From the IMG/VR virus record IMGVR_UViG_2778260992_000001: 64,000 bases of DNA. One strand, given 5' to 3'. The notes under the pieces were generated by a model, which was given only the letters and a program-made list of their open reading frames with translations, was not told where the DNA came from and made no database searches. The stretch comes from a virus (taxonomy: Duplodnaviria; Heunggongvirae; Uroviricota; Caudoviricetes). Below are positions 1-64,000 of the stretch, piece by piece. How positions within the stretch are numbered: position 1 is the first letter of the stretch; every line of letters begins with the position of its first letter. The translations under genes and the position numbers were made by a program.

Positions 1-26
1 CTGTACTGACAGCATCATAAACAGTA

Positions 27-248
27 TTGCATCAGGCGTTTTCACCAAAGAGGGTTAGCATGATGAGAACAGTAGAAGTTCGCGCTGAAGATGTAATCCC
101 AGGTGATGTGGTCATAACATCTAAAGGCAAACGATGTGCGGTTAAATCTTTCTGGATGGAAGGTGACAAAGTGACTCTGTTCGGTACGGATGGTTCCGAA
201 ACGGATTATGACTACGACGAATTGCTTGTTGTTGAGAGAGCTGCCTAA
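27..248 (+). CDS. hypothetical protein (prophage-like small ORF)
   Basis: ORF track; stop overlaps start of next ORF (coupled); start uncertain, alternative ATG near 61. Confidence 0.4.
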   Translation: MHQAFSPKRVSMMRTVEVRAEDVIPGDVVITSKGKRCAVKSFWMEGDKVTLFGTDGSETDYDYDELLVVERAA

Positions 249-952
249 TGACCACCTTTACCAAAGAACAGTTAATCTCCCATGCACGCGAAAGCGTTAG
301 TTATCTGGAAAACTTGAAAGGACGTGTTAGCAAAGAAGGTGCGGACTGCAAAGTTGTTCTTGAGATGGTTGAACGAGATCTAGAACTGGCACGAATTGCA
401 CTGGCCTCGCTTGAGGCAAAACCAATAGGTGCATTCCACATTGCAGAACAGCAAGTTGACGGCACAAGTGACTACCTCAAGGATGGAGAATGGCCTATTG
501 ATAATGGAATTATTGAGGTCTACGCCGCCCCACCCATTCCAGTAGTACCTGAAGAAAAACCAATGCCTAACCCTCTTAAAATGTACGCGGTCGATGCTGT
601 TGCCGCTATTGCAGAGGTGAGAGGCTGGAACGCCTGTCGTGCCGCCATGCTTCAGAGTCAAGATAGTGGCATTAAGGATAGCTGGATAAGCTGTAGTGAG
701 CGAATGCCTGTAATCGGCGAGCTAAATTGGAGAACTGGTTTTCCTTTGCTGATTACGTGTGAGATCGGCGTTATACCAGCTTATTACGGCTTTGTGAGCG
801 TTAATGGGGGTAAGCATTATGGTTTTATGGAAAGTTTTAAATACGGAGACGATCGCGGCGGCCATCCTCAAACTAATGAATATGGACTGATTAGCAACGT
901 AACCCATTGGATGCCGCTACCAGAACCTCCGCAGGAGTCGCAGAGTGAATAA
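248..952 (+). CDS. hypothetical prophage protein, possible DUF551-like C-terminus
   Basis: C-terminal W-I-S-x-S-E-R-M-P segment recalled as typical of enterobacterial prophage DUF551 proteins; unverified. Confidence 0.45.
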   Translation: MTTFTKEQLISHARESVSYLENLKGRVSKEGADCKVVLEMVERDLELARIALASLEAKPIGAFHIAEQQVDGTSDYLKDGEWPIDNGIIEVYAAPPIPVVPEEKPMPNPLKMYAVDAVAAIAEVRGWNACRAAMLQSQDSGIKDSWISCSERMPVIGELNWRTGFPLLITCEIGVIPAYYGFVSVNGGKHYGFMESFKYGDDRGGHPQTNEYGLISNVTHWMPLPEPPQESQSE

Positions 953-1151
953 AGCAGAGTTATTTCAGAAAATATCGGCTCTCGCGACTGAATGTCACGC
1001 TATAGCATCTGAGCTTGATGTTGGCGGTGAACGAACCGAGATGTTCGAAATATACAGTGTGCTGCGCAATCTCTGTCGGCGTGGCTACGCTACTCAGGTA
1101 GGGCGAATGACTAACCCACTACTTTCATTCTGTGATGAGGATGACGAATGA
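945..1151 (+). CDS. hypothetical protein
   Basis: Short ORF overlapping neighbours by a few nt in a coupled operon. Confidence 0.35.
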   Translation: MNKAELFQKISALATECHAIASELDVGGERTEMFEIYSVLRNLCRRGYATQVGRMTNPLLSFCDEDDE

Positions 1152-1531
1152 TGCATAAATCAGTAGCCGGTGAGCTTCAGAAGGAAGTCGATAATACCAC
1201 TGATCTATTGGACGATATTTTAAGCATTCTCGCGCTGCTTGAGGCTGGCGATTGGTCAGAACATTGCACTAAAACAGAGCTAGGCGGTCGGCTTGAAAGA
1301 GAGATTACACGACTGATTAGCGATGCCCAAAATGATTTGTCACCTGAGCATCTCCCCTGCGATGTAGTTCTTGTGCCAGGGATGAGGATACACGAAGGCG
1401 TCAGAACGAAAACATTATTAACCGCATTACAGAGAAGAGCCGAACTAAGCTCGCGGATAAAGTTGATGCCATCCAAAATATTTGATGTCGTCAAATTTAC
1501 GCCATCGCAACATACTGAGAGAGATAAATGA
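1148..1531 (+). CDS. hypothetical protein
   Basis: ORF with ATGA-type overlap to flanking ORFs. Confidence 0.4.
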   Translation: MMHKSVAGELQKEVDNTTDLLDDILSILALLEAGDWSEHCTKTELGGRLEREITRLISDAQNDLSPEHLPCDVVLVPGMRIHEGVRTKTLLTALQRRAELSSRIKLMPSKIFDVVKFTPSQHTERDK

Positions 1532-2154
1532 GCACGGTAGCGAAAGATCTCACAGAAGATATTCTCAATGAAATTATTGCTGGTGCAAATACCTCGCTTG
1601 AGCAACTTCTTGCGTTAGCACTGAGAGCCGAACGTCGAGACAGAAATCGTTTTTATGAGCGATTACCAGGGAAGCGACCAGATAGATCGGATGAAGAAGG
1701 TTGCGATATAGACTACATGGAGCCTTCAGAGATTTATCAACTTGGTAAAGATGACGGCTGGAACGCTTATCACGATGCTGTGATGAAGTTGGATGAAAAA
1801 GTTAAACCTCTTTCTCGACCGGTAGATCACGGTTTCCGCGATAACTGCGAATGCTCTAGTTGCCAGACCACGGCCCGTATTTGTTCCGAATTGACAGATA
1901 AGTCCAGCCTAATCTACGAAGTTAATGTAGGCGGTAATACATGGGTCGAATGCACAAGAGCTGCATACGTAAGAGCAAAAGACAAGGGTGAATTAACCAG
2001 AGTTGTTACCCATCACCCAAATAATGAGCTTAAAGATCACCAGATTAGAGAACTGGTGAACGAGTTGCGGGATATTGCGGTTCAGTACCACGGAGCGCAG
2101 CAATTGCGGGAGAAAATTGCCAGAGCAGTGAACAACTCAGTCCGTAAAAAATAA
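1528..2154 (+). CDS. hypothetical protein (Cys-containing, 208 aa)
   Basis: ORF, last gene of coupled operon; hairpin follows. Confidence 0.45.
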   Translation: MSTVAKDLTEDILNEIIAGANTSLEQLLALALRAERRDRNRFYERLPGKRPDRSDEEGCDIDYMEPSEIYQLGKDDGWNAYHDAVMKLDEKVKPLSRPVDHGFRDNCECSSCQTTARICSELTDKSSLIYEVNVGGNTWVECTRAAYVRAKDKGELTRVVTHHPNNELKDHQIRELVNELRDIAVQYHGAQQLREKIARAVNNSVRKK

Positions 2155-2170
2155 GCAATAGTACGATAAA

Positions 2171-2196
2171 GAGGCCCCATGCTCTTGATGGGGCCT
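2171..2196. terminator. GC hairpin (AGGCCCCAT / ATGGGGCCT) after left operon
   Basis: 9-bp perfect stem, 7-nt loop; no clean U-tract on plus strand. Confidence 0.35.
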
Positions 2197-2263
2197 GTAG
2201 CAACTAGCGTTATGGACGCTGGTTTACGTACTCAATGATCGCTTTGATAATCGCGAACATCGG

Positions 2264-2565
2264 CGGCACGATTTTGAACAGTAAGTTAACCATAACAGGC
2301 CTCACTTAGTTTTATCGCGCCTAGCTGCAAATACCTTTGGGCTTGCCTTTGCAGTTGCAATATCTGTAGTCGCCAGATACTTACGGCACGATTTCGAGTT
2401 AAGGTAAGGTTTTAGAGTCACCAAAAACCTGGACTTAAATCTTCTTTGAGAACAACGATGTTTGGTAAATGGTCATTATTACCTAGCATGACGGCTCAAC
2501 GTTTCTTGATGAATCCAGTACATTCGGTTAATCTTAGCTCAGTCGCCAGATACTTATGGCTCAGG
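2264..2565. repeat. direct repeats (CGGCACGATTTYGA..TAAG and AGTCGCCAGATACTTAYGGC), two copies each
   Basis: Copies at 2264-2291/2384-2409 and 2367-2393/2540-2565 in a noncoding stretch. Confidence 0.4.
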
Positions 2566-2597
2566 AACAGAGGCGCAAACTCTGTTTCCTTTTAAAA

Positions 2598-2630
2598 AGC
2601 CCAGCCTAGTCAACTGGGCTTTTTAATGTC
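2598..2630. terminator. rho-independent terminator (GCCCAG..CTGGGC + T-run)
   Basis: Stem-loop followed by TTTTT; reads as terminator on both strands. Confidence 0.55.
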
Positions 2631-2919
2631 CGTTTTTAACCAAATGTACCCACAATACCGCAACATCAGTGTCTTGCGAATTAAGATAGGATTTATAGAG
2701 ACTATGTGCAAGTGCATAACTTTGTGGATAACTCGTAAAGGAAAAAGTGGTTTCCGCGGACATTAGTTCAGACAAGGAGTCTGGGAAAGTCAATGGGAAG
2801 TAAAAATTTGTTAAAAATAACGTTTGTTGGAATTGTATATATTTATGCCTTTCAATAGTTAGCATCTTATTAACATCTTTTTTAAGAGATAGAGTTCAAA
2901 AATATATAGCTTCAACATA

Positions 2920-2939
2920 TACTGTATGCATATACAGTA
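2920..2939. promoter_or_regulatory. LexA (SOS) box TACTGTATGCATATACAGTA
   Basis: Matches CTGT-N8-ACAG consensus; lies 17 nt upstream of the umuD'-like start, after an AAGAGG Shine-Dalgarno. Confidence 0.75.
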
Positions 2940-2955
2940 TTAAGAGGCGAGTATT

Positions 2956-3345
2956 ATGGGCTTCCCTTCTCCTGCGGCGGATTATGCTGAGAGCCGTATT
3001 TCTCTTGATCAGCAGATAATTAGACATCCTTCAGCGACCTACTTCATGAGGGCAGCTGATAGTCATCATCGTGAGGGAATATTACAGGGTGCATTGCTGG
3101 TGGTCGATTCCTCACTTACCCCGGTTGATGGTTCTCTGCTTGTATGCGCTCTGGATGGGGAATATCGCGTAAAAAGATACCGGAAGTATCCACGTCAGCA
3201 TCTGGAGGATTTAAGAACCGGTAAGAAGGAAGCATTGCCAAAGGATGACGATGGATGCACGGGCAGCAATGCCGTGTTTGGTGTGATCACTCACATTATC
3301 AACGACGCAAGAAGTGGCGAGTTTGATGATTGTCCCGTGATGTAG
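2956..3345 (+). CDS. UmuD'-like S24 peptidase-family protein (orphan, no umuC)
   Basis: N-terminus MGFPSPAADY aligns to E. coli UmuD immediately after its Cys24-Gly25 cleavage site; Ser and Lys of the catalytic dyad retained; no stop-free extension upstream. Confidence 0.75.
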   Translation: MGFPSPAADYAESRISLDQQIIRHPSATYFMRAADSHHREGILQGALLVVDSSLTPVDGSLLVCALDGEYRVKRYRKYPRQHLEDLRTGKKEALPKDDDGCTGSNAVFGVITHIINDARSGEFDDCPVM

Positions 3346-3356
3346 GAGAACTGATT

Positions 3357-3382
3357 AGGCGGTGCAATGCACCGCCTTTTTA
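3357..3382. terminator. bidirectional terminator between umuD'-like gene and apbC
   Basis: AGGCGGTGCAATGCACCGCCT hairpin plus T-run. Confidence 0.6.
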
Positions 3383-4483
3383 TCACACTGCGCGGAATGC
3401 GATTTCGCCAGGTATTACTTCACCTTGCCAATACATTTGGGCAGCAACGCGATCTGCGAGGTCACGATAAATAGCCGTAAATTCGCTATCTGGACGACTA
3501 ATAACGGTTGGTGTTCCGTTATCCAGATCTTCACGAAGAGAGATATGAAGTGGCATTTGGCCTAACAACTGCGTGTTGTATTTCTCGGCCAGTTTCTGTG
3601 CGCCACCGGTGCCAAAAATTGGCTCGTGATGACCGCAGTTACTGCAAATATGCACACTCATGTTTTCAACGATACCCAGTACCGGCACTTCGACTTTTTC
3701 GAACATCACAATGCCTTTCTTCGCATCGATCAGCGCGATGTCTTGCGGCGTAGTTACCACAACCGCACCAGTTACAGGAATGTTCTGCGCCAGCGTCAAC
3801 TGAATATCACCAGTGCCCGGCGGCATATCGAGAACGAGATAGTCCAGATCAGGCCACAGTGTTTCCTGCAACATCTGCATCAGCGCCTTGCTGGCCATCG
3901 GTCCACGCCACACCATTGCATTGTCGTCGGTGACCAGATAACCAATAGAGTTGGTTGCCAGGCCATGAGACATGATAGGTGCCATGTGAGTACCGTCAGG
4001 TGAGGTTGGACGTTGGTTTTCCGAGCCCAGCATGGTTGGAATTGATGGACCATAGATATCGGCATCCAAAATACCAACTTTCGCACCTTCAGCAGCCAAC
4101 GCCAGTGCCAGGTTTACCGCCGTGGAGGATTTACCCACGCCGCCCTTGCCTGAGCTGACGGCGATAATGTTCTTCACGCCATTAATGCCTGGTTGGTTTT
4201 TGACGCGCTTAAGCGTGGCAATGTTGTACGACAGCTTCCAGTCAATAGCCTTTGCGCCAGTGATACGGAGCAGATCACCACTACATTGCTCTTTCAGGTC
4301 TTCAAAAGGCTTATTCCACACGAAAGGCATGATTAGTTCGACATGCAGTGTGTCATCCATCAACGCAACATGGTGTAACGCTTTAAGCGTAGTCAGGTTG
4401 TGTTTCAGGGTTGGGTGCTGAAAATTAGCCAGCGTACCGGCTACCATTGCTCTCAGGGCATCCGGCGATTTGGACTCGCTCAT
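3383..4483 (-). CDS. apbC: iron-sulfur cluster carrier ATPase ApbC/Mrp
   Basis: Walker A GKGGVGKSS, C-terminal CSNCGHHEP motif; near-identical to E. coli Mrp as recalled; divergent from metG. Confidence 0.92.
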   Translation of the reverse strand: MSESKSPDALRAMVAGTLANFQHPTLKHNLTTLKALHHVALMDDTLHVELIMPFVWNKPFEDLKEQCSGDLLRITGAKAIDWKLSYNIATLKRVKNQPGINGVKNIIAVSSGKGGVGKSSTAVNLALALAAEGAKVGILDADIYGPSIPTMLGSENQRPTSPDGTHMAPIMSHGLATNSIGYLVTDDNAMVWRGPMASKALMQMLQETLWPDLDYLVLDMPPGTGDIQLTLAQNIPVTGAVVVTTPQDIALIDAKKGIVMFEKVEVPVLGIVENMSVHICSNCGHHEPIFGTGGAQKLAEKYNTQLLGQMPLHISLREDLDNGTPTVISRPDSEFTAIYRDLADRVAAQMYWQGEVIPGEIAFRAV

Positions 4484-4640
4484 CCCGTCTCCTTTATTTT
4501 AATTTGCGCAATTGTCGCCTTGTAGTGTACTCCAGCTACGACATTTAATCATTTATGAGAAATGCTGTTATCACATGGCAGACATAAGGCCATTTTGTTA
4601 CTATCAAGCCCCTTTTCACTACAAAGAAGTAATGCCTACT

Positions 4641-6674
4641 ATGACCCAAGTCGCGAAGAAAATTCTGGTGACGTGCGCGCTGCCGTACGCTAACGGCTCA
4701 ATCCACCTCGGCCATATGCTGGAGCACATCCAGGCTGATGTCTGGGTTCGTTACCAGCGAATGCGCGGCCACGAGGTTAATTTCATCTGTGCCGACGATG
4801 CCCACGGTACGCCGATCATGCTGAAAGCACAGCAGCTTGGTATCACACCGGAACAGATGATTGGCGAAATGAGTCAGGAACACCAGACTGATTTTGCAGG
4901 CTTTAACATCAGCTATGACAACTATCACTCGACGCACAGCGAAGAGAACCGTCAGTTGTCCGAGCTTATCTATACTCGCCTGAAAGAGAACGGTTTTATT
5001 AAAAACCGCACCATCTCTCAGCTGTACGATCCGGAAAAAGGCATGTTCCTGCCGGACCGTTTTGTGAAAGGCACCTGCCCGAAATGTAAAGCACCGGATC
5101 AATACGGCGATAACTGTGAAGTCTGCGGCGCTACTTACAGCCCGACTGAACTGATCGAGCCGAAATCGGTAGTTTCTGGTGCTACGCCGGTAATGCGTGA
5201 TTCCGAACACTTCTTCTTTGATCTGCCTTCTTTCAGCGAAATGTTGCAGGCATGGACCCGCAGCGGTGCGTTGCAGGAGCAGGTGGCAAACAAAATGCAG
5301 GAGTGGTTTGAATCTGGCCTGCAACAGTGGGATATCTCCCGCGATGCGCCGTACTTCGGTTTTGAAATTCCGAACGCACCGGGCAAATATTTCTACGTCT
5401 GGCTGGACGCGCCGATTGGCTACATGGGTTCCTTCAAGAATCTGTGCGACAAACGCGGCGACACTACCAGCTTCGACGAATACTGGAAGAAAGACTCCAC
5501 CGCCGAGCTGTACCACTTCATCGGTAAAGATATCGTTTACTTCCACAGCCTGTTCTGGCCTGCCATGCTGGAAGGCAGCAATTTCCGCAAGCCGACCAAC
5601 CTGTTTGTTCATGGCTATGTGACGGTGAACGGTGCGAAGATGTCCAAGTCTCGCGGCACCTTTATTAAAGCCAGCACCTGGCTGAATCATTTTGACGCTG
5701 ACAGCCTGCGTTACTACTACACTGCGAAACTCTCTTCGCGCATTGATGATATCGATCTCAACCTGGAGGATTTCGTTCAGCGCGTGAATGCCGATATCGT
5801 GAACAAAGTGGTTAACCTGGCCTCCCGTAATGCAGGCTTTATCAACAAGCGTTTTGACGGCGTGCTGGCAAGCGAACTGGCTGACCCGCAACTGTACAAA
5901 ACCTTTACTGATGCTGCTGAAGTGATTGGTGAAGCATGGGAAAGCCGCGAATTTGGTAAAGCGATTCGTGAAATCATGGCGCTGGCTGATCTGGCTAACC
6001 GCTATGTCGATGAACAGGCTCCGTGGGTGGTGGCGAAGCAGGAAGGGCGCGATGCCGATCTGCAGGCGATTTGCTCTATGGGCATTAACCTGTTCCGCGT
6101 GCTGATGACGTACCTGAAACCGGTACTGCCGAAACTGACTGAACGTGCAGAAGCATTCCTGAATACAGAACTGACCTGGGATGGTATCCAGCAACCGCTG
6201 CTGGGCCATAAAGTGAATCCGTTCAAGGCACTGTATAACCGCATCGACATGAAGCAGGTTGAAGCACTGGTGGAAGCATCCAAAGAGGAAGTAAAAGCCG
6301 CTGCCGCGCCAGTAACTGGCCCACTGGCAGATGATCCGATTCAGGAAACCATCACCTTTGACGACTTCGCCAAAGTTGACCTGCGCGTGGCTCTGATTGA
6401 AAACGCGGAGTTTGTCGAAGGTTCTGACAAACTGCTTCGCCTGACGCTGGATCTCGGTGGCGAAAAACGTAATGTCTTCTCCGGCATTCGTTCCGCTTAT
6501 CCAGATCCACAGGCACTGATTGGTCGTCACACCATTATGGTGGCCAACCTGGCTCCGCGTAAAATGCGCTTCGGTATCTCCGAAGGCATGGTGATGGCTG
6601 CTGGCCCCGGCGGGAAAGATATCTTCCTGTTAAGCCCGGATGCTGGTGCTAAACCAGGCCACCAGGTTAAGTAA
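4641..6674 (+). CDS. metG: methionine--tRNA ligase
   Basis: 677 aa from ATG at 4641 (track start 4512 is TTG); HIGH-like ANGSIHLGH and KMSKS motifs; matches E. coli MetG as recalled. Confidence 0.95.
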
Positions 6675-6694
6675 TTAAGCAACCATTCTTCACA

Positions 6695-6721
6695 ATGCCC
6701 GGCAATACGCTGGGCATTTTC
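6695..6721 (+). terminator. putative metG terminator
   Basis: ATGCCC..GGGCAT stem followed by TTTTC. Confidence 0.45.
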
Positions 6722-6756
6722 ATTTAGACACAATCCCTTCTGATTTACACATACCC

Positions 6757-6773
6757 TAAAACAATTTGTTTTC
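6757..6773. promoter_or_regulatory. class-1 palindrome AAAACAA-N-TTGTTTT (operator-like)
   Basis: TAAAACAATTTGTTTTC; first of more than 10 copies. Confidence 0.6.
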
Positions 6774-6806
6774 TGCCTTTTGTTGATTGAGATAATAAAC
6801 CACATA

Positions 6807-6823
6807 AGAAAACAACTTGTTTT
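6807..6823. promoter_or_regulatory. class-1 palindrome
   Basis: AGAAAACAACTTGTTTT, 13 nt upstream of ORF 6836. Confidence 0.6.
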
Positions 6824-6835
6824 GGAGTGGTTTAA

Positions 6836-7135
6836 ATGTTGAACATTACCCAAGCCTACCAGGTGGCATTGATCAGCTCATCTCATACATCAGAGGAAGA
6901 TGCTCGCCGATTCATGATCGCAAGCAATGAGCTGGATTGGGTTTCACAAATTGAGTACGGTTGCATTGTCCACGCCGGGTTACAGGATGATGTCTGGAAA
7001 GACAACTTGCGTCGATATGGTATATCCGAGGGCGCGATTTCGAACATTCAGAAGGTACTTGATGTAGGCTTCGACTCTGTACATTTCGATTGTGGCGCAC
7101 CGGTCGTTGAAGGGCTTGAGTGCTGGCAATGGTAA
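6836..7135 (+). CDS. hypothetical protein
   Basis: ATG with GGAGTGG Shine-Dalgarno; first ORF after class-1 motifs. Confidence 0.5.
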   Translation: MLNITQAYQVALISSSHTSEEDARRFMIASNELDWVSQIEYGCIVHAGLQDDVWKDNLRRYGISEGAISNIQKVLDVGFDSVHFDCGAPVVEGLECWQW

Positions 7136-7171
7136 TCCGGCAATCGCTTCATACTAGATAACGGAGAATTT

Positions 7172-7357
7172 ATGCTTAAAGAAGACTCATATCTACTAAA
7201 GGCGCTTGAAATGCGTGGCGTTGAACCTACAGTGAAAAACGCCCACGATATCTACCTTCAGTTTTCACCGGAGCTGAAACGGCTCATAAATCAATACGGG
7301 GTTAATGACTCAAGTGTTAAAGCGATGATAGATGATGAATTAGACCATCTCATCTAA
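7172..7357 (+). CDS. hypothetical small protein
   Basis: ORF with Shine-Dalgarno. Confidence 0.4.
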   Translation: MLKEDSYLLKALEMRGVEPTVKNAHDIYLQFSPELKRLINQYGVNDSSVKAMIDDELDHLI

Positions 7358-7509
7358 TCGTTATCCTATGATAATGGTTTCACTTTGAGATTGTCATTTT
7401 TCATAGCCAAAGCTGATGTTTGTGGAAGGTGGATTGATAAACGGATGCGTATTTAGGTTATACAAGTGAGAAAATTGATAATATATAAAAGCGATTTTTA
7501 TGTGATGGA

Positions 7510-8079
7510 ATGGATGTGATGGAAACCCAGAACCAACAAACAAAACCTCTGAATAACATTTATGCGTGGATTCTAGCGTTCATGCCTTTCTTCTTTGGAG
7601 TATTGCCGGAAGAGTATACCAATTACGCTATTATAATTGGGGGTGTAACTACCATCGGTTTGTTAGTAGCTGACAGAATGGCTCTATCGGAGTCTGGCTG
7701 TGAACCACCTTCAATTCTATGGGGGGTATTCCTCCTGCCTGTCTATCTCTGGAAGCGCGCGACTATTACAAAAGGCAGCAGAGTGCCATTTATCATAATC
7801 GTTGCGTCGCTGGCTTGGATTATCTTCATCGGCATCCCACACAAGGACGAGGTTGCTCTTGAAGAAGCAGCCTGCCCTCTCGTGACAACTATTCTGAAAG
7901 AGAATAACGGTTCGACTGCACCAAAATGTATGAAGGTGACAATAGAGGACAAGGTGACGGATAAGTTCTATAGAGCAACGGCTACACTAGACAATGGTAA
8001 TGACATTAACATTACTCTGGAACTTACCGGTGACAGGAACTTCTACGTCCGTGTTCCAAATGTTTATCTGAACAACTAA
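7510..8079 (+). CDS. hypothetical integral membrane protein
   Basis: Several hydrophobic helices in translation (AWILAFMPFFFGVL, FIIIVASLAWIIFIGI). Confidence 0.5.
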   Translation: MDVMETQNQQTKPLNNIYAWILAFMPFFFGVLPEEYTNYAIIIGGVTTIGLLVADRMALSESGCEPPSILWGVFLLPVYLWKRATITKGSRVPFIIIVASLAWIIFIGIPHKDEVALEEAACPLVTTILKENNGSTAPKCMKVTIEDKVTDKFYRATATLDNGNDINITLELTGDRNFYVRVPNVYLNN

Positions 8080-8225
8080 CGGTTGCAACTTATTGATAAT
8101 GGCGGTCACAATTTGATTCTTTTCTATAAGAATCCGTTGATCGCCACTACTCCCCTTCCATACCTGCAATCATACCCTTAAATATCAATAGGTTATGGTT
8201 GTTTATACAAATAAGAAAACAACTA

Positions 8226-8945
8226 AATAACAGATCAACGAAACGTCAACGCTTTCACCCGATTTGGTCTAAAAAATTGACGTTTTCACACATCACTTCT
8301 TATACCCGTAACTCTACGCAGCAGACAGCGCCACAGCGTCCAATTTTCACCACAGACGACCCAACACACTACCAACAAAAACACACGCTCAAAATCGCTC
8401 CCGTTGCGTTACGCAACCATATAAACAACTTATTTTCAGGCATAACAAAACAACTAAATAACACACATGCCATTCCCAAAAACAACCAACCTCTTTATGG
8501 CAGGCTACCGAAAAGACCCACCTCTTCTCCCCAGGCTACCGGACAACCAACCTAACTTTCACAGGCAATCCGAAAACATTCATACGCGCGATACCCACGA
8601 CACGCCATTACCCAAACAGCGAAGAAATACCAGACTCACTGAAACCCCAACGAAGCCTGTTACCGCAAGGATTCTCTCAATCCCAAAAGACACGAAACAG
8701 AACAATCACGGGAAACGCCATTACCCAATACACGAATAACTACAAAAGCCTTTCAGGCACTCCAGACAAACAACTCAAACACAATAACGAAAGCAATCGC
8801 CCACCTGCCATTACTCCATACACGGAGAAGAACAATCACCAAAACGACGAGAACACCCCATAGAAGAACCACCGCAAAACGAACGAAACCACATACACCG
8901 ACAGAGAAAACAACACACCCAATTCACCAACAGAAATAGTCGCCG
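8226..8945. other. noncoding A+C-rich (G-poor) strand-skewed region
   Basis: About 0.7 kb without credible ORF; plus strand dominated by CAAC/ACAA/AAC runs. Confidence 0.55.
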
Positions 8946-9140
8946 TATAGGACATTCTGGAAGGAGTGAGCATTAACGCCTATAGAGAGGTTGAGACAGA
9001 TAAAACACAACATGTATAGCGAAGAAGCCAGGTATGTATAAGTGGGGATGGAAGGAGGGGTGTCGCCTCCTTTTTCGTATTTATTCAACTCCTGATTTTA
9101 TCCCCCGTAACACCCCTACGGTCAGCCTTCGGTCCATACA

Positions 9141-9271
9141 GGGGAAAGGCTGCATCCCGCTACAGAAACGGCTGGGTTGCCTTTGGGAACGGCTGGAGGT
9201 TTTCAGGGAAACGGTCGAGTTGCCTGTGTGGATTTCGGGAAAAGGCTCGATGCCGGTTCAGGAACGGTGGC
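9141..9271. repeat. iteron array 1: six GRAAACGGC-like repeats at about 21-bp spacing
   Basis: Copies starting near 9144, 9164, 9187, 9208, 9239, 9261 in a G-rich noncoding stretch. Confidence 0.6.
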
Positions 9272-9600
9272 GTACCGGTATAGCGAGAGGGAGAGTTGCG
9301 GCTACCCACCTGTAATGTGCGGGAAGAAGAGAGGCGCTCACGTAGGCGGACTTGCTTACCGCTGGATTCCCTCTGAATGCCCAGCTACAGCGTAATTGTG
9401 CCAGACAGCCAACGGGTCACAATCGATTTCAGTAGGTTTTTGGGGAGAGGATTACTCTGCCACCAGCCACTTTCGGCCACTAAATCAGAATAATGTAAAA
9501 AGTGTACTCGGTACTGAACCTGAAAACTCACTGCCAAAACCACATTCACCGGAACAAAATCCTTTTTCGCCTGTGCGTTATTGCGATAATAACACCATCA

Positions 9601-9617
9601 AGAAAACATGTTGTTTA
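9601..9617. promoter_or_regulatory. class-1 palindrome
   Basis: AGAAAACATGTTGTTTA; the track ATG at 9608 lies inside it. Confidence 0.55.
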
Positions 9618-9628
9618 AGGATTGCTTT

Positions 9629-9958
9629 ATGTTTACAAATATCGACATCAACCAAATCAAGAAATTAACTCAAAAAGAGTTTGATCAGTTTTATGAGTTA
9701 GAAGGTTGGTCTTCCACTCTGATCAATTCAAGATGGGTGCTGGAACTGATGACTCGTGATGACGCACCTGCTTTGATGATCAGCGACCTGGGTGAAGATG
9801 CTGACTTTATGGATATGAGCGAATTTTGTGTGGACACATACAACCGCAGCCAGAAGTACTACTTCACATGCGATAGCGAAAATGACGTGATTTCTAAGGT
9901 CTATCTTCACCTCGTCCAGCATTGGGACGTTCAGGAGTTTCTTGAAGTATTCGAGTAA
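9629..9958 (+). CDS. acidic small early protein (hypothetical)
   Basis: ATG at 9629 after AAGGA; product strongly acidic (about 22 D/E vs 8 K/R). Confidence 0.5.
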   Translation: MFTNIDINQIKKLTQKEFDQFYELEGWSSTLINSRWVLELMTRDDAPALMISDLGEDADFMDMSEFCVDTYNRSQKYYFTCDSENDVISKVYLHLVQHWDVQEFLEVFE

Positions 9959-9967
9959 CCCCAACCA

Positions 9968-9990
9968 AAGCCAGCATTGCTGGCTTAATT
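9968..9990 (+). terminator. hairpin AAGCCAGCATTGCTGGCTT
   Basis: Perfect stem immediately after stop. Confidence 0.5.
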
Positions 9991-10083
9991 TCTCTATAGC
10001 CGCAGGGAAGAACCTGCATATAGCTCATGCACCTGATCAATATGCTTTGTAGCCGTTTTCTTACTGGTATTATTTACGCCATT

Positions 10084-10101
10084 GAGAAAACAAGTTGTTT
10101 A
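10084..10101. promoter_or_regulatory. class-1 palindrome
   Basis: GAGAAAACAAGTTGTTTA; track TTG start 10082 overlaps it. Confidence 0.55.
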
Positions 10102-10111
10102 CGGAGTTGTG

Positions 10112-10423
10112 ATGAAAAAATCATTGGTTCTTGGTCTGGACAAAGACCAGAAGAGAAAAGAGAAGCCTGCGCTGGTTGCTCAATTAACTTTGCTGGACAT
10201 CGTTGCCAATGGAACCTCTATTCGTCTGTTCCGTGAAACAGCGGTGTCTTTCGATAAAAACACCTTTACTCGTTATGTAATGAATGTTCGTCGCCAGCGT
10301 GGAAAAGGCTGGGTGGCATTTCAAAGAATGTGGCCGGAACATCAGCTCGAACTGGCTTTGATGGAAGTTAACCGCGTGGCCCAGCAAGAGATTCAGAGAG
10401 CATCAGTGATGGCAATAGCCTGA
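10112..10423 (+). CDS. hypothetical basic small protein
   Basis: ATG at 10112 after ACGGAG; in frame with track ORF 10082. Confidence 0.5.
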   Translation: MKKSLVLGLDKDQKRKEKPALVAQLTLLDIVANGTSIRLFRETAVSFDKNTFTRYVMNVRRQRGKGWVAFQRMWPEHQLELALMEVNRVAQQEIQRASVMAIA

Positions 10424-10457
10424 TAATGTGCAAGTGGTAATTAGTCGACCGTACGAC

Positions 10458-10487
10458 AGCCCCGCCATCCTTACGGGGCTTTTTTGT
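10458..10487 (+). terminator. rho-independent terminator
   Basis: GCCCCG..CGGGGC stem plus TTTTTT. Confidence 0.65.
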
Positions 10488-10549
10488 ATTGTAAGTACAT
10501 ACTTACGATCATAGAATATAAAAATAACCAAAACACTACGGAGAGTGAA

Positions 10550-10945
10550 ATGACCGTTAAACGCGAAAAACTGACAGTTGATGTTTACTATGCCTCTGAA
10601 ACCGCCGAAGGTAAGAATGTGGCAAAAATCACCGTTGTTACGTACAACACCGAAACTGGTGCCGAAGTCCAGGCCAGTACGATCGTGCGTAAAGGTGATG
10701 CCTCCGGCGGCGAGTACGCGACTCAATACCAGTCCATTCTCGATGCAACTGACCCGCTGCTGCTGAAAATCGAGAACTACTTCCGCCAGGTTAATGAAGA
10801 GGTGTTTGAAACCATGATGAATATGGTTAACACCGTATTCGCCTCCAGCCTGAATACCAACACTACCTGGATTGGTCAGTACGGCCTGCGCATTACCTCT
10901 GGCATTCCTGCCGACACCTTAATCCCTGAAAGCGTATTCGCTTAA
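10550..10945 (+). CDS. hypothetical protein
   Basis: ATG at 10550 after GGAGAGTG; in frame with track ORF 10484. Confidence 0.5.
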   Translation: MTVKREKLTVDVYYASETAEGKNVAKITVVTYNTETGAEVQASTIVRKGDASGGEYATQYQSILDATDPLLLKIENYFRQVNEEVFETMMNMVNTVFASSLNTNTTWIGQYGLRITSGIPADTLIPESVFA

Positions 10946-10954
10946 TCCTCTTTA

Positions 10955-10982
10955 AATGGCGCGTAAACCGCGCCATTTTATT
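10955..10982 (+). terminator. rho-independent terminator
   Basis: ATGGCGCG-TAAAC-CGCGCCAT plus TTTTATT. Confidence 0.65.
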
Positions 10983-10989
10983 ATGCCCG

Positions 10990-11005
10990 ATAACAATTTG
11001 TTTTC
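10990..11005. promoter_or_regulatory. class-1 palindrome (variant)
   Basis: ATAACAATTTGTTTTC with the same CTGCCTT tail as the 6757 copy. Confidence 0.5.
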
Positions 11006-11062
11006 TGCCTTATCTGATTTGTGAAAATGATTTCACTGAAGCAACTTAATAAGGAAACCATC

Positions 11063-11437
11063 ATGGGACTTGATATCTATATCGAGACGCAGCCTAAAAA
11101 CGATCTGAATAACGAGGCATCCAGAAAGCAGGTTGCTTACTTCCGTAAGTTCAATGCGCTCGTTGGGTGGATGGAGCGCAACGTAGGTGAAGTCGAAAAT
11201 TGTGAGCTTTTAGAATTAACGATGAATGACATTTGTTTTCTGAAGGCTCATTTGATGCACATAAACGAAAGTAATTGCGAAGAGTACTTGCCTACCCGGG
11301 AAGGTTTTTTCTTCGGCAGTCAGGAGTACGATGAAGGTTACTGGCATGATGTGGGGCAGTTGAAAGAGCTTGTGGAAGATCTGATTAAGAACCACGACTT
11401 TCACAATAACAGACTGACCTTCTGCGCCTGGTGGTAA
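11063..11437 (+). CDS. acidic small early protein (hypothetical)
   Basis: ATG at 11063 after AAGGAAACC. Confidence 0.5.
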   Translation: MGLDIYIETQPKNDLNNEASRKQVAYFRKFNALVGWMERNVGEVENCELLELTMNDICFLKAHLMHINESNCEEYLPTREGFFFGSQEYDEGYWHDVGQLKELVEDLIKNHDFHNNRLTFCAWW

Positions 11438-11439
11438 AT

Positions 11440-11583
11440 ATGGGCGATTTCAAGAAACGCCTGAAGGAAAGAGCCGAGATGGTCAGAAAGCAAAACGCCT
11501 CTTCTGTCATCAGATACGCAAGGCAGTTTAGTCGCAACAACAAATCAGTTGAGGAAAAGATCCTTAGCGTAATCGGGCGATAA
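11440..11583 (+). CDS. hypothetical small basic protein (47 aa)
   Basis: Short ORF read manually between stop at 11437 and hairpin at 11590; not in track. Confidence 0.3.
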   Translation: MGDFKKRLKERAEMVRKQNASSVIRYARQFSRNNKSVEEKILSVIGR

Positions 11584-11589
11584 TTATTA

Positions 11590-11612
11590 AGGCCACCAGC
11601 ATTGGTGGTCTT
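11590..11612 (+). terminator. hairpin GGCCACCAGCATTGGTGGTC (copy 1)
   Basis: Near-identical copy at 12062; no strong U-tract. Confidence 0.45.
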
Positions 11613-11737
11613 AAATGACTTTTAATAACCGAAGGTTAGTTTGAAACCTGGCTATCAACTTCCATAACCTTTCTTGTGTATTCAGCCTGTATTAACTTCT
11701 TTTATGCCTTATCTACACTGCGATAATTACACCAACA

Positions 11738-11754
11738 AGAAAACAACATGTTTA
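11738..11754. promoter_or_regulatory. class-1 palindrome
   Basis: AGAAAACAACATGTTTA preceded by shared CGATAATTACACCAACA box. Confidence 0.55.
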
Positions 11755-11772
11755 CGCAGTTAGGATATGCTC

Positions 11773-12054
11773 ATGACTGATTTCACCATTACCCCTAAAG
11801 CACAAAATGTATTTCTTGAATCATGGCTGGACTTGCCGGAAACAGAACAGCAAGAAATGGATCATGTGGATTATGACGAGCAGGTAAGCACGCGATTCTT
11901 CCACTTTGAGGGATGCGTTTACGACATTGTCGACTTCATGCGAGATGACCGCTTCCCTGAATGGCACGCAAGCTATCCACTAAACGCCTTTGCCATGCTG
12001 ATGATCCGTGTGGATGATTCAGGGGATACCATCGACATCGGTCTGCTCCACTAA
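11773..12054 (+). CDS. acidic small early protein (hypothetical)
   Basis: ATG at 11773 after AGGA; about 19 D/E vs 4 K/R. Confidence 0.5.
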   Translation: MTDFTITPKAQNVFLESWLDLPETEQQEMDHVDYDEQVSTRFFHFEGCVYDIVDFMRDDRFPEWHASYPLNAFAMLMIRVDDSGDTIDIGLLH

Positions 12055-12061
12055 AGGCTAA

Positions 12062-12081
12062 GGCCACCAGCATTGGTGGCC
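12062..12081 (+). terminator. hairpin GGCCACCAGCATTGGTGGCC (copy 2)
   Basis: Perfect 8-bp stem, 4-nt loop; same flanks AAGG..TTAAATGAC as copy 1. Confidence 0.45.
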
Positions 12082-12222
12082 TTAAATGACTATCTTGTTT
12101 CCCGCAGGCTAAAAACACCAACCTCTTACCTCCAGGCAACCGACAAACCCACCTGTTCCCGTCCGGCTACCGTAACTTTCCACTTTGACGCCTTATTCGT
12201 ACAACGATAATTAACACCAACA

Positions 12223-12239
12223 AGAAAACAATTTGTTAT
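12223..12239. promoter_or_regulatory. class-1 palindrome
   Basis: AGAAAACAATTTGTTAT preceded by shared ACGATAATTAACACCAACA box. Confidence 0.55.
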
Positions 12240-12258
12240 TTACGATAAGGAATTAATC

Positions 12259-12741
12259 ATGAATTTTATCGCTACTGTAAACGCACCCGCACATGGCAAT
12301 ATCGCTGTAACGTTCTCTGACATTGAAAAACGAGTACTTGGTGCATGGCGCGACAATGAGACGGTAGAACTGTCAGCACAAGAAAAATGCATTATTGCAC
12401 GCGACATCATTGGCAATCGTCGTTACTCGCGGGTATTTGAAAAAGCGTATGTGGTAAATTCTGGATTCGGAACGTTCGTCTTTCCGGTGCGCTCCGGGCG
12501 ATTCTGCCAGTCCAAGCTGATTGAGTTCGCTACGCAGATTTCTGTCTGGATTAAAACTCAATCGTCGTTCAAATTTTCCGACGATGAAGCAGTATCGCAG
12601 GGGATGCGGATCGCCAACAATGCAATTAAATGCAAAAACATTACGTATACCGCTGGCGTTGATACATGGAAACTGTTTTGCGCTAACTTTATGCTGAATG
12701 TATACGCAAGCAACCGCATCCACATCCTTGATGGCGTGTAA
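12259..12741 (+). CDS. hypothetical protein
   Basis: ATG after TAAGGAATT; last rightward early gene. Confidence 0.5.
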   Translation: MNFIATVNAPAHGNIAVTFSDIEKRVLGAWRDNETVELSAQEKCIIARDIIGNRRYSRVFEKAYVVNSGFGTFVFPVRSGRFCQSKLIEFATQISVWIKTQSSFKFSDDEAVSQGMRIANNAIKCKNITYTAGVDTWKLFCANFMLNVYASNRIHILDGV

Positions 12742-12748
12742 CTGAGAA

Positions 12749-12772
12749 GAGGGCCAGAAACGGCCCTTTCTC
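12749..12772 (+). terminator. rho-independent terminator
   Basis: GGGCC-AGAAAC-GGCCC plus TTTCTCT. Confidence 0.6.
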
Positions 12773-12790
12773 TATAGCCACCAGCTGCCG

Positions 12791-12909
12791 CAGGGAAATT
12801 TTCAGAAACGGCGAGGAACGTATTCATGAGCCGACGGGAAACGGCCAGGATTTTTTCGGGAAACGGCTGCATTCGCCTTTATGTAGAAAAAACATCGGGA
12901 AGCTGGTGG
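12791..12909. repeat. iteron array 2: GGAAACGGC-like repeats
   Basis: Strong copies near 12805, 12839, 12861 plus degenerate ones; convergent intergenic region. Confidence 0.55.
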
Positions 12910-13287
12910 AATCCAACCAGCGGTTGTCGGACAGGTGAGCGGGGAAAATTATGATGACTTTCGTCACCTGAGACATCCAGATTTCTTTCGTAGCATAATC
13001 ACATACGTGATTAAGTGGTGTGATTATGTGAAAAATCACGCGCACATAATACGCGAGCGGATACAGAACAAAACAAAATGCCGATCCGCACCGACAAATA
13101 AACGCGGATCACATAGCAAGACTAAAAGCCAATGATTAACCATACTCTATAGCGCAATATAACGCGTTTTAAGCGCGTTAATGTGTTAAGTAATGGGTAT
13201 GTACTGGCAAGGATATAAAAGCGCGTCTATGGCGTTATTTTGGTGCTTATTTTTATGTTGTTGGAGTGAGTTAAAGACAATAAAAAA

Positions 13288-13310
13288 CGCGCCATTGATG
13301 GCGCGTTATT
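13288..13310 (-). terminator. rho-independent terminator (minus strand)
   Basis: GCGCCATTGATGGCGC hairpin with T6 on minus strand. Confidence 0.6.
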
Positions 13311-13330
13311 GTGGAAGTATTGGAAACGAA

Positions 13331-13350
13331 AAAAGCGCCCATAGTGGGCG
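13331..13350 (-). terminator. rho-independent terminator (minus strand), GCGCCCATAGTGGGCGC
   Basis: Hairpin plus T-run on minus strand, just past stop of ORF 13358..13588; identical hairpin at 13831. Confidence 0.65.
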
Positions 13351-13357
13351 CTCGATT

Positions 13358-13588
13358 TTATTTATGTAAACTGATTTCAAATCCCATTTCTACAAACGCT
13401 TTCAGCATTAAAAATATATCAGCGTCGTTCACGTCTGCTTTTTTTCGCTCCTGGTCGCTCAATAAGTCAATTTTGCGCGTCGTTTCATCTATAAGCTCGA
13501 CTGCGCGCCCAGCGTAACCAGCGATCCCAGCGATGCGATTAACATAATATTCGTTATGGACGTTAACGCCAGCGATAAGAACAAACAT
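13358..13588 (-). CDS. hypothetical protein (AT-rich accessory gene)
   Basis: ORF track; AT-rich codon usage; own terminator. Confidence 0.45.
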   Translation of the reverse strand: MFVLIAGVNVHNEYYVNRIAGIAGYAGRAVELIDETTRKIDLLSDQERKKADVNDADIFLMLKAFVEMGFEISLHK

Positions 13589-13608
13589 GATTAAGCTCCT
13601 TAAAAAAA

Positions 13609-13812
13609 TTAAATAGAATTTTGAAGTTTTCCAATTAATGCGCTTAAACGTAAGTATTCACGTTTGCGCTTGCAATCTCGCTTGCTGTTAAGCAAATCAG
13701 AAAACGTAAAATTTAATTGGTCGCGTTGCGCGATTAAATCATCGATTAATTCTAGTTTATAAGCGCGATACTTTGCGCGATATTCCGCGCGGATCTTGTC
13801 ATAGCTGACCAT
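13609..13812 (-). CDS. hypothetical basic protein
   Basis: Track ORF 13609..13857 trimmed to internal Met so the start is not inside the 13831 hairpin. Confidence 0.4.
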   Translation of the reverse strand: MVSYDKIRAEYRAKYRAYKLELIDDLIAQRDQLNFTFSDLLNSKRDCKRKREYLRLSALIGKLQNSI

Positions 13813-13830
13813 TTTCAAAGCTCCTTTAAA

Positions 13831-13850
13831 GCGCCCATAGTGGGCGCTTG
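13831..13850 (-). terminator. hairpin GCGCCCATAGTGGGCGC (second copy)
   Basis: Identical to 13331 hairpin; directly past stop of ORF 13861..14511. Confidence 0.5.
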
Positions 13851-13860
13851 ATTCCATTAA

Positions 13861-14511
13861 TTACGCTTTGAAAGCATCAGCTAAATAATTGTAGAAATCA
13901 TTTTTAATGAAGCGATATTGCTGAGTACCAGCTTTCGCGCTCCCAGCTCCTTTGACTTTTTCAACAAGTCCAAGACGTTCGCAAAGATTGATCAACTGGT
14001 TGGCTTGAGTATAACCAGCGTCCAATTTAATTTCACACGCTTTTTTAGCTTCATTCATTAAATCGAAAACAGCGCCATTAGTGAACGTGTCGATCTCGTC
14101 GTTAATCATATCGATTAAAGCGAATACACGAGATCCAGACATATCAGCGATGGAATAAACGCATTTACCAGATTTAATTGATTTAACCAGATAAACCAGT
14201 TTTTCCAGAGAATAACTATTAGTCATTGCATCACGGAAAAATACTTCTGGCGCTTGTTTGCTTGCTTTAATCGCATAGTAGAAAACAGAGCATAATTTTT
14301 CGTCTTCTACTGCGTTTACGACGTTGTTGATGAAGTAAGCAAGTTTAGTGGTCGCAGCTTGCATATTTGCTTTGTCTGCTTTAGTGTGCGTACCATTTTT
14401 ATAATGTTCGTTATATGTTTGAGTTGCCAGATCTGCTTTTTCGCGCAGTTCATCGGATACAATGGAAGCAGCTTCAATGATGGATTTTTTAGAAATGATA
14501 ATGTTAGCCAT
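13861..14511 (-). CDS. hypothetical protein, possible winged-helix C-terminus
   Basis: 216 aa; C-terminal LINLCERLGLVEK..QQYRF resembles a winged-helix DNA-binding segment (weak); monocistronic, AT-rich. Confidence 0.45.
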   Translation of the reverse strand: MANIIISKKSIIEAASIVSDELREKADLATQTYNEHYKNGTHTKADKANMQAATTKLAYFINNVVNAVEDEKLCSVFYYAIKASKQAPEVFFRDAMTNSYSLEKLVYLVKSIKSGKCVYSIADMSGSRVFALIDMINDEIDTFTNGAVFDLMNEAKKACEIKLDAGYTQANQLINLCERLGLVEKVKGAGSAKAGTQQYRFIKNDFYNYLADAFKA

Positions 14512-14756
14512 GATAATTTTTCCTTATGTAAATTTAAAATTTATTGTCGTTAGCGTCTTCGCTTTCGACGAGTTCAATTATCGATATGCGAAAAAAGATT
14601 GCAAGTGTTTTTTTTAAATTTTTTGCAGGGATGAAAGTCCTAGAAATAAAAGCGAGATCGTCGAAGGTGTTCCCTAAATAAATAATCGATTGCGGCTTTA
14701 GACCTTATATATATTTAGGTTATTTGATTTGTAGATATAAAGAAGTGATGTGAAAA

Positions 14757-14782
14757 ATAATAACCGGACTTAGCCGGTTATT
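14757..14782 (-). terminator. rho-independent terminator (minus strand)
   Basis: TAACCGG..CCGGTTA hairpin plus T-run on minus strand past stop at 14795. Confidence 0.6.
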
Positions 14783-14794
14783 AACCTTATAGAT

Positions 14795-15103
14795 TTATTG
14801 AACAGAATCTACAGCCTTACGATTGGTGTCAAATAGCGCATCAACGAACTGTGCCGATGACTCGCTAGATTCGCAATCCAACATTGCCCGTTCTTCATTT
14901 GCCACTTTCTTACACAGTTCTACATTCTCACCTATCGCTTTTCCTGCTTTTACGGCTGCCGAAAATTGATACATGCAAACTGATACATTCTGAGACGTTG
15001 AGCACACGTCATTCATCAGCGACTGAATGACAGGCTTATAGTCCATTGCATTTGCCGCAACTGAGCAAAGTAAAAATAATGGTGGTAACAATATCGATTT
15101 CAT
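14795..15103 (-). CDS. secreted Cys-containing small protein
   Basis: N-terminal signal peptide MKSILLPPLFLLCSVAANA; several Cys in the mature part. Confidence 0.55.
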   Translation of the reverse strand: MKSILLPPLFLLCSVAANAMDYKPVIQSLMNDVCSTSQNVSVCMYQFSAAVKAGKAIGENVELCKKVANEERAMLDCESSESSAQFVDALFDTNRKAVDSVQ

Positions 15104-15106
15104 AAC

Positions 15107-15631
15107 TCAAAAAGGCAAAATTCGTTCAACCCAATCGAACAAAACAACTATTTTTCTACCGTTCTCGACACGTAGTGTAACCTGACAAGCATCTGCGCCT
15201 GCTGACACCCCCTCAATTTCACGGCCATCCGCCATGTACACCCTTATAGATTTGTTTGCTTTGTAGGCTTGGTTGCAAATTGCAAAAAAATCGCGGCGTG
15301 ATGGCCGATTATCGACATAATCAGGGTGAACTGTTAGTCGACCTTTGAAATCGTGAGCGATACTGTCAACCACACCTGATTCAATTGTACTAATGCGTTC
15401 AAGTGGGAGCCTTATACGATTTTCTTTGTCAAAAGGGGCTGGGCAAAGGTCAACTTTGTTACGAGATGGCATGAGGCCATAAACGTACATGCAAAACGCC
15501 TGGCCATCTTCGAGAGTGACCCTTACAGGAATTTGTTCTCTGCGCCAGAACATCAGTAGTTTTTCAACGTTAGTGTAATCTCGCGGCCAGAGTTCAGCTT
15601 GGATACCGTAGGTAATATCTTTGGTTGTCAT
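15107..15631 (-). CDS. hypothetical protein
   Basis: Track ORF 15107..15709 trimmed to internal Met (MTTKDITYG) to avoid overlap with the lipoprotein gene. Confidence 0.45.
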   Translation of the reverse strand: MTTKDITYGIQAELWPRDYTNVEKLLMFWRREQIPVRVTLEDGQAFCMYVYGLMPSRNKVDLCPAPFDKENRIRLPLERISTIESGVVDSIAHDFKGRLTVHPDYVDNRPSRRDFFAICNQAYKANKSIRVYMADGREIEGVSAGADACQVTLRVENGRKIVVLFDWVERILPF

Positions 15632-15635
15632 GTCA

Positions 15636-16058
15636 TCACAGAGTTGTTGGCAGAATGTCGATGTCACCAGAATTGCTGGTGAACACCCTGAACGCTTTTG
15701 TGTCTCCATTCTTCAGAGTCGTTTCTCGCTCTTGACGAGCGGGGTTTAGAGCACATAAACCTGCACCTTCAAGAGATGCACCCACAATTAATTCTCCGGC
15801 ATTTAAATGAAAAGTCGCTTTTTCGCCTGTAGCCAGTTTTGCGACAGTTTCGCCATTGATGAAAATGGAAGCATCACATCCAGCTCCTACAAAACCTGTG
15901 TCTCTCATTACCACCAACGTAGCTGGCGCTGCGCTTTGATACTTGAACACTTTGGCCTGCGGTGCTGGTTTGGCGTCATGGATTGATATTGGACGTGATT
16001 GGCACGCGGTAAGCATCAACACTGGTAACGTTAGTAGAGGGAGAAGCGAGTATTTCAT
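15636..16058 (-). CDS. putative lipoprotein
   Basis: Signal peptide with lipobox LTAC (MKYSLLPLLTLPVLMLTAC); start moved to this Met. Confidence 0.55.
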   Translation of the reverse strand: MKYSLLPLLTLPVLMLTACQSRPISIHDAKPAPQAKVFKYQSAAPATLVVMRDTGFVGAGCDASIFINGETVAKLATGEKATFHLNAGELIVGASLEGAGLCALNPARQERETTLKNGDTKAFRVFTSNSGDIDILPTTL

Positions 16059-16126
16059 GTTAGTTTTAGAACAGAAAGTGAACAGTATGGGAGACTTCAT
16101 CTTTGTCTCCCTAATTGATAGCGTGA

Positions 16127-16405
16127 TTATTTTAATCTGCTTAATAGCGTTTCAAGATCTTCCTTTGTCATATTAGAGTTCTCATAGATACGCATGATTT
16201 TCTCACGAGTCTTAGCGGAAGCCCCGACAGAAGATATAACCTTGTCAAAGTCGGCCATTGTCAATTGTTCCAGAATGGTATTTATGACTTCAGCCTTAGA
16301 CATTTTGATATTTTTTTCTTTTAGTTTCACTTGAAACTTTCCAAGTTTGTCATTGGCCTTATCAGACAATGCTACCTGACAGTAAGTTGTTTTCTTTTCA
16401 CTCAT
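16127..16405 (-). CDS. hypothetical small protein
   Basis: ORF directly downstream of the helicase gene, same strand. Confidence 0.45.
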   Translation of the reverse strand: MSEKKTTYCQVALSDKANDKLGKFQVKLKEKNIKMSKAEVINTILEQLTMADFDKVISSVGASAKTREKIMRIYENSNMTKEDLETLLSRLK

Positions 16406-16407
16406 AA

Positions 16408-17967
16408 CTAATCTCGTTTCAGAACTCCAAAATCGAATGCTCCATCAATAGGCAATACACCTTCTGCAAAGCCAGGTGTGGTGTCGATGATGTGTTTTCG
16501 CTCATAAGAGTGAGACAACAGGTATTTGTTGCTAATGTCAATGAAATCAGTGATAAAACACACGTTTGCCTGATTTTTTTTGGCTCGTAAGCCACGACCG
16601 ACACGCTGTCTCATTTCAACTTCTGCTTTCCCACCACCAGCAAGAATGACCGCACCAACGCTTGGCACATCAACACCAACATCCAGAATAGTCGAGCCTA
16701 TTAAAACATCTATTTCACCAGACGCTAAACTATTCAGCTTTGCTTGCCTTGTCGTCTGGTTAGATTCCCCATAGATGAAATCAACTTTAAGACCTGACTC
16801 CTTCATCATCTCCATCAGGATTTGCCCGTGGCGTTTAAGACGAACCAGAGTCATGCAGTTGAGTGAATGTTGCTTATAAAGCAATGCCTCGCGCACTATG
16901 GCCTCGTTACGTCCCAAATTATACACGATCCCCAACTGATAAGCCTTTTGGTAGGCGGTGCTCATACCAACTCTAAAATTAAGGTGTTTGTTGGCAAGTT
17001 CCGCCTTGATTCTGACCTCGTCTGGCTTGTAAGCAACTTTATGATAAAGGAAGTACGGTTTTGCCAGAATGCCTCGATCAATCAGGTACTTTTCTGTGAC
17101 TTTAATTTCAATTCGACCGGCCACAGCCATCAGACGCATGTTGGCTTCTGTAGAATCCTTCATGAACGGCGTGGCCGTAAGCGCCAGACGATAGTCTGCG
17201 TTCACACATAATCTGGCAATGTCATAGAAATTAGAGCCTGAAGACTCATGCGCTTCTTCCAGAATAAGCAGAGACACACTTGAAAGGAAGCGTTTCACTA
17301 GCTCCCGACGTTTGAGGTGGTAGCTCTTTTTATCTGGTGTTGCATCGCGTGGTGGTTCTTCAAGGAAACTTGCCAGAGTTTGAACTGTAGCGACGTTGAT
17401 ATGTCGTGATACCTGGAACTCACCCGAGCCAATGACTCCAACCTTTTGGTCTTTTAACCACGGTTCGCCATTTTCGGCGCGGTAGTCGATGGATCTCTGG
17501 AAGTTTTCGGCCATTTGAAACATCAGAACAGAGCGGGTTGTTAAAAATAATGTCATTCGACCGATACGTGCAGCTGCTTTGCAGGCAACGTTAGATTTCC
17601 CGCCACCAGTAGCGATCTGCGCAATCATCATTCCCTCTCGAACCAGTGTTTCCACAGTCTGATCCTGATATGCATAATCAGGATTGTATGGGAATGGGTT
17701 AACCGCCGGATTTGGTTTACCAAGCGCCGGGGCTTTGTCTTTGCGGATATGAACACATTTGATGCCCGCCTTGTTCAAGTTCGCCGCTACAGGCTTGGCA
17801 AAGCCAGCAGGGAACGAGTTTTTACTCCAGTTGAACATCGTGCTTGTGCCCTTCCAGTCGCCAGTCTCGACTTCGTAGCTCAACATTTGCTGCACCAGTT
17901 GCTTTACCTTGTCATCTGCGCCAGAAATAAGCGCATTTACTGCGTTAGATACAATCCGAACAGTCAT
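16408..17967 (-). CDS. SF2 DEAH-type helicase
   Basis: Motif I ATGGGKS, motif II LEEAH, motif III TATP, motif VI QRVGRGLR. Confidence 0.8.
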   Translation of the reverse strand: MTVRIVSNAVNALISGADDKVKQLVQQMLSYEVETGDWKGTSTMFNWSKNSFPAGFAKPVAANLNKAGIKCVHIRKDKAPALGKPNPAVNPFPYNPDYAYQDQTVETLVREGMMIAQIATGGGKSNVACKAAARIGRMTLFLTTRSVLMFQMAENFQRSIDYRAENGEPWLKDQKVGVIGSGEFQVSRHINVATVQTLASFLEEPPRDATPDKKSYHLKRRELVKRFLSSVSLLILEEAHESSGSNFYDIARLCVNADYRLALTATPFMKDSTEANMRLMAVAGRIEIKVTEKYLIDRGILAKPYFLYHKVAYKPDEVRIKAELANKHLNFRVGMSTAYQKAYQLGIVYNLGRNEAIVREALLYKQHSLNCMTLVRLKRHGQILMEMMKESGLKVDFIYGESNQTTRQAKLNSLASGEIDVLIGSTILDVGVDVPSVGAVILAGGGKAEVEMRQRVGRGLRAKKNQANVCFITDFIDISNKYLLSHSYERKHIIDTTPGFAEGVLPIDGAFDFGVLKRD

Positions 17968-18010
17968 AAACCTCTTTCCTTAGTGCCTTTTGTATGTTAT
18001 TTGGCTATTA

Positions 18011-18032
18011 TAATAAGTAAGTGATTACTTAG
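18011..18032. promoter_or_regulatory. class-2 element TAAGTAAGT..TTACTTA
   Basis: TAATAAGTAAGTGATTACTTAG in divergent region between helicase and ParB-like genes. Confidence 0.5.
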
Positions 18033-18049
18033 TGGATTGTAGCAATAAA

Positions 18050-18730
18050 ATGGATGTAAAAATCACGATTTTGCAGGTTGATGTTGCCAACCTTCGCCCG
18101 AATACCTGGAACACCAATTCGGTTGGTGCGCAGAATTTTGAAAAACTGAAAGGTTCTATCGAAAAATTGGGCTTTTTTAAGCCAATTTTGGCTCGTGAAC
18201 TTGAAGATGGATTTTTTGAAATCCTCGGCGGTGAACATCGCTGGCGTGCTGCTATTGAGCAAGGAATTTCAACGGTTCCGGTGCTTTCTGTGGGCAAAAT
18301 TAGCGATGTCGTAGCTAAACAGATGTCACTGGTGGACAACGAGCGATACGGTGAAGACGACCAAATCGCATTGCAACGCTTCATTGAAGAAATTCAGTCA
18401 GAACTTGACTATCAACTGTTTGAAATCGCTCCGTATGACGACGAAATCTCGATGGTTTTAGCAAAAGAGGCGGCAATCGACCTTGAAGCACTGGAGGCGT
18501 TGTCTCGTGGTAGTGATGAGCCTGTCGATACCGACAAACGAGAGAAAACCGAACGTGTGGGTGCGGAACATCAGACCATGCGCTTCAAAGTAACTTTCGA
18601 TGCGTCAGATCGTGTTGCAGAAACCATAAAAAACATCATCAAAGAGCAGGCTATTAACACCGGTAATGAAATGGAGAACGCTGGTGAGGCTCTGGTGTGG
18701 CTGGTCGACTACTACAAGGAGCGTATGTAA
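18050..18730 (+). CDS. ParB/Srx-fold N-terminal domain protein 1
   Basis: GGEHRWRAA arginine-rich motif resembling ParB GERRxRAA box; start moved to ATG 18050. Confidence 0.6.
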   Translation: MDVKITILQVDVANLRPNTWNTNSVGAQNFEKLKGSIEKLGFFKPILARELEDGFFEILGGEHRWRAAIEQGISTVPVLSVGKISDVVAKQMSLVDNERYGEDDQIALQRFIEEIQSELDYQLFEIAPYDDEISMVLAKEAAIDLEALEALSRGSDEPVDTDKREKTERVGAEHQTMRFKVTFDASDRVAETIKNIIKEQAINTGNEMENAGEALVWLVDYYKERM

Positions 18731-19398
18731 TGACCAAAAAGTTTGAAATCGTATATCGCGACCCGGCAGATCTTATTCCCTATGAGATGAATGCCAAAAA
18801 GCATGATGAACAGCAGATCAGAGATCTGGCCGCAGCCATTAAAAAGCGCGGATTTGACCAGCCAATTACGGTCGATAAGAACGACGTAATTATTACTGGC
18901 CACGGCCGCCGTGAGGCTGCAATTTTTGCTGGACTTGAGCGCGTACCGGTTATTGTTCGCGATGATCTCAGTGATGACGAGGTTCGTGCGAAGCGCCTTG
19001 AAGATAACCGACTTGCCAGCATTGATTACGATGCAATTAAGCTACAGAAAGAGCTTGAGTCGCTTGTTCTGGACGATATCGAGGTTTTCGGCTTTGAAGA
19101 GCGTGAGTTGAATGTTCTCGTTGGCAGTATGACAGAAGAAATGGACACCGACTCGCTAGTTATCGATCTTGGCGAAGAAACTAAACGACAGAAGGATGAA
19201 CACACCGAGATCAGTCGTGAAGTTGCAGCGGAAGAAGTACGTGTTGTCGACGTATTGGGCTTTAAAACGCTCCCTGCTGGCTCTGCCATTGTTGTTGGTG
19301 ATTTGCTTGCCCATATGGAAGAAATGACGGGAGAAAGCGGGGTAGACGCATTTGTGGCATATGCGGAGAAGATCTCTTCCGGGGAGATGGCTGCATGA
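18730..19398 (+). CDS. ParB/Srx-fold N-terminal domain protein 2
   Basis: TGHGRREAA motif; start ATG overlaps previous stop (TAATG). Confidence 0.55.
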   Translation: MTKKFEIVYRDPADLIPYEMNAKKHDEQQIRDLAAAIKKRGFDQPITVDKNDVIITGHGRREAAIFAGLERVPVIVRDDLSDDEVRAKRLEDNRLASIDYDAIKLQKELESLVLDDIEVFGFEERELNVLVGSMTEEMDTDSLVIDLGEETKRQKDEHTEISREVAAEEVRVVDVLGFKTLPAGSAIVVGDLLAHMEEMTGESGVDAFVAYAEKISSGEMAA

Positions 19399-20060
19399 GC
19401 AAATACATCATCAACGTATCGTTTCAGACACGCGTAAATAAAACCACGCGCACGTTGGAAATCGCTGAGTCGTTCGGGCTTGGCCTGGACGAAAAAGAGT
19501 GGACGCTTTACGACAATCTGGAGCTGGAAGTGAAGCAGGGCGATGTGGTGTACATCACCGGCCAATCCGGTTCCGGCAAATCCGTTGTGCTGCGCGAGTT
19601 GCAACGACAGATGAAGGATGAAGGGCTGTCTGTAGCCTCCATCGATGATTTTACCTTCGATAATGAGGTTAACGTCATCGATCAGTTGGGCAAAACGACC
19701 AGTGATGCGCTTGGGTTGTTATCTATGGCTGGTCTGAACGATGCATATCTGTTTGTTCGCAAGCCTTCTGAAATGTCAGACGGCCAGAAATATCGTCTCA
19801 AGATTGCCAAACTGATTGAGTCAGGCGCTAAAGTATGGGCTGCTGACGAGTTCGGCGCTGTTCTCGACCGTGTAACCGCTCAGGTTGTGGCGTCTAACCT
19901 CCAGCGTGCCGCTCGAAAGGTTGGTGCGACGGTAATGGTGGCGACGACTCACGAAGACCTGAAGAACGCGCTGCGCCCTGATATGCAGATCACCAAGCAC
20001 TACAAAGAACGCGTGAAGGTGGAATATCACAATGGTAGTCATGATGAGGTCCATTCATGA
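19395..20060 (+). CDS. ABC-type ATPase (soluble, 221 aa)
   Basis: Walker A GQSGSGKS, signature-like SDGQKYR, Walker B VWAADEFG, H-loop ATTHED. Confidence 0.65.
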   Translation: MSKYIINVSFQTRVNKTTRTLEIAESFGLGLDEKEWTLYDNLELEVKQGDVVYITGQSGSGKSVVLRELQRQMKDEGLSVASIDDFTFDNEVNVIDQLGKTTSDALGLLSMAGLNDAYLFVRKPSEMSDGQKYRLKIAKLIESGAKVWAADEFGAVLDRVTAQVVASNLQRAARKVGATVMVATTHEDLKNALRPDMQITKHYKERVKVEYHNGSHDEVHS

Positions 20061-20947
20061 CGGACATCATCATTAAACGCTACCGCCCTGAAGAGTTTCC
20101 GCGTCATCTGGACTTTCTGGAGCGAATGACTGTTACAAAGGGAACTGTAGAGGACTGGCACGCTCTTAAGTCGCTTCACTACAAAACAGACGGCAAACCT
20201 TTCGCGCCAACTTACTATCGCTGCGAACTTGATGACCGTCTGGTGGGCGTCGTGGTTATGGCTTACCCGAAACTACTGTTGGCACCTCGCCACCGCATGT
20301 TTCCTAAGTTGAAACCAACCACTAATACCACCGTGGCTAACCAGTACTGGGGTCGGTACGTGAATAACAACTTTGCGGTGATCAGTCGCTCAGTTGTGGA
20401 TACTCAGTATCGTGGCGTAGGCGTCTCTTATAGAATGATTAACCTGGTTAGCAGGATGCATGACCGGCCAATCATTGAGATCCAGTCCTCGATGAGCAAA
20501 TACAATCCCTTCGCCATGAAAGCAGGGTTTAAGTTCATCCGCCCTGAGCGACCGAAGAGCTATGAAAGTGCACTGCGTGTGTTCCAGCGCCATTTCCGCT
20601 CCGACCCGGGTGATAACGAGGCGATCGTCAAAGAGTTGTTCGCTATGAGCGAGTCTCGTCGTCGCCGTGCGCTGCGCGATTTGGTGGCGGACTACCATAA
20701 GAACAGTTCCCTGGCAAAAGCTGGGCGGAATCGTGGCACGACGATTCAGGACATTGCCGACAGTCTGGTGGACGAGGCCAGCATTGTGAAGCTGCTCAAG
20801 GACATTCACAACCTGAGCTTTACGTCTCCGTTGTATGGTGTGTACCGAAACCCTGACTTTGGCCGTCGACTGCCTGACACGCTGCCACTGCTGGCATTCG
20901 ACAAACAACCTTTGGATAAACCGTTAGAAATTGCTTTACCGGCATAA
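20057..20947 (+). CDS. hypothetical protein, weak acyltransferase-like motif
   Basis: YRGVGVS segment reminiscent of GNAT motif A; weak. Confidence 0.4.
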   Translation: MTDIIIKRYRPEEFPRHLDFLERMTVTKGTVEDWHALKSLHYKTDGKPFAPTYYRCELDDRLVGVVVMAYPKLLLAPRHRMFPKLKPTTNTTVANQYWGRYVNNNFAVISRSVVDTQYRGVGVSYRMINLVSRMHDRPIIEIQSSMSKYNPFAMKAGFKFIRPERPKSYESALRVFQRHFRSDPGDNEAIVKELFAMSESRRRRALRDLVADYHKNSSLAKAGRNRGTTIQDIADSLVDEASIVKLLKDIHNLSFTSPLYGVYRNPDFGRRLPDTLPLLAFDKQPLDKPLEIALPA

Positions 20948-20956
20948 GGATTTGCC

Positions 20957-21223
20957 ATGACGTTAACCGATAAACAAAAGGACATCATCAAAACGCTCAA
21001 TCTCGGTTATGAGCGAGGTCATCTACTTGACCTGGACGAATTGCTTGAAGTTTTGCCGTACAAGACAACCAAGCAAAGTATCCAGTTCTCAATTCGCGCT
21101 CTGATAAAAAAGGGGCTGGTGGAGAAAGGGCATACGCGCCAACGCAGTGACAATCGCTATCACCGCCGGACTCTTGGGTTAACCACTTTAGGTCGAGCCA
21201 AAGCGAAGTTACTGGTGATGTAA
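20957..21223 (+). CDS. small putative DNA-binding protein
   Basis: 88 aa, basic C-terminus; helix-turn-helix-like segment. Confidence 0.4.
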   Translation: MTLTDKQKDIIKTLNLGYERGHLLDLDELLEVLPYKTTKQSIQFSIRALIKKGLVEKGHTRQRSDNRYHRRTLGLTTLGRAKAKLLVM

Positions 21224-21247
21224 TCGGTCTGGGAGCTTATTTAAAGA

Positions 21248-21302
21248 CCTGCATCTGTATATATAAATAATAAGTAACTTATTAAATATATACGGAAGCA
21301 GG
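21248..21302. repeat. 55-bp near-palindromic element, copy A
   Basis: CCTGCATCTGTATATATAAATAATAAGTAACTTATTAAATATATACGGAAGCAGG; reverse complement matches copy B at 52919 in 53/55 positions. Confidence 0.8.
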
Positions 21303-21337
21303 CTTCGTAAGACATGCCAGACCTAATTAAACACCCC

Positions 21338-21354
21338 AGAAAACAAGTTGGTTA
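21338..21354. promoter_or_regulatory. class-1 palindrome (variant)
   Basis: AGAAAACAAGTTGGTTA. Confidence 0.5.
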
Positions 21355-21363
21355 GCAGATGCA

Positions 21364-21380
21364 GTAAACAAGTTGTTTTA
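21364..21380. promoter_or_regulatory. class-1 palindrome
   Basis: GTAAACAAGTTGTTTTA, about 40 nt upstream of the terminase small subunit candidate. Confidence 0.55.
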
Positions 21381-21418
21381 GAGCGCATGGACGCGCTCTG
21401 TGTGTTTTAGAGGGATCT

Positions 21419-22051
21419 ATGACGGTCGAAAAAGACGAGGTAAAAACTCGCCTGACACCAGCGGAGTGGGCCGAAGCTGAAGCCAAATGGACGTCAGGCG
21501 AATATACACTCTCAAAGCTGGAGGAAGAGTACGGCATTCGTCGTGAAACACTCTCCAGACATTTCAAAAAGCGAGGATTAGAGAAAGGCGCGGACTCTGT
21601 TGGGAAGATGGTTCGTGAGTCTCTTAAATCTGACGCAGAGCTTCGCGCTAAAGCCCGTGCGGAAAAGATAGAAGAACGTCGTACACGTTATGACGGCTGG
21701 GCGTATGCGTTGGGGCAGATGGTGATGGTCGAAGTCACTACGGCCAAACGTGAGGGTAAGCCTTTAGGGGCGATTGAGGATTCTCTCAAGAGCTTACAGA
21801 GAGCCAGTAATACCCTTGCAAAATGCTTTGAAGTTTCGTCCAAAGCATTGGGCATGGATCATGCGGAAAATGACGAGGAAGAAATTCCGAACCTGGTATT
21901 TGGTGAGCTTACGCCTTCCCAGGTGGCGAAATTACGTCAGGAAGACGACGAGCCTGAAATCATCGATGACGAATTGCTTGAGACGTTGGAAGAAGAAGCT
22001 CTAAGCGAATTTGATGCGACAGATGATGGAAGTGAAGGGGAGGACGAATAA
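21419..22051 (+). CDS. terminase small subunit (putative)
   Basis: N-terminal HTH-like segment, acidic C-terminus, immediately upstream of and overlapping terminase large subunit. Confidence 0.6.
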   Translation: MTVEKDEVKTRLTPAEWAEAEAKWTSGEYTLSKLEEEYGIRRETLSRHFKKRGLEKGADSVGKMVRESLKSDAELRAKARAEKIEERRTRYDGWAYALGQMVMVEVTTAKREGKPLGAIEDSLKSLQRASNTLAKCFEVSSKALGMDHAENDEEEIPNLVFGELTPSQVAKLRQEDDEPEIIDDELLETLEEEALSEFDATDDGSEGEDE

Positions 22052-23307
22052 TGGCAATCCCGTCCTCGCTCAGTCTTGTGCAACTGCATTCTGGACAGAT
22101 GAAAGTCTTCCAGTCTCCGCATCGATTTAAAGTTGTTTGTGCTGGTCGACGCTGGGGAAAATCCCGGTTGTCGATCTCCACTATTATTCGTGCGGCGGCA
22201 AAGGAAAAAAAGCAAAGGGTCTGGTATGTCGCTCCTACATACCAGATGGCTCGCCAGATTTTGTGGGACGATCTACAGGAAGTTCTGCCTCGTAAGTGGG
22301 TTAGGAAAAAGAACGACACCACGATGACAATCGTGTTGAAGAACGGTTCGGAGATCGCCCTCAAAGGTGCTGATAAGCCTGACACTCTGCGCGGCGTAGC
22401 GTTGCATTTTGTAGTGCTTGATGAATTTCAGGATATGAAGGCTGACACCTGGTACAAGGTGTTACGACCTACTCTTTCATCGACACGCGGCGGTGCACTG
22501 ATCATTGGTACGCCAAAAGGCTTCTCGGAATTTCACAAACTGTGGACTATAGGCCAGAACGTAGAGCTGCAAAGAAAGGGACAGTGGAAGAGCTGGCAGT
22601 TTGTAACTGCCGATTCTCCGTTTGTACCTACGGCGGAAATTGAAGCTGCTAAGAACGATATGGACCCGAAATCGTTCGCTCAGGAGTACCTGGCGAGCTT
22701 TGAGAACATGTCCGGGCGCGTTTACTACCCGTTCGATCGTAACGTGCATGTAAAACCGCTTCAGTTCAACCCTCGGTTGCCTATATGGGTAGGGCAGGAC
22801 TTCAACATTGACCCGATGTCTTCAGTAATTTTGCAACCTCAGCCAAATGGTGAGCTATGGGCAATTGATGAATTGGTGCTCTTTTCCTCTAACACGGCAG
22901 AGGTTTGTGATGAGCTTGAGAGACGCTTCTGGCGCTGGAAATCACAGATAACGGTATTTCCAGATCCGGCAGGTGCTTATCGCCAACATGCTCGCGGGGA
23001 GTCTGACGTCGACATATTCAAAGAGAAGGGATTCTTACGTGTCGATTATTCGAAAAAGCACCCGCCAATTGCGGATCGTGTTAATGCTGTTAACCGAATG
23101 CTGATGACCGCATCTGGAGATATCCGGCTGTATATCGATCCGAAGTGCAAGCATTTGATTGATTCACTGGAAAAAGTCATCTACAAGCCTGGAACACGAG
23201 ATATGGATAAGACAGGTGGCATTGAGCATAGTGCAGACGCATTGGGCTATCCAGTACATCGTAGGTATCCAGTCAAAAACCGTGTTATTCTTGGTGGTTC
23301 TCGATAG
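22051..23307 (+). CDS. terminase large subunit
   Basis: Walker A-like CAGRRWGKS, Walker B VVLDEF, C-terminal nuclease-like region; followed by portal. Confidence 0.85.
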   Translation: MAIPSSLSLVQLHSGQMKVFQSPHRFKVVCAGRRWGKSRLSISTIIRAAAKEKKQRVWYVAPTYQMARQILWDDLQEVLPRKWVRKKNDTTMTIVLKNGSEIALKGADKPDTLRGVALHFVVLDEFQDMKADTWYKVLRPTLSSTRGGALIIGTPKGFSEFHKLWTIGQNVELQRKGQWKSWQFVTADSPFVPTAEIEAAKNDMDPKSFAQEYLASFENMSGRVYYPFDRNVHVKPLQFNPRLPIWVGQDFNIDPMSSVILQPQPNGELWAIDELVLFSSNTAEVCDELERRFWRWKSQITVFPDPAGAYRQHARGESDVDIFKEKGFLRVDYSKKHPPIADRVNAVNRMLMTASGDIRLYIDPKCKHLIDSLEKVIYKPGTRDMDKTGGIEHSADALGYPVHRRYPVKNRVILGGSR

Positions 23308-23325
23308 GTAAGTAATTATCTAAGG
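23303..23325. promoter_or_regulatory. class-2 element (imperfect)
   Basis: GATAGGTAAGTAATTATCTAAGG before portal gene. Confidence 0.4.
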
Positions 23326-23333
23326 TTATTCAA

Positions 23334-24908
23334 ATGGAATTGAACGACAAACAAATTAAGGATCTGGTGGCGCGACGCCACCCGGAATACGAAAAGAAAA
23401 AAGAACATTGGGACTTCCTCGCCAGCACTTACGCTGGCGGGCGTGGTTGGTTTACAGACAATATCTTTCGTTACTTTAAAGAGGGAGATCAGGAGTTTAA
23501 GGAGCGAGTTGAGCGTGCTTATCGCTTCAACCACACTCGTGAGGTGGTAAACCTCATCAACAAATATCTCTTTAAAGAAGACATTCATAGAAATATCGAA
23601 GAGGCACCAGAGCAGATCCGCAATTTCTGGAAACGTGCGACCCGCCAGAATGCCTCTATTGACTCATTTATGGCCGCTATTGATTTGCAGTCGTCTATTT
23701 ACGGTCGCATATGGGTTGTTGTCGATAGCACGATGAGTGGTGATGTTGAGTCAGTAGCTGACGAGAAAAAGAAAGATGCTCGCGCCTACGCCTACTGGAT
23801 TTCACCTCAGCAAATGCTGGATGTGGCATGGGACGACGACGGGAATATGTTGTGGGCGTTAATTGTGGAAGTCGCTCGTGATGACGCAGATCCTTTTACT
23901 TCTACAGGTCAGGAATACCAACGTTATCGTCTGTGGACACAAAACGAGTGGTATCTGTTCCGTGAGGAAGTGAAGAAGGGCGCTGGTGGAGCAGGTCGCC
24001 GTCAGGCAAAAGTTATTTTAGAGGATAGCGGTGCGCATAATCTCGGCGTAGTTCCTGTGTTTCCTGTTGATTGTATTGGAGAAAGTGAATCACCGTATTT
24101 CAGCCCATCGTTGATCGATGATATCGCTTATCTTGATCGTGCGGTTGCAAACTATCTGTCAAACCTTGATGCCATTATTCAGGATCAGACATTTAGCCAG
24201 TTGGCTATACCGGTACAGTCGCTTTTACCTGGTGATGAAAACCACACTAAAGTGCTTGAAATGGGCACAAAGCGAGTCTTCACCTACGATTCTGAAGGTG
24301 GAAACCAGCCGTTTTATCTGTCACCAGACCCGAAACAAGCTCAGATGATCATCACTACGATTAAGACGGTGATTAACGAAATCTACCATTCAGTTGGTGT
24401 AGCTGGTGAGCGAACGAAGCAGGACAACGCACAGGGAATCGATAACTCATCTGGTGCCGCAAAAATGTATGACTTCCAGCGTGTAAATAGCTTGCTTGTC
24501 ACAAAAGCAGAGCGTCTGGAAAGGGCTGAACGCCAAATCATGCTACTGGTTGCGAAATGGATGGGGGTAGATCTGGACGAAGACCACTCTTTAATTGCGT
24601 ATCCAGAAAGTTTCGATATTCGTGGCCTTACTGATGAATTTTCTGTTGCCGAGAAACTGTCGTTACTTCAGGCACCGGACTCTGTACGTCGTCACCAGAT
24701 GGAAATGCTGATTGAGAAGATTTTCCCGAACATCACTGAGGCGATGAAGAAGGAATTTGATAAAGATCTCTTGAATTTTCCGCCAAAAAATGATCTAAAT
24801 ACCCTTGAAAATAAGTCAGTACTTACTTATGATCAAGGCACAGCCCAAGAAAGCGGGCAAGATCAACCCCGAGGGAATGGGGACTCATCTACTCAAGAGA
24901 ACGAGTGA
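23334..24908 (+). CDS. portal protein
   Basis: 524 aa immediately after terminase large subunit. Confidence 0.7.
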   Translation: MELNDKQIKDLVARRHPEYEKKKEHWDFLASTYAGGRGWFTDNIFRYFKEGDQEFKERVERAYRFNHTREVVNLINKYLFKEDIHRNIEEAPEQIRNFWKRATRQNASIDSFMAAIDLQSSIYGRIWVVVDSTMSGDVESVADEKKKDARAYAYWISPQQMLDVAWDDDGNMLWALIVEVARDDADPFTSTGQEYQRYRLWTQNEWYLFREEVKKGAGGAGRRQAKVILEDSGAHNLGVVPVFPVDCIGESESPYFSPSLIDDIAYLDRAVANYLSNLDAIIQDQTFSQLAIPVQSLLPGDENHTKVLEMGTKRVFTYDSEGGNQPFYLSPDPKQAQMIITTIKTVINEIYHSVGVAGERTKQDNAQGIDNSSGAAKMYDFQRVNSLLVTKAERLERAERQIMLLVAKWMGVDLDEDHSLIAYPESFDIRGLTDEFSVAEKLSLLQAPDSVRRHQMEMLIEKIFPNITEAMKKEFDKDLLNFPPKNDLNTLENKSVLTYDQGTAQESGQDQPRGNGDSSTQENE

Positions 24909-24929
24909 TAAGTAACAAAGGGAATTTTT

Positions 24930-25817
24930 ATGAAACTGTGGCAAATGCTTTTGGCCCGTCGTGGTCTGATGGATGTTGCTGAAGCGCATGAGCGTGGAGG
25001 CGCTGGCGGTGTAGCTGCTGATAATGAGCAGAGTACACAAAATCCTGACAAACAGGGTGAACAAAAAGAGCAGCCGAAGGGTGATGACGAATACGCTGGC
25101 ATGACTCATGAAGAGTTACTGGCCGAACTTCGTAAAACCAAGAAAGCTGGTGCTGAACTGCTGAAAGAGAACATGAAGCGCAAAGAGAAAGAGCGCACAT
25201 TGGCCGATCAGCTTGCTCAGTACGGTGATATCGACCCGGCGCGTGCTCGCCAGCTTTTAGAAGCTGAACAGGCCGCAGAAAATGCACGTCGTGAGGCGGA
25301 GCAAGCTGAACTGGAGCGTCGTGGTGAGTTCGATGCTGTTAAAAAACAGATGATCGAAGCACACCAGGCAGAGCTGGCACAGCGTGACGAACGTTATGCA
25401 GCACTGGAAAGTGAAAACGCATCACTGAAATCTCAATTAGTCGAGATGACCGTGGGCGCTTCCTTCAGTAACTCTCTCTTCCTACGTGACAAAGTTCTGA
25501 TGACTCCGGCAAAAGCCCGCGTGATCTACGGTTCTCATTTTGAAGTGGGTGAAGACGGTAGCGTAGTGGGTTATGACAAACCGGCAGGTCATAAAGAACG
25601 AGCTGTTCTGGTTGACGGTGAAGGTAAGCCGTTGCCGTTTGAATCCGCGATTGAACGCATTGTGCGGGCAGATCCGGAAGCTGACGCATTGATGCGTAGC
25701 GAAGCCAAGCAGGGTGTAGGCTCACATTCCAAATCGACCTACACAATATCCCAACCGAAGAACAAGTCGACTATGGATAAGTTGGCCTCCGGTCTGGGGA
25801 AAATTGGACTTAAGTAA
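24930..25817 (+). CDS. head scaffolding protein (putative)
   Basis: Charged coiled-coil-like E/K/A/R-rich sequence between portal and capsid genes. Confidence 0.55.
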   Translation: MKLWQMLLARRGLMDVAEAHERGGAGGVAADNEQSTQNPDKQGEQKEQPKGDDEYAGMTHEELLAELRKTKKAGAELLKENMKRKEKERTLADQLAQYGDIDPARARQLLEAEQAAENARREAEQAELERRGEFDAVKKQMIEAHQAELAQRDERYAALESENASLKSQLVEMTVGASFSNSLFLRDKVLMTPAKARVIYGSHFEVGEDGSVVGYDKPAGHKERAVLVDGEGKPLPFESAIERIVRADPEADALMRSEAKQGVGSHSKSTYTISQPKNKSTMDKLASGLGKIGLK

Positions 25818-25842
25818 CATCTAAATCAAAGGGAATTGATAG

Positions 25843-26718
25843 ATGCCATTACTGCGTGAAGAAGCTGAAAAGCTGTCTAACAACGAACTTGAACAGGGTG
25901 TGATCGAAACTATCATCGATCGCGATGACCTGTTTGCCATCTTGCCTTTTATGAAAATTAATTCAAAGGCATATCTGTACAACCGTGAAAAAACGCTGAG
26001 TGAAGCTACCTTCATCGACGTTAACGACACCATCCCTGAAGGTGCAGCAACCTTCGAAGAATGCGTTGCGAAACTGCGTATTCTGGCTGGTGACGTAGAC
26101 GTTGATAAATTCCTGGCAACCACTATGGCCGACACCAATAACCAGTTGGCTATTCAGGTTCGTCAGAAAGTTAAAGGTCTGGCTCGTGCGTTCCGCCGCA
26201 ACCTGATTTTGGGTGACTCCAGCTCCAACAACAAAGCGTTCGACGGTATTCCACGCCTGATGCATGAAGATCAGAAGATCGACATCGCAGGTGCATCTAT
26301 GACTTTCTCCATGTTCGACGAACTGGTCGATGCGGTGAAAGATCTTGGTGCTGACTGCATCATGATGCGTTCAGAGCACCTGCGTGCTTACCGTGCGCTG
26401 CTGCGTACAGTAAACGTAGGCCCGTCTGAAATCATGATGGAGAACTTCGGTCGTCCGATGCTGTGTCATAACGGCGTTCCGTTCATTATCAACGACTTCA
26501 TCCCGACCGATTCTGGCAAAGCAAGCATCTACTGCCTGCATCTGTCAGAAGAGAACGGCGTTACTGGTCTGTATGGCGGCGACAACGCAGGTATCGTTGT
26601 TGAAAACATTGGTACTGTACAGAACAAAGACGCAGTACGTACCCGTGTGAAGTGGTACTGCTCTCTGGCGAATAAGCACGATAAGGCTATCGCTGCACTG
26701 ACCAATGTAAAAATTTAA
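25843..26718 (+). CDS. major capsid protein
   Basis: 291 aa after scaffold, followed by strong terminator; same CAAAGGGAATT ribosome-binding region as scaffold gene. Confidence 0.7.
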   Translation: MPLLREEAEKLSNNELEQGVIETIIDRDDLFAILPFMKINSKAYLYNREKTLSEATFIDVNDTIPEGAATFEECVAKLRILAGDVDVDKFLATTMADTNNQLAIQVRQKVKGLARAFRRNLILGDSSSNNKAFDGIPRLMHEDQKIDIAGASMTFSMFDELVDAVKDLGADCIMMRSEHLRAYRALLRTVNVGPSEIMMENFGRPMLCHNGVPFIINDFIPTDSGKASIYCLHLSEENGVTGLYGGDNAGIVVENIGTVQNKDAVRTRVKWYCSLANKHDKAIAALTNVKI

Positions 26719-26752
26719 TCAGTGTAGTAGATAAGCAGTTATCTATGTTAAA

Positions 26753-26778
26753 GGGTGGGCTATACGCCCACCCTTTTT
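26753..26778 (+). terminator. rho-independent terminator after capsid gene
   Basis: GGGTGGGC-TATAC-GCCCACCC plus TTTTT. Confidence 0.75.
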
Positions 26779-26791
26779 GTAGGAGCGAGAA

Positions 26792-27712
26792 ATGCCAGAA
26801 CAAAAGATGAAGATTACGGAAGAGGCATTTTCGGATTTTACGGGGCATATGTGCCGTGCCGGATTTACCAATTCTATCTCCGATGAACCTTTAACCGAGC
26901 GGCAACAAAGTCAGCTATCTGCTTGTTTGCAGGCGGTTCCCTTCTCCCAATCCGTAAACATAACTCCGGCTTCACCATCAGTTTTGGTTGGGAAAACTGT
27001 TCAACTTAGTGCAGGTATTAGTATGGGTAAGAGTGCCAGTTCATTCACCTGGAAGTCAGCCAATGATCAAATTGCAACCGTTAACGGCACTGGATTAGTA
27101 ACTGGCGTAGCCCCAGGCAAAGTAAAAATTACTGCAACTGATCAGGAAACCCAGCTTTCCGCTTCAGTGGAAGTCACCGTAAATCCGGTAGCCGTTCAAT
27201 CCGTAACGGTAACGCCAGACTCAACCTCTGTTGAGAAAGGAAAATCAGTCAGTCTGAAAGCGAATGTTCAGCCGTCAAATGCGACGAATAAGGCTGTTAC
27301 CTGGTCTTCCAAAAATGAAGATAAGGCAACGGTAGACCAGAGCGGGAACGTAACTGGTGTAGAAGTTGGCACTGCGACGATTGAGATCGTTTCCCAAGAT
27401 GGCAGCAAAAAGGCAACTGCAACGGTGGAAGTAACTGCGCCTGTTGTGGCTGTTACTGGTGTCGAAATCGACCCAAATAGCACAACCGTTGAGGCAAACA
27501 AAACTGTTCAGCTGATCGCAAATGTCGAGCCGGTAGGAGCCACAAATAAAACCGTTACTTGGGAATCCAAAAATACCGAGTTTGCAACGGTGGACAGCGA
27601 AACCGGTGTTGTAACTGGTGTTGCGGCTGGCACTGCCACAATCGAGGTTACTACACAAGATGGTAGCCACAAAGCGACAGCGACCGTAGAGGTCACTGCC
27701 GCACAGGAATAA
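26792..27712 (+). CDS. Ig-like (Big_2-type) repeat protein, probable capsid decoration
   Basis: Three repeats of about 90 aa with pattern VTVxP..KAVTWSS..ATVDxxGxVTGV..GTATI. Confidence 0.6.
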   Translation: MPEQKMKITEEAFSDFTGHMCRAGFTNSISDEPLTERQQSQLSACLQAVPFSQSVNITPASPSVLVGKTVQLSAGISMGKSASSFTWKSANDQIATVNGTGLVTGVAPGKVKITATDQETQLSASVEVTVNPVAVQSVTVTPDSTSVEKGKSVSLKANVQPSNATNKAVTWSSKNEDKATVDQSGNVTGVEVGTATIEIVSQDGSKKATATVEVTAPVVAVTGVEIDPNSTTVEANKTVQLIANVEPVGATNKTVTWESKNTEFATVDSETGVVTGVAAGTATIEVTTQDGSHKATATVEVTAAQE

Positions 27713-27718
27713 CCGATA

Positions 27719-27740
27719 TTGGGCGGCGAAAGCCGCCCAA
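27719..27740. terminator. strong hairpin TTGGGCGGC-GAAA-GCCGCCCAA
   Basis: 9-bp stem with GAAA loop; no U-tract, so may be a processing or stability element. Confidence 0.4.
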
Positions 27741-27756
27741 GTGGAGAGAAAGCGTT

Positions 27757-28191
27757 ATGAAACCAGCAAAAATTGTTTTATTAGAACCGCAATTTTCCGG
27801 TTATTCGGGAATGCTGTGCGGCGTTCAGTTCGAGAACGGGGTATCCGTAGCGGAGTTGCCTTTTATCGATCAGCAGAGAATTTGTGCATCAATGCGAGCG
27901 TCAACAGTAGAGGGAAAAAATGTTTCCCCATCTGCCGCATACAGTGATCGTGGTGAATTGGCCGCAGACCTGATTACAGAGCCAGTAGCGCCTGACATTG
28001 TGCCAATGAAACGTGGGACACCAGATGAACCGGCCAAACAGATCCAGACTTTCACACGAGAAGAGCTGGAGTCCATTGCAGACAACGAAGGTATTGCCGG
28101 TCTACGAGTTATTGGTAATCAGGTTGGTGTTAAAGCGAAAGGAATTGTCGAGATGATTGAAGGCATCCTGAAAGCACAAGGCGGTGAGTAA
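27757..28191 (+). CDS. hypothetical head protein
   Basis: Position within head module. Confidence 0.45.
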   Translation: MKPAKIVLLEPQFSGYSGMLCGVQFENGVSVAELPFIDQQRICASMRASTVEGKNVSPSAAYSDRGELAADLITEPVAPDIVPMKRGTPDEPAKQIQTFTREELESIADNEGIAGLRVIGNQVGVKAKGIVEMIEGILKAQGGE

Positions 28192-29024
28192 TGGCGCAGA
28201 TCGACTCGTATCGTAGCGGTGAAGCTGTTTCTCTTTCATTTGCCTTCAACGTGCTGGATATCGAATCTGCCACCTACACAGTAAAGGACAGCACCGGGGC
28301 TATTCTCGTTGATGGCGAGCCGCTAGAAATTACCAGCGGGCAAATGTCGATTCCGGTTGTCGTGTCGGCTGAATATAACCTGCTCTCTGAGAAAGAACGC
28401 GATCTGCGGTACGTCATTGTGAAGGCTGTTGCATCGGGTCTGACGCATGAAGGGCGGCAAATGTATGTTCTGCTGAATAGTTTTGAACTGTCGATACCAG
28501 AACAGTCGTTTGCAACTGTCGCTGATGCTCAAATGCAGGCGATCGATATGCTGAATGGGGACACTTTGCTGTCGGATGGTGAAGGCTTAATGCGCAAGCG
28601 TCTCATTGAGGCTACCAGACGAATTAAAACTTTACCGTTCTCAATCCGCAAAATTCTACGTATCGACTTTGACCGATACGATCGCCCTCAAAATATGCTG
28701 AATGTGTATGACATTCCGTGGGGAGCAGACGGAGCGTACCGGCATGATTTAGTCGATTGGGAAAAGATGACGCAGGAGAAGTTTGAAGAGTTCCCTGACT
28801 ACTTCAAAGAAGCGTTGATGCTTGCCGTTGTCAACGAAGCGTGTGAGATCGCAAATGGCAATGATGTTGCCGCAGCACGAGAAGATGGCATTTTGTCAGA
28901 GTCCATCGGTGAAACAACCAACATGTACCGTACCGGTAAAGCTGCAAACGTGCATGTGGCTCGCAGTACCTGGCGCTTGCTGGTCAGTTACATTAACAAC
29001 CGTATGATTGTTCGCCGTGCGTAA
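28191..29024 (+). CDS. head completion/connector protein (putative)
   Basis: Position; coupled start. Confidence 0.45.
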   Translation: MAQIDSYRSGEAVSLSFAFNVLDIESATYTVKDSTGAILVDGEPLEITSGQMSIPVVVSAEYNLLSEKERDLRYVIVKAVASGLTHEGRQMYVLLNSFELSIPEQSFATVADAQMQAIDMLNGDTLLSDGEGLMRKRLIEATRRIKTLPFSIRKILRIDFDRYDRPQNMLNVYDIPWGADGAYRHDLVDWEKMTQEKFEEFPDYFKEALMLAVVNEACEIANGNDVAAAREDGILSESIGETTNMYRTGKAANVHVARSTWRLLVSYINNRMIVRRA

Positions 29025-29103
29025 CGCTAGTCGCATTATTTACTTTTGGTCGAAATGGTTTTTGGCCAGTAATGAGAGCGACCGACAACAACAGGGAGAG
29101 AGC

Positions 29104-29448
29104 ATGAATATTTCATGGCAAACAGAAATTGCGATCTACCGCTTTGGCGCAAAGAACGTTTACGGCGAGGCGCAATTGCAATTCGTCAGGAAGACGAATG
29201 TCGGCGTGGTTAAGTTCGAACAGAGTAATGAGAAATCGTCAGTTCGTGCTGATAGCTCTGGTAGCCGTGGTAAGGCGAGTCTGGAGTTGTTTGATGCTGT
29301 GTTAGTTGTCCCTTTAGAAGCGGCTGTACAACTTGATGATGTGCTGATCCTTGAAGGTCAAAAATTAAAGGTGTCCAGTGTTCATCGCCGCTGGGGGCTA
29401 CGAGGAAGACCTGGGCATCTTGAAGTGGGGGCGAATATATGGGTCTGA
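29104..29448 (+). CDS. head-tail adaptor (putative)
   Basis: ATG 29104 after GGGAGAGAG; track start 29008 unlikely. Confidence 0.45.
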   Translation: MNISWQTEIAIYRFGAKNVYGEAQLQFVRKTNVGVVKFEQSNEKSSVRADSSGSRGKASLELFDAVLVVPLEAAVQLDDVLILEGQKLKVSSVHRRWGLRGRPGHLEVGANIWV

Positions 29449-29912
29449 AATACGATGCGCATCAGTTCAAACGTGCGGGGAATAGACTCAACAACAGCCA
29501 GAAAGCATTTAAGCGATATCTTATTCGGGACATGGAAAAGCTGGCGCGTTTGGTTGAGCGTCTCAGCCGTGCAATGGCTCCGCTGGAAACCGGATCTCTG
29601 GAGACAGCTATCTTTGCCAGGGTGATTAAAGAAGGTTATTCAGGGCTGCGCATTGAGCTTTCTGTGTCTGGAGCAAAACCACGTCAGGGGCATCCGGGCG
29701 TAGAAGTCGGTGACTATGCTAAGTACATGGAGCTGGGTAAATATCGACTCGGTTATCTTTCTCGAATGAAGAACGTGACAAACCCACCAATTGCCGGTGT
29801 TAAACCTCGTGTTGGGCCACACTTTCTGGAAAGAGCGGTGGAAATTAGCGAGAAGCAGTTCTCAGAAGCGATTCTTGAGGCTGCCAGAAAAGCCGGTTTT
29901 ACGAGAGGTTAA
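29439..29912 (+). CDS. tail completion protein (putative)
   Basis: Position; overlapping start. Confidence 0.45.
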   Translation: MGLKYDAHQFKRAGNRLNNSQKAFKRYLIRDMEKLARLVERLSRAMAPLETGSLETAIFARVIKEGYSGLRIELSVSGAKPRQGHPGVEVGDYAKYMELGKYRLGYLSRMKNVTNPPIAGVKPRVGPHFLERAVEISEKQFSEAILEAARKAGFTRG

Positions 29913-29913
29913 T

Positions 29914-30297
29914 GTGTTTATCGAAGCGTTTGCAAGTTTGATGCAGAAGGCAAAGATTGGCACGGTCGGGACTGACATTTTCTGTCACTACTTGCCTGCC
30001 AATGTGAAATCTGGCGTCCTGCTTATTAACCCAAATACCGGCATCAGCATCGATCATGAGCTACAGGGCTTTTATCACGAATCATTCACAATCATTGTGC
30101 GTGGTTCGTCAATTACTACGACGGTTGAGAAAGCCAATAAAATCATTGAGATGTTTCCAGTAGAGGAAACGGAATCTGGTGGTGTTTATTTTCGACTTGT
30201 ACGACCGATGGCGATGCCAATCATTTATCCCAAAAATGATGGGGCATTAATAGAAGCAGGCATTCCTGTTGAATTTGCTGGCTATTTATTGAATTAA
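29914..30297 (+). CDS. tail terminator-like protein (putative)
   Basis: GTG at 29914 right after previous stop; alternative ATG 29941. Confidence 0.4.
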   Translation: MFIEAFASLMQKAKIGTVGTDIFCHYLPANVKSGVLLINPNTGISIDHELQGFYHESFTIIVRGSSITTTVEKANKIIEMFPVEETESGGVYFRLVRPMAMPIIYPKNDGALIEAGIPVEFAGYLLN

Positions 30298-30304
30298 GTT
30301 AATT

Positions 30305-30322
30305 GGTAAGTATATACTTACC
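30305..30322. promoter_or_regulatory. class-2 palindrome GGTAAGTATATACTTACC
   Basis: Perfect 18-bp palindrome 50 nt upstream of major tail gene. Confidence 0.6.
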
Positions 30323-30371
30323 ATTAGCGCAATGAATGCGTAGAATTAACGGAAAAAGGAGTTTTCCATCA

Positions 30372-31118
30372 ATGTCTAATACCCATGTAAAAAACATCAA
30401 ACTTGGTGCCTGTAAGGTGTCGTTTGGTGGTGTGGATTTGGGTTACACCAAAGGTGGTGTTCAGGTTGAAGTAGCCACTGAAACGCTGAAAGTCACCGTC
30501 GATCAGTTGGGGCAGACCGTAATTTCCGAATTAGTTCAGGGGCGCAACATTACCATCACCGCGCCTCTGGCTGAGTCTGTACTCCAAAACATGGTTGACC
30601 TGATGCCCGGTTCTACTCTGAGCGAAGATGACAACTCTGTCACGATCACATCTGCACAGGGCGTCAACCTGATCGATGTGGCGAAGGAGCTGGTTCTGAC
30701 TCCGCAGGACACCACCGACTATGTGTTGACCATTCCGAAAGCGGCAACCGCGGGCAACTTCACTATGACCTACCAGTCTGATGATGTTCGTGTGTTCTCT
30801 GTTCAGTTCAGCGCATACCCGGATGATGAAGGCGTTCTGGGCAAAATGAGCGGTCCCAAACCGGTAAAAACTGTGTCGATCACACCGGAATCTCCAACCG
30901 TAAAAGCTGGAGAAACTGTGCAACTGACAGCCGAAATCACTCCAGCTGATGCCGCAGACAAAACCGGTGTTTGGGAATCTGAAGACCAGGAAAAGGCCAC
31001 GGTAGATCAAACGGGTCTTGTGCGTGGTGTGGCGCAGGGTACTGCAAACATCTCCTTCACCAGCAATAGCGGTGCTAAGAAGGCAACTAAGTCAGTAACG
31101 ATTAACTCCGCAGATTAA
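30372..31118 (+). CDS. major tail protein with C-terminal Ig-like domain
   Basis: ATG 30372 after AAAAAGGAG; C-terminal Big_2-like segment; position before chaperone and tape measure genes. Confidence 0.7.
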   Translation: MSNTHVKNIKLGACKVSFGGVDLGYTKGGVQVEVATETLKVTVDQLGQTVISELVQGRNITITAPLAESVLQNMVDLMPGSTLSEDDNSVTITSAQGVNLIDVAKELVLTPQDTTDYVLTIPKAATAGNFTMTYQSDDVRVFSVQFSAYPDDEGVLGKMSGPKPVKTVSITPESPTVKAGETVQLTAEITPADAADKTGVWESEDQEKATVDQTGLVRGVAQGTANISFTSNSGAKKATKSVTINSAD

Positions 31119-31131
31119 TCAGTAATTAAGC

Positions 31132-31157
31132 AGAGGCTCAGGATGAGCCTCTCTTTT
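31132..31157 (+). terminator. rho-independent terminator after major tail gene
   Basis: AGAGGCTCAGGATGAGCCTCT plus TTTTAAAA. Confidence 0.7.
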
Positions 31158-31173
31158 AAAAGGATTTTAACCA

Positions 31174-31491
31174 ATGACCAAATTACTCGATCTCGATTCC
31201 ATTCTGCCTCCGAAGAAAAGTATCAAATTTGGCGGTCAGGAATATCCCATCGTTGAAATGACGGTTGGTTTGTTCGTTTCCATCAAGCAGATGGAAGGCA
31301 AAGATCTCATGAACATGTCCCCTGTTGAGCAAGTGACAGCTTATGCAGATCTGGTTCGTAAGGTTATCCCTTCAGTACCTGACGAAGTTCTTGAAAAACT
31401 GACTGTTCCGCAACTCCAGCAGATCTTCACCTTCGCTATGGAAGTGATTGATGAAGAAAACGAAAAAGCGGCTGGCGAAGGGGCAAAGTAA
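31174..31491 (+). CDS. tail assembly chaperone (G-like)
   Basis: Small acidic protein directly upstream of tape measure gene. Confidence 0.6.
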   Translation: MTKLLDLDSILPPKKSIKFGGQEYPIVEMTVGLFVSIKQMEGKDLMNMSPVEQVTAYADLVRKVIPSVPDEVLEKLTVPQLQQIFTFAMEVIDEENEKAAGEGAK

Positions 31492-31841
31492 TTTCCCGCG
31501 ATGAATCCGGGACAAGGACCGTTTCAATAGATCTCGGATTCTATTTCAGTCGTGTAGTTGCTCACTACGCTGTGTCGCCATTAGAGCTATTGAACATCCC
31601 TCTCACGATGTTCTGGATGCTCAGTCGCAATATAGACCGTCTGCGTGCGGAAGAGGATGTCCGCAACTTACAAGTCGCTCGTGCGTCCCAGGCGGATGGC
31701 GAGGCTGTGAAGGCGTTCATGGAGGGTTTGCAACTCAGGATTGGAAGACCAGTCGTAACAGATAAAGTCTACGATCCAAGCCAGGATAAGGCAGACCCTG
31801 ACGCCAAAGAGCAACTGATGCAAATATTTGGCAGAGGATGA
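31455..31841 (+). CDS. T-like extension ORF, probably expressed as G-T fusion by -1 frameshift
   Basis: -1 frame is open for 129 codons with no ATG, overlapping the last 12 codons of G; A-run GAAAAAG at 31462-31468 is a possible slip site. Confidence 0.45.
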   Translation, partial: RKRKSGWRRGKVISRDESGTRTVSIDLGFYFSRVVAHYAVSPLELLNIPLTMFWMLSRNIDRLRAEEDVRNLQVARASQADGEAVKAFMEGLQLRIGRPVVTDKVYDPSQDKADPDAKEQLMQIFGRG

Positions 31842-31848
31842 CAAGGGA

Positions 31849-34800
31849 ATGTCACAAAACGTAGAGTTTATCCTGTCGCTGGAAGACAAACAGTTTACAG
31901 CGTCAATCGATCGTGCGGGGAAACTGCTTACTCGATTTGGTGAGCAGGTAACAAAGCCTGCTCAAAAAATCCAAACCTTTGAACGCTCTTTGGGTTCGGT
32001 CGCCCGTATCATTGGCGTTCTGGAAAGCAAGCTCGATTCTACGGCAGATAAACTACAGGATGTAGCTGCCGGTTTTGAGCTTGCTTCAGATGCTACGCGT
32101 AAAATGCGTGGCAACATCACCAGCCTCAATTCTGGTCTTAAAGCCCTGATTGAGCGCGTCGATACGACAACTTCTTCAGTAGATAAACTCACCGCGTCAT
32201 TACGTAAAGTGCAATCAGAGCTAAATGATTTCTCTGATTGGGCGACCTATGCAAGCAAAAGCGCAAGCCGCTTTGGTACTGAGGTCAAAGAAGCCTCTGC
32301 GTCCGTGAGTGGCATGAATACGCGCCTTAATACCACGACGAAGCGACTCAGTAATTGGGGTGTCACAACGAGTCAGGCTGCCGAGGGACTGAAAAAGGTT
32401 CGTGAGCAGATGGACGAAGTTATTGGACGTCAGCAACTGATTAGCAAGCCGGTACGCGTTCGTACATCTGGAAGTGGCGATGGTGGTAGCGGGCAGCGTA
32501 GCGGCGCTTCTGGTCACAGCGGTAAAAATAACGAAGGAGGTATGTTCTCTGGCCTTCGTGGCAACATTTTCCTGCTTGGCGAGATCGGAGATGCTGCCAG
32601 AACGGTTACTGACATCATGTTTGGGTGGCAGAAGCCTATTGTTGAAGCTGCGGCCGAAATGGAACGTATGCGGGTGATGCTTCGAGGGTTGAATAAGGAG
32701 AAGTCCAACCCTGGCCAGGCTGCCGCTGATGATATGAAGTACATCGTAGACATGGCTCAAAATGCGCCGTTCGCGATGCAGGCGTTAACAGATTCCTTCG
32801 TGAAGTTTCGTTCTGCTGGCTTAGATCCAACCGATGGTTCTCTGAAGGCGCTGGTGGACTCCGTTGCTCGTTTTGGTGGTGATAGTGAGCTGTTGAAACG
32901 TGCGGCTGTGGCCGTTCAGCAGATGTCCGGTAAGGGCGTCGTGTCAATGGAAGAGCTACGTCAGCAATTAGGTGAAGCCGTTCCTAACGCGATGCAGGCA
33001 ATGGCAGACGCCGCAGGCATCACTATGGGGGAACTGACTAAAGCCGTTGCCAGCGGTACGGTTGAGGCAAAGCAGGCGTTGTCTCTGATGTTTGTTGGTC
33101 TGCGTGCGGAGAACGAGAACGCAGCGAAAGACATGATGCAAACCTACACAGGTGCGCTGGCGCAACTTCAGACGTCATTCACGTTATTTGCTGATCGAGT
33201 TGGTCAGGCTGGATATCTGGATTCTCTATCAAAGGGGATGAAAGAACTGGCTTCAATCATGAATAGCGCCGAAGGGATTTCGTTTGCCAATTCTTTAGGT
33301 TCGGGGTTAACGACGGCAATCGATGGGTTGCGTCAGCTTGCTCAATGGTTAGCAAAGAACCAAGAGCTGGTAATTAATCTCGGTAAGGTCGTGGCCGCGA
33401 TGGTTGCGTTCAAACTGATGCGAGCAGGGATCATGGGAGTAGTTGGCGCAGGCAGCCAGATGGTTAGCACCTTTGCCACGATGGCGACCGCCATACAGAC
33501 TCCATTTAACCTCGGCGCTACAGCAGTAACTCGATTCAATCGTGCGGCACGTATGGGGTTGGCTCCGATCCCCTCTCTTATTTTCGCCATTCGTGGGGCG
33601 ATTACGGGGCTTAAAGGTGCTTTTGCAGGATTAACGGCGTTCATTGCAGCAAACCCTATAGGGGCAGCATTTACAGTTGCCACTGTAGCTGTTGCTGGCC
33701 TAATCACGTACATGACCATGCTCCGCAGCGAAACTTCAAAGGTCGTTGACGAGATTAGGAAAATACCAGAAGCGATGACAGCGGCCAAACGTGCACAAAT
33801 GGCCGACCGCGCAGAAAAGCTCGAAAAGCAGATTCTTGCTGATCAACGAGCATTAAAAACTGGTGAGGGTGTTAATTACGTATCTAACTCTGCCGGTGTT
33901 ATTACTCACAAAGAGTCGAAGGCTGACATTGAAGCACGCCTGAAAAAAAATCAGGAAGAGTATCAAAAGATAACCGGCACGATAGCTCTTGGTGACGGCG
34001 CTGTAGCAAAGCGTTTGGCTAAAGAGGCTGCCGAATCTCAGATTGAGAAAATTCGAGCGGAAAACCAGATTTTCGCGGCAACATTCGTGAAAGCCCGGCA
34101 GGAGGCTCTGGAGAAGATCCAGAAAATCAATGATGACAGTTCACTTTCAGATGATGAAAAGAACAAGCTATTGGCACCGTTACGTGAAACGGTAAACAAA
34201 AGCTATCTGGAGCCTGCGCAAAAACTGGTTGATTCACTTTCTTCTCGTAAGAATGCGACCGAGAAGCAAATCGCGACTCTTAATGATCAGCTTGAAAAAG
34301 CCAAAAAGGATGGAAATACCGAGCAGATCCAGAAACTTCAAGGCAGTATTCGTGGTTATCAGGAGCATTTGGAAACCGTTGCTCAGGAACTGACTCAGGC
34401 AGAGTTCGAGAGAGATAACGCGGCCAAAACTGGTAAGGGCGTGATGTCAAACCAGGGGACTGTTCTTGGGTTAGGTACAACTGATAAAGCTGCTCAGAAG
34501 GCGCTGGCGCAATATATGCGAAACCAGATGGATTCTGCGACTTATCAGCGTACTTTGCCTGACGGCACTCCGATGATGGACTTCGAAGGTAAGCCTATTA
34601 TTGGGCCTAAACAACTCAAGACGCAGCTTAATTTGCAGAAAGCATCCAGTGCCAGCTCTCTGGAGAAAATGAGCGATGAAGAGCGTGCCGCAGCCATTGC
34701 TGCACTGACTAAAGCTCGTGAACAGGATGCCGCAGCTGCCGAGAAAGCCGCCCAACGATCAGCTAACGCCTCGCAGCGTGCGGCCAAGAAGGAGCAGGCA

Positions 34801-36420
34801 GCGCAACAGAAACTGGCAGCCGGATACCAGAAGGCTCTGGATAAAGCCGATCAGCTTATGGGGCAAATGGGTGAAAGCTCTAAGGCTACGGTATCGTTTG
34901 ATCAGTCTCTTCGCGATACAACGAAATCGCTGACAGATTTGGCTAATGCGGTTCCTAACGAGTTCATCACTCAAGAGATGATCGACAAGGCGAAAAAACG
35001 TCTTGAAGACCTCAAAAATGCGACACCTGAATATCGCGAGATGTTTAATCGCCGCAATGTTGAGCAGATGATCTCCACTTGGGCACCGGAGGCGGATTCC
35101 ATTATTAGTGCTGGCTATACGCCGTCTCGCGAAGAGAAAGTTGCTGATTTCGAAGACACCTACAACCGCAATCTCAAAGCGTTGATAGAACTTCGTGATA
35201 AGGCGTCTGATCCTAAAGTTGTGGCGCTTTATACAAAGAAAATCAATCAACTGATTGCTGCTGGCAATACCGCGCTTATTAAAGAGACGGGGACTGCGAC
35301 GCAGAAGTTGGCACTGGAATACGAAAACTTGGCAGAGCAGATCGAAAGCACCTGGACTGATTTGTTTAGTGGCTTAACTGATGTCCTGACTGATTTCGTT
35401 ATTAACGGGAAGATGAGCTTCTCCAGCCTATCTCAGTCCATTTTGAAAGATATCACCAATATGGTCGTGAAGTCGCAAATCACGCTGCCTCTAATGAACA
35501 TGTTGGGGATGGGAACCACCGCAGCTGGTAGTTCACAGAGTGGCAATTTGCTCACTGGAGTTGCTTCTGCCGTTGCCAATCAAGGTGTACGAATGGGCAA
35601 CACTGTTAATGGCGACAAGTCGGTAGGAGAAGCCACGAAGGAGACGTCCAGTTCGGTAACTGGATTGGGGCAAACAACACAGCAGACCACCAGCGCAATT
35701 GGCACAGCAACAAATGCGATTGGTAGCTGGGTATCGGGGCTATTTGATAGCACCGAAGCCAAAGATGCTGAGACAAAAGCAGTGAAGGACTCCATCTTCT
35801 CGATGCAGAACCTCAGCTCTGTTACCGGCGCTCTGTCTGCCGCGTTTGCAATGCTTGGAGCTAATGCTTCCGGCTCTGGTAATAAGTGGTTGAATTTCGG
35901 CGCGACAGTTGCATCTGGTTTGGTTTCAGTATGGGCTGGTGGTGGATTTGATGGATTGATGTCCGGTTCTTCTGGCTCAACTTCCGGGTTCAACAATCTG
36001 ACCAGTTCTGCTGCCGATGGCACGAATGGTATTCCTGCAATTCCGAAGTTTGCAAATGGTGGCATATTCGGAAAAGACGGCGTGATCCCGCTCCGGGCAT
36101 ACCAGAAAGGCGGTATCGCCAACTCACCTCAATTGGCGTTGTTTGGGGAAGGCGATATGAATGAGGCGTATGTTCCATTGCCTGATGGTCGAACAATCCC
36201 TGTAACGCTCAGTACCGATGGTATGAGTGGAGGAGGAAATGTTCTTTCTCCGGTATCAATTGAGATCAACGTCCATAGTGACGGTAGCACAACTGAATCC
36301 GGCGATACAGAAAGCATATGGAACAATGCCGCTCAACGGATGAAAGCAATCGCGCTTGAGACTATCGCTCAAGAGAAACGCCCTGGCGGATCACTCAACC
36401 CAAACACTCAACGTAACTAA
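31849..36420 (+). CDS. tail tape measure protein
   Basis: About 1520 aa, coiled-coil-rich with Gly-rich hydrophobic central segment; start ATG 31849 (track TTG 31828). Confidence 0.85.
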   Translation: MSQNVEFILSLEDKQFTASIDRAGKLLTRFGEQVTKPAQKIQTFERSLGSVARIIGVLESKLDSTADKLQDVAAGFELASDATRKMRGNITSLNSGLKALIERVDTTTSSVDKLTASLRKVQSELNDFSDWATYASKSASRFGTEVKEASASVSGMNTRLNTTTKRLSNWGVTTSQAAEGLKKVREQMDEVIGRQQLISKPVRVRTSGSGDGGSGQRSGASGHSGKNNEGGMFSGLRGNIFLLGEIGDAARTVTDIMFGWQKPIVEAAAEMERMRVMLRGLNKEKSNPGQAAADDMKYIVDMAQNAPFAMQALTDSFVKFRSAGLDPTDGSLKALVDSVARFGGDSELLKRAAVAVQQMSGKGVVSMEELRQQLGEAVPNAMQAMADAAGITMGELTKAVASGTVEAKQALSLMFVGLRAENENAAKDMMQTYTGALAQLQTSFTLFADRVGQAGYLDSLSKGMKELASIMNSAEGISFANSLGSGLTTAIDGLRQLAQWLAKNQELVINLGKVVAAMVAFKLMRAGIMGVVGAGSQMVSTFATMATAIQTPFNLGATAVTRFNRAARMGLAPIPSLIFAIRGAITGLKGAFAGLTAFIAANPIGAAFTVATVAVAGLITYMTMLRSETSKVVDEIRKIPEAMTAAKRAQMADRAEKLEKQILADQRALKTGEGVNYVSNSAGVITHKESKADIEARLKKNQEEYQKITGTIALGDGAVAKRLAKEAAESQIEKIRAENQIFAATFVKARQEALEKIQKINDDSSLSDDEKNKLLAPLRETVNKSYLEPAQKLVDSLSSRKNATEKQIATLNDQLEKAKKDGNTEQIQKLQGSIRGYQEHLETVAQELTQAEFERDNAAKTGKGVMSNQGTVLGLGTTDKAAQKALAQYMRNQMDSATYQRTLPDGTPMMDFEGKPIIGPKQLKTQLNLQKASSASSLEKMSDEERAAAIAALTKAREQDAAAAEKAAQRSANASQRAAKKEQAAQQKLAAGYQKALDKADQLMGQMGESSKATVSFDQSLRDTTKSLTDLANAVPNEFITQEMIDKAKKRLEDLKNATPEYREMFNRRNVEQMISTWAPEADSIISAGYTPSREEKVADFEDTYNRNLKALIELRDKASDPKVVALYTKKINQLIAAGNTALIKETGTATQKLALEYENLAEQIESTWTDLFSGLTDVLTDFVINGKMSFSSLSQSILKDITNMVVKSQITLPLMNMLGMGTTAAGSSQSGNLLTGVASAVANQGVRMGNTVNGDKSVGEATKETSSSVTGLGQTTQQTTSAIGTATNAIGSWVSGLFDSTEAKDAETKAVKDSIFSMQNLSSVTGALSAAFAMLGANASGSGNKWLNFGATVASGLVSVWAGGGFDGLMSGSSGSTSGFNNLTSSAADGTNGIPAIPKFANGGIFGKDGVIPLRAYQKGGIANSPQLALFGEGDMNEAYVPLPDGRTIPVTLSTDGMSGGGNVLSPVSIEINVHSDGSTTESGDTESIWNNAAQRMKAIALETIAQEKRPGGSLNPNTQRN

Positions 36421-36425
36421 CTATC

Positions 36426-36447
36426 GACTGCCCCGACGGGGGCAGTC
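36426..36447. terminator. hairpin GACTGCCCCGACGGGGGCAGTC
   Basis: Long GC stem; no U-tract. Confidence 0.4.
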
Positions 36448-36462
36448 TCACAAGGATGTGAG

Positions 36463-36798
36463 ATGGAAAGACAAACGTTTAATTGGTATCCAGATTACGA
36501 ATCTGAAAAAAGCGTAAAACCGAATGTAACGGTACTTAATTTTGGTGATGACTACGAGCAGCGACAGGCTCAAGGTCTTAATCGTATTAAAGAAGAATGG
36601 TCGTTAACCTTTACAAGATCATACAACGAAATTAATGCAATCGATGACTTCCTGACTGAGCGATCAGGCGTTGAATCGTTCTATTGGGTTAATCCAAGAG
36701 GCAAGCAGATTGTAGTTGTATGTGACAGTCATACGGTCAAGCGATATCAGGGGTACTGTGTCTTAACTGCTACATTCAGACAAGTATTTGAGGCTTAA
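36463..36798 (+). CDS. minor tail protein (lambda M-like)
   Basis: 111 aa, position after tape measure; similar to lambda gpM as recalled. Confidence 0.65.
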   Translation: MERQTFNWYPDYESEKSVKPNVTVLNFGDDYEQRQAQGLNRIKEEWSLTFTRSYNEINAIDDFLTERSGVESFYWVNPRGKQIVVVCDSHTVKRYQGYCVLTATFRQVFEA

Positions 36799-36804
36799 GT
36801 ATCT

Positions 36805-36827
36805 GGATAAGTAAGTACTAATTTACT
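36805..36827. promoter_or_regulatory. class-2 element
   Basis: GGATAAGTAAGTACTAATTTACT. Confidence 0.45.
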
Positions 36828-36880
36828 ATCATTGTGGCGCTGACAGGATGTTAGCGCCTACTTATTTCAAGGATGAAACA

Positions 36881-37579
36881 ATGGGAATTAAAGCTGATAT
36901 TCAGAGCTTATCTCCCTCTGCACTCATTGAGTTGTTCGTACTGGATATGTCGAACACAACTTCAGGGGGGAAGCTATTCTTCCACGCCGGAACAAACGAA
37001 CTGATGCAACCGGTCGTCTGGCAAGGAGTGACATACGAGCCGTGGCCAATCAAAGCATCAGGTTTTGACAAAACGGGCCAGGGAACGTTGCCACGTCCAA
37101 AAATTCAGGTATCGAACTTTGCCGGAACCGTCTCTGCGGAAGTTCAGGCGAACGACGATCTTGTTGGCTGCCGCATTATTCGCAAGATGACGCTGGCTCG
37201 CTTCCTCGATGCCGTTAATTTTAAAGACGGCAACCCAACAGCAGATCCAAACCAACATTTCCCGGATGAAATGTGGTTTATCGAACAGAAAACTCTCGAA
37301 ACTCATCAGGTTGTCGAGTTTGAATTGTCCAGTGTGTTCGATTTGATGGGGGTGCAACTGCCGTATCGTCAGATCATTAAAAACACCTGCCCGTGGAAAT
37401 ACCGAGGGCCAGAATGCGGCTATACCGGTCCATATTTCGACAAAAATAACCAGCAGACGTCTATGTCTGGTGCTGATTACTGCACAAAACGTTATGACGC
37501 CTGTAATGCGCGTCGGAATTATTTTGCCAACGGAGTGATCCATTTTGGCGGGTTTATTGGAGCTACGCGATATGGGTAA
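36881..37579 (+). CDS. minor tail protein (lambda L-like)
   Basis: Conserved C-terminal Cys cluster CPWKYRGPECGY...YCTKRYDAC as in lambda gpL. Confidence 0.8.
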   Translation: MGIKADIQSLSPSALIELFVLDMSNTTSGGKLFFHAGTNELMQPVVWQGVTYEPWPIKASGFDKTGQGTLPRPKIQVSNFAGTVSAEVQANDDLVGCRIIRKMTLARFLDAVNFKDGNPTADPNQHFPDEMWFIEQKTLETHQVVEFELSSVFDLMGVQLPYRQIIKNTCPWKYRGPECGYTGPYFDKNNQQTSMSGADYCTKRYDACNARRNYFANGVIHFGGFIGATRYG

Positions 37580-38369
37580 TAAAGCAATCCCTGAGCTTGG
37601 CTCTGATGTTATGCAGCAAATCTATCTCTGCGCCATAAATCGCTACCCTAATGAAGCGTGTGGCTTTCTGGTGAGAACTAATGGCGACAAATATCGCTTT
37701 ATGGAAGCGCGAAATGTTTCGGAGAACCCGCAGAACACTTTTGTAATGCACGTTGACGACATTATGGCGGCAGAGGATGCAGGTGACGTAATCGCAATCT
37801 GGCATTCACATACTGATGAATCAGCAGAAGCATCTGATGCCGATCGTGCAGGCTGTGAAGCGACGGAAGTTCCGTGGATGATTCTGGCTATTCGCAAGAA
37901 TGTTGAGGGAGATGCCCCTTTCCATTTTAGCGAGATGAATGTGATCACACCTGATGGTTTCGAAATGCCATACCTGGGTAGACCGTATGTATTTGGCGTA
38001 TTCGATTGCTGGATGTTGTGTCGGGACTATTTGAAGCGTGAGTTTAACGTCGAGCTTAACCCGAACGCACACCTGCATATTCCATCGTGGTACACCGGCG
38101 ATAACGACATTCTCGACCAGAACTACCGAAACGAGGGATTGGTACGGCTTGCGCCTGGAACAGAGCCTCAACGTGGGGACGTCTTCTTTATTCAATACGG
38201 GAAAATGCCAGATCACTGCGCGGTTTATATCGGCGATGGAATGATTCTTCATCACCAGATCGACCGTCTTAGTTGTCGTGCTTATTACGGCGGAATGTAT
38301 CAGAAACATACGACGCATCACTTGCGTCACAGAGACTTGCTCAAGGGAGATGAGACGTGTCTGAGTTAG
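37572..38369 (+). CDS. tail assembly protein (lambda K-like), JAB/MPN plus NlpC/P60
   Basis: JAMM motif HSHTDESAEASDAD (HxH-x7-S-x2-D), downstream Cys/His region; overlaps L end. Confidence 0.8.
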   Translation: MGNKAIPELGSDVMQQIYLCAINRYPNEACGFLVRTNGDKYRFMEARNVSENPQNTFVMHVDDIMAAEDAGDVIAIWHSHTDESAEASDADRAGCEATEVPWMILAIRKNVEGDAPFHFSEMNVITPDGFEMPYLGRPYVFGVFDCWMLCRDYLKREFNVELNPNAHLHIPSWYTGDNDILDQNYRNEGLVRLAPGTEPQRGDVFFIQYGKMPDHCAVYIGDGMILHHQIDRLSCRAYYGGMYQKHTTHHLRHRDLLKGDETCLS

Positions 38370-38950
38370 TTCATGTGCAGCTTGGCGGCCCTATGGCCAA
38401 ACATTTTGGCCGCCACTGGCATCTAAAGGTGCGCAATGCAAAACAGGCTCTGGATTTAATTGAGGCCAACAAGCCTGGGTTTAAAGCATGGATGAAGCGC
38501 AATATCAAAACCTATGACCGTTACCACATCCAGATCACCAATAAACAGGGCCACAAGTGGTCTGTTGACGAAAGTGAATATCAGATGATGGGGCAGTCTG
38601 ACAACATTGCCAAAATCCGCATTACACCTGTTCCGCGAGGAAGCGGTGGATCTGCTTTTGGGTGGTTTCAGACGGTAGTAGGGGCCGCTTTGTTGGTTGT
38701 ATCGGCGGTAGTGATGCCTGCTTTAGCACCTCTCGGTTTGTCACTGATGATGGGCGGCATATCACAAATCATATCGCCGCAAGCCACTAACGAAAGTGTG
38801 AGACAGGCAGATAACTCGAACTCTTATTATTTCGACGGCCCTCAAAATACAGAAAACCAGGGCAACCCAGTACAACTTATCTATGGCGAGGAAATTCTGG
38901 TTGGCTCACAGGTTGTGAGTTCTTCAATCACGATTGACCAGCTAATGTAA
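38357..38950 (+). CDS. tail assembly protein (lambda I-like)
   Basis: GTG start with GGGAGA Shine-Dalgarno; C-terminal hydrophobic Gly-rich segment like gpI. Confidence 0.65.
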   Translation: MSELVHVQLGGPMAKHFGRHWHLKVRNAKQALDLIEANKPGFKAWMKRNIKTYDRYHIQITNKQGHKWSVDESEYQMMGQSDNIAKIRITPVPRGSGGSAFGWFQTVVGAALLVVSAVVMPALAPLGLSLMMGGISQIISPQATNESVRQADNSNSYYFDGPQNTENQGNPVQLIYGEEILVGSQVVSSSITIDQLM

Positions 38951-38967
38951 ACAAGGATTTTTTGAAC

Positions 38968-41900
38968 ATGGAACAGTTCAAGAAGAAAAAGCTACCGCTG
39001 TTTATTGCCGGTGCGGGTGGTAAAAAAAGCAGCAAAAGCTCCAGCCGTACACCGGTTGAAGCCGACGATACCGTAAATTCTCGTGCAATGGCCGCTATCC
39101 TCGATCTTCTTGGGGAAGGGGTAATTGGCGGCTTAGTAAATGGCGCAAGATCTATTTTTATCGACGATCTGCCGATTGTAAATGAAGACGGTTCCTCCAA
39201 CTTCAGCGGAATCACATGGGATTTTCGCGACGGTTCACAAGACCAGACTCCAATGTCTGGCTTTGATTTCGTTGAAACGCCTAAATCCGTCAATATCCAG
39301 TTAAAAAAAACACATTATGTAACGGTTTCAATCGATAACGATGAAGCTGATCGGGTTCGTGTCATCATGAAGTTTCCTTCTTTGCGAAGCATAGATAAAA
39401 AAACTGGTGACACGAACGGTACGACTGTTGAGTACAAGTTCCAGATAGCAAATGGCGACTCAACATTTGTAGATGTGGTCGCTGAAGGTGAAAAAAGCGT
39501 TGGCATTAAGCTAACAGCAAAGAAGACCGGCGTTTATTACCGTAGCTATGAGCTGAAGCTGCCTAAGCCTGGACGAGCATACAAGGTTCGTGTGGTCCGT
39601 ATTACCGATGATAACAGTAGCCAGTATCTCTATAACGATACATGGGTGGATTCAATCGGGGAAATTGTCGATACACCGATGAACTATCCAAACTCTGTTT
39701 TGGTTGGATTGAAGGTAAACTCTGAGCAATTCGGCAGCACCATGCCATCTCGCTCTTATCTGGTGCGTGGCCTAAAAATTCGAGTACCTTCAAACTATAA
39801 CGAGTCCAGTAACACTTACGCTGGGGTATGGGATGGCACTTTTAAGCTGTTGTCTTCTTCGAACCCCGCGTGGATTCTCTTTGATTTGCTGACCAATGCT
39901 CGATATGGCCTTGGTCAGTATGTGTCGGAATCTATGATTGACCTTGGCCAGTTGTACCAGATTGGTCGATATTGTGACGAAGAGGTCGATGATGGCTTTG
40001 GTGGCAAAGAGAAACGCTTTGCAATCAATACGCAGATCACCAGTCGACAGGACGCATACCGGCTAATTCAGGATATTGCCGGAGCATTCCGCGGCATGGT
40101 GTTTTGGGCTGGTGGGATGGTTAACATCATGCAGGATAGCCCATCAGATCCGGTAATGATGTTTACCAACTCTAACGTCAAAGATGGATTGTTTACCTAT
40201 AAAGGTTCTGCGCGTAAAGATCGCCCATCCGTTGCGCTCGTAACCTACAACAACAAGGAGGACGGTTATAAGCAAAACATCGAGTACGTCGAAGATCAGG
40301 ACGCAATGCGCCGTTATGGTGAGCGTAAAACAGAAGTCGTAGCATTTGGCTGTACAAGCCGAGGGCAGGCTCACCGAGTTGGTTTGTGGCTTTTATATAC
40401 CTCCAGAATGGAGTCGGATGTAATTACATTTACTGCCGGCTTAGACGCGTCATTTCTGATGCCTGGTGAAACCGTTCTGATTCAGAACAAATATCGCGCA
40501 GGCAAACGTAACTCAGGTCGAATTGTGGCGTTTACCAAAAACAGCGTCACACTCGATGCGCCTGTGTCGTTAGCCAAAGGCGGCTGCTTTATTCGAATAC
40601 TGAATCAGGAAGGCAAAATCGTTGAACGCGATGTTCTTGAAACTGGCGAAAATATAACAAAAGTTACGTTTTCAAAAGCCCTGTCTTCGGCTGAAACGCC
40701 TGTTTTGAACGGCGTCTGGACTATTACAGAACCAGACCTCGAACCTATGCGCGTTCGCATCGTTAACATCGCGCAGGGGGAAACGCCGGGTAGCTTTGAC
40801 ATCACCGCTGTTGAGAACAATCCGTCTAAATATGAGGCAATCGACAATGGTGCAACGCTGATCCCGCAGAATACGACGGTATTGGACCCAACTTACTCCA
40901 AGCCATCTAATCTGCAAATCACTGAAGGGACTTATCTCTCAAGCCCGGGCAACCTGTCAGTAAAACTGACTGCAACATGGGAAGGGAAATCTCCAGAGTA
41001 TTGGATCAGTTGGCGACGTTCTGATGAAAACAATGTATCGAACTGGCAATCGGCGCGTGTAACCGAAGAGCAATACGAAATCGTTAATGTCGCGGAGAAT
41101 GGACGCTACGACTTCCAGCTGTATGCGGTTTCATTCAACGGTAAAAAAACAGAGATTATCAGTACCGTTTATCAGGTGTTGGGCACAATGACACCGCCGG
41201 ATTCCCCAACGTCATTAACGGCCGTTGGAGACTATCGTAATGTGATACTGAATTGGGTTAATCCAGATTCGGTAGACCTTGATCACATTAATGTTTACGC
41301 ATCCCAGACCAACAATCTGGATACGGCGAAACTGATCGCAGAGTCTGCAAGCACCACCTTTACACATGCTGGTCTTGGGGATAGCGAAACGTGGTATTAC
41401 TGGGTTCGAGCATCGAACAAGCGAGGTATGTTAAGTCCTCCGAACTCAAACTTGGGTACAGAGGCGACAACTCGCGATGTACTGTCGTTCCTGACTGGCA
41501 AAATTACATCTTCCGAGCTTGGTCAGGCTCTGCTTGAGGACATCAACAGCAAAGCCTCTCAAGAAGCAGTTGACGAGTTAAATGAGCATATCAACCAGAG
41601 CGTCGAATCTTTGGAGGGGGCGGTAAACGACGTTAAGGAAGATATAGCTGAATTAGATAAGCAGTTCAGCGATAACCTCGCGGATTTTGAAATAAAATTC
41701 AACGAGCGTAGCGATGCTTTGGAGAACGCACAAACCGAGCTTAAAGGTGAGGTTTCGGCAACGATCGACAAGGTCAATGAAGCGTTTGAAAAAATTGATG
41801 CTACTGATGCTGCAATTGTTGAAATCGAAAACACCGTATCTGAACACGATAAAGCTCTCGCTAATACAGTCGAGGCAATAAAGGCTGCAAGAGATGAAGC

Positions 41901-43695
41901 GGCGGCTCTTATTGCTAAGGAAAGCGAGGCTCGTGTTGAAGGCGATGCTGCAAACGCTAAACAACTGGAAGTGTTGCAGTCAACGGTAGAGGAAAGCTCC
42001 GCTGCCGTTGAAGAAATGAAAAAGACGGTTGCAGAGGTCGATCGTGCCAGTGCAGAACTGACTACGAACATTGAGGCGTTAGCCAAAACAAATATTGACC
42101 TGGCTCTTCGTCAAGATGAAGACCAGCACAAGCAGATGGTCAATAACGCGAAGATCGCAACAACACAGAAAACCTTTGCTGATGATATGTCTGCAATGGC
42201 CACGAAGGTTGAGGAAATTCGCGTAGAAATTGGCGAAGACATTAAGGCCAGTATTCTGGAAGAGTCCACCGCTCGTGCCGATGGCGATGAAGCGTTGGCA
42301 AAGCGTGTCACTCAGCTGCAATCTAAGTTTGAAGGAGATATCAGCGCGGCGATTAGTACAGAGCAGGAGGCTCGTACATCTGCCGATGAAGCTCTGACGA
42401 CACAGATCACTCAGCTTGAGTCGAAAGTAAGCAACGATATCGTCGCAGCTATTAAGGAAGAGCAAGAAGCCCGAGCAACGGAAGATTCGGCTCTGGCAAG
42501 CCAGATCACCCAACTTCAGGCAAAGGTTGATGATGATATTTCTGCTGCAATACGTAGTGAGCAGGAGGCCCGAGCAAGCGGGGACTCTGCGTTAGCCAAA
42601 CAAATAAACCAGCTTCAGTCAAAGGTTGACGGTGATATATCCGCTGCCATCACTCAGGAGCAGGAGGCCAGAGCAAGTGCTGACCAGGCGCTCTCACGAG
42701 AAATTAACAGCCTGCGAGCACAAACCGGAACTGATATTGCCGCAGCGGTTGCTGTAGAGACAAAAGCAAGGACTGATGCCGATAGTGCATTGTCTACCCA
42801 GATTACGTCTCTTACAGCAAAAGCTAATGATCTCGAGGCGTCTCTTGCCAGAGAAACAACGGCTCGTGCAGATGGTGATACCGCTTTAACAAAAGAGGTT
42901 TCAAGTTTAAAAGCACAGACAGCGAAAGATATTAGTGCGGCCGTTGCAGTTGAAACGCAGGCTCGAACTGATGCTGACTCGGCGTTGTCGTCTCAGATCA
43001 CCAAGCTGACCTCTCAATACAAAGAGGATATTAAAGCGGCTGTAGCAACCGAAACGAAAACGCGTACAGAGCAAGATGCGGCATTGGCGACTCAAATCAC
43101 AAACTTAGAGTCTCAAACAGCAGCCAACATTTCTGCGGCGGTCACAACTGAAACGACAGCGAGAACGCAGGCAGATAATGCTCTGAGTGGGCGAATCGAT
43201 ACTCTGAAAGCAGAGGTGGATGGAAATACCGCGACAATTCAACAGCAGGCAACAGCTATTGCTGATACCAACAAAAAAGTGTCAACCGCGTGGACGTTGA
43301 AAATGGAGACTTCAACGAGCGGAGGGCAGAAGTATGTTGCCGGTATTGCGCTTGGTATTGACACCACTGGGCTATCTCAGTTTTTGGTTCAGGCGGACAG
43401 GTTTGGTTTGGTCAACTCTGTCAACGGGAAGATCACCACGCCATTTGTTATCGAAAACAGTATTGCCTATATGAATGGTGCTTATATCAAGGATGGCACA
43501 ATCACCAATGCAAAGGTAGGCGATCTGCAATCTACCAATTTTGTTAGCGGTAGATCTGGATGGCGATTCGGTAAAAATGGAACGCTTGAAATAAACGGTA
43601 ATAGCGGCGGCAATGGGCGATTGGTCATTAATGGTCAGCGGATTGACGTTTATGACGATAACAACGTCCTACGAGTAAGAATTGGCCGTCTGTGA
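38968..43695 (+). CDS. central tail fibre / host specificity protein (lambda J-like)
   Basis: About 1575 aa after M-L-K-I; fibronectin-III-like middle, ten tandem coiled-coil repeats, distinct C-terminal domain. Confidence 0.85.
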   Translation: MEQFKKKKLPLFIAGAGGKKSSKSSSRTPVEADDTVNSRAMAAILDLLGEGVIGGLVNGARSIFIDDLPIVNEDGSSNFSGITWDFRDGSQDQTPMSGFDFVETPKSVNIQLKKTHYVTVSIDNDEADRVRVIMKFPSLRSIDKKTGDTNGTTVEYKFQIANGDSTFVDVVAEGEKSVGIKLTAKKTGVYYRSYELKLPKPGRAYKVRVVRITDDNSSQYLYNDTWVDSIGEIVDTPMNYPNSVLVGLKVNSEQFGSTMPSRSYLVRGLKIRVPSNYNESSNTYAGVWDGTFKLLSSSNPAWILFDLLTNARYGLGQYVSESMIDLGQLYQIGRYCDEEVDDGFGGKEKRFAINTQITSRQDAYRLIQDIAGAFRGMVFWAGGMVNIMQDSPSDPVMMFTNSNVKDGLFTYKGSARKDRPSVALVTYNNKEDGYKQNIEYVEDQDAMRRYGERKTEVVAFGCTSRGQAHRVGLWLLYTSRMESDVITFTAGLDASFLMPGETVLIQNKYRAGKRNSGRIVAFTKNSVTLDAPVSLAKGGCFIRILNQEGKIVERDVLETGENITKVTFSKALSSAETPVLNGVWTITEPDLEPMRVRIVNIAQGETPGSFDITAVENNPSKYEAIDNGATLIPQNTTVLDPTYSKPSNLQITEGTYLSSPGNLSVKLTATWEGKSPEYWISWRRSDENNVSNWQSARVTEEQYEIVNVAENGRYDFQLYAVSFNGKKTEIISTVYQVLGTMTPPDSPTSLTAVGDYRNVILNWVNPDSVDLDHINVYASQTNNLDTAKLIAESASTTFTHAGLGDSETWYYWVRASNKRGMLSPPNSNLGTEATTRDVLSFLTGKITSSELGQALLEDINSKASQEAVDELNEHINQSVESLEGAVNDVKEDIAELDKQFSDNLADFEIKFNERSDALENAQTELKGEVSATIDKVNEAFEKIDATDAAIVEIENTVSEHDKALANTVEAIKAARDEAAALIAKESEARVEGDAANAKQLEVLQSTVEESSAAVEEMKKTVAEVDRASAELTTNIEALAKTNIDLALRQDEDQHKQMVNNAKIATTQKTFADDMSAMATKVEEIRVEIGEDIKASILEESTARADGDEALAKRVTQLQSKFEGDISAAISTEQEARTSADEALTTQITQLESKVSNDIVAAIKEEQEARATEDSALASQITQLQAKVDDDISAAIRSEQEARASGDSALAKQINQLQSKVDGDISAAITQEQEARASADQALSREINSLRAQTGTDIAAAVAVETKARTDADSALSTQITSLTAKANDLEASLARETTARADGDTALTKEVSSLKAQTAKDISAAVAVETQARTDADSALSSQITKLTSQYKEDIKAAVATETKTRTEQDAALATQITNLESQTAANISAAVTTETTARTQADNALSGRIDTLKAEVDGNTATIQQQATAIADTNKKVSTAWTLKMETSTSGGQKYVAGIALGIDTTGLSQFLVQADRFGLVNSVNGKITTPFVIENSIAYMNGAYIKDGTITNAKVGDLQSTNFVSGRSGWRFGKNGTLEINGNSGGNGRLVINGQRIDVYDDNNVLRVRIGRL
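42250..43240 (+). repeat. ten tandem repeats of about 96 nt (32 aa) inside J-like gene
   Basis: Units like EEQEARATEDSALASQITQLQAKVDDDISAAIR repeated with variation. Confidence 0.8.
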
Positions 43696-43725
43696 TGGTG
43701 GAAAAAAAATTTTATATCGGTAAGA

Positions 43726-43745
43726 ATAGGTAAGTACTTACTTAA
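43726..43745. promoter_or_regulatory. class-2 palindrome (core GTAAGTACTTAC)
   Basis: ATAGGTAAGTACTTACTTAA upstream of side tail fibre gene. Confidence 0.55.
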
Positions 43746-43788
43746 TGGCGGGCAAGGATAGCCCGCCAAATCAAGGAGCATATTCAAC

Positions 43789-46700
43789 ATGTGGTACAGG
43801 GAAGGTACTATCACATTTACACAGGGTAGCAATACTCTGGTTGGGGCAGGGACAGCCTGGAACGTAACAGCTAATGGTGTGTTGCCTGGGATGATCGTCA
43901 TTGGCCCCGACAACAAGCTGTATGAGATCAAGCGCGTAACCAGTGATACGAACATTGTTCTCTCAGAACCTTATACCGGCGAAACTCAGTCTGAAGTTCC
44001 GTGCCGAATCATTACGACCTATGAAGGCGACTTAACACAGTTTAGCGCGCGCTTTACTGCACTAATGTCGCGTATGTCGGCTGATTCAAAGTCCATGCGC
44101 AGTTGGTTGACTGCTCTGGATGAGGTGACAATCGAGCGTGAAGACGGTACAGAAGTGACCGTTAAGCCGCTAATGCAGATCGTCAACGAGCACAACGAAA
44201 ACGTTGAGTGGTATAAAAATAACACTGACGCGATTGATGCTGCTGGCGACAAAGCTCGTGAGGCGGCGGCCAGTGCTGCCGCAGCAGCAGAAAGCGCCAA
44301 TACCGCTGGAGAAAAAGCCTCTCAAGCGTCTCAAAGTGCATCCGCTGCGGCATCCTCACAAAGTGCTGCAAGTGCGAGCGCAACTGCTGCGAAAAAATCT
44401 GAAACGAACGCACAAGCCGCAAAAGAAGCGGCAGCAGAATCAGCATCTGTAGCGTCGGCCAAAGCATCGGAGGCAGCAACATCTGCGTCCAGTGCCTCTG
44501 CATCTAAGGATGCAGCCAAAGCATCAGAGACTAACGCTTCATCGAGCGCAAACGCGGCAGCATCATCGGCAACAGAAGCTGCAAATTCGTCTAAGGCAGC
44601 AAAAACGTCAGAGGCAAACGCAAAAGCATCTGAAACGGCAGCCGAACAGAGTGCATCGTCTGCAAACAGTTCGAAATCTGCGGCAGAAGCGTCAGCAAGC
44701 GCAGCCTCAGCAAGTGCGGATAGTGCTTCATCAAGTGCAACAGCGGCAGGAAAATCTGCGGATAGCGCATTGTCATCAGCGACAACAGCTACCACAAAAG
44801 CGACAGAGGCGACGAGTCAGGCTACAGCTGCTAAAAATTCAGCATCTGCAGCAAAAACCTCTGAAACAAATGCAAAGACTTCAGAAGACAATGCTGCTTC
44901 CTCTAAGGCGGCAGCTGCTGAATCTGCAAGTTCTGCGTCTGCATCAGCCTCCTCAGCATCCGCTTCAAAAGATGAGGCTACCAAGCAGGCATCAGAAGCG
45001 AAGGGCAGTGCTTCAACGGCATCCACGAAAGCAACAGAGGCGGCAGGCAGTGCGACGGCTGCATCTCAGAGCAAAACTGCTGCTGAATCCGCTGCGACCC
45101 GTGCGGAAGCTGCTGCTGATCGTGCTGAAGAGATTGCCGGTGCGGTTGCGATGGAAGACGCAAGCCTTACAACTAAAGGTGTTGTGAAACTTAGCAGTGC
45201 TGTCGATAGCACCAGTGAATCGCTGGCCGCAACGCCAAAAGCAGTTAAAGCAGCCAATGACAATGCGAATAGCAGGGTGCCATCTAACCGAAAAATTAAC
45301 GGAAAAGCACTGACTGCGGATATAACATTAACGCCGAAAGATATTGGTACTTTAAATTCAGTAACGATGTCTTTCTCTGGCGGGGCTGGGTGGTTCAAAC
45401 TGGCTACGGTTACCATGCCACAAGCGAGTTCCATCGTTTACATCACATTGATTGGTGGTGCTGGATATAATGTTAACTCCCCTATGCAGGCTGGTATATC
45501 TGAACTTGTTCTTCGTGCGGGAAATGGAAATCCAAAAGGTCTTACTGGTGCGTTATGGCGAAGGACATCGGTTGGATTTACTAATTTTGCATGGGTGAAT
45601 ACATCCGGCGATACATATGATATTTATGTTGAGATTGGCAATTATGCGACGAGTGTAAATGTCCACTGGGATTGTACTGCAAATGCGTCAGTTTCTATTT
45701 ATACATCGCCAACATATTCAGCGAGTAAGCCTGCCAGCGTTACCGATGGTGTTGTTTATACGATGTATAGCTCACATCAGAAACCTACGCCATCAGATAT
45801 TGGAGCACTGCCAACAACCGGAGGAACAGTTTCTGGTCCGTTGTCTGTTACAGGCGGATTAACTGGTTCATTGAATGGTAATGCAAGTACAGCAACGAAA
45901 TTACAGACGACAAGAACTATCGGTGGAGTTGGTTTCGACGGTTCTGCCAATATTAATCTTCCAGGTGTAAACACTACGGGTAATCAGAACACCACTGGTA
46001 ATGCCGCAACTGCTACAAAACTACAGACGGCAAGAACTATCGGCGGCGTGAGCTTTGATGGTACTGCAAATATTAATTTGCCAGGTGTTAATACGACTGG
46101 TAATCAGAATACAACAGGTAATGCGGCTACTGCTACGAAGTTGCAGACTGCGCGTACTATTAATGGGGTGTCGTTTGACGGTTCGGCAAATATTTCCTTG
46201 TCACCAGCAAATATAGGTTGCCCGGCATCTCCTACTGGTTGGTTAACTACAGGAAGTAATGGCGGAGCAATAACAACAGCCCAGTTAGTGACGTTATTGC
46301 AAAATAATGGAGCCTTTAACACAAAGGCATGGATTGCTCGATGTGCGTGGGCCTATGCCAATAGCGCAACCATACCAAATAGTGAAACTGGTTGTGGCGT
46401 TATTCCATTGGCAGGAGCTGTTATAGAAGTATTTAATAACGGTAGTAGTTCAAATAATTATACGATCCGCATAACAACGGCCACAACGACAAGTGTTTCC
46501 GGTGCTCTCACTAATGCGGAGTTTATCTATGTATTTAATGGCACAGATTATTCTCCAGGATGGCGAAGAGTATATAACACGAAAAACAAACCAACTGCAT
46601 CTGACGTTGGTGCATTACCTCTTACCGGTGGTACATTATCTGGAGGTTTGACATCTTCTGGTGAGATCGTTTCAAAATATGCAAATGGTTTCCGCATTGC

Positions 46701-47817
46701 TTACGGTAGCTTTGGGTTCTTTATCCGTAATGACGGCGGCAGCACATATTTCATGCTAACAGCATCAGGAGATACGTTAGGTTCATGGAACGGCTTGCGA
46801 CCGATTACAATTAATAATACTAGCGGTGTTGTGTCTATTGGTAATGGACTAAATGTTACTGGTGGCGTAAATGGTAGTTTGAACGGTAATGCTTCAACAG
46901 CTACGAAGTTGCAAACAGCGAGAAACATCAATGGTGTTAAGTTTGATGGCTCAGGCGATATCAACATTAATACATTGGTATCTCGTGGCCGAGTTACGGC
47001 GTTAAGCGGCTCTACTCAAGGCACTGCTGGCATTCAAATGTACGAGGCGTACAACAATAGCTATCCGACCACGTATGGCAACGTATTGCACATGAAAGGT
47101 GCGAGTGCTGCTGGCGAGGGTGAGTTGCTTATTGGCTGGAGTGGTACGAGCGGTGCACATGCGCCGGTTTTCATTCGCTCCCGAAGAGATACCACTGATG
47201 CAGCATGGTCAGCGTGGGCACAGGTATATACCGCTAAGGATTCAATCCCTGGTGTGAATACAACCGGTAATCAGAACACTACTGGTAATGCTGCCACCGC
47301 CACAAAATTGCAGACAGCAAGGAAAATTGCTGGTGTGGCGTTTGATGGCTCTGCCGATATTACTTTGACTGCGGCTAACCTTAATGCCTATACGAAAACA
47401 GAGGTAACAAACCTTCTAAGTTCCTATGTGAAGAGCAGTTCTCTTCCAAGCATGACTGTGCGAACTTCCTCTGTTTCAGGTGGGGATATGGGCATGAGTT
47501 TGTCCGCATTCATTAGCCACCTTAAATCAAATGGGGCGTTTAGCAAAAGTTATTGGATTGGCTTTGGCGATGCTATGGGATTCAATGCTGGCAGTATCAA
47601 CAATATAACGGGATTTGGTGCTGTAGAATTAGCAGAATCCATAATCGAAGTTTTTAATCTACCTAATGGTGATTATACAATTCGTTTAACGACGTCACAC
47701 AAAGCTGACTACGGTGGGATTACAAACGCAATCCTCGTTTATCACTACCGCAGTAATAGAAACCCGGCAGGTCAATGGCTTAAATTTGCCGGTACTCTTG
47801 GGGCTACAAACAACTGA
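43789..47817 (+). CDS. side tail fibre protein
   Basis: 1342 aa; Ala/Ser-rich low-complexity region, repeated GNQNTTGNAATATKLQTARTIGGVSFDG units, distinct C-terminal domain. Confidence 0.8.
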   Translation: MWYREGTITFTQGSNTLVGAGTAWNVTANGVLPGMIVIGPDNKLYEIKRVTSDTNIVLSEPYTGETQSEVPCRIITTYEGDLTQFSARFTALMSRMSADSKSMRSWLTALDEVTIEREDGTEVTVKPLMQIVNEHNENVEWYKNNTDAIDAAGDKAREAAASAAAAAESANTAGEKASQASQSASAAASSQSAASASATAAKKSETNAQAAKEAAAESASVASAKASEAATSASSASASKDAAKASETNASSSANAAASSATEAANSSKAAKTSEANAKASETAAEQSASSANSSKSAAEASASAASASADSASSSATAAGKSADSALSSATTATTKATEATSQATAAKNSASAAKTSETNAKTSEDNAASSKAAAAESASSASASASSASASKDEATKQASEAKGSASTASTKATEAAGSATAASQSKTAAESAATRAEAAADRAEEIAGAVAMEDASLTTKGVVKLSSAVDSTSESLAATPKAVKAANDNANSRVPSNRKINGKALTADITLTPKDIGTLNSVTMSFSGGAGWFKLATVTMPQASSIVYITLIGGAGYNVNSPMQAGISELVLRAGNGNPKGLTGALWRRTSVGFTNFAWVNTSGDTYDIYVEIGNYATSVNVHWDCTANASVSIYTSPTYSASKPASVTDGVVYTMYSSHQKPTPSDIGALPTTGGTVSGPLSVTGGLTGSLNGNASTATKLQTTRTIGGVGFDGSANINLPGVNTTGNQNTTGNAATATKLQTARTIGGVSFDGTANINLPGVNTTGNQNTTGNAATATKLQTARTINGVSFDGSANISLSPANIGCPASPTGWLTTGSNGGAITTAQLVTLLQNNGAFNTKAWIARCAWAYANSATIPNSETGCGVIPLAGAVIEVFNNGSSSNNYTIRITTATTTSVSGALTNAEFIYVFNGTDYSPGWRRVYNTKNKPTASDVGALPLTGGTLSGGLTSSGEIVSKYANGFRIAYGSFGFFIRNDGGSTYFMLTASGDTLGSWNGLRPITINNTSGVVSIGNGLNVTGGVNGSLNGNASTATKLQTARNINGVKFDGSGDININTLVSRGRVTALSGSTQGTAGIQMYEAYNNSYPTTYGNVLHMKGASAAGEGELLIGWSGTSGAHAPVFIRSRRDTTDAAWSAWAQVYTAKDSIPGVNTTGNQNTTGNAATATKLQTARKIAGVAFDGSADITLTAANLNAYTKTEVTNLLSSYVKSSSLPSMTVRTSSVSGGDMGMSLSAFISHLKSNGAFSKSYWIGFGDAMGFNAGSINNITGFGAVELAESIIEVFNLPNGDYTIRLTTSHKADYGGITNAILVYHYRSNRNPAGQWLKFAGTLGATNN
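44220..45160 (+). repeat. Ala/Ser/Thr/Lys/Glu low-complexity coding region in tail fibre
   Basis: GCN-rich codon repeats; spawns spurious ORFs in other frames. Confidence 0.75.
45870..46200 (+). repeat. tandem tail-fibre repeat units (coding), further copies near 46875 and 47250
   Basis: Three consecutive copies of about 120 nt with near-identical protein sequence. Confidence 0.75.
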
Positions 47818-47935
47818 TTTAGGGATTATTTATATGGCTGTGTGGTTTAAAAATGCGATTTCACAGCCGCAATCATAGGGATATATTAGTGAGTTACTAG
47901 ATGCGAATATGAACAACCGTTAAACGGTATATGTA

Positions 47936-47958
47936 TAGGTAGGTAAGTATATACCTAC
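47936..47958. promoter_or_regulatory. class-2 palindrome
   Basis: TAGGTAGGTAAGTATATACCTAC upstream of lysis cassette. Confidence 0.55.
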
Positions 47959-48020
47959 AATTAAAAGGAGAAGTGTGATATAAATCCGCCATCCCGATTT
48001 GACTTTTCACGGAGGAAAAC

Positions 48021-48344
48021 ATGTCGAACGAGATGGCGGGCGTTACAACAGAGCAAGTTGAGCGTATTGCCGCGATCGTTGCTCGGGAGGTTGTTGGCAA
48101 ATTAGGCAAAGAGCTACGTGAAGAAATTGGCCAGGAGGTCAATGATCAGCTGAAAACCTACTTTGGTGATATGACCCCGGCGCAACATAGTATTCAACAC
48201 TCCAACCTGGACAAGCTCCTTAACCGGTTAGATTCCATCTCCAGTGGGTTCTTTGGCGGCATTGTTTCTAAAATAACGTCGTTCATTATTACTGCACTGC
48301 TTTTGGGGTTAGCCGCGTATGGCGTAAAAAATGGACTGCAATAA
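48021..48344 (+). CDS. holin-like membrane protein (single C-terminal TM)
   Basis: First gene of lysis cassette; one hydrophobic helix ITSFIITALLLGLAAYGV near C-terminus; function inferred from position. Confidence 0.35.
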   Translation: MSNEMAGVTTEQVERIAAIVAREVVGKLGKELREEIGQEVNDQLKTYFGDMTPAQHSIQHSNLDKLLNRLDSISSGFFGGIVSKITSFIITALLLGLAAYGVKNGLQ

Positions 48345-48357
48345 CAGGAGATCAAGG

Positions 48358-49050
48358 ATGAAGACTCCGAGAGGCATTCGTAATAATAACCCCGGTAATC
48401 TTGATAAAGGATCACCGTGGCAAGGTCTGGTTGCGAATCCAGATGAACCGCGCTTTTGCACGTTTAAAGACCCTGTTTGGGGGATTCGTGCGTTGGCGGT
48501 GACTCTAATTACCTACCACGACAAACGTCGCGCAAAAGACGGCTCAAGTATCGATACCATTCGTGAAGTTATTGAACGTTGGGCACCGCCGAATGAAAAC
48601 AACACTGACGCCTACATTAATGAGGTGTCTAAAGCCGTTGGTGTAACCGCAGACATGATCATCGATCTGCATGATTACGACATTCTTCGACCTTTGGTTG
48701 AGGCAATCATTCGCCATGAGAATGGGCGAGGTCCGCTAAAAACGCTGAACACCTGGTATGCGGCAGAAGTTATTGAGGAAGGTCTGCGTCGAGCTGGCGT
48801 CGTTAAGCCGGTGAAAACCGTGAAGGCTGTTCCTGTAACTAAAGAAACAGCAGGCGCAACTGTCACAGCAGGTATTGGTCTGGCGCAGCTGGCCGATGTT
48901 ATGCCGCAGGTTTCCGCTGCTATGGATAAAGCACAAGGTCATATCTCTAGCGGGGATACAGTACGCATCATCTTCGGTATTGCCACTATTGTTGTGGCTG
49001 GATTTATCGCCTGGTCGCAGGTAAGAAGACACCAGAAAGGGATGGTCTAA
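48358..49050 (+). CDS. putative endolysin with C-terminal membrane anchor
   Basis: Sits between holin-like gene and spanins; N-terminal RNNNPGN motif; C-terminal hydrophobic helix IIFGIATIVVAGFIAW. Confidence 0.5.
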   Translation: MKTPRGIRNNNPGNLDKGSPWQGLVANPDEPRFCTFKDPVWGIRALAVTLITYHDKRRAKDGSSIDTIREVIERWAPPNENNTDAYINEVSKAVGVTADMIIDLHDYDILRPLVEAIIRHENGRGPLKTLNTWYAAEVIEEGLRRAGVVKPVKTVKAVPVTKETAGATVTAGIGLAQLADVMPQVSAAMDKAQGHISSGDTVRIIFGIATIVVAGFIAWSQVRRHQKGMV

Positions 49051-49051
49051 T

Positions 49052-49303
49052 ATGCTAGGCAGCCTGATGACAAAGCTAAAAGTTGCTTTGATTACGCTGG
49101 CTGCCGTTCTTTTCGTTCTGGTCGGCGCTTACACGATGGGCGGAAATGCGGCGCGACGAGCAATGGAAGAGAAGGCAAAACAGGAAGACAGGAAACGACT
49201 TCAAAGCACAGTGGACGTCAAAAATGAAACACTTGATGAGTTACGGAGCAAGGATGCTTCTACTGTTCATCATGAGTTGCACAATAAGTGGTTGCGTGAT
49301 TAA
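49052..49303 (+). CDS. i-spanin (Rz-like)
   Basis: N-terminal TM LKVALITLAAVLFVLVGAY then charged helical region; overlapped by lipoprotein ORF. Confidence 0.65.
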   Translation: MLGSLMTKLKVALITLAAVLFVLVGAYTMGGNAARRAMEEKAKQEDRKRLQSTVDVKNETLDELRSKDASTVHHELHNKWLRD

Positions 49304-49454
49304 GCCTCAACCCGATGGGGTGCTTTTCTGCGATGCGGCTACACCGCTATACATCAGCCGTGATGATCTCATGACCGAAGAGACTGAAAGAGAGGTGCTT
49401 TTTCACAATATGATTGGGGAGCGATTGTGTGGATGGGGCAGAAAAGTGCCATAA
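49224..49454 (+). CDS. o-spanin (Rz1-like lipoprotein), overlapping i-spanin in another frame
   Basis: Signal peptide with lipobox ISGC; starts inside the i-spanin gene and extends beyond it. Confidence 0.6.
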   Translation: MKHLMSYGARMLLLFIMSCTISGCVIKPQPDGVLFCDAATPLYISRDDLMTEETEREVLFHNMIGERLCGWGRKVP

Positions 49455-49628
49455 CAAAAGTGGCGTTTTCTAACATAAAATTTGCATATTATTAGAGCAC
49501 AAGGTAGATTTGATGCATGGATGTCAAGTAAATCATACCTTGTTTTAATAAATCGACGCATACTCGTAGCCTCTAAACCGACAAGGTCGCCGCTATGACA
49601 TAAAGTTATTACCGGCTAAGGTGGAAAC

Positions 49629-50027
49629 ATGCATACTGCACTTAACGCATCTCGTTCTATTCAGACGATAAGAGACTGTACCAAGATGATCGCATCGGTT
49701 CCGTTGCGGTATTGGGATGACTCGCTCCAAATTCGTGAAATGAACAAACCAGGTATGCTTAAGGATCAGCGTTTCATCGTTAACCTTAAAAGTGACGTTG
49801 AAGAAGGCAAGTTTACCATCAAATTGTTTGCAGAAATGATGGTGCTCAACAATCGGTTACGTTTCCTTGTTAAGCCAGAAAAACAGTTTCCCGATGTTGT
49901 GCGTTGTGAACCGGATGCTTTCTATGAGATTGAAAGCAAAATAGCTAAATTTATCAAAGATAAATACCGCGTAGATGTTAAAATAGCGAAACTGGATTCA
50001 CCTACGGATATGCGGCTAGCGAACTAA
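49629..50027 (+). CDS. hypothetical protein
   Basis: ATG after AAGGTGGA; first gene of a two-gene unit. Confidence 0.5.
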   Translation: MHTALNASRSIQTIRDCTKMIASVPLRYWDDSLQIREMNKPGMLKDQRFIVNLKSDVEEGKFTIKLFAEMMVLNNRLRFLVKPEKQFPDVVRCEPDAFYEIESKIAKFIKDKYRVDVKIAKLDSPTDMRLAN

Positions 50028-50804
50028 ATGTCACCATCATTCATAGCAGAGTATTCAAAAGTACTGTCTGATTTCCCTGAATGTGAAACAAGAGAAAAAA
50101 TCAGAGTTGGCTACATGGTTAACTCTGATTTTTCTGTTTTACGACTCACAGAATGGTCCTTGACCGGTTCTAATTATGATTACTGTTTGACAGTGTCATT
50201 TGTAGGCGACCCTGATGCAGATTGGCTTCAAGAACATGCAATGGATCTTGACGAGCAGGGGTATTCAGAAGCAGAGATAGTTCATAGTGTTCGTGAGTTA
50301 GTTGGTGATGAGCAAGAAGATGATGACGGCATTCAGATCGCCAGGTTCGTCTACAAACGATTCCAGTTTCGCTCACAAAAAGGCTCTCATCTTGGGGTCC
50401 AGATTAAAGGGGCATTTGTAACCCCTTCAAAGGAACAAAAGGGACTTGCTAGAAGAGTTTACAATTTCCTTCTCAATTGGCATGACCATGTGGTATGTGA
50501 TGACCATCAGACGGTTTACGGTGCCAGAATTTGGGCGGTCGGTATGCTTCTGGTCGGGCGTGTCCAAATCTATGACAATTTAAACAAAGAATTTATAGAT
50601 GTCCTTGTTGAAGGTGGTATTGGGCAGAATGGCGTCAAACCGTGGGACGCGCTGCTATTGAGCAGCGAGGCCCAGTTACGTCACTGGAACCCTATGGCCG
50701 TCAGCATAGACCCATCTAGTCAGATTCTCGCCATCATCTCCAAAGAAGACCGTCACATTGAAGTGGGCGTTACAACTTTTGACGCCAGGTCTACCAACCA
50801 TTAA
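50028..50804 (+). CDS. hypothetical protein (258 aa)
   Basis: Start abuts previous stop; followed by strong terminator. Confidence 0.5.
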   Translation: MSPSFIAEYSKVLSDFPECETREKIRVGYMVNSDFSVLRLTEWSLTGSNYDYCLTVSFVGDPDADWLQEHAMDLDEQGYSEAEIVHSVRELVGDEQEDDDGIQIARFVYKRFQFRSQKGSHLGVQIKGAFVTPSKEQKGLARRVYNFLLNWHDHVVCDDHQTVYGARIWAVGMLLVGRVQIYDNLNKEFIDVLVEGGIGQNGVKPWDALLLSSEAQLRHWNPMAVSIDPSSQILAIISKEDRHIEVGVTTFDARSTNH

Positions 50805-50809
50805 TTCCT

Positions 50810-50831
50810 AAACCCGCTTCGGCGGGTTTTT
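50810..50831 (+). terminator. rho-independent terminator
   Basis: AAACCCGCTTCGGCGGGTTTTT. Confidence 0.8.
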
Positions 50832-50908
50832 GATGTTTCAGTTTCTTTATCAACCTACTAATTAACCTTTACACCGCAGCCGTAGGCATTTAGGCTATAT
50901 CACATATA

Positions 50909-50925
50909 AGAAAACAAGTTGTTTC
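50909..50925. promoter_or_regulatory. class-1 palindrome upstream of parA-like gene
   Basis: AGAAAACAAGTTGTTTC. Confidence 0.6.
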
Positions 50926-50959
50926 AGACGATAATTATATACGCAAAGGGAACTCTCCA

Positions 50960-51628
50960 ATGACCAAGATCTTTGTGGTTGGCGGCACAAAGGGCGGGCC
51001 TGGCAAATCCACCGTTGCCCAGCAAATTGCCGTTTGCCTGAAAGTCAAAAAGAAGAAGAAGGTTTATATCACTGATATAGATATTCAGCGCACGACAACA
51101 AGCTGGTGTGAAGACCGTCGACAGAACGAAGACCTTGAGCTGATTCCTTTTGCATACGTTCAGGATGACATCATTAAGCACCTAAAATCGCTTCAGGGTA
51201 GAGCTGAGTTTGTAGTGGTAGATGCTGGTGGCTTTGACTCCGAAATTCAGCGACAAGCGATGCTGATGGCCGACGTTATCATTATCCCGCTGCGTCCTAA
51301 GCGTCGTGATTTGAAATCTTTACGTGACATCGATCCTATTATCGACAATGTTCGTAATGTAAACGATAAAGTGAAGGTCCGCGCGGTCATGAACCAGTGC
51401 CCGGCTTTGCCATCACAAGTGTCTCGCATTTTGGCGGCTAAAGAGATTGTCGAGACGTTTGGCATCGAGTCTGCGCCAGTCAATTTATATAACCGCAACG
51501 TCTATGATGATGCGGAAGAGTCTGGTCGTTCTATCTTTGAAATGACCGGTAGCGAGCGCGACAAAAAGGCGGAAGCCGAGTTTGAAGAATTTGTAGATTA
51601 TCTGTTGAGTCTGGAGGAAGAAGAATAA
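50960..51628 (+). CDS. ParA/MinD-family partition ATPase
   Basis: Deviant Walker A GGTKGGPGKST; 222 aa; followed by small overlapping gene. Confidence 0.8.
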   Translation: MTKIFVVGGTKGGPGKSTVAQQIAVCLKVKKKKKVYITDIDIQRTTTSWCEDRRQNEDLELIPFAYVQDDIIKHLKSLQGRAEFVVVDAGGFDSEIQRQAMLMADVIIIPLRPKRRDLKSLRDIDPIIDNVRNVNDKVKVRAVMNQCPALPSQVSRILAAKEIVETFGIESAPVNLYNRNVYDDAEESGRSIFEMTGSERDKKAEAEFEEFVDYLLSLEEEE

Positions 51629-51987
51629 TGTCCATGAAAATGGGTGACCTAGCAAAGCGCAAAGAGCCTGATGCACCGGCTAAGAACACAACTCCTTTGC
51701 GCCAACCAGTCAGACCACAGGGACGCCCGACTCGTGGCAAAGAGAAAATTAAAAGCCGCACAATGTCACTGGAGGACGAATACTTCGAACTGCTGGAGAT
51801 GATGAAGTTCATCCCTCGCTTCGAGAAGTTCACTCGTTCTGACGTGATTCGAGCAGCCATTTTCCATCTGGCAGAGAAGTCACCGCAGGAAATCGAGGAC
51901 ATCGTGAAATTGAATGAGGCGATCACCGCTGCCGATGTCACGATGCGTACCGATGAAATCAAACGAGAGTTGATGAAGAAAGGTTAA
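51628..51987 (+). CDS. ParG-like ribbon-helix-helix centromere-binding protein (putative)
   Basis: 119 aa, basic Pro/Arg-rich N-terminal tail, C-terminal RHH-like segment; start overlaps parA stop. Confidence 0.5.
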   Translation: MSMKMGDLAKRKEPDAPAKNTTPLRQPVRPQGRPTRGKEKIKSRTMSLEDEYFELLEMMKFIPRFEKFTRSDVIRAAIFHLAEKSPQEIEDIVKLNEAITAADVTMRTDEIKRELMKKG

Positions 51988-51990
51988 AAA

Positions 51991-52025
51991 TCATGCATTG
52001 GCGCAATGTACGCGCCAATGCATGA
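51991..52025. terminator. perfect 14-bp inverted repeat TCATGCATTGGCGC-N7-GCGCCAATGCATGA
   Basis: Between convergent parG-like and GIY-YIG genes; terminator or protein-binding site. Confidence 0.55.
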
Positions 52026-52039
52026 GTACAATGTCAGTT

Positions 52040-52807
52040 TTATGCCGCGCTAACACTATGTTCAGTCCTAACCACTCCAACCTTCACAAAAGGGCTACCG
52101 TAGCTTGGTGGCTTCTTGATTAATTTGCCAACATACAGTTTTCTAATATGCTCATCGGCTATTCTGCCAACAAATTCATAACGTTTTGTGTCGGGGCCAA
52201 GAGCTATATCCCTTGTAAAGTACTGCTGAGAACCGGCTTTGACCCAGCATTCAATCTGATAAACTTCCATTATCAGCCCACCATATGTAGCGTAGGCATA
52301 TTTGAGATTCTCGTCTCTTGGAACCTTTGCCCATACGCCACGCGTAGCTTCATATAATGCCAGAGCGGACATTCCTGACTTGTAGGTGCTGTTTAGCAGG
52401 AAGGCAAGACCGGCGTGCTCAGGAGCAATTTCAGTTTCCTCTTGCAGCACTAAGTGATGGTAGGCGTCCAGTGATATTCTGCCCATCATGGAACCACTTC
52501 CTCGTACCTTATTCGTAAGCTCTCCGACCCCCATAAGGTCGATGCATGTCGCCTCAACAAGTTTGGCTGTGGTTTCATCCATACCATGACGAAGTATATC
52601 TATGCCTAATTTTTTATTAGCCAAAAGTTCTTTGATCCGCATGGATTTGGGAGAGTCATCGGGATACTTGATGTGATCGAGACAACGAGTCGATTTGCCT
52701 TTTCCTATGTAAAACGGTCTTTTCATCTTGTCTTCTGTATCATAGAGACAGTAAACATAGTATTTAGCCTTATCCAATGATCTCGCGTATACCGATAAAT
52801 CGTCCAT
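52040..52807 (-). CDS. GIY-YIG nuclease-domain protein (possible homing endonuclease)
   Basis: N-terminal YVYCLYD..(11)..PFYIGKGK motif; opposite strand to neighbours. Confidence 0.6.
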   Translation of the reverse strand: MDDLSVYARSLDKAKYYVYCLYDTEDKMKRPFYIGKGKSTRCLDHIKYPDDSPKSMRIKELLANKKLGIDILRHGMDETTAKLVEATCIDLMGVGELTNKVRGSGSMMGRISLDAYHHLVLQEETEIAPEHAGLAFLLNSTYKSGMSALALYEATRGVWAKVPRDENLKYAYATYGGLIMEVYQIECWVKAGSQQYFTRDIALGPDTKRYEFVGRIADEHIRKLYVGKLIKKPPSYGSPFVKVGVVRTEHSVSAA

Positions 52808-52918
52808 TATTGCATCTCTTAGCTACTGACTAATGCGTTCTATTTTACACATAAGTTTTTAATCAATTTAACAGGCTCAAAGTGTAGAGCTTCTGGGCGT
52901 CTAAGACGACAAGTTATG

Positions 52919-52973
52919 CCTGCTTCTGTATATATTTAATAAGTTACTTATTATTTATATATACAGAAGCAGG
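52919..52973. repeat. 55-bp near-palindromic element, copy B (inverted copy of A)
   Basis: CCTGCTTCTGTATATATTTAATAAGTTACTTATTATTTATATATACAGAAGCAGG. Confidence 0.8.
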
Positions 52974-53058
52974 TCTTTTAAAAAGACACCCACCAGAACA
53001 ACTCCCTTCCGTTTCCACTTCCAAAAACTGTCACCAGTCGCTATCATCCGCTCATTGT

Positions 53059-53080
53059 GATAAGTAAGTAACTACCTACC
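53059..53080. promoter_or_regulatory. class-2 element
   Basis: GATAAGTAAGTAACTACCTACC upstream of ORF 53092. Confidence 0.45.
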
Positions 53081-53091
53081 AGGTGAGCCAC

Positions 53092-53832
53092 ATGAGCCAA
53101 ATCTTTTTTGATACCATTGACAACGACCAGTACGACTTCATGACAGAGTGGAATACCGCTGTTATGGACAAGTGGGTCGCTGAAAACATTGGTTTGTCGC
53201 GCTGCAAAGACGAGGCTGAACTCTTCGAGACGAAGTGGTTTGATTACCGCGATATGCATCCTCTCATGGCCACCTGTCTTTTTACGGAGGCATACAAACG
53301 TCAGTACTCAAATATCATGCTGACGCACGGTCGCGAACACTTTGAAACAGCTCCGTTCACCACCGGGTTAAAACGCCTGCCTTATCAGGAGTTGTCGACT
53401 GCCAATAAAACGTCTCTATGGAAAGCACGCCAGTTTGCTGACCGCTATTGCTGCTCATACGACTACTTTATCTCCACCGTTCTTTCCGCAGCTGCACGAC
53501 GGCTGTGGGACAAGCTGCCGCGCCCACAGCATTTATGGCAGCCAGAGCTGATTGAGATATTCGAAGAGAAATTAGCCAGACGCGCAACAACCCGTCTGGA
53601 TGACTCTCTCGTTAGCTTTAAGCATATGGGAGACATGCAGTTCAACCCGATTCAGGAAAGCTATTTTGAGTGGATTCTGGAGCGTTTACGCACCATCCCC
53701 CGCAGCAAGCGCATACGCGCAATTTTCTCCGCTATCTGGCTAATGGAAATCGTTCCAGAGCGCCTTATTTCCGCCCACTTTCCAGAAGAACTGGAAGAAG
53801 CACGGCGGTTTATTGATCCCCTATCTAATTAA
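53092..53832 (+). CDS. hypothetical protein (possible replication initiation or helicase-loading role)
   Basis: ATG 53092; function guessed only from position before DnaB-like helicase. Confidence 0.45.
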   Translation: MSQIFFDTIDNDQYDFMTEWNTAVMDKWVAENIGLSRCKDEAELFETKWFDYRDMHPLMATCLFTEAYKRQYSNIMLTHGREHFETAPFTTGLKRLPYQELSTANKTSLWKARQFADRYCCSYDYFISTVLSAAARRLWDKLPRPQHLWQPELIEIFEEKLARRATTRLDDSLVSFKHMGDMQFNPIQESYFEWILERLRTIPRSKRIRAIFSAIWLMEIVPERLISAHFPEELEEARRFIDPLSN

Positions 53833-53840
53833 CTAATACT

Positions 53841-53857
53841 AGAAAACAATTTGTTTA
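53841..53857. promoter_or_regulatory. class-1 palindrome
   Basis: AGAAAACAATTTGTTTA, 19 nt upstream of helicase start. Confidence 0.6.
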
Positions 53858-53875
53858 AAAAACAAAGGAAAGCAC

Positions 53876-55216
53876 ATGACCGAACTTTGCCATACAGGAC
53901 GCGGGCTGTCCGAAGAGTTTGATGAAGATTTCCAGAACAGACTGACGGCATATTTTTGTCGTGATCACGAGTTTCTTACTCGTGCGGGAGATCTGGTTGT
54001 GCCTAGCCAATTTGCCAATGCGGCCAATGCCATATTGGTTAATATGGTTTCGGGCTATTACCGTATGTACAAGAGCGCGCCCTCTTCATCTGCAATTCTG
54101 GATATGCTTAAGCGTGCGAAACGCGATAAGACTATCCGTGAGGAACTATTCGCCGATGTTGTTGCTGCGTTTAAGCGCATCCTTGCAGAAAAATTGTCCG
54201 ATACCTCGTACATGGTTGACCAGGTATCAACCTTCGCAAAAAGCGTAGCGTTTGATGATGCTCTGATTAAGGCTGCTGAACTGAAAGAGAAGGGCGACTT
54301 TCAGGGGGCGATGGCAATCATGGCCAAGGTTCAGCAGATTGGATCGAATGAAGCGACCGGAATCTATGACTACTACACCTCCGCAAGTGAGCGATTGAAA
54401 GCGCGTGAATATGAGGCTTCAGAGGAGTATGTACCAAACAGTATTACAACTGGACTCCCTCTTCTCGATAGGTTGCTGTACCAAAAAGGCTGGGCAAAGC
54501 GCGAAATGGTGCTCTTCATGGGGTTCGCTAAATCCGGTAAATCGACCGCAATGGGTGAGTTTTCCATAAACGCAACGCTTGCTGGCTACAATGTTCTGTA
54601 TCTCTCGCTGGAGGTTCACACCAACATTTTGTCCGATCGTTTTGATGCAAGATTGTCGGAGACGGAAATGTCCAAGCTGGTGGAACGGCGCGATGAAGTT
54701 CATCGTAAGTTGGCAGAGTTGGGAGCCACGAAGGGGATTGGTAGTTTGTGGGTTGTTGAGCGTCCGTCAGGAAGTATGTCACCGGCAGATCTGGACCGTA
54801 TGCTTAACAGCATGAAAGCCAATGGCATGGTGCCTGACATGGTTGTTGTCGACTACGCAGATTTGATGCGTGCCAGTTATGACCTTCGTGATGATCGCGC
54901 CAATATTCGTAGTATCTACACCGATTTACGTGCTCTTTATGACAAACATAACGTTGCTGGGATCACGGCATCGCAGACAAACCGTGAAGGTGGCGCGTCA
55001 GAAGTTGCCACAATGATGCACGCTGCCGACAACATCGAAAAAGTACGTATTGCTGACCTGGTAATAACGATCAACAAAACCGAAGAAGAAGAAGCGAAAG
55101 GAGAGGCTCGTCTCTACTTTGCTGGTTCGCGTAACCAGCAGGGAGGGATCAGCATTCGCGTTAAACAAAACCTCGAACAAATGCGCTTCATTGAGCGAAT
55201 CTTAGACGTTACCTAA
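53876..55216 (+). CDS. DnaB-like replicative helicase
   Basis: C-terminal RecA-like domain with Walker A GFAKSGKST and DnaB-type downstream motifs; 446 aa. Confidence 0.75.
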   Translation: MTELCHTGRGLSEEFDEDFQNRLTAYFCRDHEFLTRAGDLVVPSQFANAANAILVNMVSGYYRMYKSAPSSSAILDMLKRAKRDKTIREELFADVVAAFKRILAEKLSDTSYMVDQVSTFAKSVAFDDALIKAAELKEKGDFQGAMAIMAKVQQIGSNEATGIYDYYTSASERLKAREYEASEEYVPNSITTGLPLLDRLLYQKGWAKREMVLFMGFAKSGKSTAMGEFSINATLAGYNVLYLSLEVHTNILSDRFDARLSETEMSKLVERRDEVHRKLAELGATKGIGSLWVVERPSGSMSPADLDRMLNSMKANGMVPDMVVVDYADLMRASYDLRDDRANIRSIYTDLRALYDKHNVAGITASQTNREGGASEVATMMHAADNIEKVRIADLVITINKTEEEEAKGEARLYFAGSRNQQGGISIRVKQNLEQMRFIERILDVT

Positions 55217-55220
55217 AAAA

Positions 55221-55247
55221 TAAGCGTGGAGAACACCTCCACGCTTG
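55221..55247 (+). terminator. hairpin AAGCGTGGAG-AACA-CCTCCACGCTT
   Basis: 10-bp stem right after helicase stop; weak U-tract. Confidence 0.5.
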
Positions 55248-55297
55248 ATTCATTGGTGAAACAACTTTTCTTTTGCCAAACCACAAAAGAAAAACAC

Positions 55298-56479
55298 ATG
55301 AGCCTTTATGTTATATCAACATTTAGGTTGGTCACAATATTGCCTGTTAAAAGTGGAATTATCGTGAGCGAGCTGAAAGAGCTAATTACCGAATTAGATT
55401 TTGAACAATGGTTGGATACTGAAGGTATCGTTTATCGACGTGGAGGCGTGAGTGCTCGCGGTCGTGAAGTGAATATCAAGGAGTGTCCGGTATGCGGCAG
55501 CTCCAACTGGAAGGTATATTTCAATCTGACCAGTGGCGTCGGTAAATGCTTCGCTGGTGATCATCCCGAAGAGATTCAGTTCAATAAGCTGGTCTTCCTC
55601 AAGCACTACAGCGGCAAATCACGACGACAGTTCGAGGAATATGTGCAGAACGCTCTTCTTTCCCAGGGGTGGGCACCAAAGAAAGAAGAGATAGTGCTTG
55701 CAAGCACAGTCGAGTTAGAGGGACCACTTGCACTCCCTCGTCATTACGAACTTCCTATAGATGGCCGTCTTCCAGACTATCTGGTTGAACGAAACATATC
55801 GCCTGAAATGGCAAAGTATTTTGACCTACGATACTGCGTCGAAGGCAAGCACGCTTATGTTGATCCGTATACAGATCAGGTTAAAGGACAGATATTCGAT
55901 ATGCGAATACTGATACCGGTTTACGATCTGGATGGGGTAATGAAGACATTTCAGGGGCGAGACATTACCGGTACAGCTGAACGTCGCTACCTCTTTCCTA
56001 TGCAGCTTCCAGCTTCAGGTAAGTTTCTCTACAACGGCCATAATGCGCTCGGCAAACAGACTGTAGTTGTCTGTGAGGGGGCGTTCGATGTTATGGGGGT
56101 TAAACGAGCTATTTTTGATGAAGAAACATTACGTGATTACGTGGAACCGATAGGAACGTTCGGGATGCATCTATCTGGCAACACCACTCAGGATGCAGAA
56201 GATCAGTTGGGCGCGTTCCTGACGCTCAAGGCGCGTGGATTACGTAATGTGATCATGATGTGGGATAGTGAAAAGCAAGCTATACGCAACACGATGGCCG
56301 CAGCCAGGCGATTGACCAGTATTGGTCTTAATGTCAAAGTTGCGTGTTTGGGCGAGGAAGGACTCGACCCCGGCGATGCGACACCGGGGCAGATTATCAA
56401 AGCCTACTATTGCGCAAAACCTTACTCACGACAGCTTGAACTTTTAAGCAAGGTAAAAGGTATAGCAGCATTAGTTTGA
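55298..56479 (+). CDS. DnaG-type DNA primase (zinc ribbon plus TOPRIM)
   Basis: CPVCGSS..(17)..KCFAGDH zinc-binding motif; TOPRIM-like VVVCEGAFDVMG and MMWDSE; start uncertain (ATG 55298 or GTG 55364). Confidence 0.7.
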   Translation: MSLYVISTFRLVTILPVKSGIIVSELKELITELDFEQWLDTEGIVYRRGGVSARGREVNIKECPVCGSSNWKVYFNLTSGVGKCFAGDHPEEIQFNKLVFLKHYSGKSRRQFEEYVQNALLSQGWAPKKEEIVLASTVELEGPLALPRHYELPIDGRLPDYLVERNISPEMAKYFDLRYCVEGKHAYVDPYTDQVKGQIFDMRILIPVYDLDGVMKTFQGRDITGTAERRYLFPMQLPASGKFLYNGHNALGKQTVVVCEGAFDVMGVKRAIFDEETLRDYVEPIGTFGMHLSGNTTQDAEDQLGAFLTLKARGLRNVIMMWDSEKQAIRNTMAAARRLTSIGLNVKVACLGEEGLDPGDATPGQIIKAYYCAKPYSRQLELLSKVKGIAALV

Positions 56480-57508
56480 ACCAGTATTAGTCACGTAAAC
56501 ATTGACCGAAAATGATTTAACTTCTGTGTTGAAGTTGTCAGTCATTACCGCGAGGTAGGCATTCTTGGTATCTCTGAATTGCTTCAGGATGATTTGAACG
56601 TTATCGGTGCAAACAAACGAGGTAGCCAGATTGCCTCCTTTCTCTGAAAAATCCTTTAGGAAAGTGCAGTCAATTTTGCCATCATTAGCGGTGAAGGTGG
56701 CATCATCACCCTGCCAGGTAAATGTTGCGTTAACGCCTTTATCAATGGATTTAGCAATAAGTCGTTGAGTGGAGGATTTTGCTTTAGATCTTGCTGCTGA
56801 TGGTTGGTATTTACCGCTTTCTTTTAGTTCTGCAATGTAATCACAGCCATTTTTATCTTCTTTATCGCAAGCTGCCTGATAAAGCTCAGCTGCTTTTTTA
56901 TAATCTTTTTTAACCCCTTCACCATACTCATACATAATGCCAAGATTCGCCAATGCAGATGCACTGCCTAGTTCGATTCCTTTTTTATAATACTCTATTG
57001 CCTTTTTGTAGCTTTTTGGCACGCCTGCGCCAACATAATATAACTGTCCTAAATATGACGCAGATTCAGGGTCGCCAGCCTCTACTGCAAGTTTGTGATA
57101 TTTCAGGGAAAGTTTTTGGTCTTTCTTACCCGCAAGTCCTTTATGATAAATAACACCCAGATTGTGATAAGAGTTGCCTCCAGCTGCATCACCAGCTTTC
57201 TTAAAGAGTTCCTCTGCCTTTTTGAAATTTTTATCAACCCCATACCCAAGGGCATACATTATACCTAGAGCATTAAACGCTTCTTTGTTCCCCTTAGAAG
57301 TCGCCAGTTCAAGCCATTTTCTGGCTTCATCGTAGTTTTTTTCGACACCATGAATACCTTTCATATAGTCGATACCTAAAGCACTCTGTGACTCAACGTC
57401 GCCTGCTTTTGCCGCATCGATCAGCTTTTGTATTTCATAGGCATGTGCACTCCCCGAAACAAGTAATAGCGACAACATAAAGAAAGATATTGGTTTGAAA
57501 TGTTTCAT
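56471..57508 (-). CDS. secreted Sel1-like repeat (SLR) protein
   Basis: Signal peptide MKHFKPISFFMLSLLLVSGSAHA; repeated A-x-x-LG-x-xY..G-x-GV..K/D..A-x-x-WY-like units; extra C-terminal domain. Confidence 0.7.
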   Translation of the reverse strand: MKHFKPISFFMLSLLLVSGSAHAYEIQKLIDAAKAGDVESQSALGIDYMKGIHGVEKNYDEARKWLELATSKGNKEAFNALGIMYALGYGVDKNFKKAEELFKKAGDAAGGNSYHNLGVIYHKGLAGKKDQKLSLKYHKLAVEAGDPESASYLGQLYYVGAGVPKSYKKAIEYYKKGIELGSASALANLGIMYEYGEGVKKDYKKAAELYQAACDKEDKNGCDYIAELKESGKYQPSAARSKAKSSTQRLIAKSIDKGVNATFTWQGDDATFTANDGKIDCTFLKDFSEKGGNLATSFVCTDNVQIILKQFRDTKNAYLAVMTDNFNTEVKSFSVNVYVTNTGSN

Positions 57509-57627
57509 TTTTGGATTTTCACAAGATGGTTAGGTGGTTGTGGCTACTCGGTGTAAGGCTTTGTAATCACCGATTGGTAAGGTTACTTCAATTTAGCTTA
57601 ACTGTCAGCATACCCAATCGCCGAAAA

Positions 57628-57649
57628 GATAAGTAGATGATTACTTATT
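57628..57649. promoter_or_regulatory. class-2 palindrome
   Basis: GATAAGTAGATGATTACTTATT upstream of ORF 57690. Confidence 0.5.
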
Positions 57650-57689
57650 AGTGTGTAAGAATACTGCCATCTGTTAGCTAGGAGTTGGT

Positions 57690-58472
57690 ATGAAAGACGA
57701 AATTCAGAAATTAGCCTGCGACATCATTGATAAAACTGGTTTAGAAATCAGCGAGAGCAATCGGCTAGACATCATTGAAAAAGCCGTCAATACGGCAATG
57801 GCTCATATCGCCACTCGTTTAGTCGAGATCCCGCTACCGGGGCTACCTTATCTGAAGGTTAAGTTGCGCGTATGGGGCGAACCTGCACATGCACGACGTT
57901 CTGCATTAGTTGTTTTTGTACGCAAAGAAAACTTACGAACTCTAAAAGTGCAGGTTGGGGCGTGGTTTGATGGCAGAGTCATCTATACAGATACCATTAT
58001 CTGTCCTCCAGGTGACGAACATATTGAAGCCGTCATTCGAGAATCAATTCGAGCTATGCGCAGTTTAGCTTTGCTGGAAGACAAGCAAAACTTTGAAGAT
58101 TACTTGCTGTCGGTAAAAGCTGAACCAACATTGTCTCTGAAAGCCGATTTCGTCACCCCGACAAATCTGTTGGAGGTTTTGATTAATAAAGGGGCTAATG
58201 ATGCTGTAAACCTAATCAGGGAGAGCGAATATTCGACTCTTTGCGACATGTGCAAAAGCCAGTTGGATCTTGTGCATATCATTGTTGATGCGGGGAAGGC
58301 GTGTGATGGCGTAATGGCGGAATTTGCTGGGAAGATGGTCAGGATTGCTAACGAATTACCGATGATAGAGCAAGAGGCCAAATCATACGCCACCAATCAT
58401 GTCACAGAGCTTCTTGCCCCCTATCGCTTAGAAAGCGATCAGCGCAAGATGATTAGCTGGGGAAGTTGGTAA
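57690..58472 (+). CDS. hypothetical protein
   Basis: ATG after AGGAG. Confidence 0.5.
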   Translation: MKDEIQKLACDIIDKTGLEISESNRLDIIEKAVNTAMAHIATRLVEIPLPGLPYLKVKLRVWGEPAHARRSALVVFVRKENLRTLKVQVGAWFDGRVIYTDTIICPPGDEHIEAVIRESIRAMRSLALLEDKQNFEDYLLSVKAEPTLSLKADFVTPTNLLEVLINKGANDAVNLIRESEYSTLCDMCKSQLDLVHIIVDAGKACDGVMAEFAGKMVRIANELPMIEQEAKSYATNHVTELLAPYRLESDQRKMISWGSW

Positions 58473-58539
58473 GCTCTCTGTGTGTCGTTTTTTACGCAAA
58501 TAATGATAGGTAAGCACAAGATTATTTCTGGCGGTAATT

Positions 58540-59010
58540 GTGAAAGCTGATTTGTCAAAAATCCCTTCTATTTCAGGAAATAACGGTTATTCACTTCGTT
58601 GTGAGGAAGTAAAGATAAACGGTGAGTCGGCATATTGCAGCTATTCCGTTTGCCAGCACACCATTCTTGCCTTCAAAGAAAACCGTCTTCCTCGAACTTC
58701 TTTCCAGTCGTGCGCAACCGCTATTAAAGCAGGCAAATGTAAGGCGTTAAAAATGATGGTTGAAGAGATTCGTAAAGGAGAATCTCTGTATTTCGCAGAT
58801 ATGACCGCACTCATTAAGGAGGTTGAAGAACGGAATAAACAAGCCAGATCTATAAAACGAAAACGTGACAGTGTAACGATTAATAGCATGGTTAAGAAGA
58901 GCGCCACATCACAAACAGCGATCACTGACGTGTATGCGGCGTTGCTTGAAGAAACAACAAAAGAAACACATGAGCAAATCGATCAACATATGGAGGCAAA
59001 ACAACAATGA
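58540..59010 (+). CDS. hypothetical Cys-rich protein
   Basis: GTG start; N-terminal C-x-x-x-C/C-Q-H cysteines; overlaps ligase start. Confidence 0.4.
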   Translation: MKADLSKIPSISGNNGYSLRCEEVKINGESAYCSYSVCQHTILAFKENRLPRTSFQSCATAIKAGKCKALKMMVEEIRKGESLYFADMTALIKEVEERNKQARSIKRKRDSVTINSMVKKSATSQTAITDVYAALLEETTKETHEQIDQHMEAKQQ

Positions 59011-60329
59011 AAAAGTTGATCGCACTTAAGCATAAGCTGGACGAAATGAAAGCTATGGGAACCAATGCAAAAAAAGAGGCATTGGCCAACATGGATGACT
59101 TTGAACAAAGCATGGTTTCATTGATGCTCAACCCTTTCATCCGTTTTGGGGTAAAGAAATACAAAGTGGCAGAGCCGCTTAGTGAGTCCGTCCCAAGTGA
59201 CGAAAAAGCCATTGATGTACTGAATAAGCTGGCCTCTCGCGAGCTGACGGGGAACGCAGCAATAGCTGCTGTTGAGTCTATCGTGGCGTCAATGTGCGCC
59301 GATGGGCAGGACGTGTTCCGTCGTTTCCTCTTAAAAGACCCGAAAGCGGGTGTTGGGATTAGCCTATGCAACAAGGTTTTTGAAAATCCCATTCCGAAAT
59401 TCGAGGTGCAGCTGGCGTCACCGTATAAAGAAAAAGGCGACAAATACCCCTTCAAGCCAAACCCTAAAGCAAAATGGCCGATGATTGGCAGCCTTAAGCT
59501 CGATGGTTTGCGAGTAATTTGCGAGGTTATTGTTGACGAAGAAGAGGTTAACTTCCTTTCTCGTACTGGTAATCCAATCACGTCTCTCGATCACCTAAAG
59601 CCAGCCATGCTCGAATTAGGCAAACTTTCAGGCCACAAACACATCTTCTTCGATGGTGAAGGCACAGCCGGTTCATTTAACCAGTCCGTATCTGCATTGC
59701 GCAAAAAGAACGTGCAGGCAATTGGCGCTATTTATCATGTTTTCGACTTCTTCCTACCGGAATGGCGAGCACAGGCTAAATCCAAAGAGTATGCAAAGAC
59801 ATGTATGAAGCTGAAAGAGCGCCTGGCTATGCTCGTGGCGTTGTTCAAAAACGATCGCAGTGAAGGCTACGCACAAGACATTCACCTGCATCCGTTCTAC
59901 ATCATCCATAGCCACGAAGACTTCATCGAACGCTTCATGAAACGCCTGGACGATAACGAAGAAGGGGAGATGGGCAAAGATCCGAACTCTGTTTACGAGT
60001 TTAAACGTACCCGCAGCTGGTGGAAGTTAAAAGACGAAGATTCAGAAGATGGTGAAATTATCGATTTTGAGCCGGGCGACCCGGACTCTGGTTTTGCCAA
60101 CACGCTTGGAAAAATTGTTATTCGTCTTGAAAACGGCGTCATCGTTCGTGCGAGCGGCATTAAGCATAAATATCTGGACGAGATCTGGAACAACAAAGAG
60201 AAGTACCGTGGTCGCATTGTCGAGGTTCATTGTCACGAGAAAACACCTGATGGCAGCTTACGCCACCCACGACTGAAATGGCCGCGTTGCTTACGCGATA
60301 CCGAAGATCGAATCGGAGATAAAGAATGA
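59007..60329 (+). CDS. ATP-dependent DNA ligase
   Basis: Adenylation motif I KLDGLR (Lys in KxDG) and downstream nucleotidyltransferase-like motifs; 440 aa. Confidence 0.8.
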   Translation: MKKLIALKHKLDEMKAMGTNAKKEALANMDDFEQSMVSLMLNPFIRFGVKKYKVAEPLSESVPSDEKAIDVLNKLASRELTGNAAIAAVESIVASMCADGQDVFRRFLLKDPKAGVGISLCNKVFENPIPKFEVQLASPYKEKGDKYPFKPNPKAKWPMIGSLKLDGLRVICEVIVDEEEVNFLSRTGNPITSLDHLKPAMLELGKLSGHKHIFFDGEGTAGSFNQSVSALRKKNVQAIGAIYHVFDFFLPEWRAQAKSKEYAKTCMKLKERLAMLVALFKNDRSEGYAQDIHLHPFYIIHSHEDFIERFMKRLDDNEEGEMGKDPNSVYEFKRTRSWWKLKDEDSEDGEIIDFEPGDPDSGFANTLGKIVIRLENGVIVRASGIKHKYLDEIWNNKEKYRGRIVEVHCHEKTPDGSLRHPRLKWPRCLRDTEDRIGDKE

Positions 60330-60541
60330 TCGTATTAAGTAAACGGGAGAAAGAAACGCTTCATGAAATTAGTAAGTGGCCGGAGTTCCCTGAGTACTGG
60401 AAGCCTAAAACGCGAGCTAAGTTAGAGCGTTTAGGGTTGGTTGCAAACGTTTCTGAAACGTGGTGCTCGGCCAACTACCAGTTAACTGATAAAGGGAAAT
60501 TATTGCTACAGCAATTAGTAGAATCAGGAGCCTTTAAATGA
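60326..60541 (+). CDS. hypothetical small protein
   Basis: Coupled start. Confidence 0.4.
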   Translation: MIVLSKREKETLHEISKWPEFPEYWKPKTRAKLERLGLVANVSETWCSANYQLTDKGKLLLQQLVESGAFK

Positions 60542-60690
60542 TTCCATACATCTCATTGGCTTTTATGGCTGGCTTCCTTATCGGCTTCGGCATCTGTCGT
60601 GATTTGATTAAGCAGGAACTTAAAACCAAAACACTGTGCATCGGGAAGCGTGTGTATCGGGTAGTTCATGAAACAAAGGTGAGAACATGA
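60538..60690 (+). CDS. hypothetical small membrane protein (50 aa)
   Basis: Manually read ORF with hydrophobic N-terminus ISLAFMAGFLIGFGI; coupled to neighbours. Confidence 0.3.
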   Translation: MIPYISLAFMAGFLIGFGICRDLIKQELKTKTLCIGKRVYRVVHETKVRT

Positions 60691-60977
60691 GCAATTTAAC
60701 TTCTTGGGACTGGTGGTTGGTACACTATTTCTTAGCGGCCGGAGTCGCATTCGCCTTTTACGTAGGTCAGTTAGTCGTAAAACTGTTGCTGATTAAATTT
60801 GCTAGTCATAAACGTATCGATGATGGTCTGTGGCGTCTTGGCACCCTGGTGGAAACTCGCTACGGGCAACTTAAGGAGAACGAAACCATTACTATCCAAG
60901 CGAAACGATTCACTGCCACCATCACAAGAACACCTAGTCGTAGAGTGGCCTTGATCAAAAAAGTCACAACCGAATAA
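60687..60977 (+). CDS. hypothetical membrane protein
   Basis: N-terminal TM WWLVHYFLAAGVAFAFYVG. Confidence 0.45.
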   Translation: MSNLTSWDWWLVHYFLAAGVAFAFYVGQLVVKLLLIKFASHKRIDDGLWRLGTLVETRYGQLKENETITIQAKRFTATITRTPSRRVALIKKVTTE

Positions 60978-60986
60978 AAACATATC

Positions 60987-61008
60987 GATAAGTATTTACT
61001 TACTTATC
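60987..61008. promoter_or_regulatory. class-2 palindrome
   Basis: GATAAGTATTTACTTACTTATC (8-bp arms). Confidence 0.5.
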
Positions 61009-61152
61009 TTTTGTGTATAAGATGACTTTGTTTTCGTTGAGACGCGACTGTTTGAACTTAAATACAAGTGCAAACGAAGAAGTCTATCTGGCAGTAGCCT
61101 AATAAGCCAAACACCAGCGAGGTCAGTTTCCAGCCTCGTTACCGAAATGGGA

Positions 61153-61500
61153 CACACTGAGCGAGTGTGATTGCAGAACGCAGGAGGGAACATGAGTGTT
61201 CCCTCCGATGAAGTAACAGAATGGGCGGTCGGTATATTTTCAACTCCATATGACTCCCGGATTCTTAGCCACTGACCGCCCATCCTGTTACGTCATTTTG
61301 TTCAATTATGTCGTTTATACTGGGTTAAAAAGCGGCGACGTAGCCCGGCTGGTATGGTTAGCCAGCACACAACGTTGAGGCCATTACATTTTTATCAATT
61401 CTAAGGTTCTATTCACAGAGATACCGGCGAGCGTTGATATGTAACATGTTGGGCAAACATTCAATCGGAGTAGTGGCCTCAACGTTGTGAAGACAGGATT
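61153..61500 (+). ncRNA. candidate structured RNA region (strand and function unknown)
   Basis: Nested perfect stems at 61183-61206, 61215-61230/61274-61289 and 61368-61382/61475-61489 in an ORF-free stretch. Confidence 0.35.
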
Positions 61501-61753
61501 GTTGTGTAGGTTTAACCACTGTTGCCATTGGTGCCTGTTTTCACAACAAATGATTCCATACATCACATTATATAAATTACAAAGTAGGTGCTGTCCTCAG
61601 AAACATCATCTACTTAAAGATTTAGCCTTCTATTGAGCGAAGTCGAAAGCGTCTGGCACTAACGAAAAGTGCAAGTAGCGGTGCGTTTCCTGGCAGAAAC
61701 TAACACCGCCGCGATTGGCACTGTTGAGTAATAAATACTGTCAGTGCTGAATT

Positions 61754-61828
61754 GATGGTGTAGCTCAGCGGTAGAGCAGTTGGCTGTTAACCAACTGGTC
61801 GGTGGTTCGAATCCACCCACCATCGCCA
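61754..61828 (+). tRNA. tRNA-Asn (GUU)
   Basis: Manual cloverleaf: 7-bp acceptor GATGGTG/CACCATC, anticodon loop CTGTTAA, T-loop GGTTCGAATCC, 3' CCA; differs from E. coli tRNA-Asn. Confidence 0.8.
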
Positions 61829-61833
61829 ATTTA

Positions 61834-61920
61834 GGGGAGTTAGTCCGTAGAGGTAGCGGTGTAGACTGTAAATCTACTGTCATGGCGACTCGGGTGGTTC
61901 GACTCCATCACTCCCCACCA
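61834..61920 (+). tRNA. tRNA-Tyr (GUA), class II
   Basis: Acceptor GGGGAGT/ACTCCCC, anticodon stem-loop GTAGA-CTGTAAA-TCTAC, long variable arm, 3' CCA. Confidence 0.75.
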
Positions 61921-61924
61921 AATT

Positions 61925-62000
61925 GCCGGTTTAGCTCAGTTGGTAGAGCAGTCGCTTTGTAAGCGAATGGCCAGCGGTTCGAGTCCGTTAACCGGCACCA
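61925..62000 (+). tRNA. tRNA-Thr (UGU)
   Basis: Acceptor GCCGGTT/AACCGGC, D-arm GCTC..GAGC, anticodon loop TTTGTAA, T-loop TTCGAGT, CCA; one G-A mismatch at top of anticodon stem. Confidence 0.65.
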
Positions 62001-62224
62001 ATACAACGATAAGATCATTACGGTTAATCGTCGTTCATGTGCACAATGACTGGTCGAAAGGTAGTGATCTTACCGTTGTGGTGGATTCGCAGACTGATGC
62101 GATAGCTTTCTTGGATGTTAGGGAAATGCGGCCGCAAATCTTCCCTTTCGCGAGCGGTGATCGTCCGTAGTCCTAATTGGCTGCACCGTATGCCGGAGAT
62201 TCAGTACCGGCCACCACAACGGCC

Positions 62225-62311
62225 GGAGAGTAGGGAGCATGGTGCTCAAGCGGTCTTGAAAACCGTCCCATTGCGCAAGCGATGATGGTTCGATTCCATT
62301 ACTCTCCGCCA
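62225..62311 (+). tRNA. tRNA-Ser (UGA), class II (D-arm irregular)
   Basis: Acceptor GGAGAGT/ACTCTCC, anticodon stem-loop GCGGT-CTTGAAA-ACCGT, long variable arm, T-arm GATGG-TTCGATT-CCATT, CCA. Confidence 0.6.
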
Positions 62312-62313
62312 GA

Positions 62314-62391
62314 CACAGCGTTGAGCGGTTTGGCCTTTTAATCAACTCGATTAAGACTCCGCTAACATAAACCAGACCGCTCAACGCTGTG
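62314..62391. repeat. 16-bp perfect inverted repeat CACAGCGTTGAGCGGT / ACCGCTCAACGCTGTG
   Basis: Starts 3 nt after tRNA-Ser; arm sequence resembles the 61368/61475 inverted repeat. Confidence 0.7.
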
Positions 62392-62465
62392 ATAGACAAT
62401 TACGGCAGACGTTCTTAACCATAGCTTGCTAACATCCTAGCAACACTTTTTTCAGCGCAAAATTC

Positions 62466-62488
62466 AAAGGGGCTTCGGCCCCTTTTTT
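62466..62488. terminator. bidirectional rho-independent terminator GGGGC-TTCG-GCCCC plus T6
   Basis: Terminates rightward tRNA transcript; also lies just past stop of leftward gene 62504..63766. Confidence 0.8.
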
Positions 62489-62503
62489 GTTGAACAGTGC
62501 AAT

Positions 62504-63766
62504 TTACTTTACATAGTCGCCCAGTTTTAATATTTCGCGCTTATATTCTTTAACCATGCTACTGGATTCAGTATAAATTCGATTTAAAAGATTATCGCTA
62601 TCTTTATTCTCATTTATCTTAATGAGTGATAATTTAAATTCATAGTCATCAAATGCCACAATCAAATGGTGGCCTGGGATTATATCTTCGTCACTCTTGA
62701 AGTATATATCTTCAAGTATGTAATCTAGTTGATTATATTTTCTTTTCTCGATGTAATCTTCAGCCATAGCTATTACATCATTCCTGTCATTTAACCTGTT
62801 TTTTTCGGAAGGCACATCTTCGTAATGTTGCACGATTGAACAACCAATAAGGCGTGGGATGTAAACGTCAAAATGAGTAACTCTATCATTCGCGGTTTTA
62901 AGTAGTTCCTCAAAGTAGTTTCTTACATGTAAAGGCAACTTCTCAAAGTAATCATTAATTATAGGAGAACAAGGAGTTTTATAATTCATAAGAACCGACG
63001 GTACGAGCTTTGGGTTTCGAAACATCCAGTCCCTTTTAACGTCCGATGGAACATAATAACTTTTAATGATATTATCAAAATAATTTATCATTCGAGATTT
63101 GAATATTTTGTTGAATCTAAGGTTTATGAATGCATCCAGATAAGGCATATCTGAATAAGCATCATCAAAAAATATTTCATCATTGAAAAAATCATATTTA
63201 TTCAATAAACAACACAGTTTTCCCGAATTAATATGTTCACAATAATCGATTTTTAATCCAAAGATAGCAATGATCAACTTCATCTGAGGTGGGATTTTGA
63301 AAATTAATTGTGACACATACGCTCTTTTTTCCTTTAGACATTCCCCATCAATATAAAATGAACTATCCACATACTCAAAAATATTAATAATATGCTTCAC
63401 ATACTGTATTACCTCATGCTGTTTTACCAATGGGTAATATAGTCTATGTAACTCATCGCTGTTTAAATTAACTTTGCGTTTATCGATAATTTGTTTTGCA
63501 AGAAGACATAGCTCATCATGTTGATTTAATAAGGAATCAAACCATTGTTTAAATGCACTCTTTCGCATTTCGAACAATGATTCTGTTGTTAATTGAAGGG
63601 CTGAAAAAGCTGCTTTTGCACTTTTTCTCGCTTCGTAGGCATTCCATGCTGTTGCTATAAAAGCAAATGCTGTAGCCAATGTTCCAACAATTTGACCATT
63701 TAAAACAACCCAATCCCAAAAAATCACGGTGAGCAGTAGTATAATAATGAAAATTAAAAAAGGCAT
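62504..63766 (-). CDS. AT-rich membrane-anchored protein of unknown function (420 aa)
   Basis: Two N-terminal TM helices then about 340-aa soluble domain; very AT-rich codon usage unlike flanking DNA; no recombinase or NTPase motifs seen. Confidence 0.6.
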   Translation of the reverse strand: MPFLIFIIILLLTVIFWDWVVLNGQIVGTLATAFAFIATAWNAYEARKSAKAAFSALQLTTESLFEMRKSAFKQWFDSLLNQHDELCLLAKQIIDKRKVNLNSDELHRLYYPLVKQHEVIQYVKHIINIFEYVDSSFYIDGECLKEKRAYVSQLIFKIPPQMKLIIAIFGLKIDYCEHINSGKLCCLLNKYDFFNDEIFFDDAYSDMPYLDAFINLRFNKIFKSRMINYFDNIIKSYYVPSDVKRDWMFRNPKLVPSVLMNYKTPCSPIINDYFEKLPLHVRNYFEELLKTANDRVTHFDVYIPRLIGCSIVQHYEDVPSEKNRLNDRNDVIAMAEDYIEKRKYNQLDYILEDIYFKSDEDIIPGHHLIVAFDDYEFKLSLIKINENKDSDNLLNRIYTESSSMVKEYKREILKLGDYVK

Positions 63767-64000
63767 GTATGTATTTCACTCTACTAACTATAAAATATTA
63801 GGGTAATGTTAACCAAACAATGCCTTAATTAATAGATTGATCGAGGCTTTAATAGCTTTATAATGCAGACTGCAATGATAAGTATGCACATACCTATCTT
63901 CTTTGTAAGTAAAGTTGCATATCGGGGGTCTACGCCGGAACCGCCGAAATTTCCGGCCTGTGATTTTTAGTGGTCCTTCGGTACTTCAATAACTCCATCA

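Follow-up and report, generated by a model that had tools for sequence, protein, structure and literature searches.

Iteron-like direct-repeat arrays, distinct from the repA iterons, around an early gene cassette of an SSU5/pHCM2-type phage-plasmid

Six short direct repeats lie in a G-rich stretch (positions 9141-9271) of a viral DNA of 64,000 nucleotides, referred to below as the window, meaning the whole stretch that was analysed. What are they for? The original prediction took them for binding sites of a replication initiator or a partition protein. Our analysis upholds the part of that idea that concerns the repeats themselves, which are conserved, non-coding and phased, whereas neither the role as replication iterons nor that in partition gained support.

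Positions 8000-10000 of the window share 92-98% identity with Escherichia phages CMS-2020a, Cyrano (pLF82) and PhiR41_1, and are partly similar to Salmonella phage SSU5. Because of these matches we assign the window, on sequence, to the SSU5/pHCM2-type phage-plasmids of E. coli. Phage-plasmids of the SSU5/pHCM2/pKPHS1 type occur commonly in clinical E. coli, Klebsiella, Enterobacter, Salmonella and Cronobacter, and the region of the array matches 711-718 plasmid records from Klebsiella, Escherichia, Enterobacter, Salmonella, Citrobacter, Cronobacter and others. A common module, consisting of a 1.4-kb gene-free region and two matching arrays around an early gene cassette, is carried by more than 700 plasmid records; no published description of the arrays was found in the literature that could be searched.

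Array 1 and its gene-free module

The features of the module in the window are as follows.

8200..8950, + strand: AC-rich, G-poor non-coding tract, directly upstream; 750 nt; A.40, C.32, G.13, T.16
9037..9135, + strand: leader block 5' of array 1, sequence conserved across clades
9141..9271, + strand: array 1, six units nGGGAAAMGG(C); 7-mer cores at 9143, 9165, 9186, 9208, 9239 and 9261
9276..9289, + strand: 3' boundary block, conserved CGGTATAG(C/A)GAGAG

In array 1 the 7-mer G[AG]AA[AC]GG (G-R-A-A-M-G-G) occurs six times on the + strand, at intervals of 22, 21, 22, 31 and 22 nt, so that the six repeats originally described at ~21-bp periodicity are confirmed, with a period of ~21-22 nt and one three-turn interval. 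Their core is GGAAACGGC-like, as had been proposed, but not exactly GGAAACGGC; the observed core is GGGAAAMGG(C), and the fuller unit consensus, nGGGAAAMGGCnG, holds little information outside ~12 nt. The 7-mer matches 26 times on both strands of the 64-kb window, and 10 of the 26 matches fall within two clusters. In first-order Markov simulations (n=300) the largest 7-mer cluster within 130 nt held 1-3 copies and never six, and with the local G-rich composition at least three matches per 131 nt appeared in 3 of 20,000 simulations; both sets of simulations rule out a chance origin of the six-copy cluster. TRF does not report array 1 as a tandem repeat, because the spacers are too divergent. 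The stretch is indeed G-rich (G 0.35, C 0.24); its surroundings have a GC content of 0.51-0.59, and the sole nearby AT-rich stretch measures ~30 bp (9070-9100). The array also lies, as first noted, far from both the terminase (22051-23307) and the ParA-like gene (50960-51628).

The leader block contains TATAAG, a purine-rich stretch with a hairpin at 9050-9076 that resembles a terminator only in this clade, as well as ATTCAA...ATCCCCCGTAAC and, at 9105-9121, a possible CCGTA/TACGG hairpin. The AC-rich tract lacks 3-nt periodicity, and its composition recurs in 14 loci that represent all clades. Together with array 1 it forms one conserved module of ~1.4 kb, which is gene-free in pHCM2 and in RefSeq plasmid annotations; some phage records annotate the tract as a hypothetical CDS.

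SSU5, pHCM2, Klebsiella pJN2-26 and ~100 IMG/VR loci all have array 1. It was present in loci sampled from all sequence clades, with three to six units and its spacing kept in SSU5, pHCM2 and the Klebsiella, Enterobacter and Cronobacter elements, and the second array described below was present in several of the loci as well. Among 78 distinct arrays (253 intervals), 165 intervals measured 22 nt and only 7 measured 21 or 23 nt; the others included 31 nt (28 intervals), 33/34 nt (30), 44 nt (6) and 48 nt (14). The 31-nt interval has exactly this length in three clades in which its sequences differ. In 57 distinct units, drawn from the two arrays and every clade, the core G-R-A-A-M-G-G does not vary and keeps its register, and its flanks decay fast; at an overall identity down to ~70% across six genera, the spacers differ but neither the core nor the exact spacing is lost. 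Indels in array 1 of the relatives measure 22-24 nt (one unit) and also 9 nt, and units are gained or lost whole; therefore the region is not coding. A coding sequence is ruled out by these unit-sized and 9-nt indels together with the overlapping ORFs, which are frame-inconsistent hypotheticals without family matches. On the two points by which the original prediction could be judged, conservation in relatives and coding status, the arrays are thus kept across clades and the repeats are non-coding. The gene-free region and the two arrays rank with the best-conserved non-coding features that these elements have. Outside the SSU5-like family no array of the motif was found, the other IMG/VR matches to a two-unit pattern being chance matches or heptamer tandems.

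Upstream of the gene-free module the gene content varies, with metG, apbC and an invasin in E. coli and restriction systems in Klebsiella; both arrays lie at the border between this variable accessory region and the conserved core. The accessory genes of the window include an ApbC/Mrp-type Fe-S carrier (3383-4483, - strand), which is called 'MinD/ParA-like' in some annotations and is no partition ATPase, and a full-length methionyl-tRNA synthetase (4512-6674). Farther away, ~2.5 tandem copies of a 120-nt repeat (45877-46194) lie within a large tail-fibre-like ORF (43789-47817), and four tRNA genes (Asn-GTT, Tyr-GTA, Thr-TGT, Ser-TGA) are clustered at 61754-62311.

The second array and the early cassette

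A second cluster of the same motif lies 3.6 kb from the first, in the same orientation. The features at and near this end of the region are the following.

10112..10423, + strand: gene A, 103 aa, phrog_5125
12259..12741, + strand: gene B, 160 aa, phrog_1641; always the last gene before array 2
12752..12880, + strand: array 2, four units in the orientation of array 1; cores at 12757, 12805, 12838 and 12860
13861..14511, - strand: ORF of 216 aa, convergent on array 2; 73-88% identity across clades
15107-15709, - strand: full-length FljA-family gene; PF03614, E 2.5e-84; marginal Hfq-like match

Array 2 begins directly after the stop codon of gene B and contains exact copies of GGGAAACGG at 12836 and 12858. 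Its first unit is located within a terminator-like hairpin, in the loop and the 3' arm; between clades the stem of this hairpin shows covariation (GGGCC/GGCCC versus GGGGC/GCCCC), and GAAAC stays unchanged in the loop. The array is retained in Cyrano, pHCM2 and Klebsiella, Enterobacter and Cronobacter-type loci, with a spacing of 34 then 22 nt, or of 48, 33 then 22 nt. In Klebsiella it is followed by GTATAGAGGGAGA, which is similar to the boundary block of array 1. An exact Chi site (GCTGGTGG; ~2 expected by chance per window) is located just 3' of array 2 at 12891-12898 (+ strand). The non-coding stretch from array 2 to the convergent - strand genes (12990-13350) carries inverted repeats ATAATCACA/TGTGATTAT and GC hairpins, including the bidirectional terminator-like AAGCGCCCATAGTGGGCGCT; within it, TGTGATTATGTGAA is kept in Enterobacter and pHCM2 loci.

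The two arrays bracket a cassette of small early genes on the + strand (9.6-12.7 kb). Every one of these genes is equipped with an extended -10 promoter of its own and with a palindromic AAAACAnnnTGTTT element, and a terminator-like hairpin follows most of them. The promoter/operator-like module, found at ~6793, 9580, 10075, 10996, 11727 and 12210 before each small early gene, consists of an extended -10 (TGnGATAAT) followed by a AAGAAAACA-nnn-TGTTT palindrome just upstream of the ribosome-binding site, and the palindrome looks like a shared repressor operator.

Genes A and B are the only genes that are always found between the arrays, and in the shortest versions of the locus (L092 and L097) both arrays are kept with 1.5 kb between them that holds only homologues of these two genes. 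Because they always lie between both arrays, genes A and B are candidate binders of the repeats, by position only. Structure prediction gave no convincing DNA-binding fold for either. The convergent ORF 13861-14511 is likewise a positional candidate; its C-terminus resembles, by eye, a winged helix. This ORF had no Pfam, NCBIfam or PDB match, remote-homology searches found its family only in these elements, and none of the three products matched known DNA-binding families.

Replication and partition

The family's plasmid replicon is of a P1/RepFIB-like kind: it comprises DnaA boxes, five AGATCC repeats and repA, which is flanked by iterons on either side. In the loci that were examined (the NZ_CP117002.1 junction, L069 end plus L068 1-1650, and pKPHS1, L243 1-1700), the repA iterons read TATGCTGTCAGCGGT at ~21-nt spacing, with 14 copies in pKPHS1 and ~17 in NZ_CP117002.1. 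This replicon agrees with the predicted iterons reported downstream of repA in IncpKPHS1 plasmids (PMC6735626). It sits outside the 64-kb window, where the repA iteron TATGCTGTCAGCGGT (ATGCTGTCAGCGGT) has no match at up to two mismatches. The comparison with origin regions of relatives that had been proposed as a check therefore spoke against the prediction as far as the plasmid replicon is concerned: array 1 is ruled out as the RepA iterons of the plasmid, since the real ones lie elsewhere and differ in sequence. An easy mis-annotation is thereby corrected; the arrays are iteron-like in form and are not the element's iterons. In the PLSDB gene table, repA is not listed for the E. coli record.

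The likeness of form is extensive. Like iterons, array 1 has at least three direct repeats at ~22-bp periodicity, and the arrays share with P1/RepFIB-type iterons, including the repA iterons of the family, direct repeats at 21-22 bp, several of them in each array, genes between two arrays, and the gain and loss of whole units. They differ in sequence, in lacking an adjacent rep gene, DnaA boxes, GATC repeats and an AT-rich region, in conserving ~12 of 22 bp, and in bracketing a small-gene cassette rather than a rep gene. No Rep-family match (Pfam, PHROGs, NCBIfam) was found among the ORFs at 6.8-16.4 kb, and no extended AT-rich unwinding region adjoins array 1. A search for DnaA boxes at 9-13 kb with up to one mismatch returned only three one-mismatch boxes, at 11709-12017, none of them beside an array, and the window-wide count was at chance level.

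Could the arrays instead be origin-type iterons of a second, lytic replication system, serving as its origin or as copy-control (handcuffing) sites? The 22-bp period and the two separated arrays recall an iteron origin with a second control array, as at the repA locus of the element, and the conserved minimal module is just an array, two genes and an array. The element also encodes its own DnaB-like helicase and primase, and relatives annotate dnaE, rnhA and a DNA ligase; candidate initiators would be the 249-aa ORF at 53083-53832, or an unrecognised one among gene A, gene B and ORF 13861-14511. We nevertheless consider this unlikely, given arrays without a nearby DnaA-box cluster or adjoining unwinding region, adjacent ORFs without Rep-like family matches, and only ~12 of 22 bp conserved per unit against a near-invariant 14-bp core in the repA iterons. 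A better candidate lies 44 kb away, where a 55-bp AT-rich perfect palindrome (52919-52973, with 17-nt arms CCTGCTTCTGTATATAT / ATATATACAGAAGCAGG) is located directly upstream of the operon that comprises ORF 53083-53832 and the DnaB-like helicase/primase. This palindrome is a candidate second (lytic) origin or operator, and would be a more natural second origin than the arrays.

A partition centromere, whether of the ParA-like system (50960-51628 and a small downstream gene) or of a ParB-like protein, appears very unlikely. Centromeres are often arrays of short repeats, and sometimes flank an operon on both sides, as do parC1 and parC2 of pB171. Two ParB_N-domain genes (18032-19398) and a gene for an ABC-type ATPase lie 5-7 kb from the arrays. 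The core GGGAAAC reads as a hybrid between the half-site of ParB, GTGAAAC(A), and that of Noc, GGGAAAT(A), matching each at six of seven bases; the full sites are parS, TGTTTCAC-GTGAAACA, and NBS, TATTTCCC-GGGAAATA (PMC7383237). This half-site likeness is one among many motifs that were compared, and whereas ParB/Noc sites are 16-bp palindromes, the sites here are direct half-sites, whose left halves match the ideal inverted half, on inspection, at only 2-5 of 7 bases. The window yielded no ParB with a recognisable HTH: the ParB_N-domain proteins have acidic C-termini and no detectable HTH, so they do not fare well as the ParB-fold binders that had been suggested, and a ParB/Noc identity based on the half-sites was set aside. 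Neither a par operon nor any other Par-family gene was found adjoining array 1, and the ParA-like gene is 38-41 kb distant.

DNA sites or an RNA element

With moderate confidence, we favour the reading that the arrays are phased double-stranded DNA sites for a protein encoded by the element, the putative binder. Arrays 1 and 2 would each present asymmetric protein-binding sites of ~12 bp at intervals of about two helical turns, occasionally three or four; since the sites are about two turns apart, the bound proteins would all be on roughly one face of the helix, which would permit cooperative head-to-tail binding. Their likeliest job would be regulatory or architectural, with two nucleoprotein complexes bounding the early region, or pairing so as to loop it out, for instance to keep it silent during the plasmid life of the element. 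Positional candidates for the binder would be gene A (10112-10423), gene B (12259-12741) and ORF 13861-14511. From the fixed spacing, the whole-unit indels, the pairing of the arrays, their silence in lysogens and the lack of RNA signals we infer action at the level of DNA; exact spacer lengths of 22 or 31 nt that are kept despite sequence divergence are what a helical-phasing constraint on DNA would give.

Such sites have a precedent in phage lysogeny control. The O1/O2 operators of the P2 C repressor and those of HP1 CI are short, asymmetric direct repeats two helical turns apart (~22 bp centre to centre) that are bound cooperatively; they comprise 2-3 sites and overlap a promoter. The arrays share the site architecture, the spacing and the phage lysogeny setting, and differ in having 4-6 sites, in the lack of a detected promoter and in being two arrays 3.6 kb apart. 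A likeness to integrase arm-type sites, or to the AP2-like beta-sheet DNA-binding domains, amounted to a weak structural match that is shared with unrelated folds and had no sequence support; the integrase lies ~50 kb from the arrays in the close relative NZ_CP117002.1. If the arrays dock a silencing or boundary protein, they would offer a handle on the switch between plasmid life and phage growth, and a simple target for curing or incompatibility experiments.

Several observations sit less well with DNA sites. Family searches of genes A, B and ORF 13861-14511 tied no DNA-binding protein to the motif, and helical phase is not kept by the 48-nt interval of array 2. Every unit has the potential for a short CGG/CCG-type hairpin, compensatory-looking changes occur in a few places (CGGT/ACCG to CGGG/CCCG; AACGG/CCGTT), and two stems in the leader contain G-T wobbles that are workable on the + strand only. 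Terminator-like hairpins also immediately precede both arrays, which are oriented in the sense direction of their flanking genes, so that read-through RNA would carry them; the expression data come from lysogens. The compensatory-looking changes and the + strand wobbles keep an RNA role in the lytic cycle in play.

An RNA-level element, in which + strand transcripts of the arrays, from read-through or in the lytic cycle, would bind or titrate an RNA-binding protein through repeated single-stranded GGGAAA motifs between short GC hairpins, is in our view a tentative alternative and on balance doubtful. The FljA-family protein of the element would be its most interesting binder, and host CsrA another. 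GGA occurs in five of the six units of array 1, and CsrB/RsmZ sponge RNAs likewise carry GGA-containing motifs every ~20 nt between short hairpins. Unlike those RNAs, the arrays have no promoter/terminator frame and are poorly expressed in lysogens, their conserved core is GRAAMGG rather than GGA, which unit 2 (CAGAAACGG) lacks, and a search of array 1 against Rfam returned no match, with no Csr/Rsm family at E<=10. Fold z-scores are not unusual (-1.9 on the + strand, -0.3 on the - strand, +1.1 over 401 nt), the RNAalifold covariation term is +0.56 with 4 of 48 pairs compensatory, and swapping spacer arms between units did not weaken their pairing, 78 of 300 permutations doing as well as the cognate arms. 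A stable or covarying fold of array 1 was thus not found, and a 10-bp long-range pairing of 9131-9142 with 9225-9236, seen in the single-sequence fold, is absent from the SSU5 clade. No sigma-70-like promoter was found on either strand at 7900-9900, and in RNA-seq of the LF82 lysogen, which covers lysogenic and not lytic growth, expression is at the floor over the AC-rich tract and low over the array region (PMC9928086, supplementary table). As for a type III toxin-antitoxin (ToxI-like) array, the units share only ~12 of 22 nt, TRF reports no array and no ToxN-like gene lies downstream. The exact conservation of spacer length, too, is harder to explain for RNA than for phased DNA sites. That the repeats have no present function, being a tandem duplication in decay that travels with the conserved module, is highly improbable: the degenerate units and their number, varying from three to six, would fit, but core and exact spacing persist across six genera at ~70% identity, in two separate arrays, while the spacers diverge.

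The FljA lead deserves separate treatment. The gene, which belongs to the family of the phase-1 flagellin repressor, is found in every clade ~2.3 kb beyond array 2, and its conservation at full length suggests that SSU5/pHCM2-type phage-plasmids may shut off host flagellin. A passage of PMC2652032 that cites Bonifield & Hughes 2003 and Yamamoto & Kutsukake 2006 reports that FljA-type regulators keep fliC mRNA from being translated. The E. coli fliC leader and array 2 (window 12827-12842) have TGAGCCGACGGG..GAAAC in common. Against the whole window this match scores 25, within the null range of 23-37, and the 12-mer TGAGCCGACGGG is confined to the E. coli clade. Two of 15 leader-versus-array pairs stand out at a nominal p of ~0.01-0.02, the E. 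coli leader with the window element (score 25, reached by 10 of 500 shuffles) and the Salmonella/Citrobacter leader with the Cronobacter-type array (score 22, reached by 4 of 500), but neither survives correction for 15 tests, and the array of pHCM2, which comes from Salmonella, does not match the Salmonella fliC leader. Mimicry of the fliC leader as an operator is accordingly retained only within the more speculative reading that follows.

A broader form of this idea, in which the AC-rich tract and both arrays act as a lytic or read-through RNA that is a multi-site operator or decoy for the FljA-family protein, with units imitating the hairpin-plus-GGAAAC architecture of the fliC leader, and possibly engages host Hfq through the A/C-rich tract, seems quite unlikely. 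RNA from the tract would presumably be unstructured and A/C-rich, resembling a Rho or Hfq loading site. Were this reading true, flagellin repression by FljA would be an offshoot of an RNA-control circuit of phage-plasmids. The enterobacterial fliC 5' leader (loci L138-L242) itself contains a conserved pair of GC hairpins, the first stem of which covaries from genus to genus (CGGCG...GCCG versus ACGGTG...CACCGT).

What the first reader, a model, noticed from the sequence alone, without database searches (positions are those of the whole stretch)
12791..13060. Iteron array 2 and GTGA/TCAC half-site cluster in the convergent intergenic region
A second set of GGAAACGGC-like repeats (12805, 12839, 12861) is followed by a cluster of TCAC-N4-GTGA-type inverted half-sites (12995-13050), between the end of the rightward early array and the tandem terminators of the leftward block. 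Two iteron arrays 3.5 kb apart may mark origin and handcuffing sites, or binding sites for two regulators.
Basis: seen in the sequence. Interest (0 to 1): 0.5.

Follow-up and report, generated by a model that had tools for sequence, protein, structure and literature searches.

The report
Conserved docking-repeat array in phage-plasmid gap
A 616-base gene-free gap of an SSU5/pHCM2/pMT1-type phage-plasmid carries a short repeated motif (GGGAAACGG) that stays almost unchanged across the whole plasmid family and probably docks an unidentified protein, but it is not the plasmid's own replication repeat.

Summary
The window is an E. coli SSU5/pHCM2/pMT1-like phage-plasmid. The finding lies in a 616-bp non-coding gap (12742-13357) between convergent genes. 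GGGAAACGGC occurs at 12836 and 12858, and CAGAAACGGC at 12803, all on the + strand. In 80 related loci this motif clusters only here and in "array 1" (9142-9266). It is near-invariant even where the flanking protein is only 51% identical.

No ORF in the gap is conserved, no Rfam family matches, and RNA covariation is weak.

The plasmid-replicon reading fails. RepA iterons are a different sequence (CTCTCTAyAGTGGATA), lie about 38 kb away, and the motif does not vary with replicon type.

The TCAC/GTGA cluster is statistically real but specific to one clade. It is not CRP-like and overlaps hairpins.

Array 2 sits in a shielded island. A + strand terminator lies on its left, at least four minus-strand terminators on its right, and inward-facing Chi sites bracket it in 55 of 70 distinct relatives.

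My best reading (about 0.45) is a duplex-DNA docking array for an unidentified element-encoded protein, paired with array 1, possibly a phage-mode origin/enhancer like P4 ori/crr. The main rival is an RNA-level array bound by the neighbouring FljA-like protein, which I found to be a tandem Hfq/Sm fold.

The parts
12748..12775 (+). Intrinsic-terminator-like hairpin of the 160-aa gene (AGAGGGCC-AGAAAC-GGCCCTTT, then TCTCTAT). Its loop holds the 12757 GAAACGGC copy, which reads GGAAACGCC in most relatives, so it is probably not part of the array.
12778..12785 (-). Chi site (CCACCAGC on the + strand, i.e. GCTGGTGG on the minus strand), left guard of the array
   Evidence: present left of the array in 56 of 70 distinct related gaps
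12803..12812 (+). Repeat A, CAGAAACGGC, 33-34 bp before repeat B
12836..12845 (+). Repeat B, GGGAAACGGC, nearly invariant in the family
12858..12867 (+). Repeat C, GGGAAACGGC preceded by TTTTC, 22 bp after B, nearly invariant
12878..12892 (+). Conserved TTTATGTAGAAAA block just after the last repeat. A related GGTATAG block follows array 1. Role unknown.
12902..12909 (+). Chi site GCTGGTGG, right guard of the array. Relatives carry it at other offsets.
   Evidence: 63 of 70
12994..13039 (.). Clade-specific nested inverted repeats: CATAATCACA / TGTGATTATG, TCAC-N4-GTGA at 12999-13010, GTGA-N4-TCAC at 13028-13039
13039..13055 (-). Terminator-like hairpin CGCGTATTATGTGCGCG followed by TGATTTTT
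13082..13111 (-). Terminator-like hairpin (GATCCGC/GCGGATC) followed by GCATTTTGTTTTG
13286..13307 (-). Second tandem terminator of the leftward block, invariant stem
13333..13353 (-). First terminator of the leftward block (bidirectional shape), invariant
9142..9266 (+). Array 1: six GGGAAAmGG-type repeats at 21/22/31-bp spacing, preceded by a conserved hairpin at 9051-9076. Partner of array 2.

Best explanation
Array 2 (12803-12867) and array 1 (9142-9266) are two copies of one family-specific cis element. Each is a set of same-strand direct repeats with a 9-10-nt asymmetric core, gGGAAAcGGc.

I think the repeats act on duplex DNA as multi-copy docking sites. The binder would be an element-encoded, sequence-specific protein other than the plasmid initiator RepA, binding head-to-tail.

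The two arrays bracket the variable block of early one-gene cassettes (2.9-4.1 kb apart in relatives) and could be bridged by that protein. The complex appears deliberately shielded. A + strand terminator hairpin precedes each array. At least four minus-strand terminators stop leftward transcription before array 2. Inward-facing Chi sites would stop RecBCD coming from either side.

The role I favour is a phage-mode (non-RepA) replication origin plus enhancer pair, as in satellite phage P4 (ori and crr).

Shown: the arrays, their conservation, their non-coding nature, their distinctness from the RepA iterons, and the shielding features. Inferred: protein binding, action at DNA level, bridging between arrays, and the replication role.
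For: Motif statistics and family-wide clustering on one strand at exactly two places.

The repeats are near-invariant while the spacers and the rest of the gap diverge. They persist in the most divergent relative, L109, whose flanking protein is 51% identical.

Spacing is iteron-like: 22 bp 197 times, 21 bp 24 times and 31 bp 41 times in array 1 over 70 loci, and 33/34 + 22 bp in array 2. These are close to whole helical turns.

No conserved ORF. No Rfam family. Consensus RNA structure is weak, -12.9 kcal/mol with a covariation term of -0.48.

The paired motif at 22-bp spacing is essentially confined to this family among 2.9 million viral contigs.

Shielding: a + strand hairpin/terminator lies before both arrays, minus-strand terminators lie at 13353, 13307, 13111 and 13055, and the minus-Chi/array/plus-Chi order is found in 55 of 70 distinct gaps, with the right-hand Chi at three different offsets in three clades.

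The element encodes its own helicase, primase, ligase and Pol III alpha, yet the only annotated origin-type repeats belong to the plasmid RepA.

Against: The conserved core is only 9-10 nt, shorter than classical 17-22-bp iterons.

In L109 the spacings are 24, 28, 34 and 35 bp, so helical phasing is not obligatory. The 22-bp period elsewhere may simply record tandem duplication.

There is no AT-rich unwinding block next to the array. The array itself is 55-57% GC, and the lowest values, 32-37% GC, lie 130-400 bp to the right.

The site lies at a convergence of transcription, about 40 kb from the helicase/primase genes. GC skew there reflects gene orientation only.

All copies lie on the transcribed strand, which fits an RNA-level role equally well.
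Confidence: 0.45

Rival explanations
1. RNA-level array. The repeats are read in transcripts: array 1 in a long non-coding RNA starting near 8305, and array 2 in read-through or a long 3' UTR of the 160-aa gene. There they dock the neighbouring FljA-like protein, either as a decoy (sponge) or as a control region for the early cassettes.
For: All copies in 80 loci are on the strand transcribed rightward.

Spacing is flexible in L109, and the core is short.

The FljA-like gene (15107..15631, minus strand) keeps its position in every relative examined, including L109 and L110.

From my own knowledge, Salmonella FljA acts on fliC mRNA (Yamamoto and Kutsukake 2006; Aldridge et al. 2006).
Against: Each array lies just downstream of a terminator-like hairpin.

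No promoter was predicted for array 2.

The motif is not presented in conserved hairpin loops, and covariation is weak.

The resemblance of 12825-12843 to the E. coli fliC leader (a 12-mer plus GGAAAC) is not above the window's background: score 12 against a maximum of 18 elsewhere.

The strict 21/22/31-bp spacing in most of the family is not needed for RNA binding.
Confidence: 0.25
2. Transcription-factor sites. The repeats are operator or activator sites for a regulator. The regulator would either control an unannotated promoter just right of each array (the conserved TTTATGTAG / GGTATAG blocks) or silence or insulate the cassette block by looping between the two arrays, as lambda CI does between OL and OR.
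For: Short direct repeats on one helical face. Conserved blocks lie 10-20 bp after the last repeat of both arrays. The arrays flank the cassette block.
Against: No gene starts near array 2. The TATGTA/TATAGC blocks lack the T at the last position of a sigma-70 -10 element, and the scan found nothing there. The arrays do not overlap the recognisable cassette promoters at 9561, 10045, 11698 and 12183.
Confidence: 0.15
3. The arrays are extra iterons of the plasmid replicon, used by RepA for handcuffing or copy-number control.
For: Direct repeats at about 22-bp spacing in two clusters, as in P1 oriR/incA.
Against: The RepA iterons of Cyrano are CTCTCTAyAGTGGATA, on both sides of repA, about 38 kb away. 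There is no sequence relation to the array motif. The motif is unchanged in plasmids with three different replicon types. No further GAAACGGC cluster occurs near repA.
Confidence: 0.03
4. For the TCAC/GTGA part only: it is an operator for a second, palindrome-binding regulator.
For: Four GTGATT/AATCAC hexamers lie within 43 bp, and the arms are perfect: 6 bp at 12997-13012 and 10 bp for CATAATCACA/TGTGATTATG.
Against: The cluster is present only in the window/Cyrano/PhiR41_1 clade. There is no CRP-type TGTGA-N6-TCACA even allowing 2 mismatches. It overlaps a minus-strand terminator-like hairpin with its T-run, and it folds as one long imperfect hairpin (z = -2.3). Only the 14-mer TGTGATTATGTGAA is shared with other clades.
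Confidence: 0.15

Closest known systems
Satellite phage P4 ori and crr (alpha-protein binding octamers in two clusters 4.5 kb apart). From my own knowledge.
   Same: A short asymmetric motif repeated directly. Two clusters a few kb apart on one replicon. Independent of any plasmid-type Rep.
   Different: The motif sequence is unrelated (P4 uses TGTTCACC). No alpha-like primase-helicase with a DNA-binding domain was identified here. Replication from the arrays is untested. No AT-rich segment lies next to the array.
P1/F/RepFIB-type plasmid iterons (oriR plus incA, handcuffing). Present in this very family around repA.
   Same: Direct repeats at 21-22-bp spacing, several per cluster, in two clusters.
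   Different: Different sequence and location, and no link to replicon type. The conserved core is 9-10 nt, not 17-19.
CsrB/RsmZ-type protein-sponge RNAs. From my own knowledge.
   Same: Many copies of a short motif on one strand in non-coding sequence. A single-strand-binding (Sm-fold) protein is encoded nearby.
   Different: The motif is not displayed in hairpin loops. The arrays sit behind terminator-like hairpins. Transcription and binding are untested.
Chi (GCTGGTGG) polarity around chromosomal origins. From my own knowledge.
   Same: Chi on the bottom strand to the left and on the top strand to the right of array 2, the arrangement that stops RecBCD moving towards the site.
   Different: Only one pair is tightly linked to the array. 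Genome-wide polarity in Cyrano is 12 plus and 12 minus, with only coarse zoning. The two 8-mers are also complementary to each other, although the right one persists where the left is lost.

Membership tests
Iterons of the resident RepA (RepFIB/P1-type) replicon | Same repeat sequence as the iterons that flank repA | tested here: not met
   The Cyrano repA flanks carry CTCTCTAyAGTGGATA at 21-bp spacing. The arrays carry GGGAAACGG.
Iterons of the resident RepA (RepFIB/P1-type) replicon | Located at or next to the rep gene, and co-varying with replicon type | tested here: not met
   repA is at 60.6-61.7 kb and array 2 at 99.0 kb of Cyrano. The motif is identical in IncFIB, rep_cluster_488 and rep_cluster_763 plasmids.
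Iteron-type origin in general (lambda ori, P4 ori/crr, R6K) | Several same-sense direct repeats phased by whole helical turns | tested here: met
   Spacings of 21/22/31/33-34 bp in nearly all of 70-80 loci. The exception is L109, with 24/28/34/35 bp.
Iteron-type origin in general (lambda ori, P4 ori/crr, R6K) | Adjacent AT-rich unwinding element and/or DnaA boxes | tested here: not met
   The array is 55-57% GC. The nearest low-GC stretches (32-37%) lie 130-400 bp away. No DnaA-box search was run.
Iteron-type origin in general (lambda ori, P4 ori/crr, R6K) | Bound by an initiator, and replication starts there | not testable with these tools
   Needs binding assays and marker-frequency or 2D-gel mapping.
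Protein-coding gene (ORF 12935..13135 and others) | ORF kept open and conserved as protein, with third-position bias | tested here: not met
   The 66-aa ORF is found only in the E. coli clade. Length differences are not multiples of three. Substitutions by codon position are 274/321/368. The 58-aa frame is cut to 4-7 aa in most relatives.
Known RNA families (Rfam 15) | Match at or near a family's gathering score | tested here: not met
   Only tRNAs pass in the window. Sub-threshold hits in the gap all fall on the two terminator hairpins.
Structured RNA element | Conserved helices with compensatory changes | tested here: inconclusive
   22 predicted pairs, -12.9 kcal/mol, and one pair with a double change (window 12787 with 12812) in one clade only.
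CRP-type operator | TGTGA-N6-TCACA palindrome | tested here: not met
   No match in the gap with up to 2 mismatches. The observed spacings are N4.
Protein-sponge RNA (CsrB-like) | Own promoter and terminator, motif in hairpin loops, cognate RNA-binding protein | tested here: inconclusive
   Hairpin-loop display is not seen. Transcription could not be tested. A tandem Hfq-like protein is encoded 2.3 kb away.
Chi sites | Exact GCTGGTGG, over-represented and oriented | tested here: met
   16 sites in the window against 1.56 expected. The inward-facing pair around array 2 occurs in 55 of 70 distinct gaps. RecBCD response was not testable.

The most novel reading that the evidence does not exclude
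The two arrays mark the so far unknown phage-mode replication origin of the SSU5/pHCM2/pMT1 phage-plasmids. On this reading the origin is an iteron island shielded from transcription and, by inward-facing Chi sites, from RecBCD. Array 1 would be fed by a conserved upstream unit: a promoter-like site at 8277-8305, a roughly 700-nt A+C-rich tract, then a G-rich block and hairpin. That unit could prime replication through an R-loop, in an element that carries its own RNase H and a UvsW-type R-loop helicase. A second, equally novel option is that the arrays are RNA decoys for a tandem-Hfq FljA-like protein.
Probability: 0.2. Interest if true: 0.75.

Novelty: new variant of a known kind. Interest (0 to 1): 0.5.

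Why it matters
This plasmid family includes pMT1 of Yersinia pestis, pHCM2 of Salmonella Typhi, and common resistance-carrying phage-plasmids of Klebsiella and E. coli. The gap matched 779 PLSDB records.

How these elements switch from plasmid to phage replication is not known. I found no description of these arrays in the papers I could search.

The arrays are a near-invariant pair of cis elements, distinct from the RepA iterons and visibly shielded from transcription and exonuclease. That makes them a concrete, testable handle on the switch: delete them, pull down what binds them, and map replication after induction. If the arrays instead work as RNA with the tandem-Sm FljA-like protein, this would extend Hfq-like regulation to a phage-encoded paralogue.

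Tried and rejected
1. RepA iterons or handcuffing. Rejected on sequence, distance and replicon-type grounds.

2. Coding potential. I tested four ORFs in the gap by tblastn against 15 diverse relatives, by codon-position counts and by frame survival. All were rejected.

3. Rfam, at gathering thresholds and at permissive E-values. Nothing but terminator look-alikes.

4. RNAalifold on array 2. Weak.

5. Mimicry of the fliC leader. I recalled, then confirmed, that E. coli K-12 fliC has TGAGCCGACGGG..GGAAAC in its leader. A scan of the whole window shows stronger chance matches elsewhere, and the 12-mer is confined to the E. coli clade. Rejected.

7. CRP site. None.

8. Published small RNAs on pMT1 (sR082, sR083). 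They map elsewhere.

9. The same array in other viruses. Hits outside the family are coding repeats or microsatellites.

10. GC skew as an origin marker. It follows gene orientation only.

11. A long-range stem between the two Chi 8-mers. The right-hand copy is kept where the left is mutated, so pairing is not what is conserved.

12. The afdb50 fold library was not available. Two FljA papers and one 2026 preprint were not held.

Full report
WHAT THE WINDOW IS. The region 11500-14500 is 96-97% identical to Escherichia phages Cyrano, CMS-2020a and PhiR41_1. It is more distantly related to Klebsiella phage-plasmids and to Salmonella phage SSU5. The 616-bp stretch 12742-13357 matches 779 PLSDB plasmids. 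These include pHCM2 of S. Typhi, pMT1 of Y. pestis, and Klebsiella, Enterobacter, Citrobacter and Cronobacter plasmids. Almost all of these records show no annotated gene there. The window is therefore an SSU5/pHCM2/pMT1-type phage-plasmid of E. coli.

The finding lies in the gap between two convergent genes. One is a 160-aa gene (12259..12741, + strand, phrog_1641), the last of a row of small rightward genes that each have their own promoter/leader repeat and hairpin terminator. The other is a 76-aa gene (13358..13588, minus strand), the last gene of a leftward block that includes an FljA-like protein and a UvsW-type helicase. The gap keeps its place and its length (575-654 bp) in every relative examined.

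CHECK OF THE OBSERVATION. GAAACGGC starts at 12757, 12805, 12838 and 12860, all on the + strand. The whole window has seven copies, against 2.3 expected. The exact 10-mer GGGAAACGGC occurs only at 12836 and 12858. The TCAC-N4-GTGA (12999-13010) and GTGA-N4-TCAC (13028-13039) pairs are there. Four GTGATT/AATCAC hexamers lie within 43 bp, against 41 in the window. Both halves of the observation are real and non-random.

CONSERVATION. I aligned the gap from 15 annotated relatives. I then aligned it from 80 loci recovered through the 160-aa protein in GTDB genomes and IMG/VR. Among 14 representatives with gaps less than 95% identical, identity to the window is:
- 0.9-0.94 over 12832-12861 and 12802-12811;
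- 0.84-0.86 over 12872-12891;
- 0.93-0.99 over the two terminators at 13282-13351;
- only 0.37-0.6 over 12900-13050, which holds the TCAC/GTGA cluster.

The block GGGAAACGGyCAGGnnnTTTTCGGGAAACGGC is almost invariant from Escherichia to Yersinia, while the spacer between repeats A and B is rewritten in each clade. A census of the motif class over 80 loci finds it at 0-200 nt after the gene stop (3.3 per locus, none on the minus strand) and in one upstream zone, array 1. It appears practically nowhere else within 4.5 kb on either side.

The copy at 12757 is the loop of the terminator hairpin and reads GGAAACGCC in most relatives. I do not count it as part of the array.

The most divergent relative found (L109, flanking protein 51% identical) still has GGGAAACGGCT twice after the gene and five times in its array 1.

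ARRAY 1. It is equally conserved, with 4-7 copies. It lies in a 1.4-1.9-kb gene-free region in pHCM2, Klebsiella, Cronobacter and E. coli plasmids.

Spacings in array 1 over 70 loci are 22 bp (197 times), 21 (24), 31 (41) and 44 (6). Array 2 has 33/34 and 22 bp. The information-rich core is only gGGAAAcGGc. In L109 the spacings are 35, 28, 24 and 34 bp, so the 22-bp lattice is usual but not obligatory.

IS IT CODING OR A KNOWN RNA? No.
- Relatives differ in length there by 8, 19, 23, 31 or 43 nt.
- Substitutions show little codon-position bias.
- The 58-aa ORF is truncated to 4-7 codons in most relatives.
- The apparent tblastn hits of the other ORFs cover exactly the repeats and occur on both strands.
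- Rfam gives nothing apart from sub-threshold look-alikes on the terminators.
- RNAalifold on 16 diverse array-2 sequences gives -12.9 kcal/mol, with a covariation term of -0.48 and a single compensated pair in one clade.

IS IT THE PLASMID REPLICON'S ITERON? No. In Cyrano, repA (60633-61688) is flanked on both sides by its own arrays of CTCTCTAyAGTGGATA at 21-bp spacing, the classical P1/RepFIB layout. That is about 38 kb from array 2, and the 45 kb around it holds a single stray GAAACGGC. The GGGAAACGG motif is identical in plasmids typed IncFIB, rep_cluster_488 and rep_cluster_763. RepA handcuffing is therefore rejected.

WHAT SURROUNDS ARRAY 2. On the left is the terminator hairpin of the 160-aa gene (12748-12775). 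On the right the scan finds minus-strand terminator-like hairpins at 13353-13333 and 13307-13286 (both invariant in the family), and at 13111-13082 and 13055-13039. Transcription from both sides should therefore stop before the array.

Array 1 is likewise preceded by a + strand hairpin with a T-run (9051-9076). Its stem changes in a compensating way between clades and folds significantly in five of six clades.

The window is also rich in Chi: 16 GCTGGTGG against 1.56 expected. Array 2 is bracketed by a minus-strand Chi at 12778-12785 and a plus-strand Chi at 12902-12909. This is the orientation in which RecBCD approaching from either side would be stopped before the array (established Chi polarity, from my own knowledge).

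The same order is found in 55 of 70 distinct related gaps. The right-hand Chi sits at +160, +180 or +204 from the gene stop in different clades. It is kept where the left one is lost, and a plus-Chi never lies left of the array. This points to selection on the Chi sequences themselves rather than on pairing between them. Genome-wide Chi polarity in Cyrano is only coarsely zoned, with 12 plus and 12 minus. I therefore do not use it as origin evidence.

THE TCAC/GTGA CLUSTER. It consists of nested inverted repeats: AATCAC-ATAC-GTGATT, GTGATT-N8-AATCAC, and 10-bp arms CATAATCACA/TGTGATTATG. They overlap the 13055-13039 hairpin and its T-run, and they fold as one long imperfect hairpin on the minus strand (z = -2.3). 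The cluster is absent from all clades but the window's own. Only TGTGATTATGTGAA is shared. No CRP-type site exists. I regard it as clade-specific hairpin or terminator sequence, with an operator role possible but unsupported.

CANDIDATE BINDERS. The 160-aa protein next to array 2 is restricted to this family. It gives a fair model (pLDDT 79) with no significant structural neighbour.

INTERPRETATION. Several things are shown:
- two arrays of one short asymmetric motif, on one strand;
- strong purifying selection on them across a plasmid family spanning several genera;
- they are non-coding and unrelated to the RepA iterons;
- each lies behind a terminator hairpin;
- array 2 lies in a pocket closed by terminators and Chi sites on both sides.

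Three features are what one expects of a nucleoprotein complex assembled on duplex DNA that must not be disturbed: the usual whole-turn spacing, the shielding from transcription on both sides, and the shielding from exonuclease. This is why I rank the DNA-docking model first (about 0.45). Within it I favour a phage-mode origin/enhancer pair of the P4 ori/crr kind (about 0.2-0.25 on its own).

Against it stand the short core, the missing AT-rich block, the flexible spacing in L109 and the lack of a binder. The RNA-level model with the tandem-Sm protein is the main rival (about 0.25). A transcription-factor or looping role follows (about 0.15).

NOVELTY. I found no description of these arrays in the papers available to me. 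As a kind of element (phased direct-repeat binding array) it is familiar. As a specific, family-wide element distinct from RepA, with its shielding by terminators and Chi, it appears to be undescribed.

Noticed in passing
window 9460-12909 and the whole window; Cyrano (L196+L018+L195+L001): Host-like density of Chi: 16 GCTGGTGG in 64 kb against 1.56 expected. Five lie in non-coding DNA of the early region (minus strand at 9460, 11593, 12064 and 12778; plus strand at 12902), two of them inside cassette terminator hairpins. An inward-facing pair brackets array 2 in 55 of 70 distinct relatives.
   Followed up: partly
window 8277-9078: A conserved promoter-like site (TTGACG-N17-TTATAC, also in L109) is followed by a roughly 700-nt tract that is 70-77% A+C on the + strand (poor in G and T). 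Next come a G-rich, C-poor block and a hairpin with a T-run (9051-9076), directly upstream of array 1. The same layout is found in pHCM2, Klebsiella, Cronobacter and L109. It could be a Rho-loading tract or a priming transcript.
   Followed up: partly
[not shown]
   Followed up: partly
window 9561-12775: A row of one-gene cassettes. Each small + strand gene has its own copy of a roughly 55-nt promoter/leader repeat (9561, 10045, 11698, 12183) with an A-rich AACAAGAAAACA stretch before the start codon, and its own hairpin terminator (11588, 12059). The number of cassettes differs between relatives.
   Followed up: no
window 13146-13180; L109 6735-6805: Three units of about 11 bp (TATAGCGCAA / TATAACGCGTT / TTAAGCGCGTT) in the AT-richer right half of the gap. 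At the same place the divergent relative L109 has about nine tandem 8-mers, CTAAAyKG.
   Followed up: no
L018 30145-30633 and 31690-32432 (Cyrano 60.1-62.4 kb): Classical iteron arrays CTCTCTAyAGTGGATA at 21-bp spacing on both sides of repA, with DnaA-box-like TGTGGATAA nearby. This is the true plasmid origin region.
   Followed up: partly
window 12825-12843; L107 (E. coli K-12 fliC leader): The fliC 5' leader shares TGAGCCGACGGG and GGAAAC with the spacer and repeat B of array 2, in the E. coli clade only. This is not above the background of the window.
   Followed up: yes
window 18032-20947: Two consecutive ParB_N-only proteins, an ABC-type ATPase and a 296-aa protein of unknown function stand at the head of the late operon, upstream of the terminase genes. 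This order is conserved in L109 and L110.
   Followed up: no
window 3383-6674 and 61754-62311: Host-like genes (apbC/mrp-like, and methionyl-tRNA synthetase according to the annotation of relatives) and a cluster of four tRNA genes (Asn, Tyr, Thr, Ser).
   Followed up: no
window 12785-12790 with 12808-12814: A possible stem CTGCCG/CGGCnAG would sequester repeat A. It shows one double compensatory change (G-C to C-G) in the Klebsiella clade but is broken in the Cronobacter clade.
   Followed up: partly

Follow-up and report, generated by a model that had tools for sequence, protein, structure and literature searches.

A conserved leftward gene arm with exchangeable slots and an FljA-family gene in an SSU5-type phage-plasmid

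Gene content and composition of the locus

The analyzed window (the whole stretch of 64,000 nt) is a phage-plasmid of the SSU5/pHCM2/pMT1 type; it is 98.4% identical to Escherichia phage CMS-2020a and partially matches SSU5 and Klebsiella phage-plasmids. As described in the first-pass annotation, seven leftward ORFs (A to G) were found within 13358-16405, downstream of an SF2 helicase gene (16408-17967; Pfam matches to ResIII, DEAD, and Helicase_C). The neighbors divergent to this arm encode two ParB_N proteins and an ABC-type ATPase. Two gene starts in the earlier ORF list were corrected: a 200-aa ORF was replaced by the 174-aa E, which begins 4 nt past the stop codon of F, and an 82-aa ORF was shortened to the 67-aa B because a hairpin and the Shine-Dalgarno sequence fall inside the longer frame. 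Two starts are possible for F, one at 16100 with a strong Shine-Dalgarno sequence (154 aa) and one at 16058 (140 aa). G starts 2 nt past the helicase stop codon, and a search of the whole window against Rfam retrieved only tRNAs.

Table 1. Features of the leftward arm and their positions in the window
Feature	Position	Strand	Description
Tandem intrinsic terminators ending the arm	13286..13352	-	U6 after each; -15.5 and -16.3 kcal/mol
A	13358..13588	-	76 aa; phrog_1585; strong Shine-Dalgarno sequence
B	13609..13812	-	67-aa charged, helical-looking protein; phrog_6145; in 4/7 relatives
19-nt palindromic hairpin between C and B	13830..13848	.	AGCGCCCATAGTGGGCGCT; -15.1 kcal/mol
C	13861..14511	-	216-aa persistent protein; highest AT content among the seven genes
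Conserved AT-rich region upstream of C	14512..14757	-	GC 0.31; mean column identity 75%
Promoter candidate of C	14577-14604	-	TTGCAA-16-GATAAT (consensus match); leader of ~58 nt, strong Shine-Dalgarno sequence
Intrinsic terminator behind D	14758..14783	-	10-bp stem, then UUUUU; -12.6 kcal/mol, z -4.3
D	14795..15103	-	102-aa secreted protein; signal peptide; phrog_9536
E	15107..15631	-	174 aa; FljA family (Flag1_repress, Pfam PF03614); no flagellin gene beside it
F	15636..16100	-	Lipoprotein precursor; LTAC lipobox; phrog_890 'lipoprotein' (E 9e-52)
Sigma-70-like promoter candidate	16126..16155	-	TTGAAA-18-AATAAT; within the 3'-terminal part of G, directed toward F-E-D
G	16127..16405	-	92 aa; phrog_1466 (E 5e-46); GC 0.355

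The AT-rich codon usage for which the block had been singled out was confirmed by GC and GC3 profiles, but the bias was only modest. The GC content of the block was 0.401 compared with 0.462 for the whole window, and the segment 13358-14511 fell at the 2.5th percentile among equal-sized windows. The seven genes had a mean GC3 of 0.387, against 0.475 (sd 0.067) for the 63 other ORFs, and no other run of seven neighboring genes in the window had so low a value (permutation P = 0.03; Mann-Whitney P = 4e-4). Another region of the window, 62504-63766 (GC 0.319), deviates far more strongly in composition. Within the block, C, B, and A are the most AT-rich genes, and they are AT-rich in every relative, even in those with 50% GC backbones; thus, their bias is ancestral and not a mark of recent import. 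AT-richness alone is a poor guide to cargo here, as conservation is highest in the genes richest in AT.

Terminators, candidate promoters, and predicted transcription units

Three GC-rich hairpins had been described as terminators splitting the genes into separate transcription units. All three are real and stable, but two of them lie outside the 13358-16405 interval, and the third marks no clean unit boundary. The two outer hairpins form a tandem pair behind the last gene, comprising a 19-nt hairpin at 13334-13352 and AACGCGCCA-N4-TGGCGCGTT at 13286-13307. The former is identical to the 19-mer at 13830-13848, and this sequence occurs nowhere else in the window (0 matches expected by chance). 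The 13830 hairpin failed the terminator scan; it is followed by UUU only and directly by the Shine-Dalgarno sequence of B. Because of this short tail, it is probably leaky; it is an attenuator or stabilizer, at best a weak terminator. A hairpin with a direct U tract, as expected of an intrinsic terminator, was found at 13353-13333, 13307-13286, and 14783-14758. The last of these is a fourth hairpin, absent from the first-pass annotation, and is nearly invariant in 8/8 elements, whatever gene lies upstream. The other hairpins were also conserved in 8/8 elements.

The best consensus match to a promoter in the region (10/12 positions) was the sigma-70-like candidate that faces F, E, and D. From this promoter-like site in the 3' end of G, the gene starts located 3-4 nt past the preceding stop codons (3 nt for D after E), and the terminator behind D, we infer that F-E-D forms one moron-like transcription unit. 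The gene C would be transcribed from its own conserved promoter, B and A would be reached via read-through of the leaky 13830 hairpin, and the two strong terminators would close the leftward arm. The region upstream of C contains several invariant blocks, and long stretches of it do not vary between elements from four host genera. RNAalifold supported no covarying structure in it beyond the terminator.

The arrangement of F-E-D resembles that of phage morons and lysogenic-conversion cassettes, which likewise have an upstream promoter-like site and a downstream terminator. F and D are variably present, and relatives have unrelated genes for lipoproteins or secreted proteins in the same slot. 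However, E, the middle gene, is persistent rather than variable, and the terminator is part of the conserved stretch preceding C and not of the cargo.

Conservation among SSU5-type phage-plasmids

The arm was compared with those of seven relatives (Cyrano, SSU5, PhiR41_1, Klebsiella pJN2-26, Y. pestis pMT1, S. Typhi pHCM2, and CMS-2020a SCU-175). The order of helicase, G, E, and C was kept in all seven, and a more distant element contained the helicase, a G-like gene, and an FljA-like gene (43% identity) in the same order. G was found in 7/7 relatives at 52-86% amino acid identity, indicating a persistent but fast-evolving gene. A and B were variably present; A was found in 5/7 relatives, and its identity was only 50% in two of these. 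Between G and E, the relatives carried other, unrelated lipoproteins or secreted proteins, for which Pfam and PADLOC gave no match.

SSU5 (SSU5_119 to SSU5_124), pHCM2, and pMT1 share with the window the order of helicase, 92-aa gene, 140-aa lipoprotein gene, FljA-like gene, 216-aa gene, and small genes, together with the same hairpins. Sequences and annotations of the arm already exist; that of SSU5_121 reads 'putative repressor of phase 1 flagellin'. The window differs from these three elements in that its F and E are only 77-83% identical and its G only 62% identical to theirs, it carries both A and B, and the hairpin between G and F has been lost.

Among PLSDB plasmids, the helicase was detected in 1003, E in 831, C in 815, F in 421, and D in 259. 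The host distributions of C and E were almost equal to that of the helicase, while F was present in about half and D in about a third of the family. The dN/dS values were 0.02-0.2 for all genes. G and E showed dS > 1 against relatives whose helicase and C had dS values of 0.06-0.29, which indicates allelic replacement of the G-to-E segment.

The block is therefore a long-conserved leftward arm of SSU5-supergroup phage-plasmids downstream of the helicase, with three persistent genes (G, E, and C) and three exchangeable slots. In the window, the G-E slot is occupied by the outer-membrane-type lipoprotein F, the E-C slot by the secreted four-cysteine protein D, and the slot behind C, flanked by the two identical 19-nt hairpins, by B and A. 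Accordingly, the earlier description as horizontally acquired cargo does not apply to the block as a whole, in which C, E, and G are syntenic and C and E are about as prevalent as the helicase, but it finds partial support in the variable presence of F, D, A, and B and in the replacement of the G-to-E segment.

Predicted envelope-directed proteins F and D, and the winged-helix protein C

The predicted lipobox of F is real: LTAC fits the pattern [LVI][ASTVI][GAS]C and is kept in homologues, nine of which carry L(S/T)(A/G)C by inspection. The lipobox cysteine is Cys19 in the short form, followed by Gln at +2, and two further cysteines are conserved. Of ten F homologues, seven showed a sub-threshold match to DUF2846. 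The signal peptide and cysteines noted earlier for D were likewise borne out, with cleavage after ANA (AxA site; by inspection) between MKSILLPPLFLLCSVAANA and MD. The pHCM2 homologue and a distant Klebsiella analogue share both the signal peptide and the four cysteines of the mature part. F and D would be envelope-directed conversion proteins, and receptor masking or superinfection exclusion by them is possible. Similarly to T5 Llp and the Cor family, F is a small phage-encoded outer-membrane-type lipoprotein on a temperate element; however, no sequence similarity to these was detected, and F receives only 'lipoprotein' from PHROGs and the sub-threshold DUF2846 match from Pfam. Neither F nor D was similar to any characterized exclusion protein in Pfam, PHROGs, PADLOC, or NCBIfam.

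The structural models of C and E were built on shallow alignments (19-21 sequences). For C, an N-terminal helical domain and a C-terminal winged helix were predicted, and the model displays a helix-turn-helix followed by a β-hairpin wing, in agreement with the winged-helix C-terminus proposed for the 216-aa protein. Foldseek searches of this model against BFVD returned domain-level winged-helix matches only, none with E < 0.001, and winged-helix families were matched by C homologues in Pfam at sub-threshold level only. Word-indexed searches with C and F recovered family members only. C would be a DNA-binding backbone protein. PDB sequence searches with C, E, and G and with the F profile yielded no useful match. 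PHROGs labels B 'MIT family metal ion transporter', which was considered implausible, as B has no hydrophobic segment.

The FljA-family protein E

The Pfam identity of E, which was overlooked in the first-pass annotation, is that of an FljA-family protein. E matched PF03614 with 282.4 bits (cutoff 24; E 1.5e-84), and its residues 5-171 were aligned with profile positions 1-170 of 170. It was 34% identical to Salmonella FljA (a member of the NCBI-named cluster 'phase 1 flagellin gene repressor FljA') over 175 columns, the full length (E 4e-36), and the two proteins share the motifs WPRDY, PSRRDxFxIC, and FDWVxRI in their N-terminal, central, and C-terminal parts, respectively. The model of E predicts two tandem Sm/Hfq-like folds, with the N-terminal helix followed by a five-stranded bent β-sheet that is the criterion for this fold. 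The family is very small: a search of 1.84 billion proteins gave only 26 clusters, of which 14 had E-values up to 1e-10, and six of the top ten clusters were also recovered in a separate phage-plasmid search.

Proteins of the same Pfam family, full-length and of ~175-179 aa like E, include FljA of Salmonella fljBA, fljA-z66 of plasmid pBSSB1, and E. coli FljA of the fljA/flkB type. A plasmid-borne fljA was reported to block translation of fliC mRNA and to render motile E. coli non-motile (PMC2652032), and the predicted tandem Sm/Hfq-like fold of E fits this reported block. These likenesses suggest that E probably represses translation via RNA binding in the manner of FljA. In flagellated hosts (E. 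coli and Salmonella), the most obvious target would be fliC mRNA, and its repression by E would reduce the flagellation of carriers.

The genetic context of E differs from that of classical fljA. The flagellin-then-fljA pair is seen in the conjugative E. coli plasmid pJH51-2, whereas E has no such pair and lies outside an fljB-fljA-type operon, with the lipoprotein gene F upstream. No flagellin gene was detected in the window by tblastn with FliC and a plasmid flagellin. No fliC-leader-like site was found in the window either, comparison with the leader and start of fliC from E. coli K-12 giving chance 9-12-mers only, and no cis target of E was identified on the element. By eye, C and fliC looked alike around their translation starts (10/18 positions), but this likeness was attributed to the Shine-Dalgarno sequence and the AT-rich background. 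In the literature on fljA in phage-plasmids, including SSU5, pHCM2, and those of Klebsiella, we found no study of the E gene.

E also differs from classical FljA in being a persistent gene of a phage-plasmid family that resides in hosts without flagella as well. Klebsiella and Y. pestis are not known to make flagella, and S. Typhi CT18, the carrier of pHCM2, still expresses H:d flagellin. Of the 831 PLSDB plasmids with E, 341 were from Klebsiella and 62 from Y. pestis, a distribution that speaks against flagellin being the conserved target. As E is kept under purifying selection in the phage-plasmids of these two hosts, we consider a target on the phage-plasmid itself to be no less likely than fliC.

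Interpretation and alternative explanations

We assign a probability of about 0.6 to the reading as a whole, i.e., a backbone arm with envelope-protein slots, an F-E-D transcription unit, and E as an RNA-binding repressor. The most serious competitor concerns E, which may be not a flagellin repressor but an intrinsic post-transcriptional regulator of the phage-plasmid (e.g., of lysis-lysogeny, copy number, or a neighboring gene), with the flagellin-linked fljA genes of chromosomes and plasmids as a derived, domesticated branch. This is a real possibility, although we lean against it. It would explain the persistence of E, under purifying selection, in plasmids that include those of non-flagellated Klebsiella and Y. 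pestis, its same position in the distant relative, the tiny family with its large share in the phage-plasmid search, and the window without a flagellin gene. However, no candidate target was found on the element, the E allele did not covary with the conserved leader of C, and fliC repression is the sole experimentally known activity of the FljA family. More tentatively, and with the odds well against it, flagellar phase variation may not be the primary business of the FljA family; its members may instead serve SSU5-type phage-plasmids as core tandem-Sm regulators that bind RNA, retained even where the host has no flagella, and the flagellin-linked fljA of Salmonella and E. coli would have been captured from such elements. 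Alternatively, carriage may silently lower host flagellin translation.

Two further explanations concern the block rather than E. G and C, and possibly A and B, could be early replication or regulation proteins working with the adjacent helicase and ParB-like genes, so that the block would consist of housekeeping genes and a few inserted morons. The start of G directly behind the helicase gene, the winged-helix fold that C would share with MarR/ArsR regulators and Cdc6/ORC, the strongly conserved promoter and upstream region of C, and the divergent ParB_N and ATPase neighbors are consistent with this explanation, which we nonetheless regard as rather unlikely: in sequence, the proteins resemble no replication, partition, or repressor family, winged helices are a generic fold, and a sensitive full-library search with E did not recover the helicase-G-FljA-like arrangement outside SSU5-like elements. 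Quite improbable is the view that all seven genes form one horizontally acquired AT-rich island for superinfection exclusion, defense, or anti-defense. The lowest-GC3 run of seven genes, the variable presence of the envelope proteins F and D, and the recombinational replacement of the G-to-E segment speak for it, but the synteny of C, E, and G in all relatives, the helicase-like prevalence of C and E, the ancestral AT bias of C, B, and A, and the far stronger outlier at 62504-63766 speak against it. A defense role was not supported either, as no known defense family was matched in PADLOC by A to G (no match with a whole-protein E-value < 0.005), in which the helicase alone matched generic helicase models such as PbeA; an NCBIfam scan of all seven proteins returned nothing significant. 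Syntenic orthologues with known replication or structural roles had been named as evidence that would contradict the cargo view; the orthologues are indeed syntenic, but none has a known role of either kind.

SSU5-type phage-plasmids are frequent in clinical Enterobacteriaceae, and the FljA-like gene occurs on ~830 PLSDB plasmids, among them pMT1 of Y. pestis and pHCM2 of S. Typhi. If E acts on host fliC, so that carriage lowers flagellin translation, then motility, flagellar serotype and H-antigen typing, visibility to TLR5, and susceptibility to flagellotropic phages would be altered. If it acts on the element itself, E would represent a novel kind of Sm-like regulator that controls a phage-plasmid life cycle post-transcriptionally. 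Among 5,426 complete E. coli genomes, the F-E-D module was found on plasmids in 90.

Gene content and composition of the leftward block

The first-pass annotation described an AT-rich run of seven leftward genes (A to G) downstream of the SF2 helicase gene and regarded it as horizontally acquired cargo. ORF calls and domain searches confirmed the seven genes and their position. Alternative readings were rejected for two of them: an 82-aa ORF for B, which spans a hairpin and a Shine-Dalgarno sequence, and a 200-aa ORF for E, which overlaps F; the ATG at 15631, 4 nt past the F stop, agrees with the 174-aa annotation in the relatives. The GC content was 0.401 for the block and 0.462 for the window, and the seven genes had a mean GC3 of 0.387, compared with 0.475 (sd 0.067) for the rest of the ORFs. 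The block was the lowest-GC3 run among all runs of seven consecutive genes (permutation P = 0.03; Mann-Whitney P = 4e-4). The AT-rich composition was thus corroborated, though it is moderate in size.

Coordinates of the block genes, hairpins, and other features of the window
Feature	Coordinates	Strand	Length
A	13358-13588	-	76 aa
B	13609-13812	-	67 aa
C (modelled winged helix)	13861-14511	-	216 aa
D (secreted protein)	14795-15103	-	102 aa
E (FljA-like protein)	15107-15631	-	174 aa
F (lipoprotein), alternative starts	15636-16058 or 15636-16100	-	140 or 154 aa
G	16127-16405	-	92 aa
SF2 helicase gene	16408-17967
Third hairpin	13286-13307
19-mer hairpin, arm end	13334-13352		19 nt
19-mer hairpin, behind C	13830-13848		19 nt
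Terminator behind D	14783-14758	-
Invariant blocks upstream of C	14605-14757	-
Convergent spacer	12742-13285		~540 nt
Hairpins in the spacer	13111-13082, 13055-13039	-
A+C-rich stretch	8200-8950	+	~750 nt
Methionyl-tRNA synthetase gene	4512-6674
Mrp/ParA-type NTPase gene	3383-4483
Leftward genes, late region	52040-52807, 56471-57508	-
Four-tRNA cluster (Asn, Tyr, Thr, Ser)	61754-62311
Low-GC ORF	62504-63766	-	420 aa

D carries a predicted signal peptide and F an LTAC lipobox, and the homologues retain both. D, in which four cysteines are conserved, is predicted to be a small secreted protein, and the lipoprotein F resembled DUF2846 weakly but consistently, at scores below the threshold. A, B, and G were assigned only to PHROGs of unknown function. 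No sequence family was found for C, which is probably a DNA-binding backbone protein. A defence role had also been proposed, but none of the seven proteins matched a PADLOC defence model. F and D, as predicted envelope proteins, could be candidates for receptor masking; neither resembled any characterised exclusion protein.

Persistent and exchangeable genes

Positions 13000-17000 matched Escherichia phage CMS-2020a over the full length (98.4% identity) and gave partial matches to Salmonella phage SSU5, to the Escherichia phages Cyrano and PhiR41_1, and to several phage-plasmids of Klebsiella; S. Typhi pHCM2 and Y. pestis pMT1 also carry this region. Judged by these matches, the window belongs to the SSU5 supergroup, a group of phage-plasmids described by Pfeifer et al. 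(PMC7969092).

All the genes were searched by tblastn in seven related loci from Escherichia, Salmonella, Klebsiella, and Yersinia, and the order of helicase, G, E, and C was kept in every one. A more distant element (81% helicase identity) had the order helicase, G-like gene, cargo including a lipoprotein, and FljA-like gene (43% identity). In PLSDB, C and E were distributed over the hosts in numbers close to those of the helicase, and the seven relatives carried A or B alone, both, or a 50%-identical variant. Because of this synteny, the PLSDB counts, and the variability of A and B, C and E are classed as persistent genes and F, D, A, and B as shell genes. The cargo proposal is therefore weakened for C, E, and G, which are syntenic in all seven loci, and supported in part for F, D, A, and B, whose presence varies.

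PLSDB records of the helicase and block genes
Gene	Total	Klebsiella	Escherichia	Enterobacter	Yersinia	Salmonella	Acinetobacter
Helicase	1003	346	229	92	62	49	153
C	815	346	217	91	62	49
E	831	341	229	92	62	60
F	421
D	259

Relatives without F had other orphan genes in the G-E slot, again including lipoproteins and one secreted protein; Pfam and PADLOC scans of these alternative slot proteins gave no match. Lipoprotein genes lay beside the FljA-like gene at three such loci (L001 5206-6006, L004 4399-4836, and L011 2131-2586). Their products were unlinked to F by tblastn or Pfam, and two of the three carry Asp at position +2 (inner-membrane type). A lipoprotein gene recurs across the family as the neighbour of the FljA-like gene.

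The dN/dS was 0.02-0.2 for all the genes, all of which are under purifying selection. Compared with Cyrano, PhiR41_1, and CMS-2020a SCU-175, dS was 0.06-0.29 for the helicase and C and 1.0-1.5 for G and E (67-86% amino-acid identity), a disparity indicating that the G-to-E segment was exchanged for a divergent set of alleles originating within the family. Because C, B, and A have a low GC content in every relative, including those with backbones of 50% GC, and the reduced GC3 of D to G is confined to the E. coli-type backbone, we read the AT signal as an ancestral trait of conserved genes combined with a lineage effect and not as a mark of recent import. A better candidate for foreign cargo than the block is the low-GC ORF (GC 0.319) next to the four-tRNA cluster; its GC3 is below that of every other ORF in the window, and Pfam gave no match for it.

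The FljA-like protein

E is a full-length match to PF03614, the FljA family in Pfam (Repressor of phase-1 flagellin; E 1.5e-84), and shares 34% identity across its whole length with a Salmonella protein named FljA by NCBI. Its structure model (pLDDT 82, pTM 0.80) comprises two tandem units, each with one helix and five strands. FljA-type proteins were reported to block the translation of fliC mRNA, and motile E. coli was reported to be non-motile once given an fljA-carrying plasmid (PMC2652032); the modelled fold would fit such an action. Based on family membership and fold, E is likely to be a translational repressor that binds RNA, with a probability of approximately 0.7.

Host fliC is a candidate target, being the object of the only known activity of the FljA family and of the reported loss of motility in E. 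coli. However, the flagellin partner gene was absent in a tblastn search of the window, and the E gene was intact on plasmids of Klebsiella (341) and Y. pestis (62). Klebsiella and Y. pestis are non-flagellate hosts, and the S. Typhi strains bearing pHCM2 express flagellin. Because of the missing partner, the retention in these hosts, and the flagellin of the pHCM2 hosts, the phage-plasmid is at least as likely as host fliC to supply the target, and no target on it was found by comparing the fliC leader with the window or by an RNA-structure search upstream of C.

The locus is already in public records, where SSU5_121 and SSU5_122 are annotated as 'putative repressor of phase 1 flagellin' and 'lipoprotein', respectively; a literature search found no paper on an FljA-like gene in phage-plasmids. 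The new points are the location of an FljA homologue apart from any flagellin gene, its persistence in a phage-plasmid family whose hosts include non-flagellate bacteria, and the model-based support for a tandem Sm fold. Apart from these points, the block is ordinary phage mosaic architecture.

Transcription signals and hairpins

The helicase stop and the G start are 2 nt apart. The best sigma-70-like match of the region is TTGAAA-18-AATAAT, which agrees at 10 of 12 positions and faces F from within the 3' end of G, and the F ATG at 16100 is preceded by a strong Shine-Dalgarno sequence. The E start lies 4 nt and the D start 3 nt past the preceding stop, and neither has a Shine-Dalgarno sequence, which suggests that both are translationally coupled to the preceding genes; the 4-nt F-E junction is also found in pMT1 and pHCM2. 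A fourth terminator, behind D, had been missed by the first-pass annotation. It is almost unchanged across the eight elements, irrespective of the preceding gene, and sits in a conserved AT-rich region of 250-320 nt upstream of C, which also contains the candidate promoter TTGCAA-16-GATAAT and, for C, a strong Shine-Dalgarno sequence. Between this terminator and the promoter candidate, invariant blocks such as AAATATATAAGG and ATTTATTTAGGNAACACCTTCGA are kept across four host genera (alignment A3).

The three hairpins noted previously were recovered, with folding energies of -15 to -16 kcal/mol. Two of them are an identical 19-mer, AGCGCCCATAGTGGGCGCT, which occurs nowhere else in the window, and lie within a 34-nt direct repeat. 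The arm closes with the second 19-mer and the third hairpin, both of which have a U6 tail. As the tail of the 19-mer copy behind C is only UUU, followed by the B Shine-Dalgarno sequence, B and A are probably transcribed by read-through.

All eight elements have both 19-mer copies and the third hairpin, with unaltered stems. The stems of the palindrome are constant though the neighbouring genes exceed dS 1, and its 3-nt loop is inverted in some copies (TAG to CTA). Since the copies flank the variable slot housing A and B, they could double as recombination joints; besides termination, AGCGCCCATAGTGGGCGCT may have a sequence-specific role, for example as a protein-binding site or such a joint. 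The convergent spacer, where the rightward and leftward gene sets meet, is non-coding and contains several further terminator-like hairpins; Klebsiella pJN2-26 has a spacer of ~600 nt at the equivalent position.

Other features of the window

The A+C-rich stretch is strongly G/T-poor (GC skew -0.35, AT skew +0.31), with no long ORF or tandem repeats, and could have a role in replication or encode a non-coding transcript. Two leftward genes within the otherwise rightward late region encode one protein with a GIY-YIG domain and one with Sel1 repeats (GC 0.404). The methionyl-tRNA synthetase gene is full-length (Pfam tRNA-synt_1g, E 5e-166) and divergent to the NTPase gene, and the pair is also present in Cyrano, PhiR41_1, and CMS-2020a.
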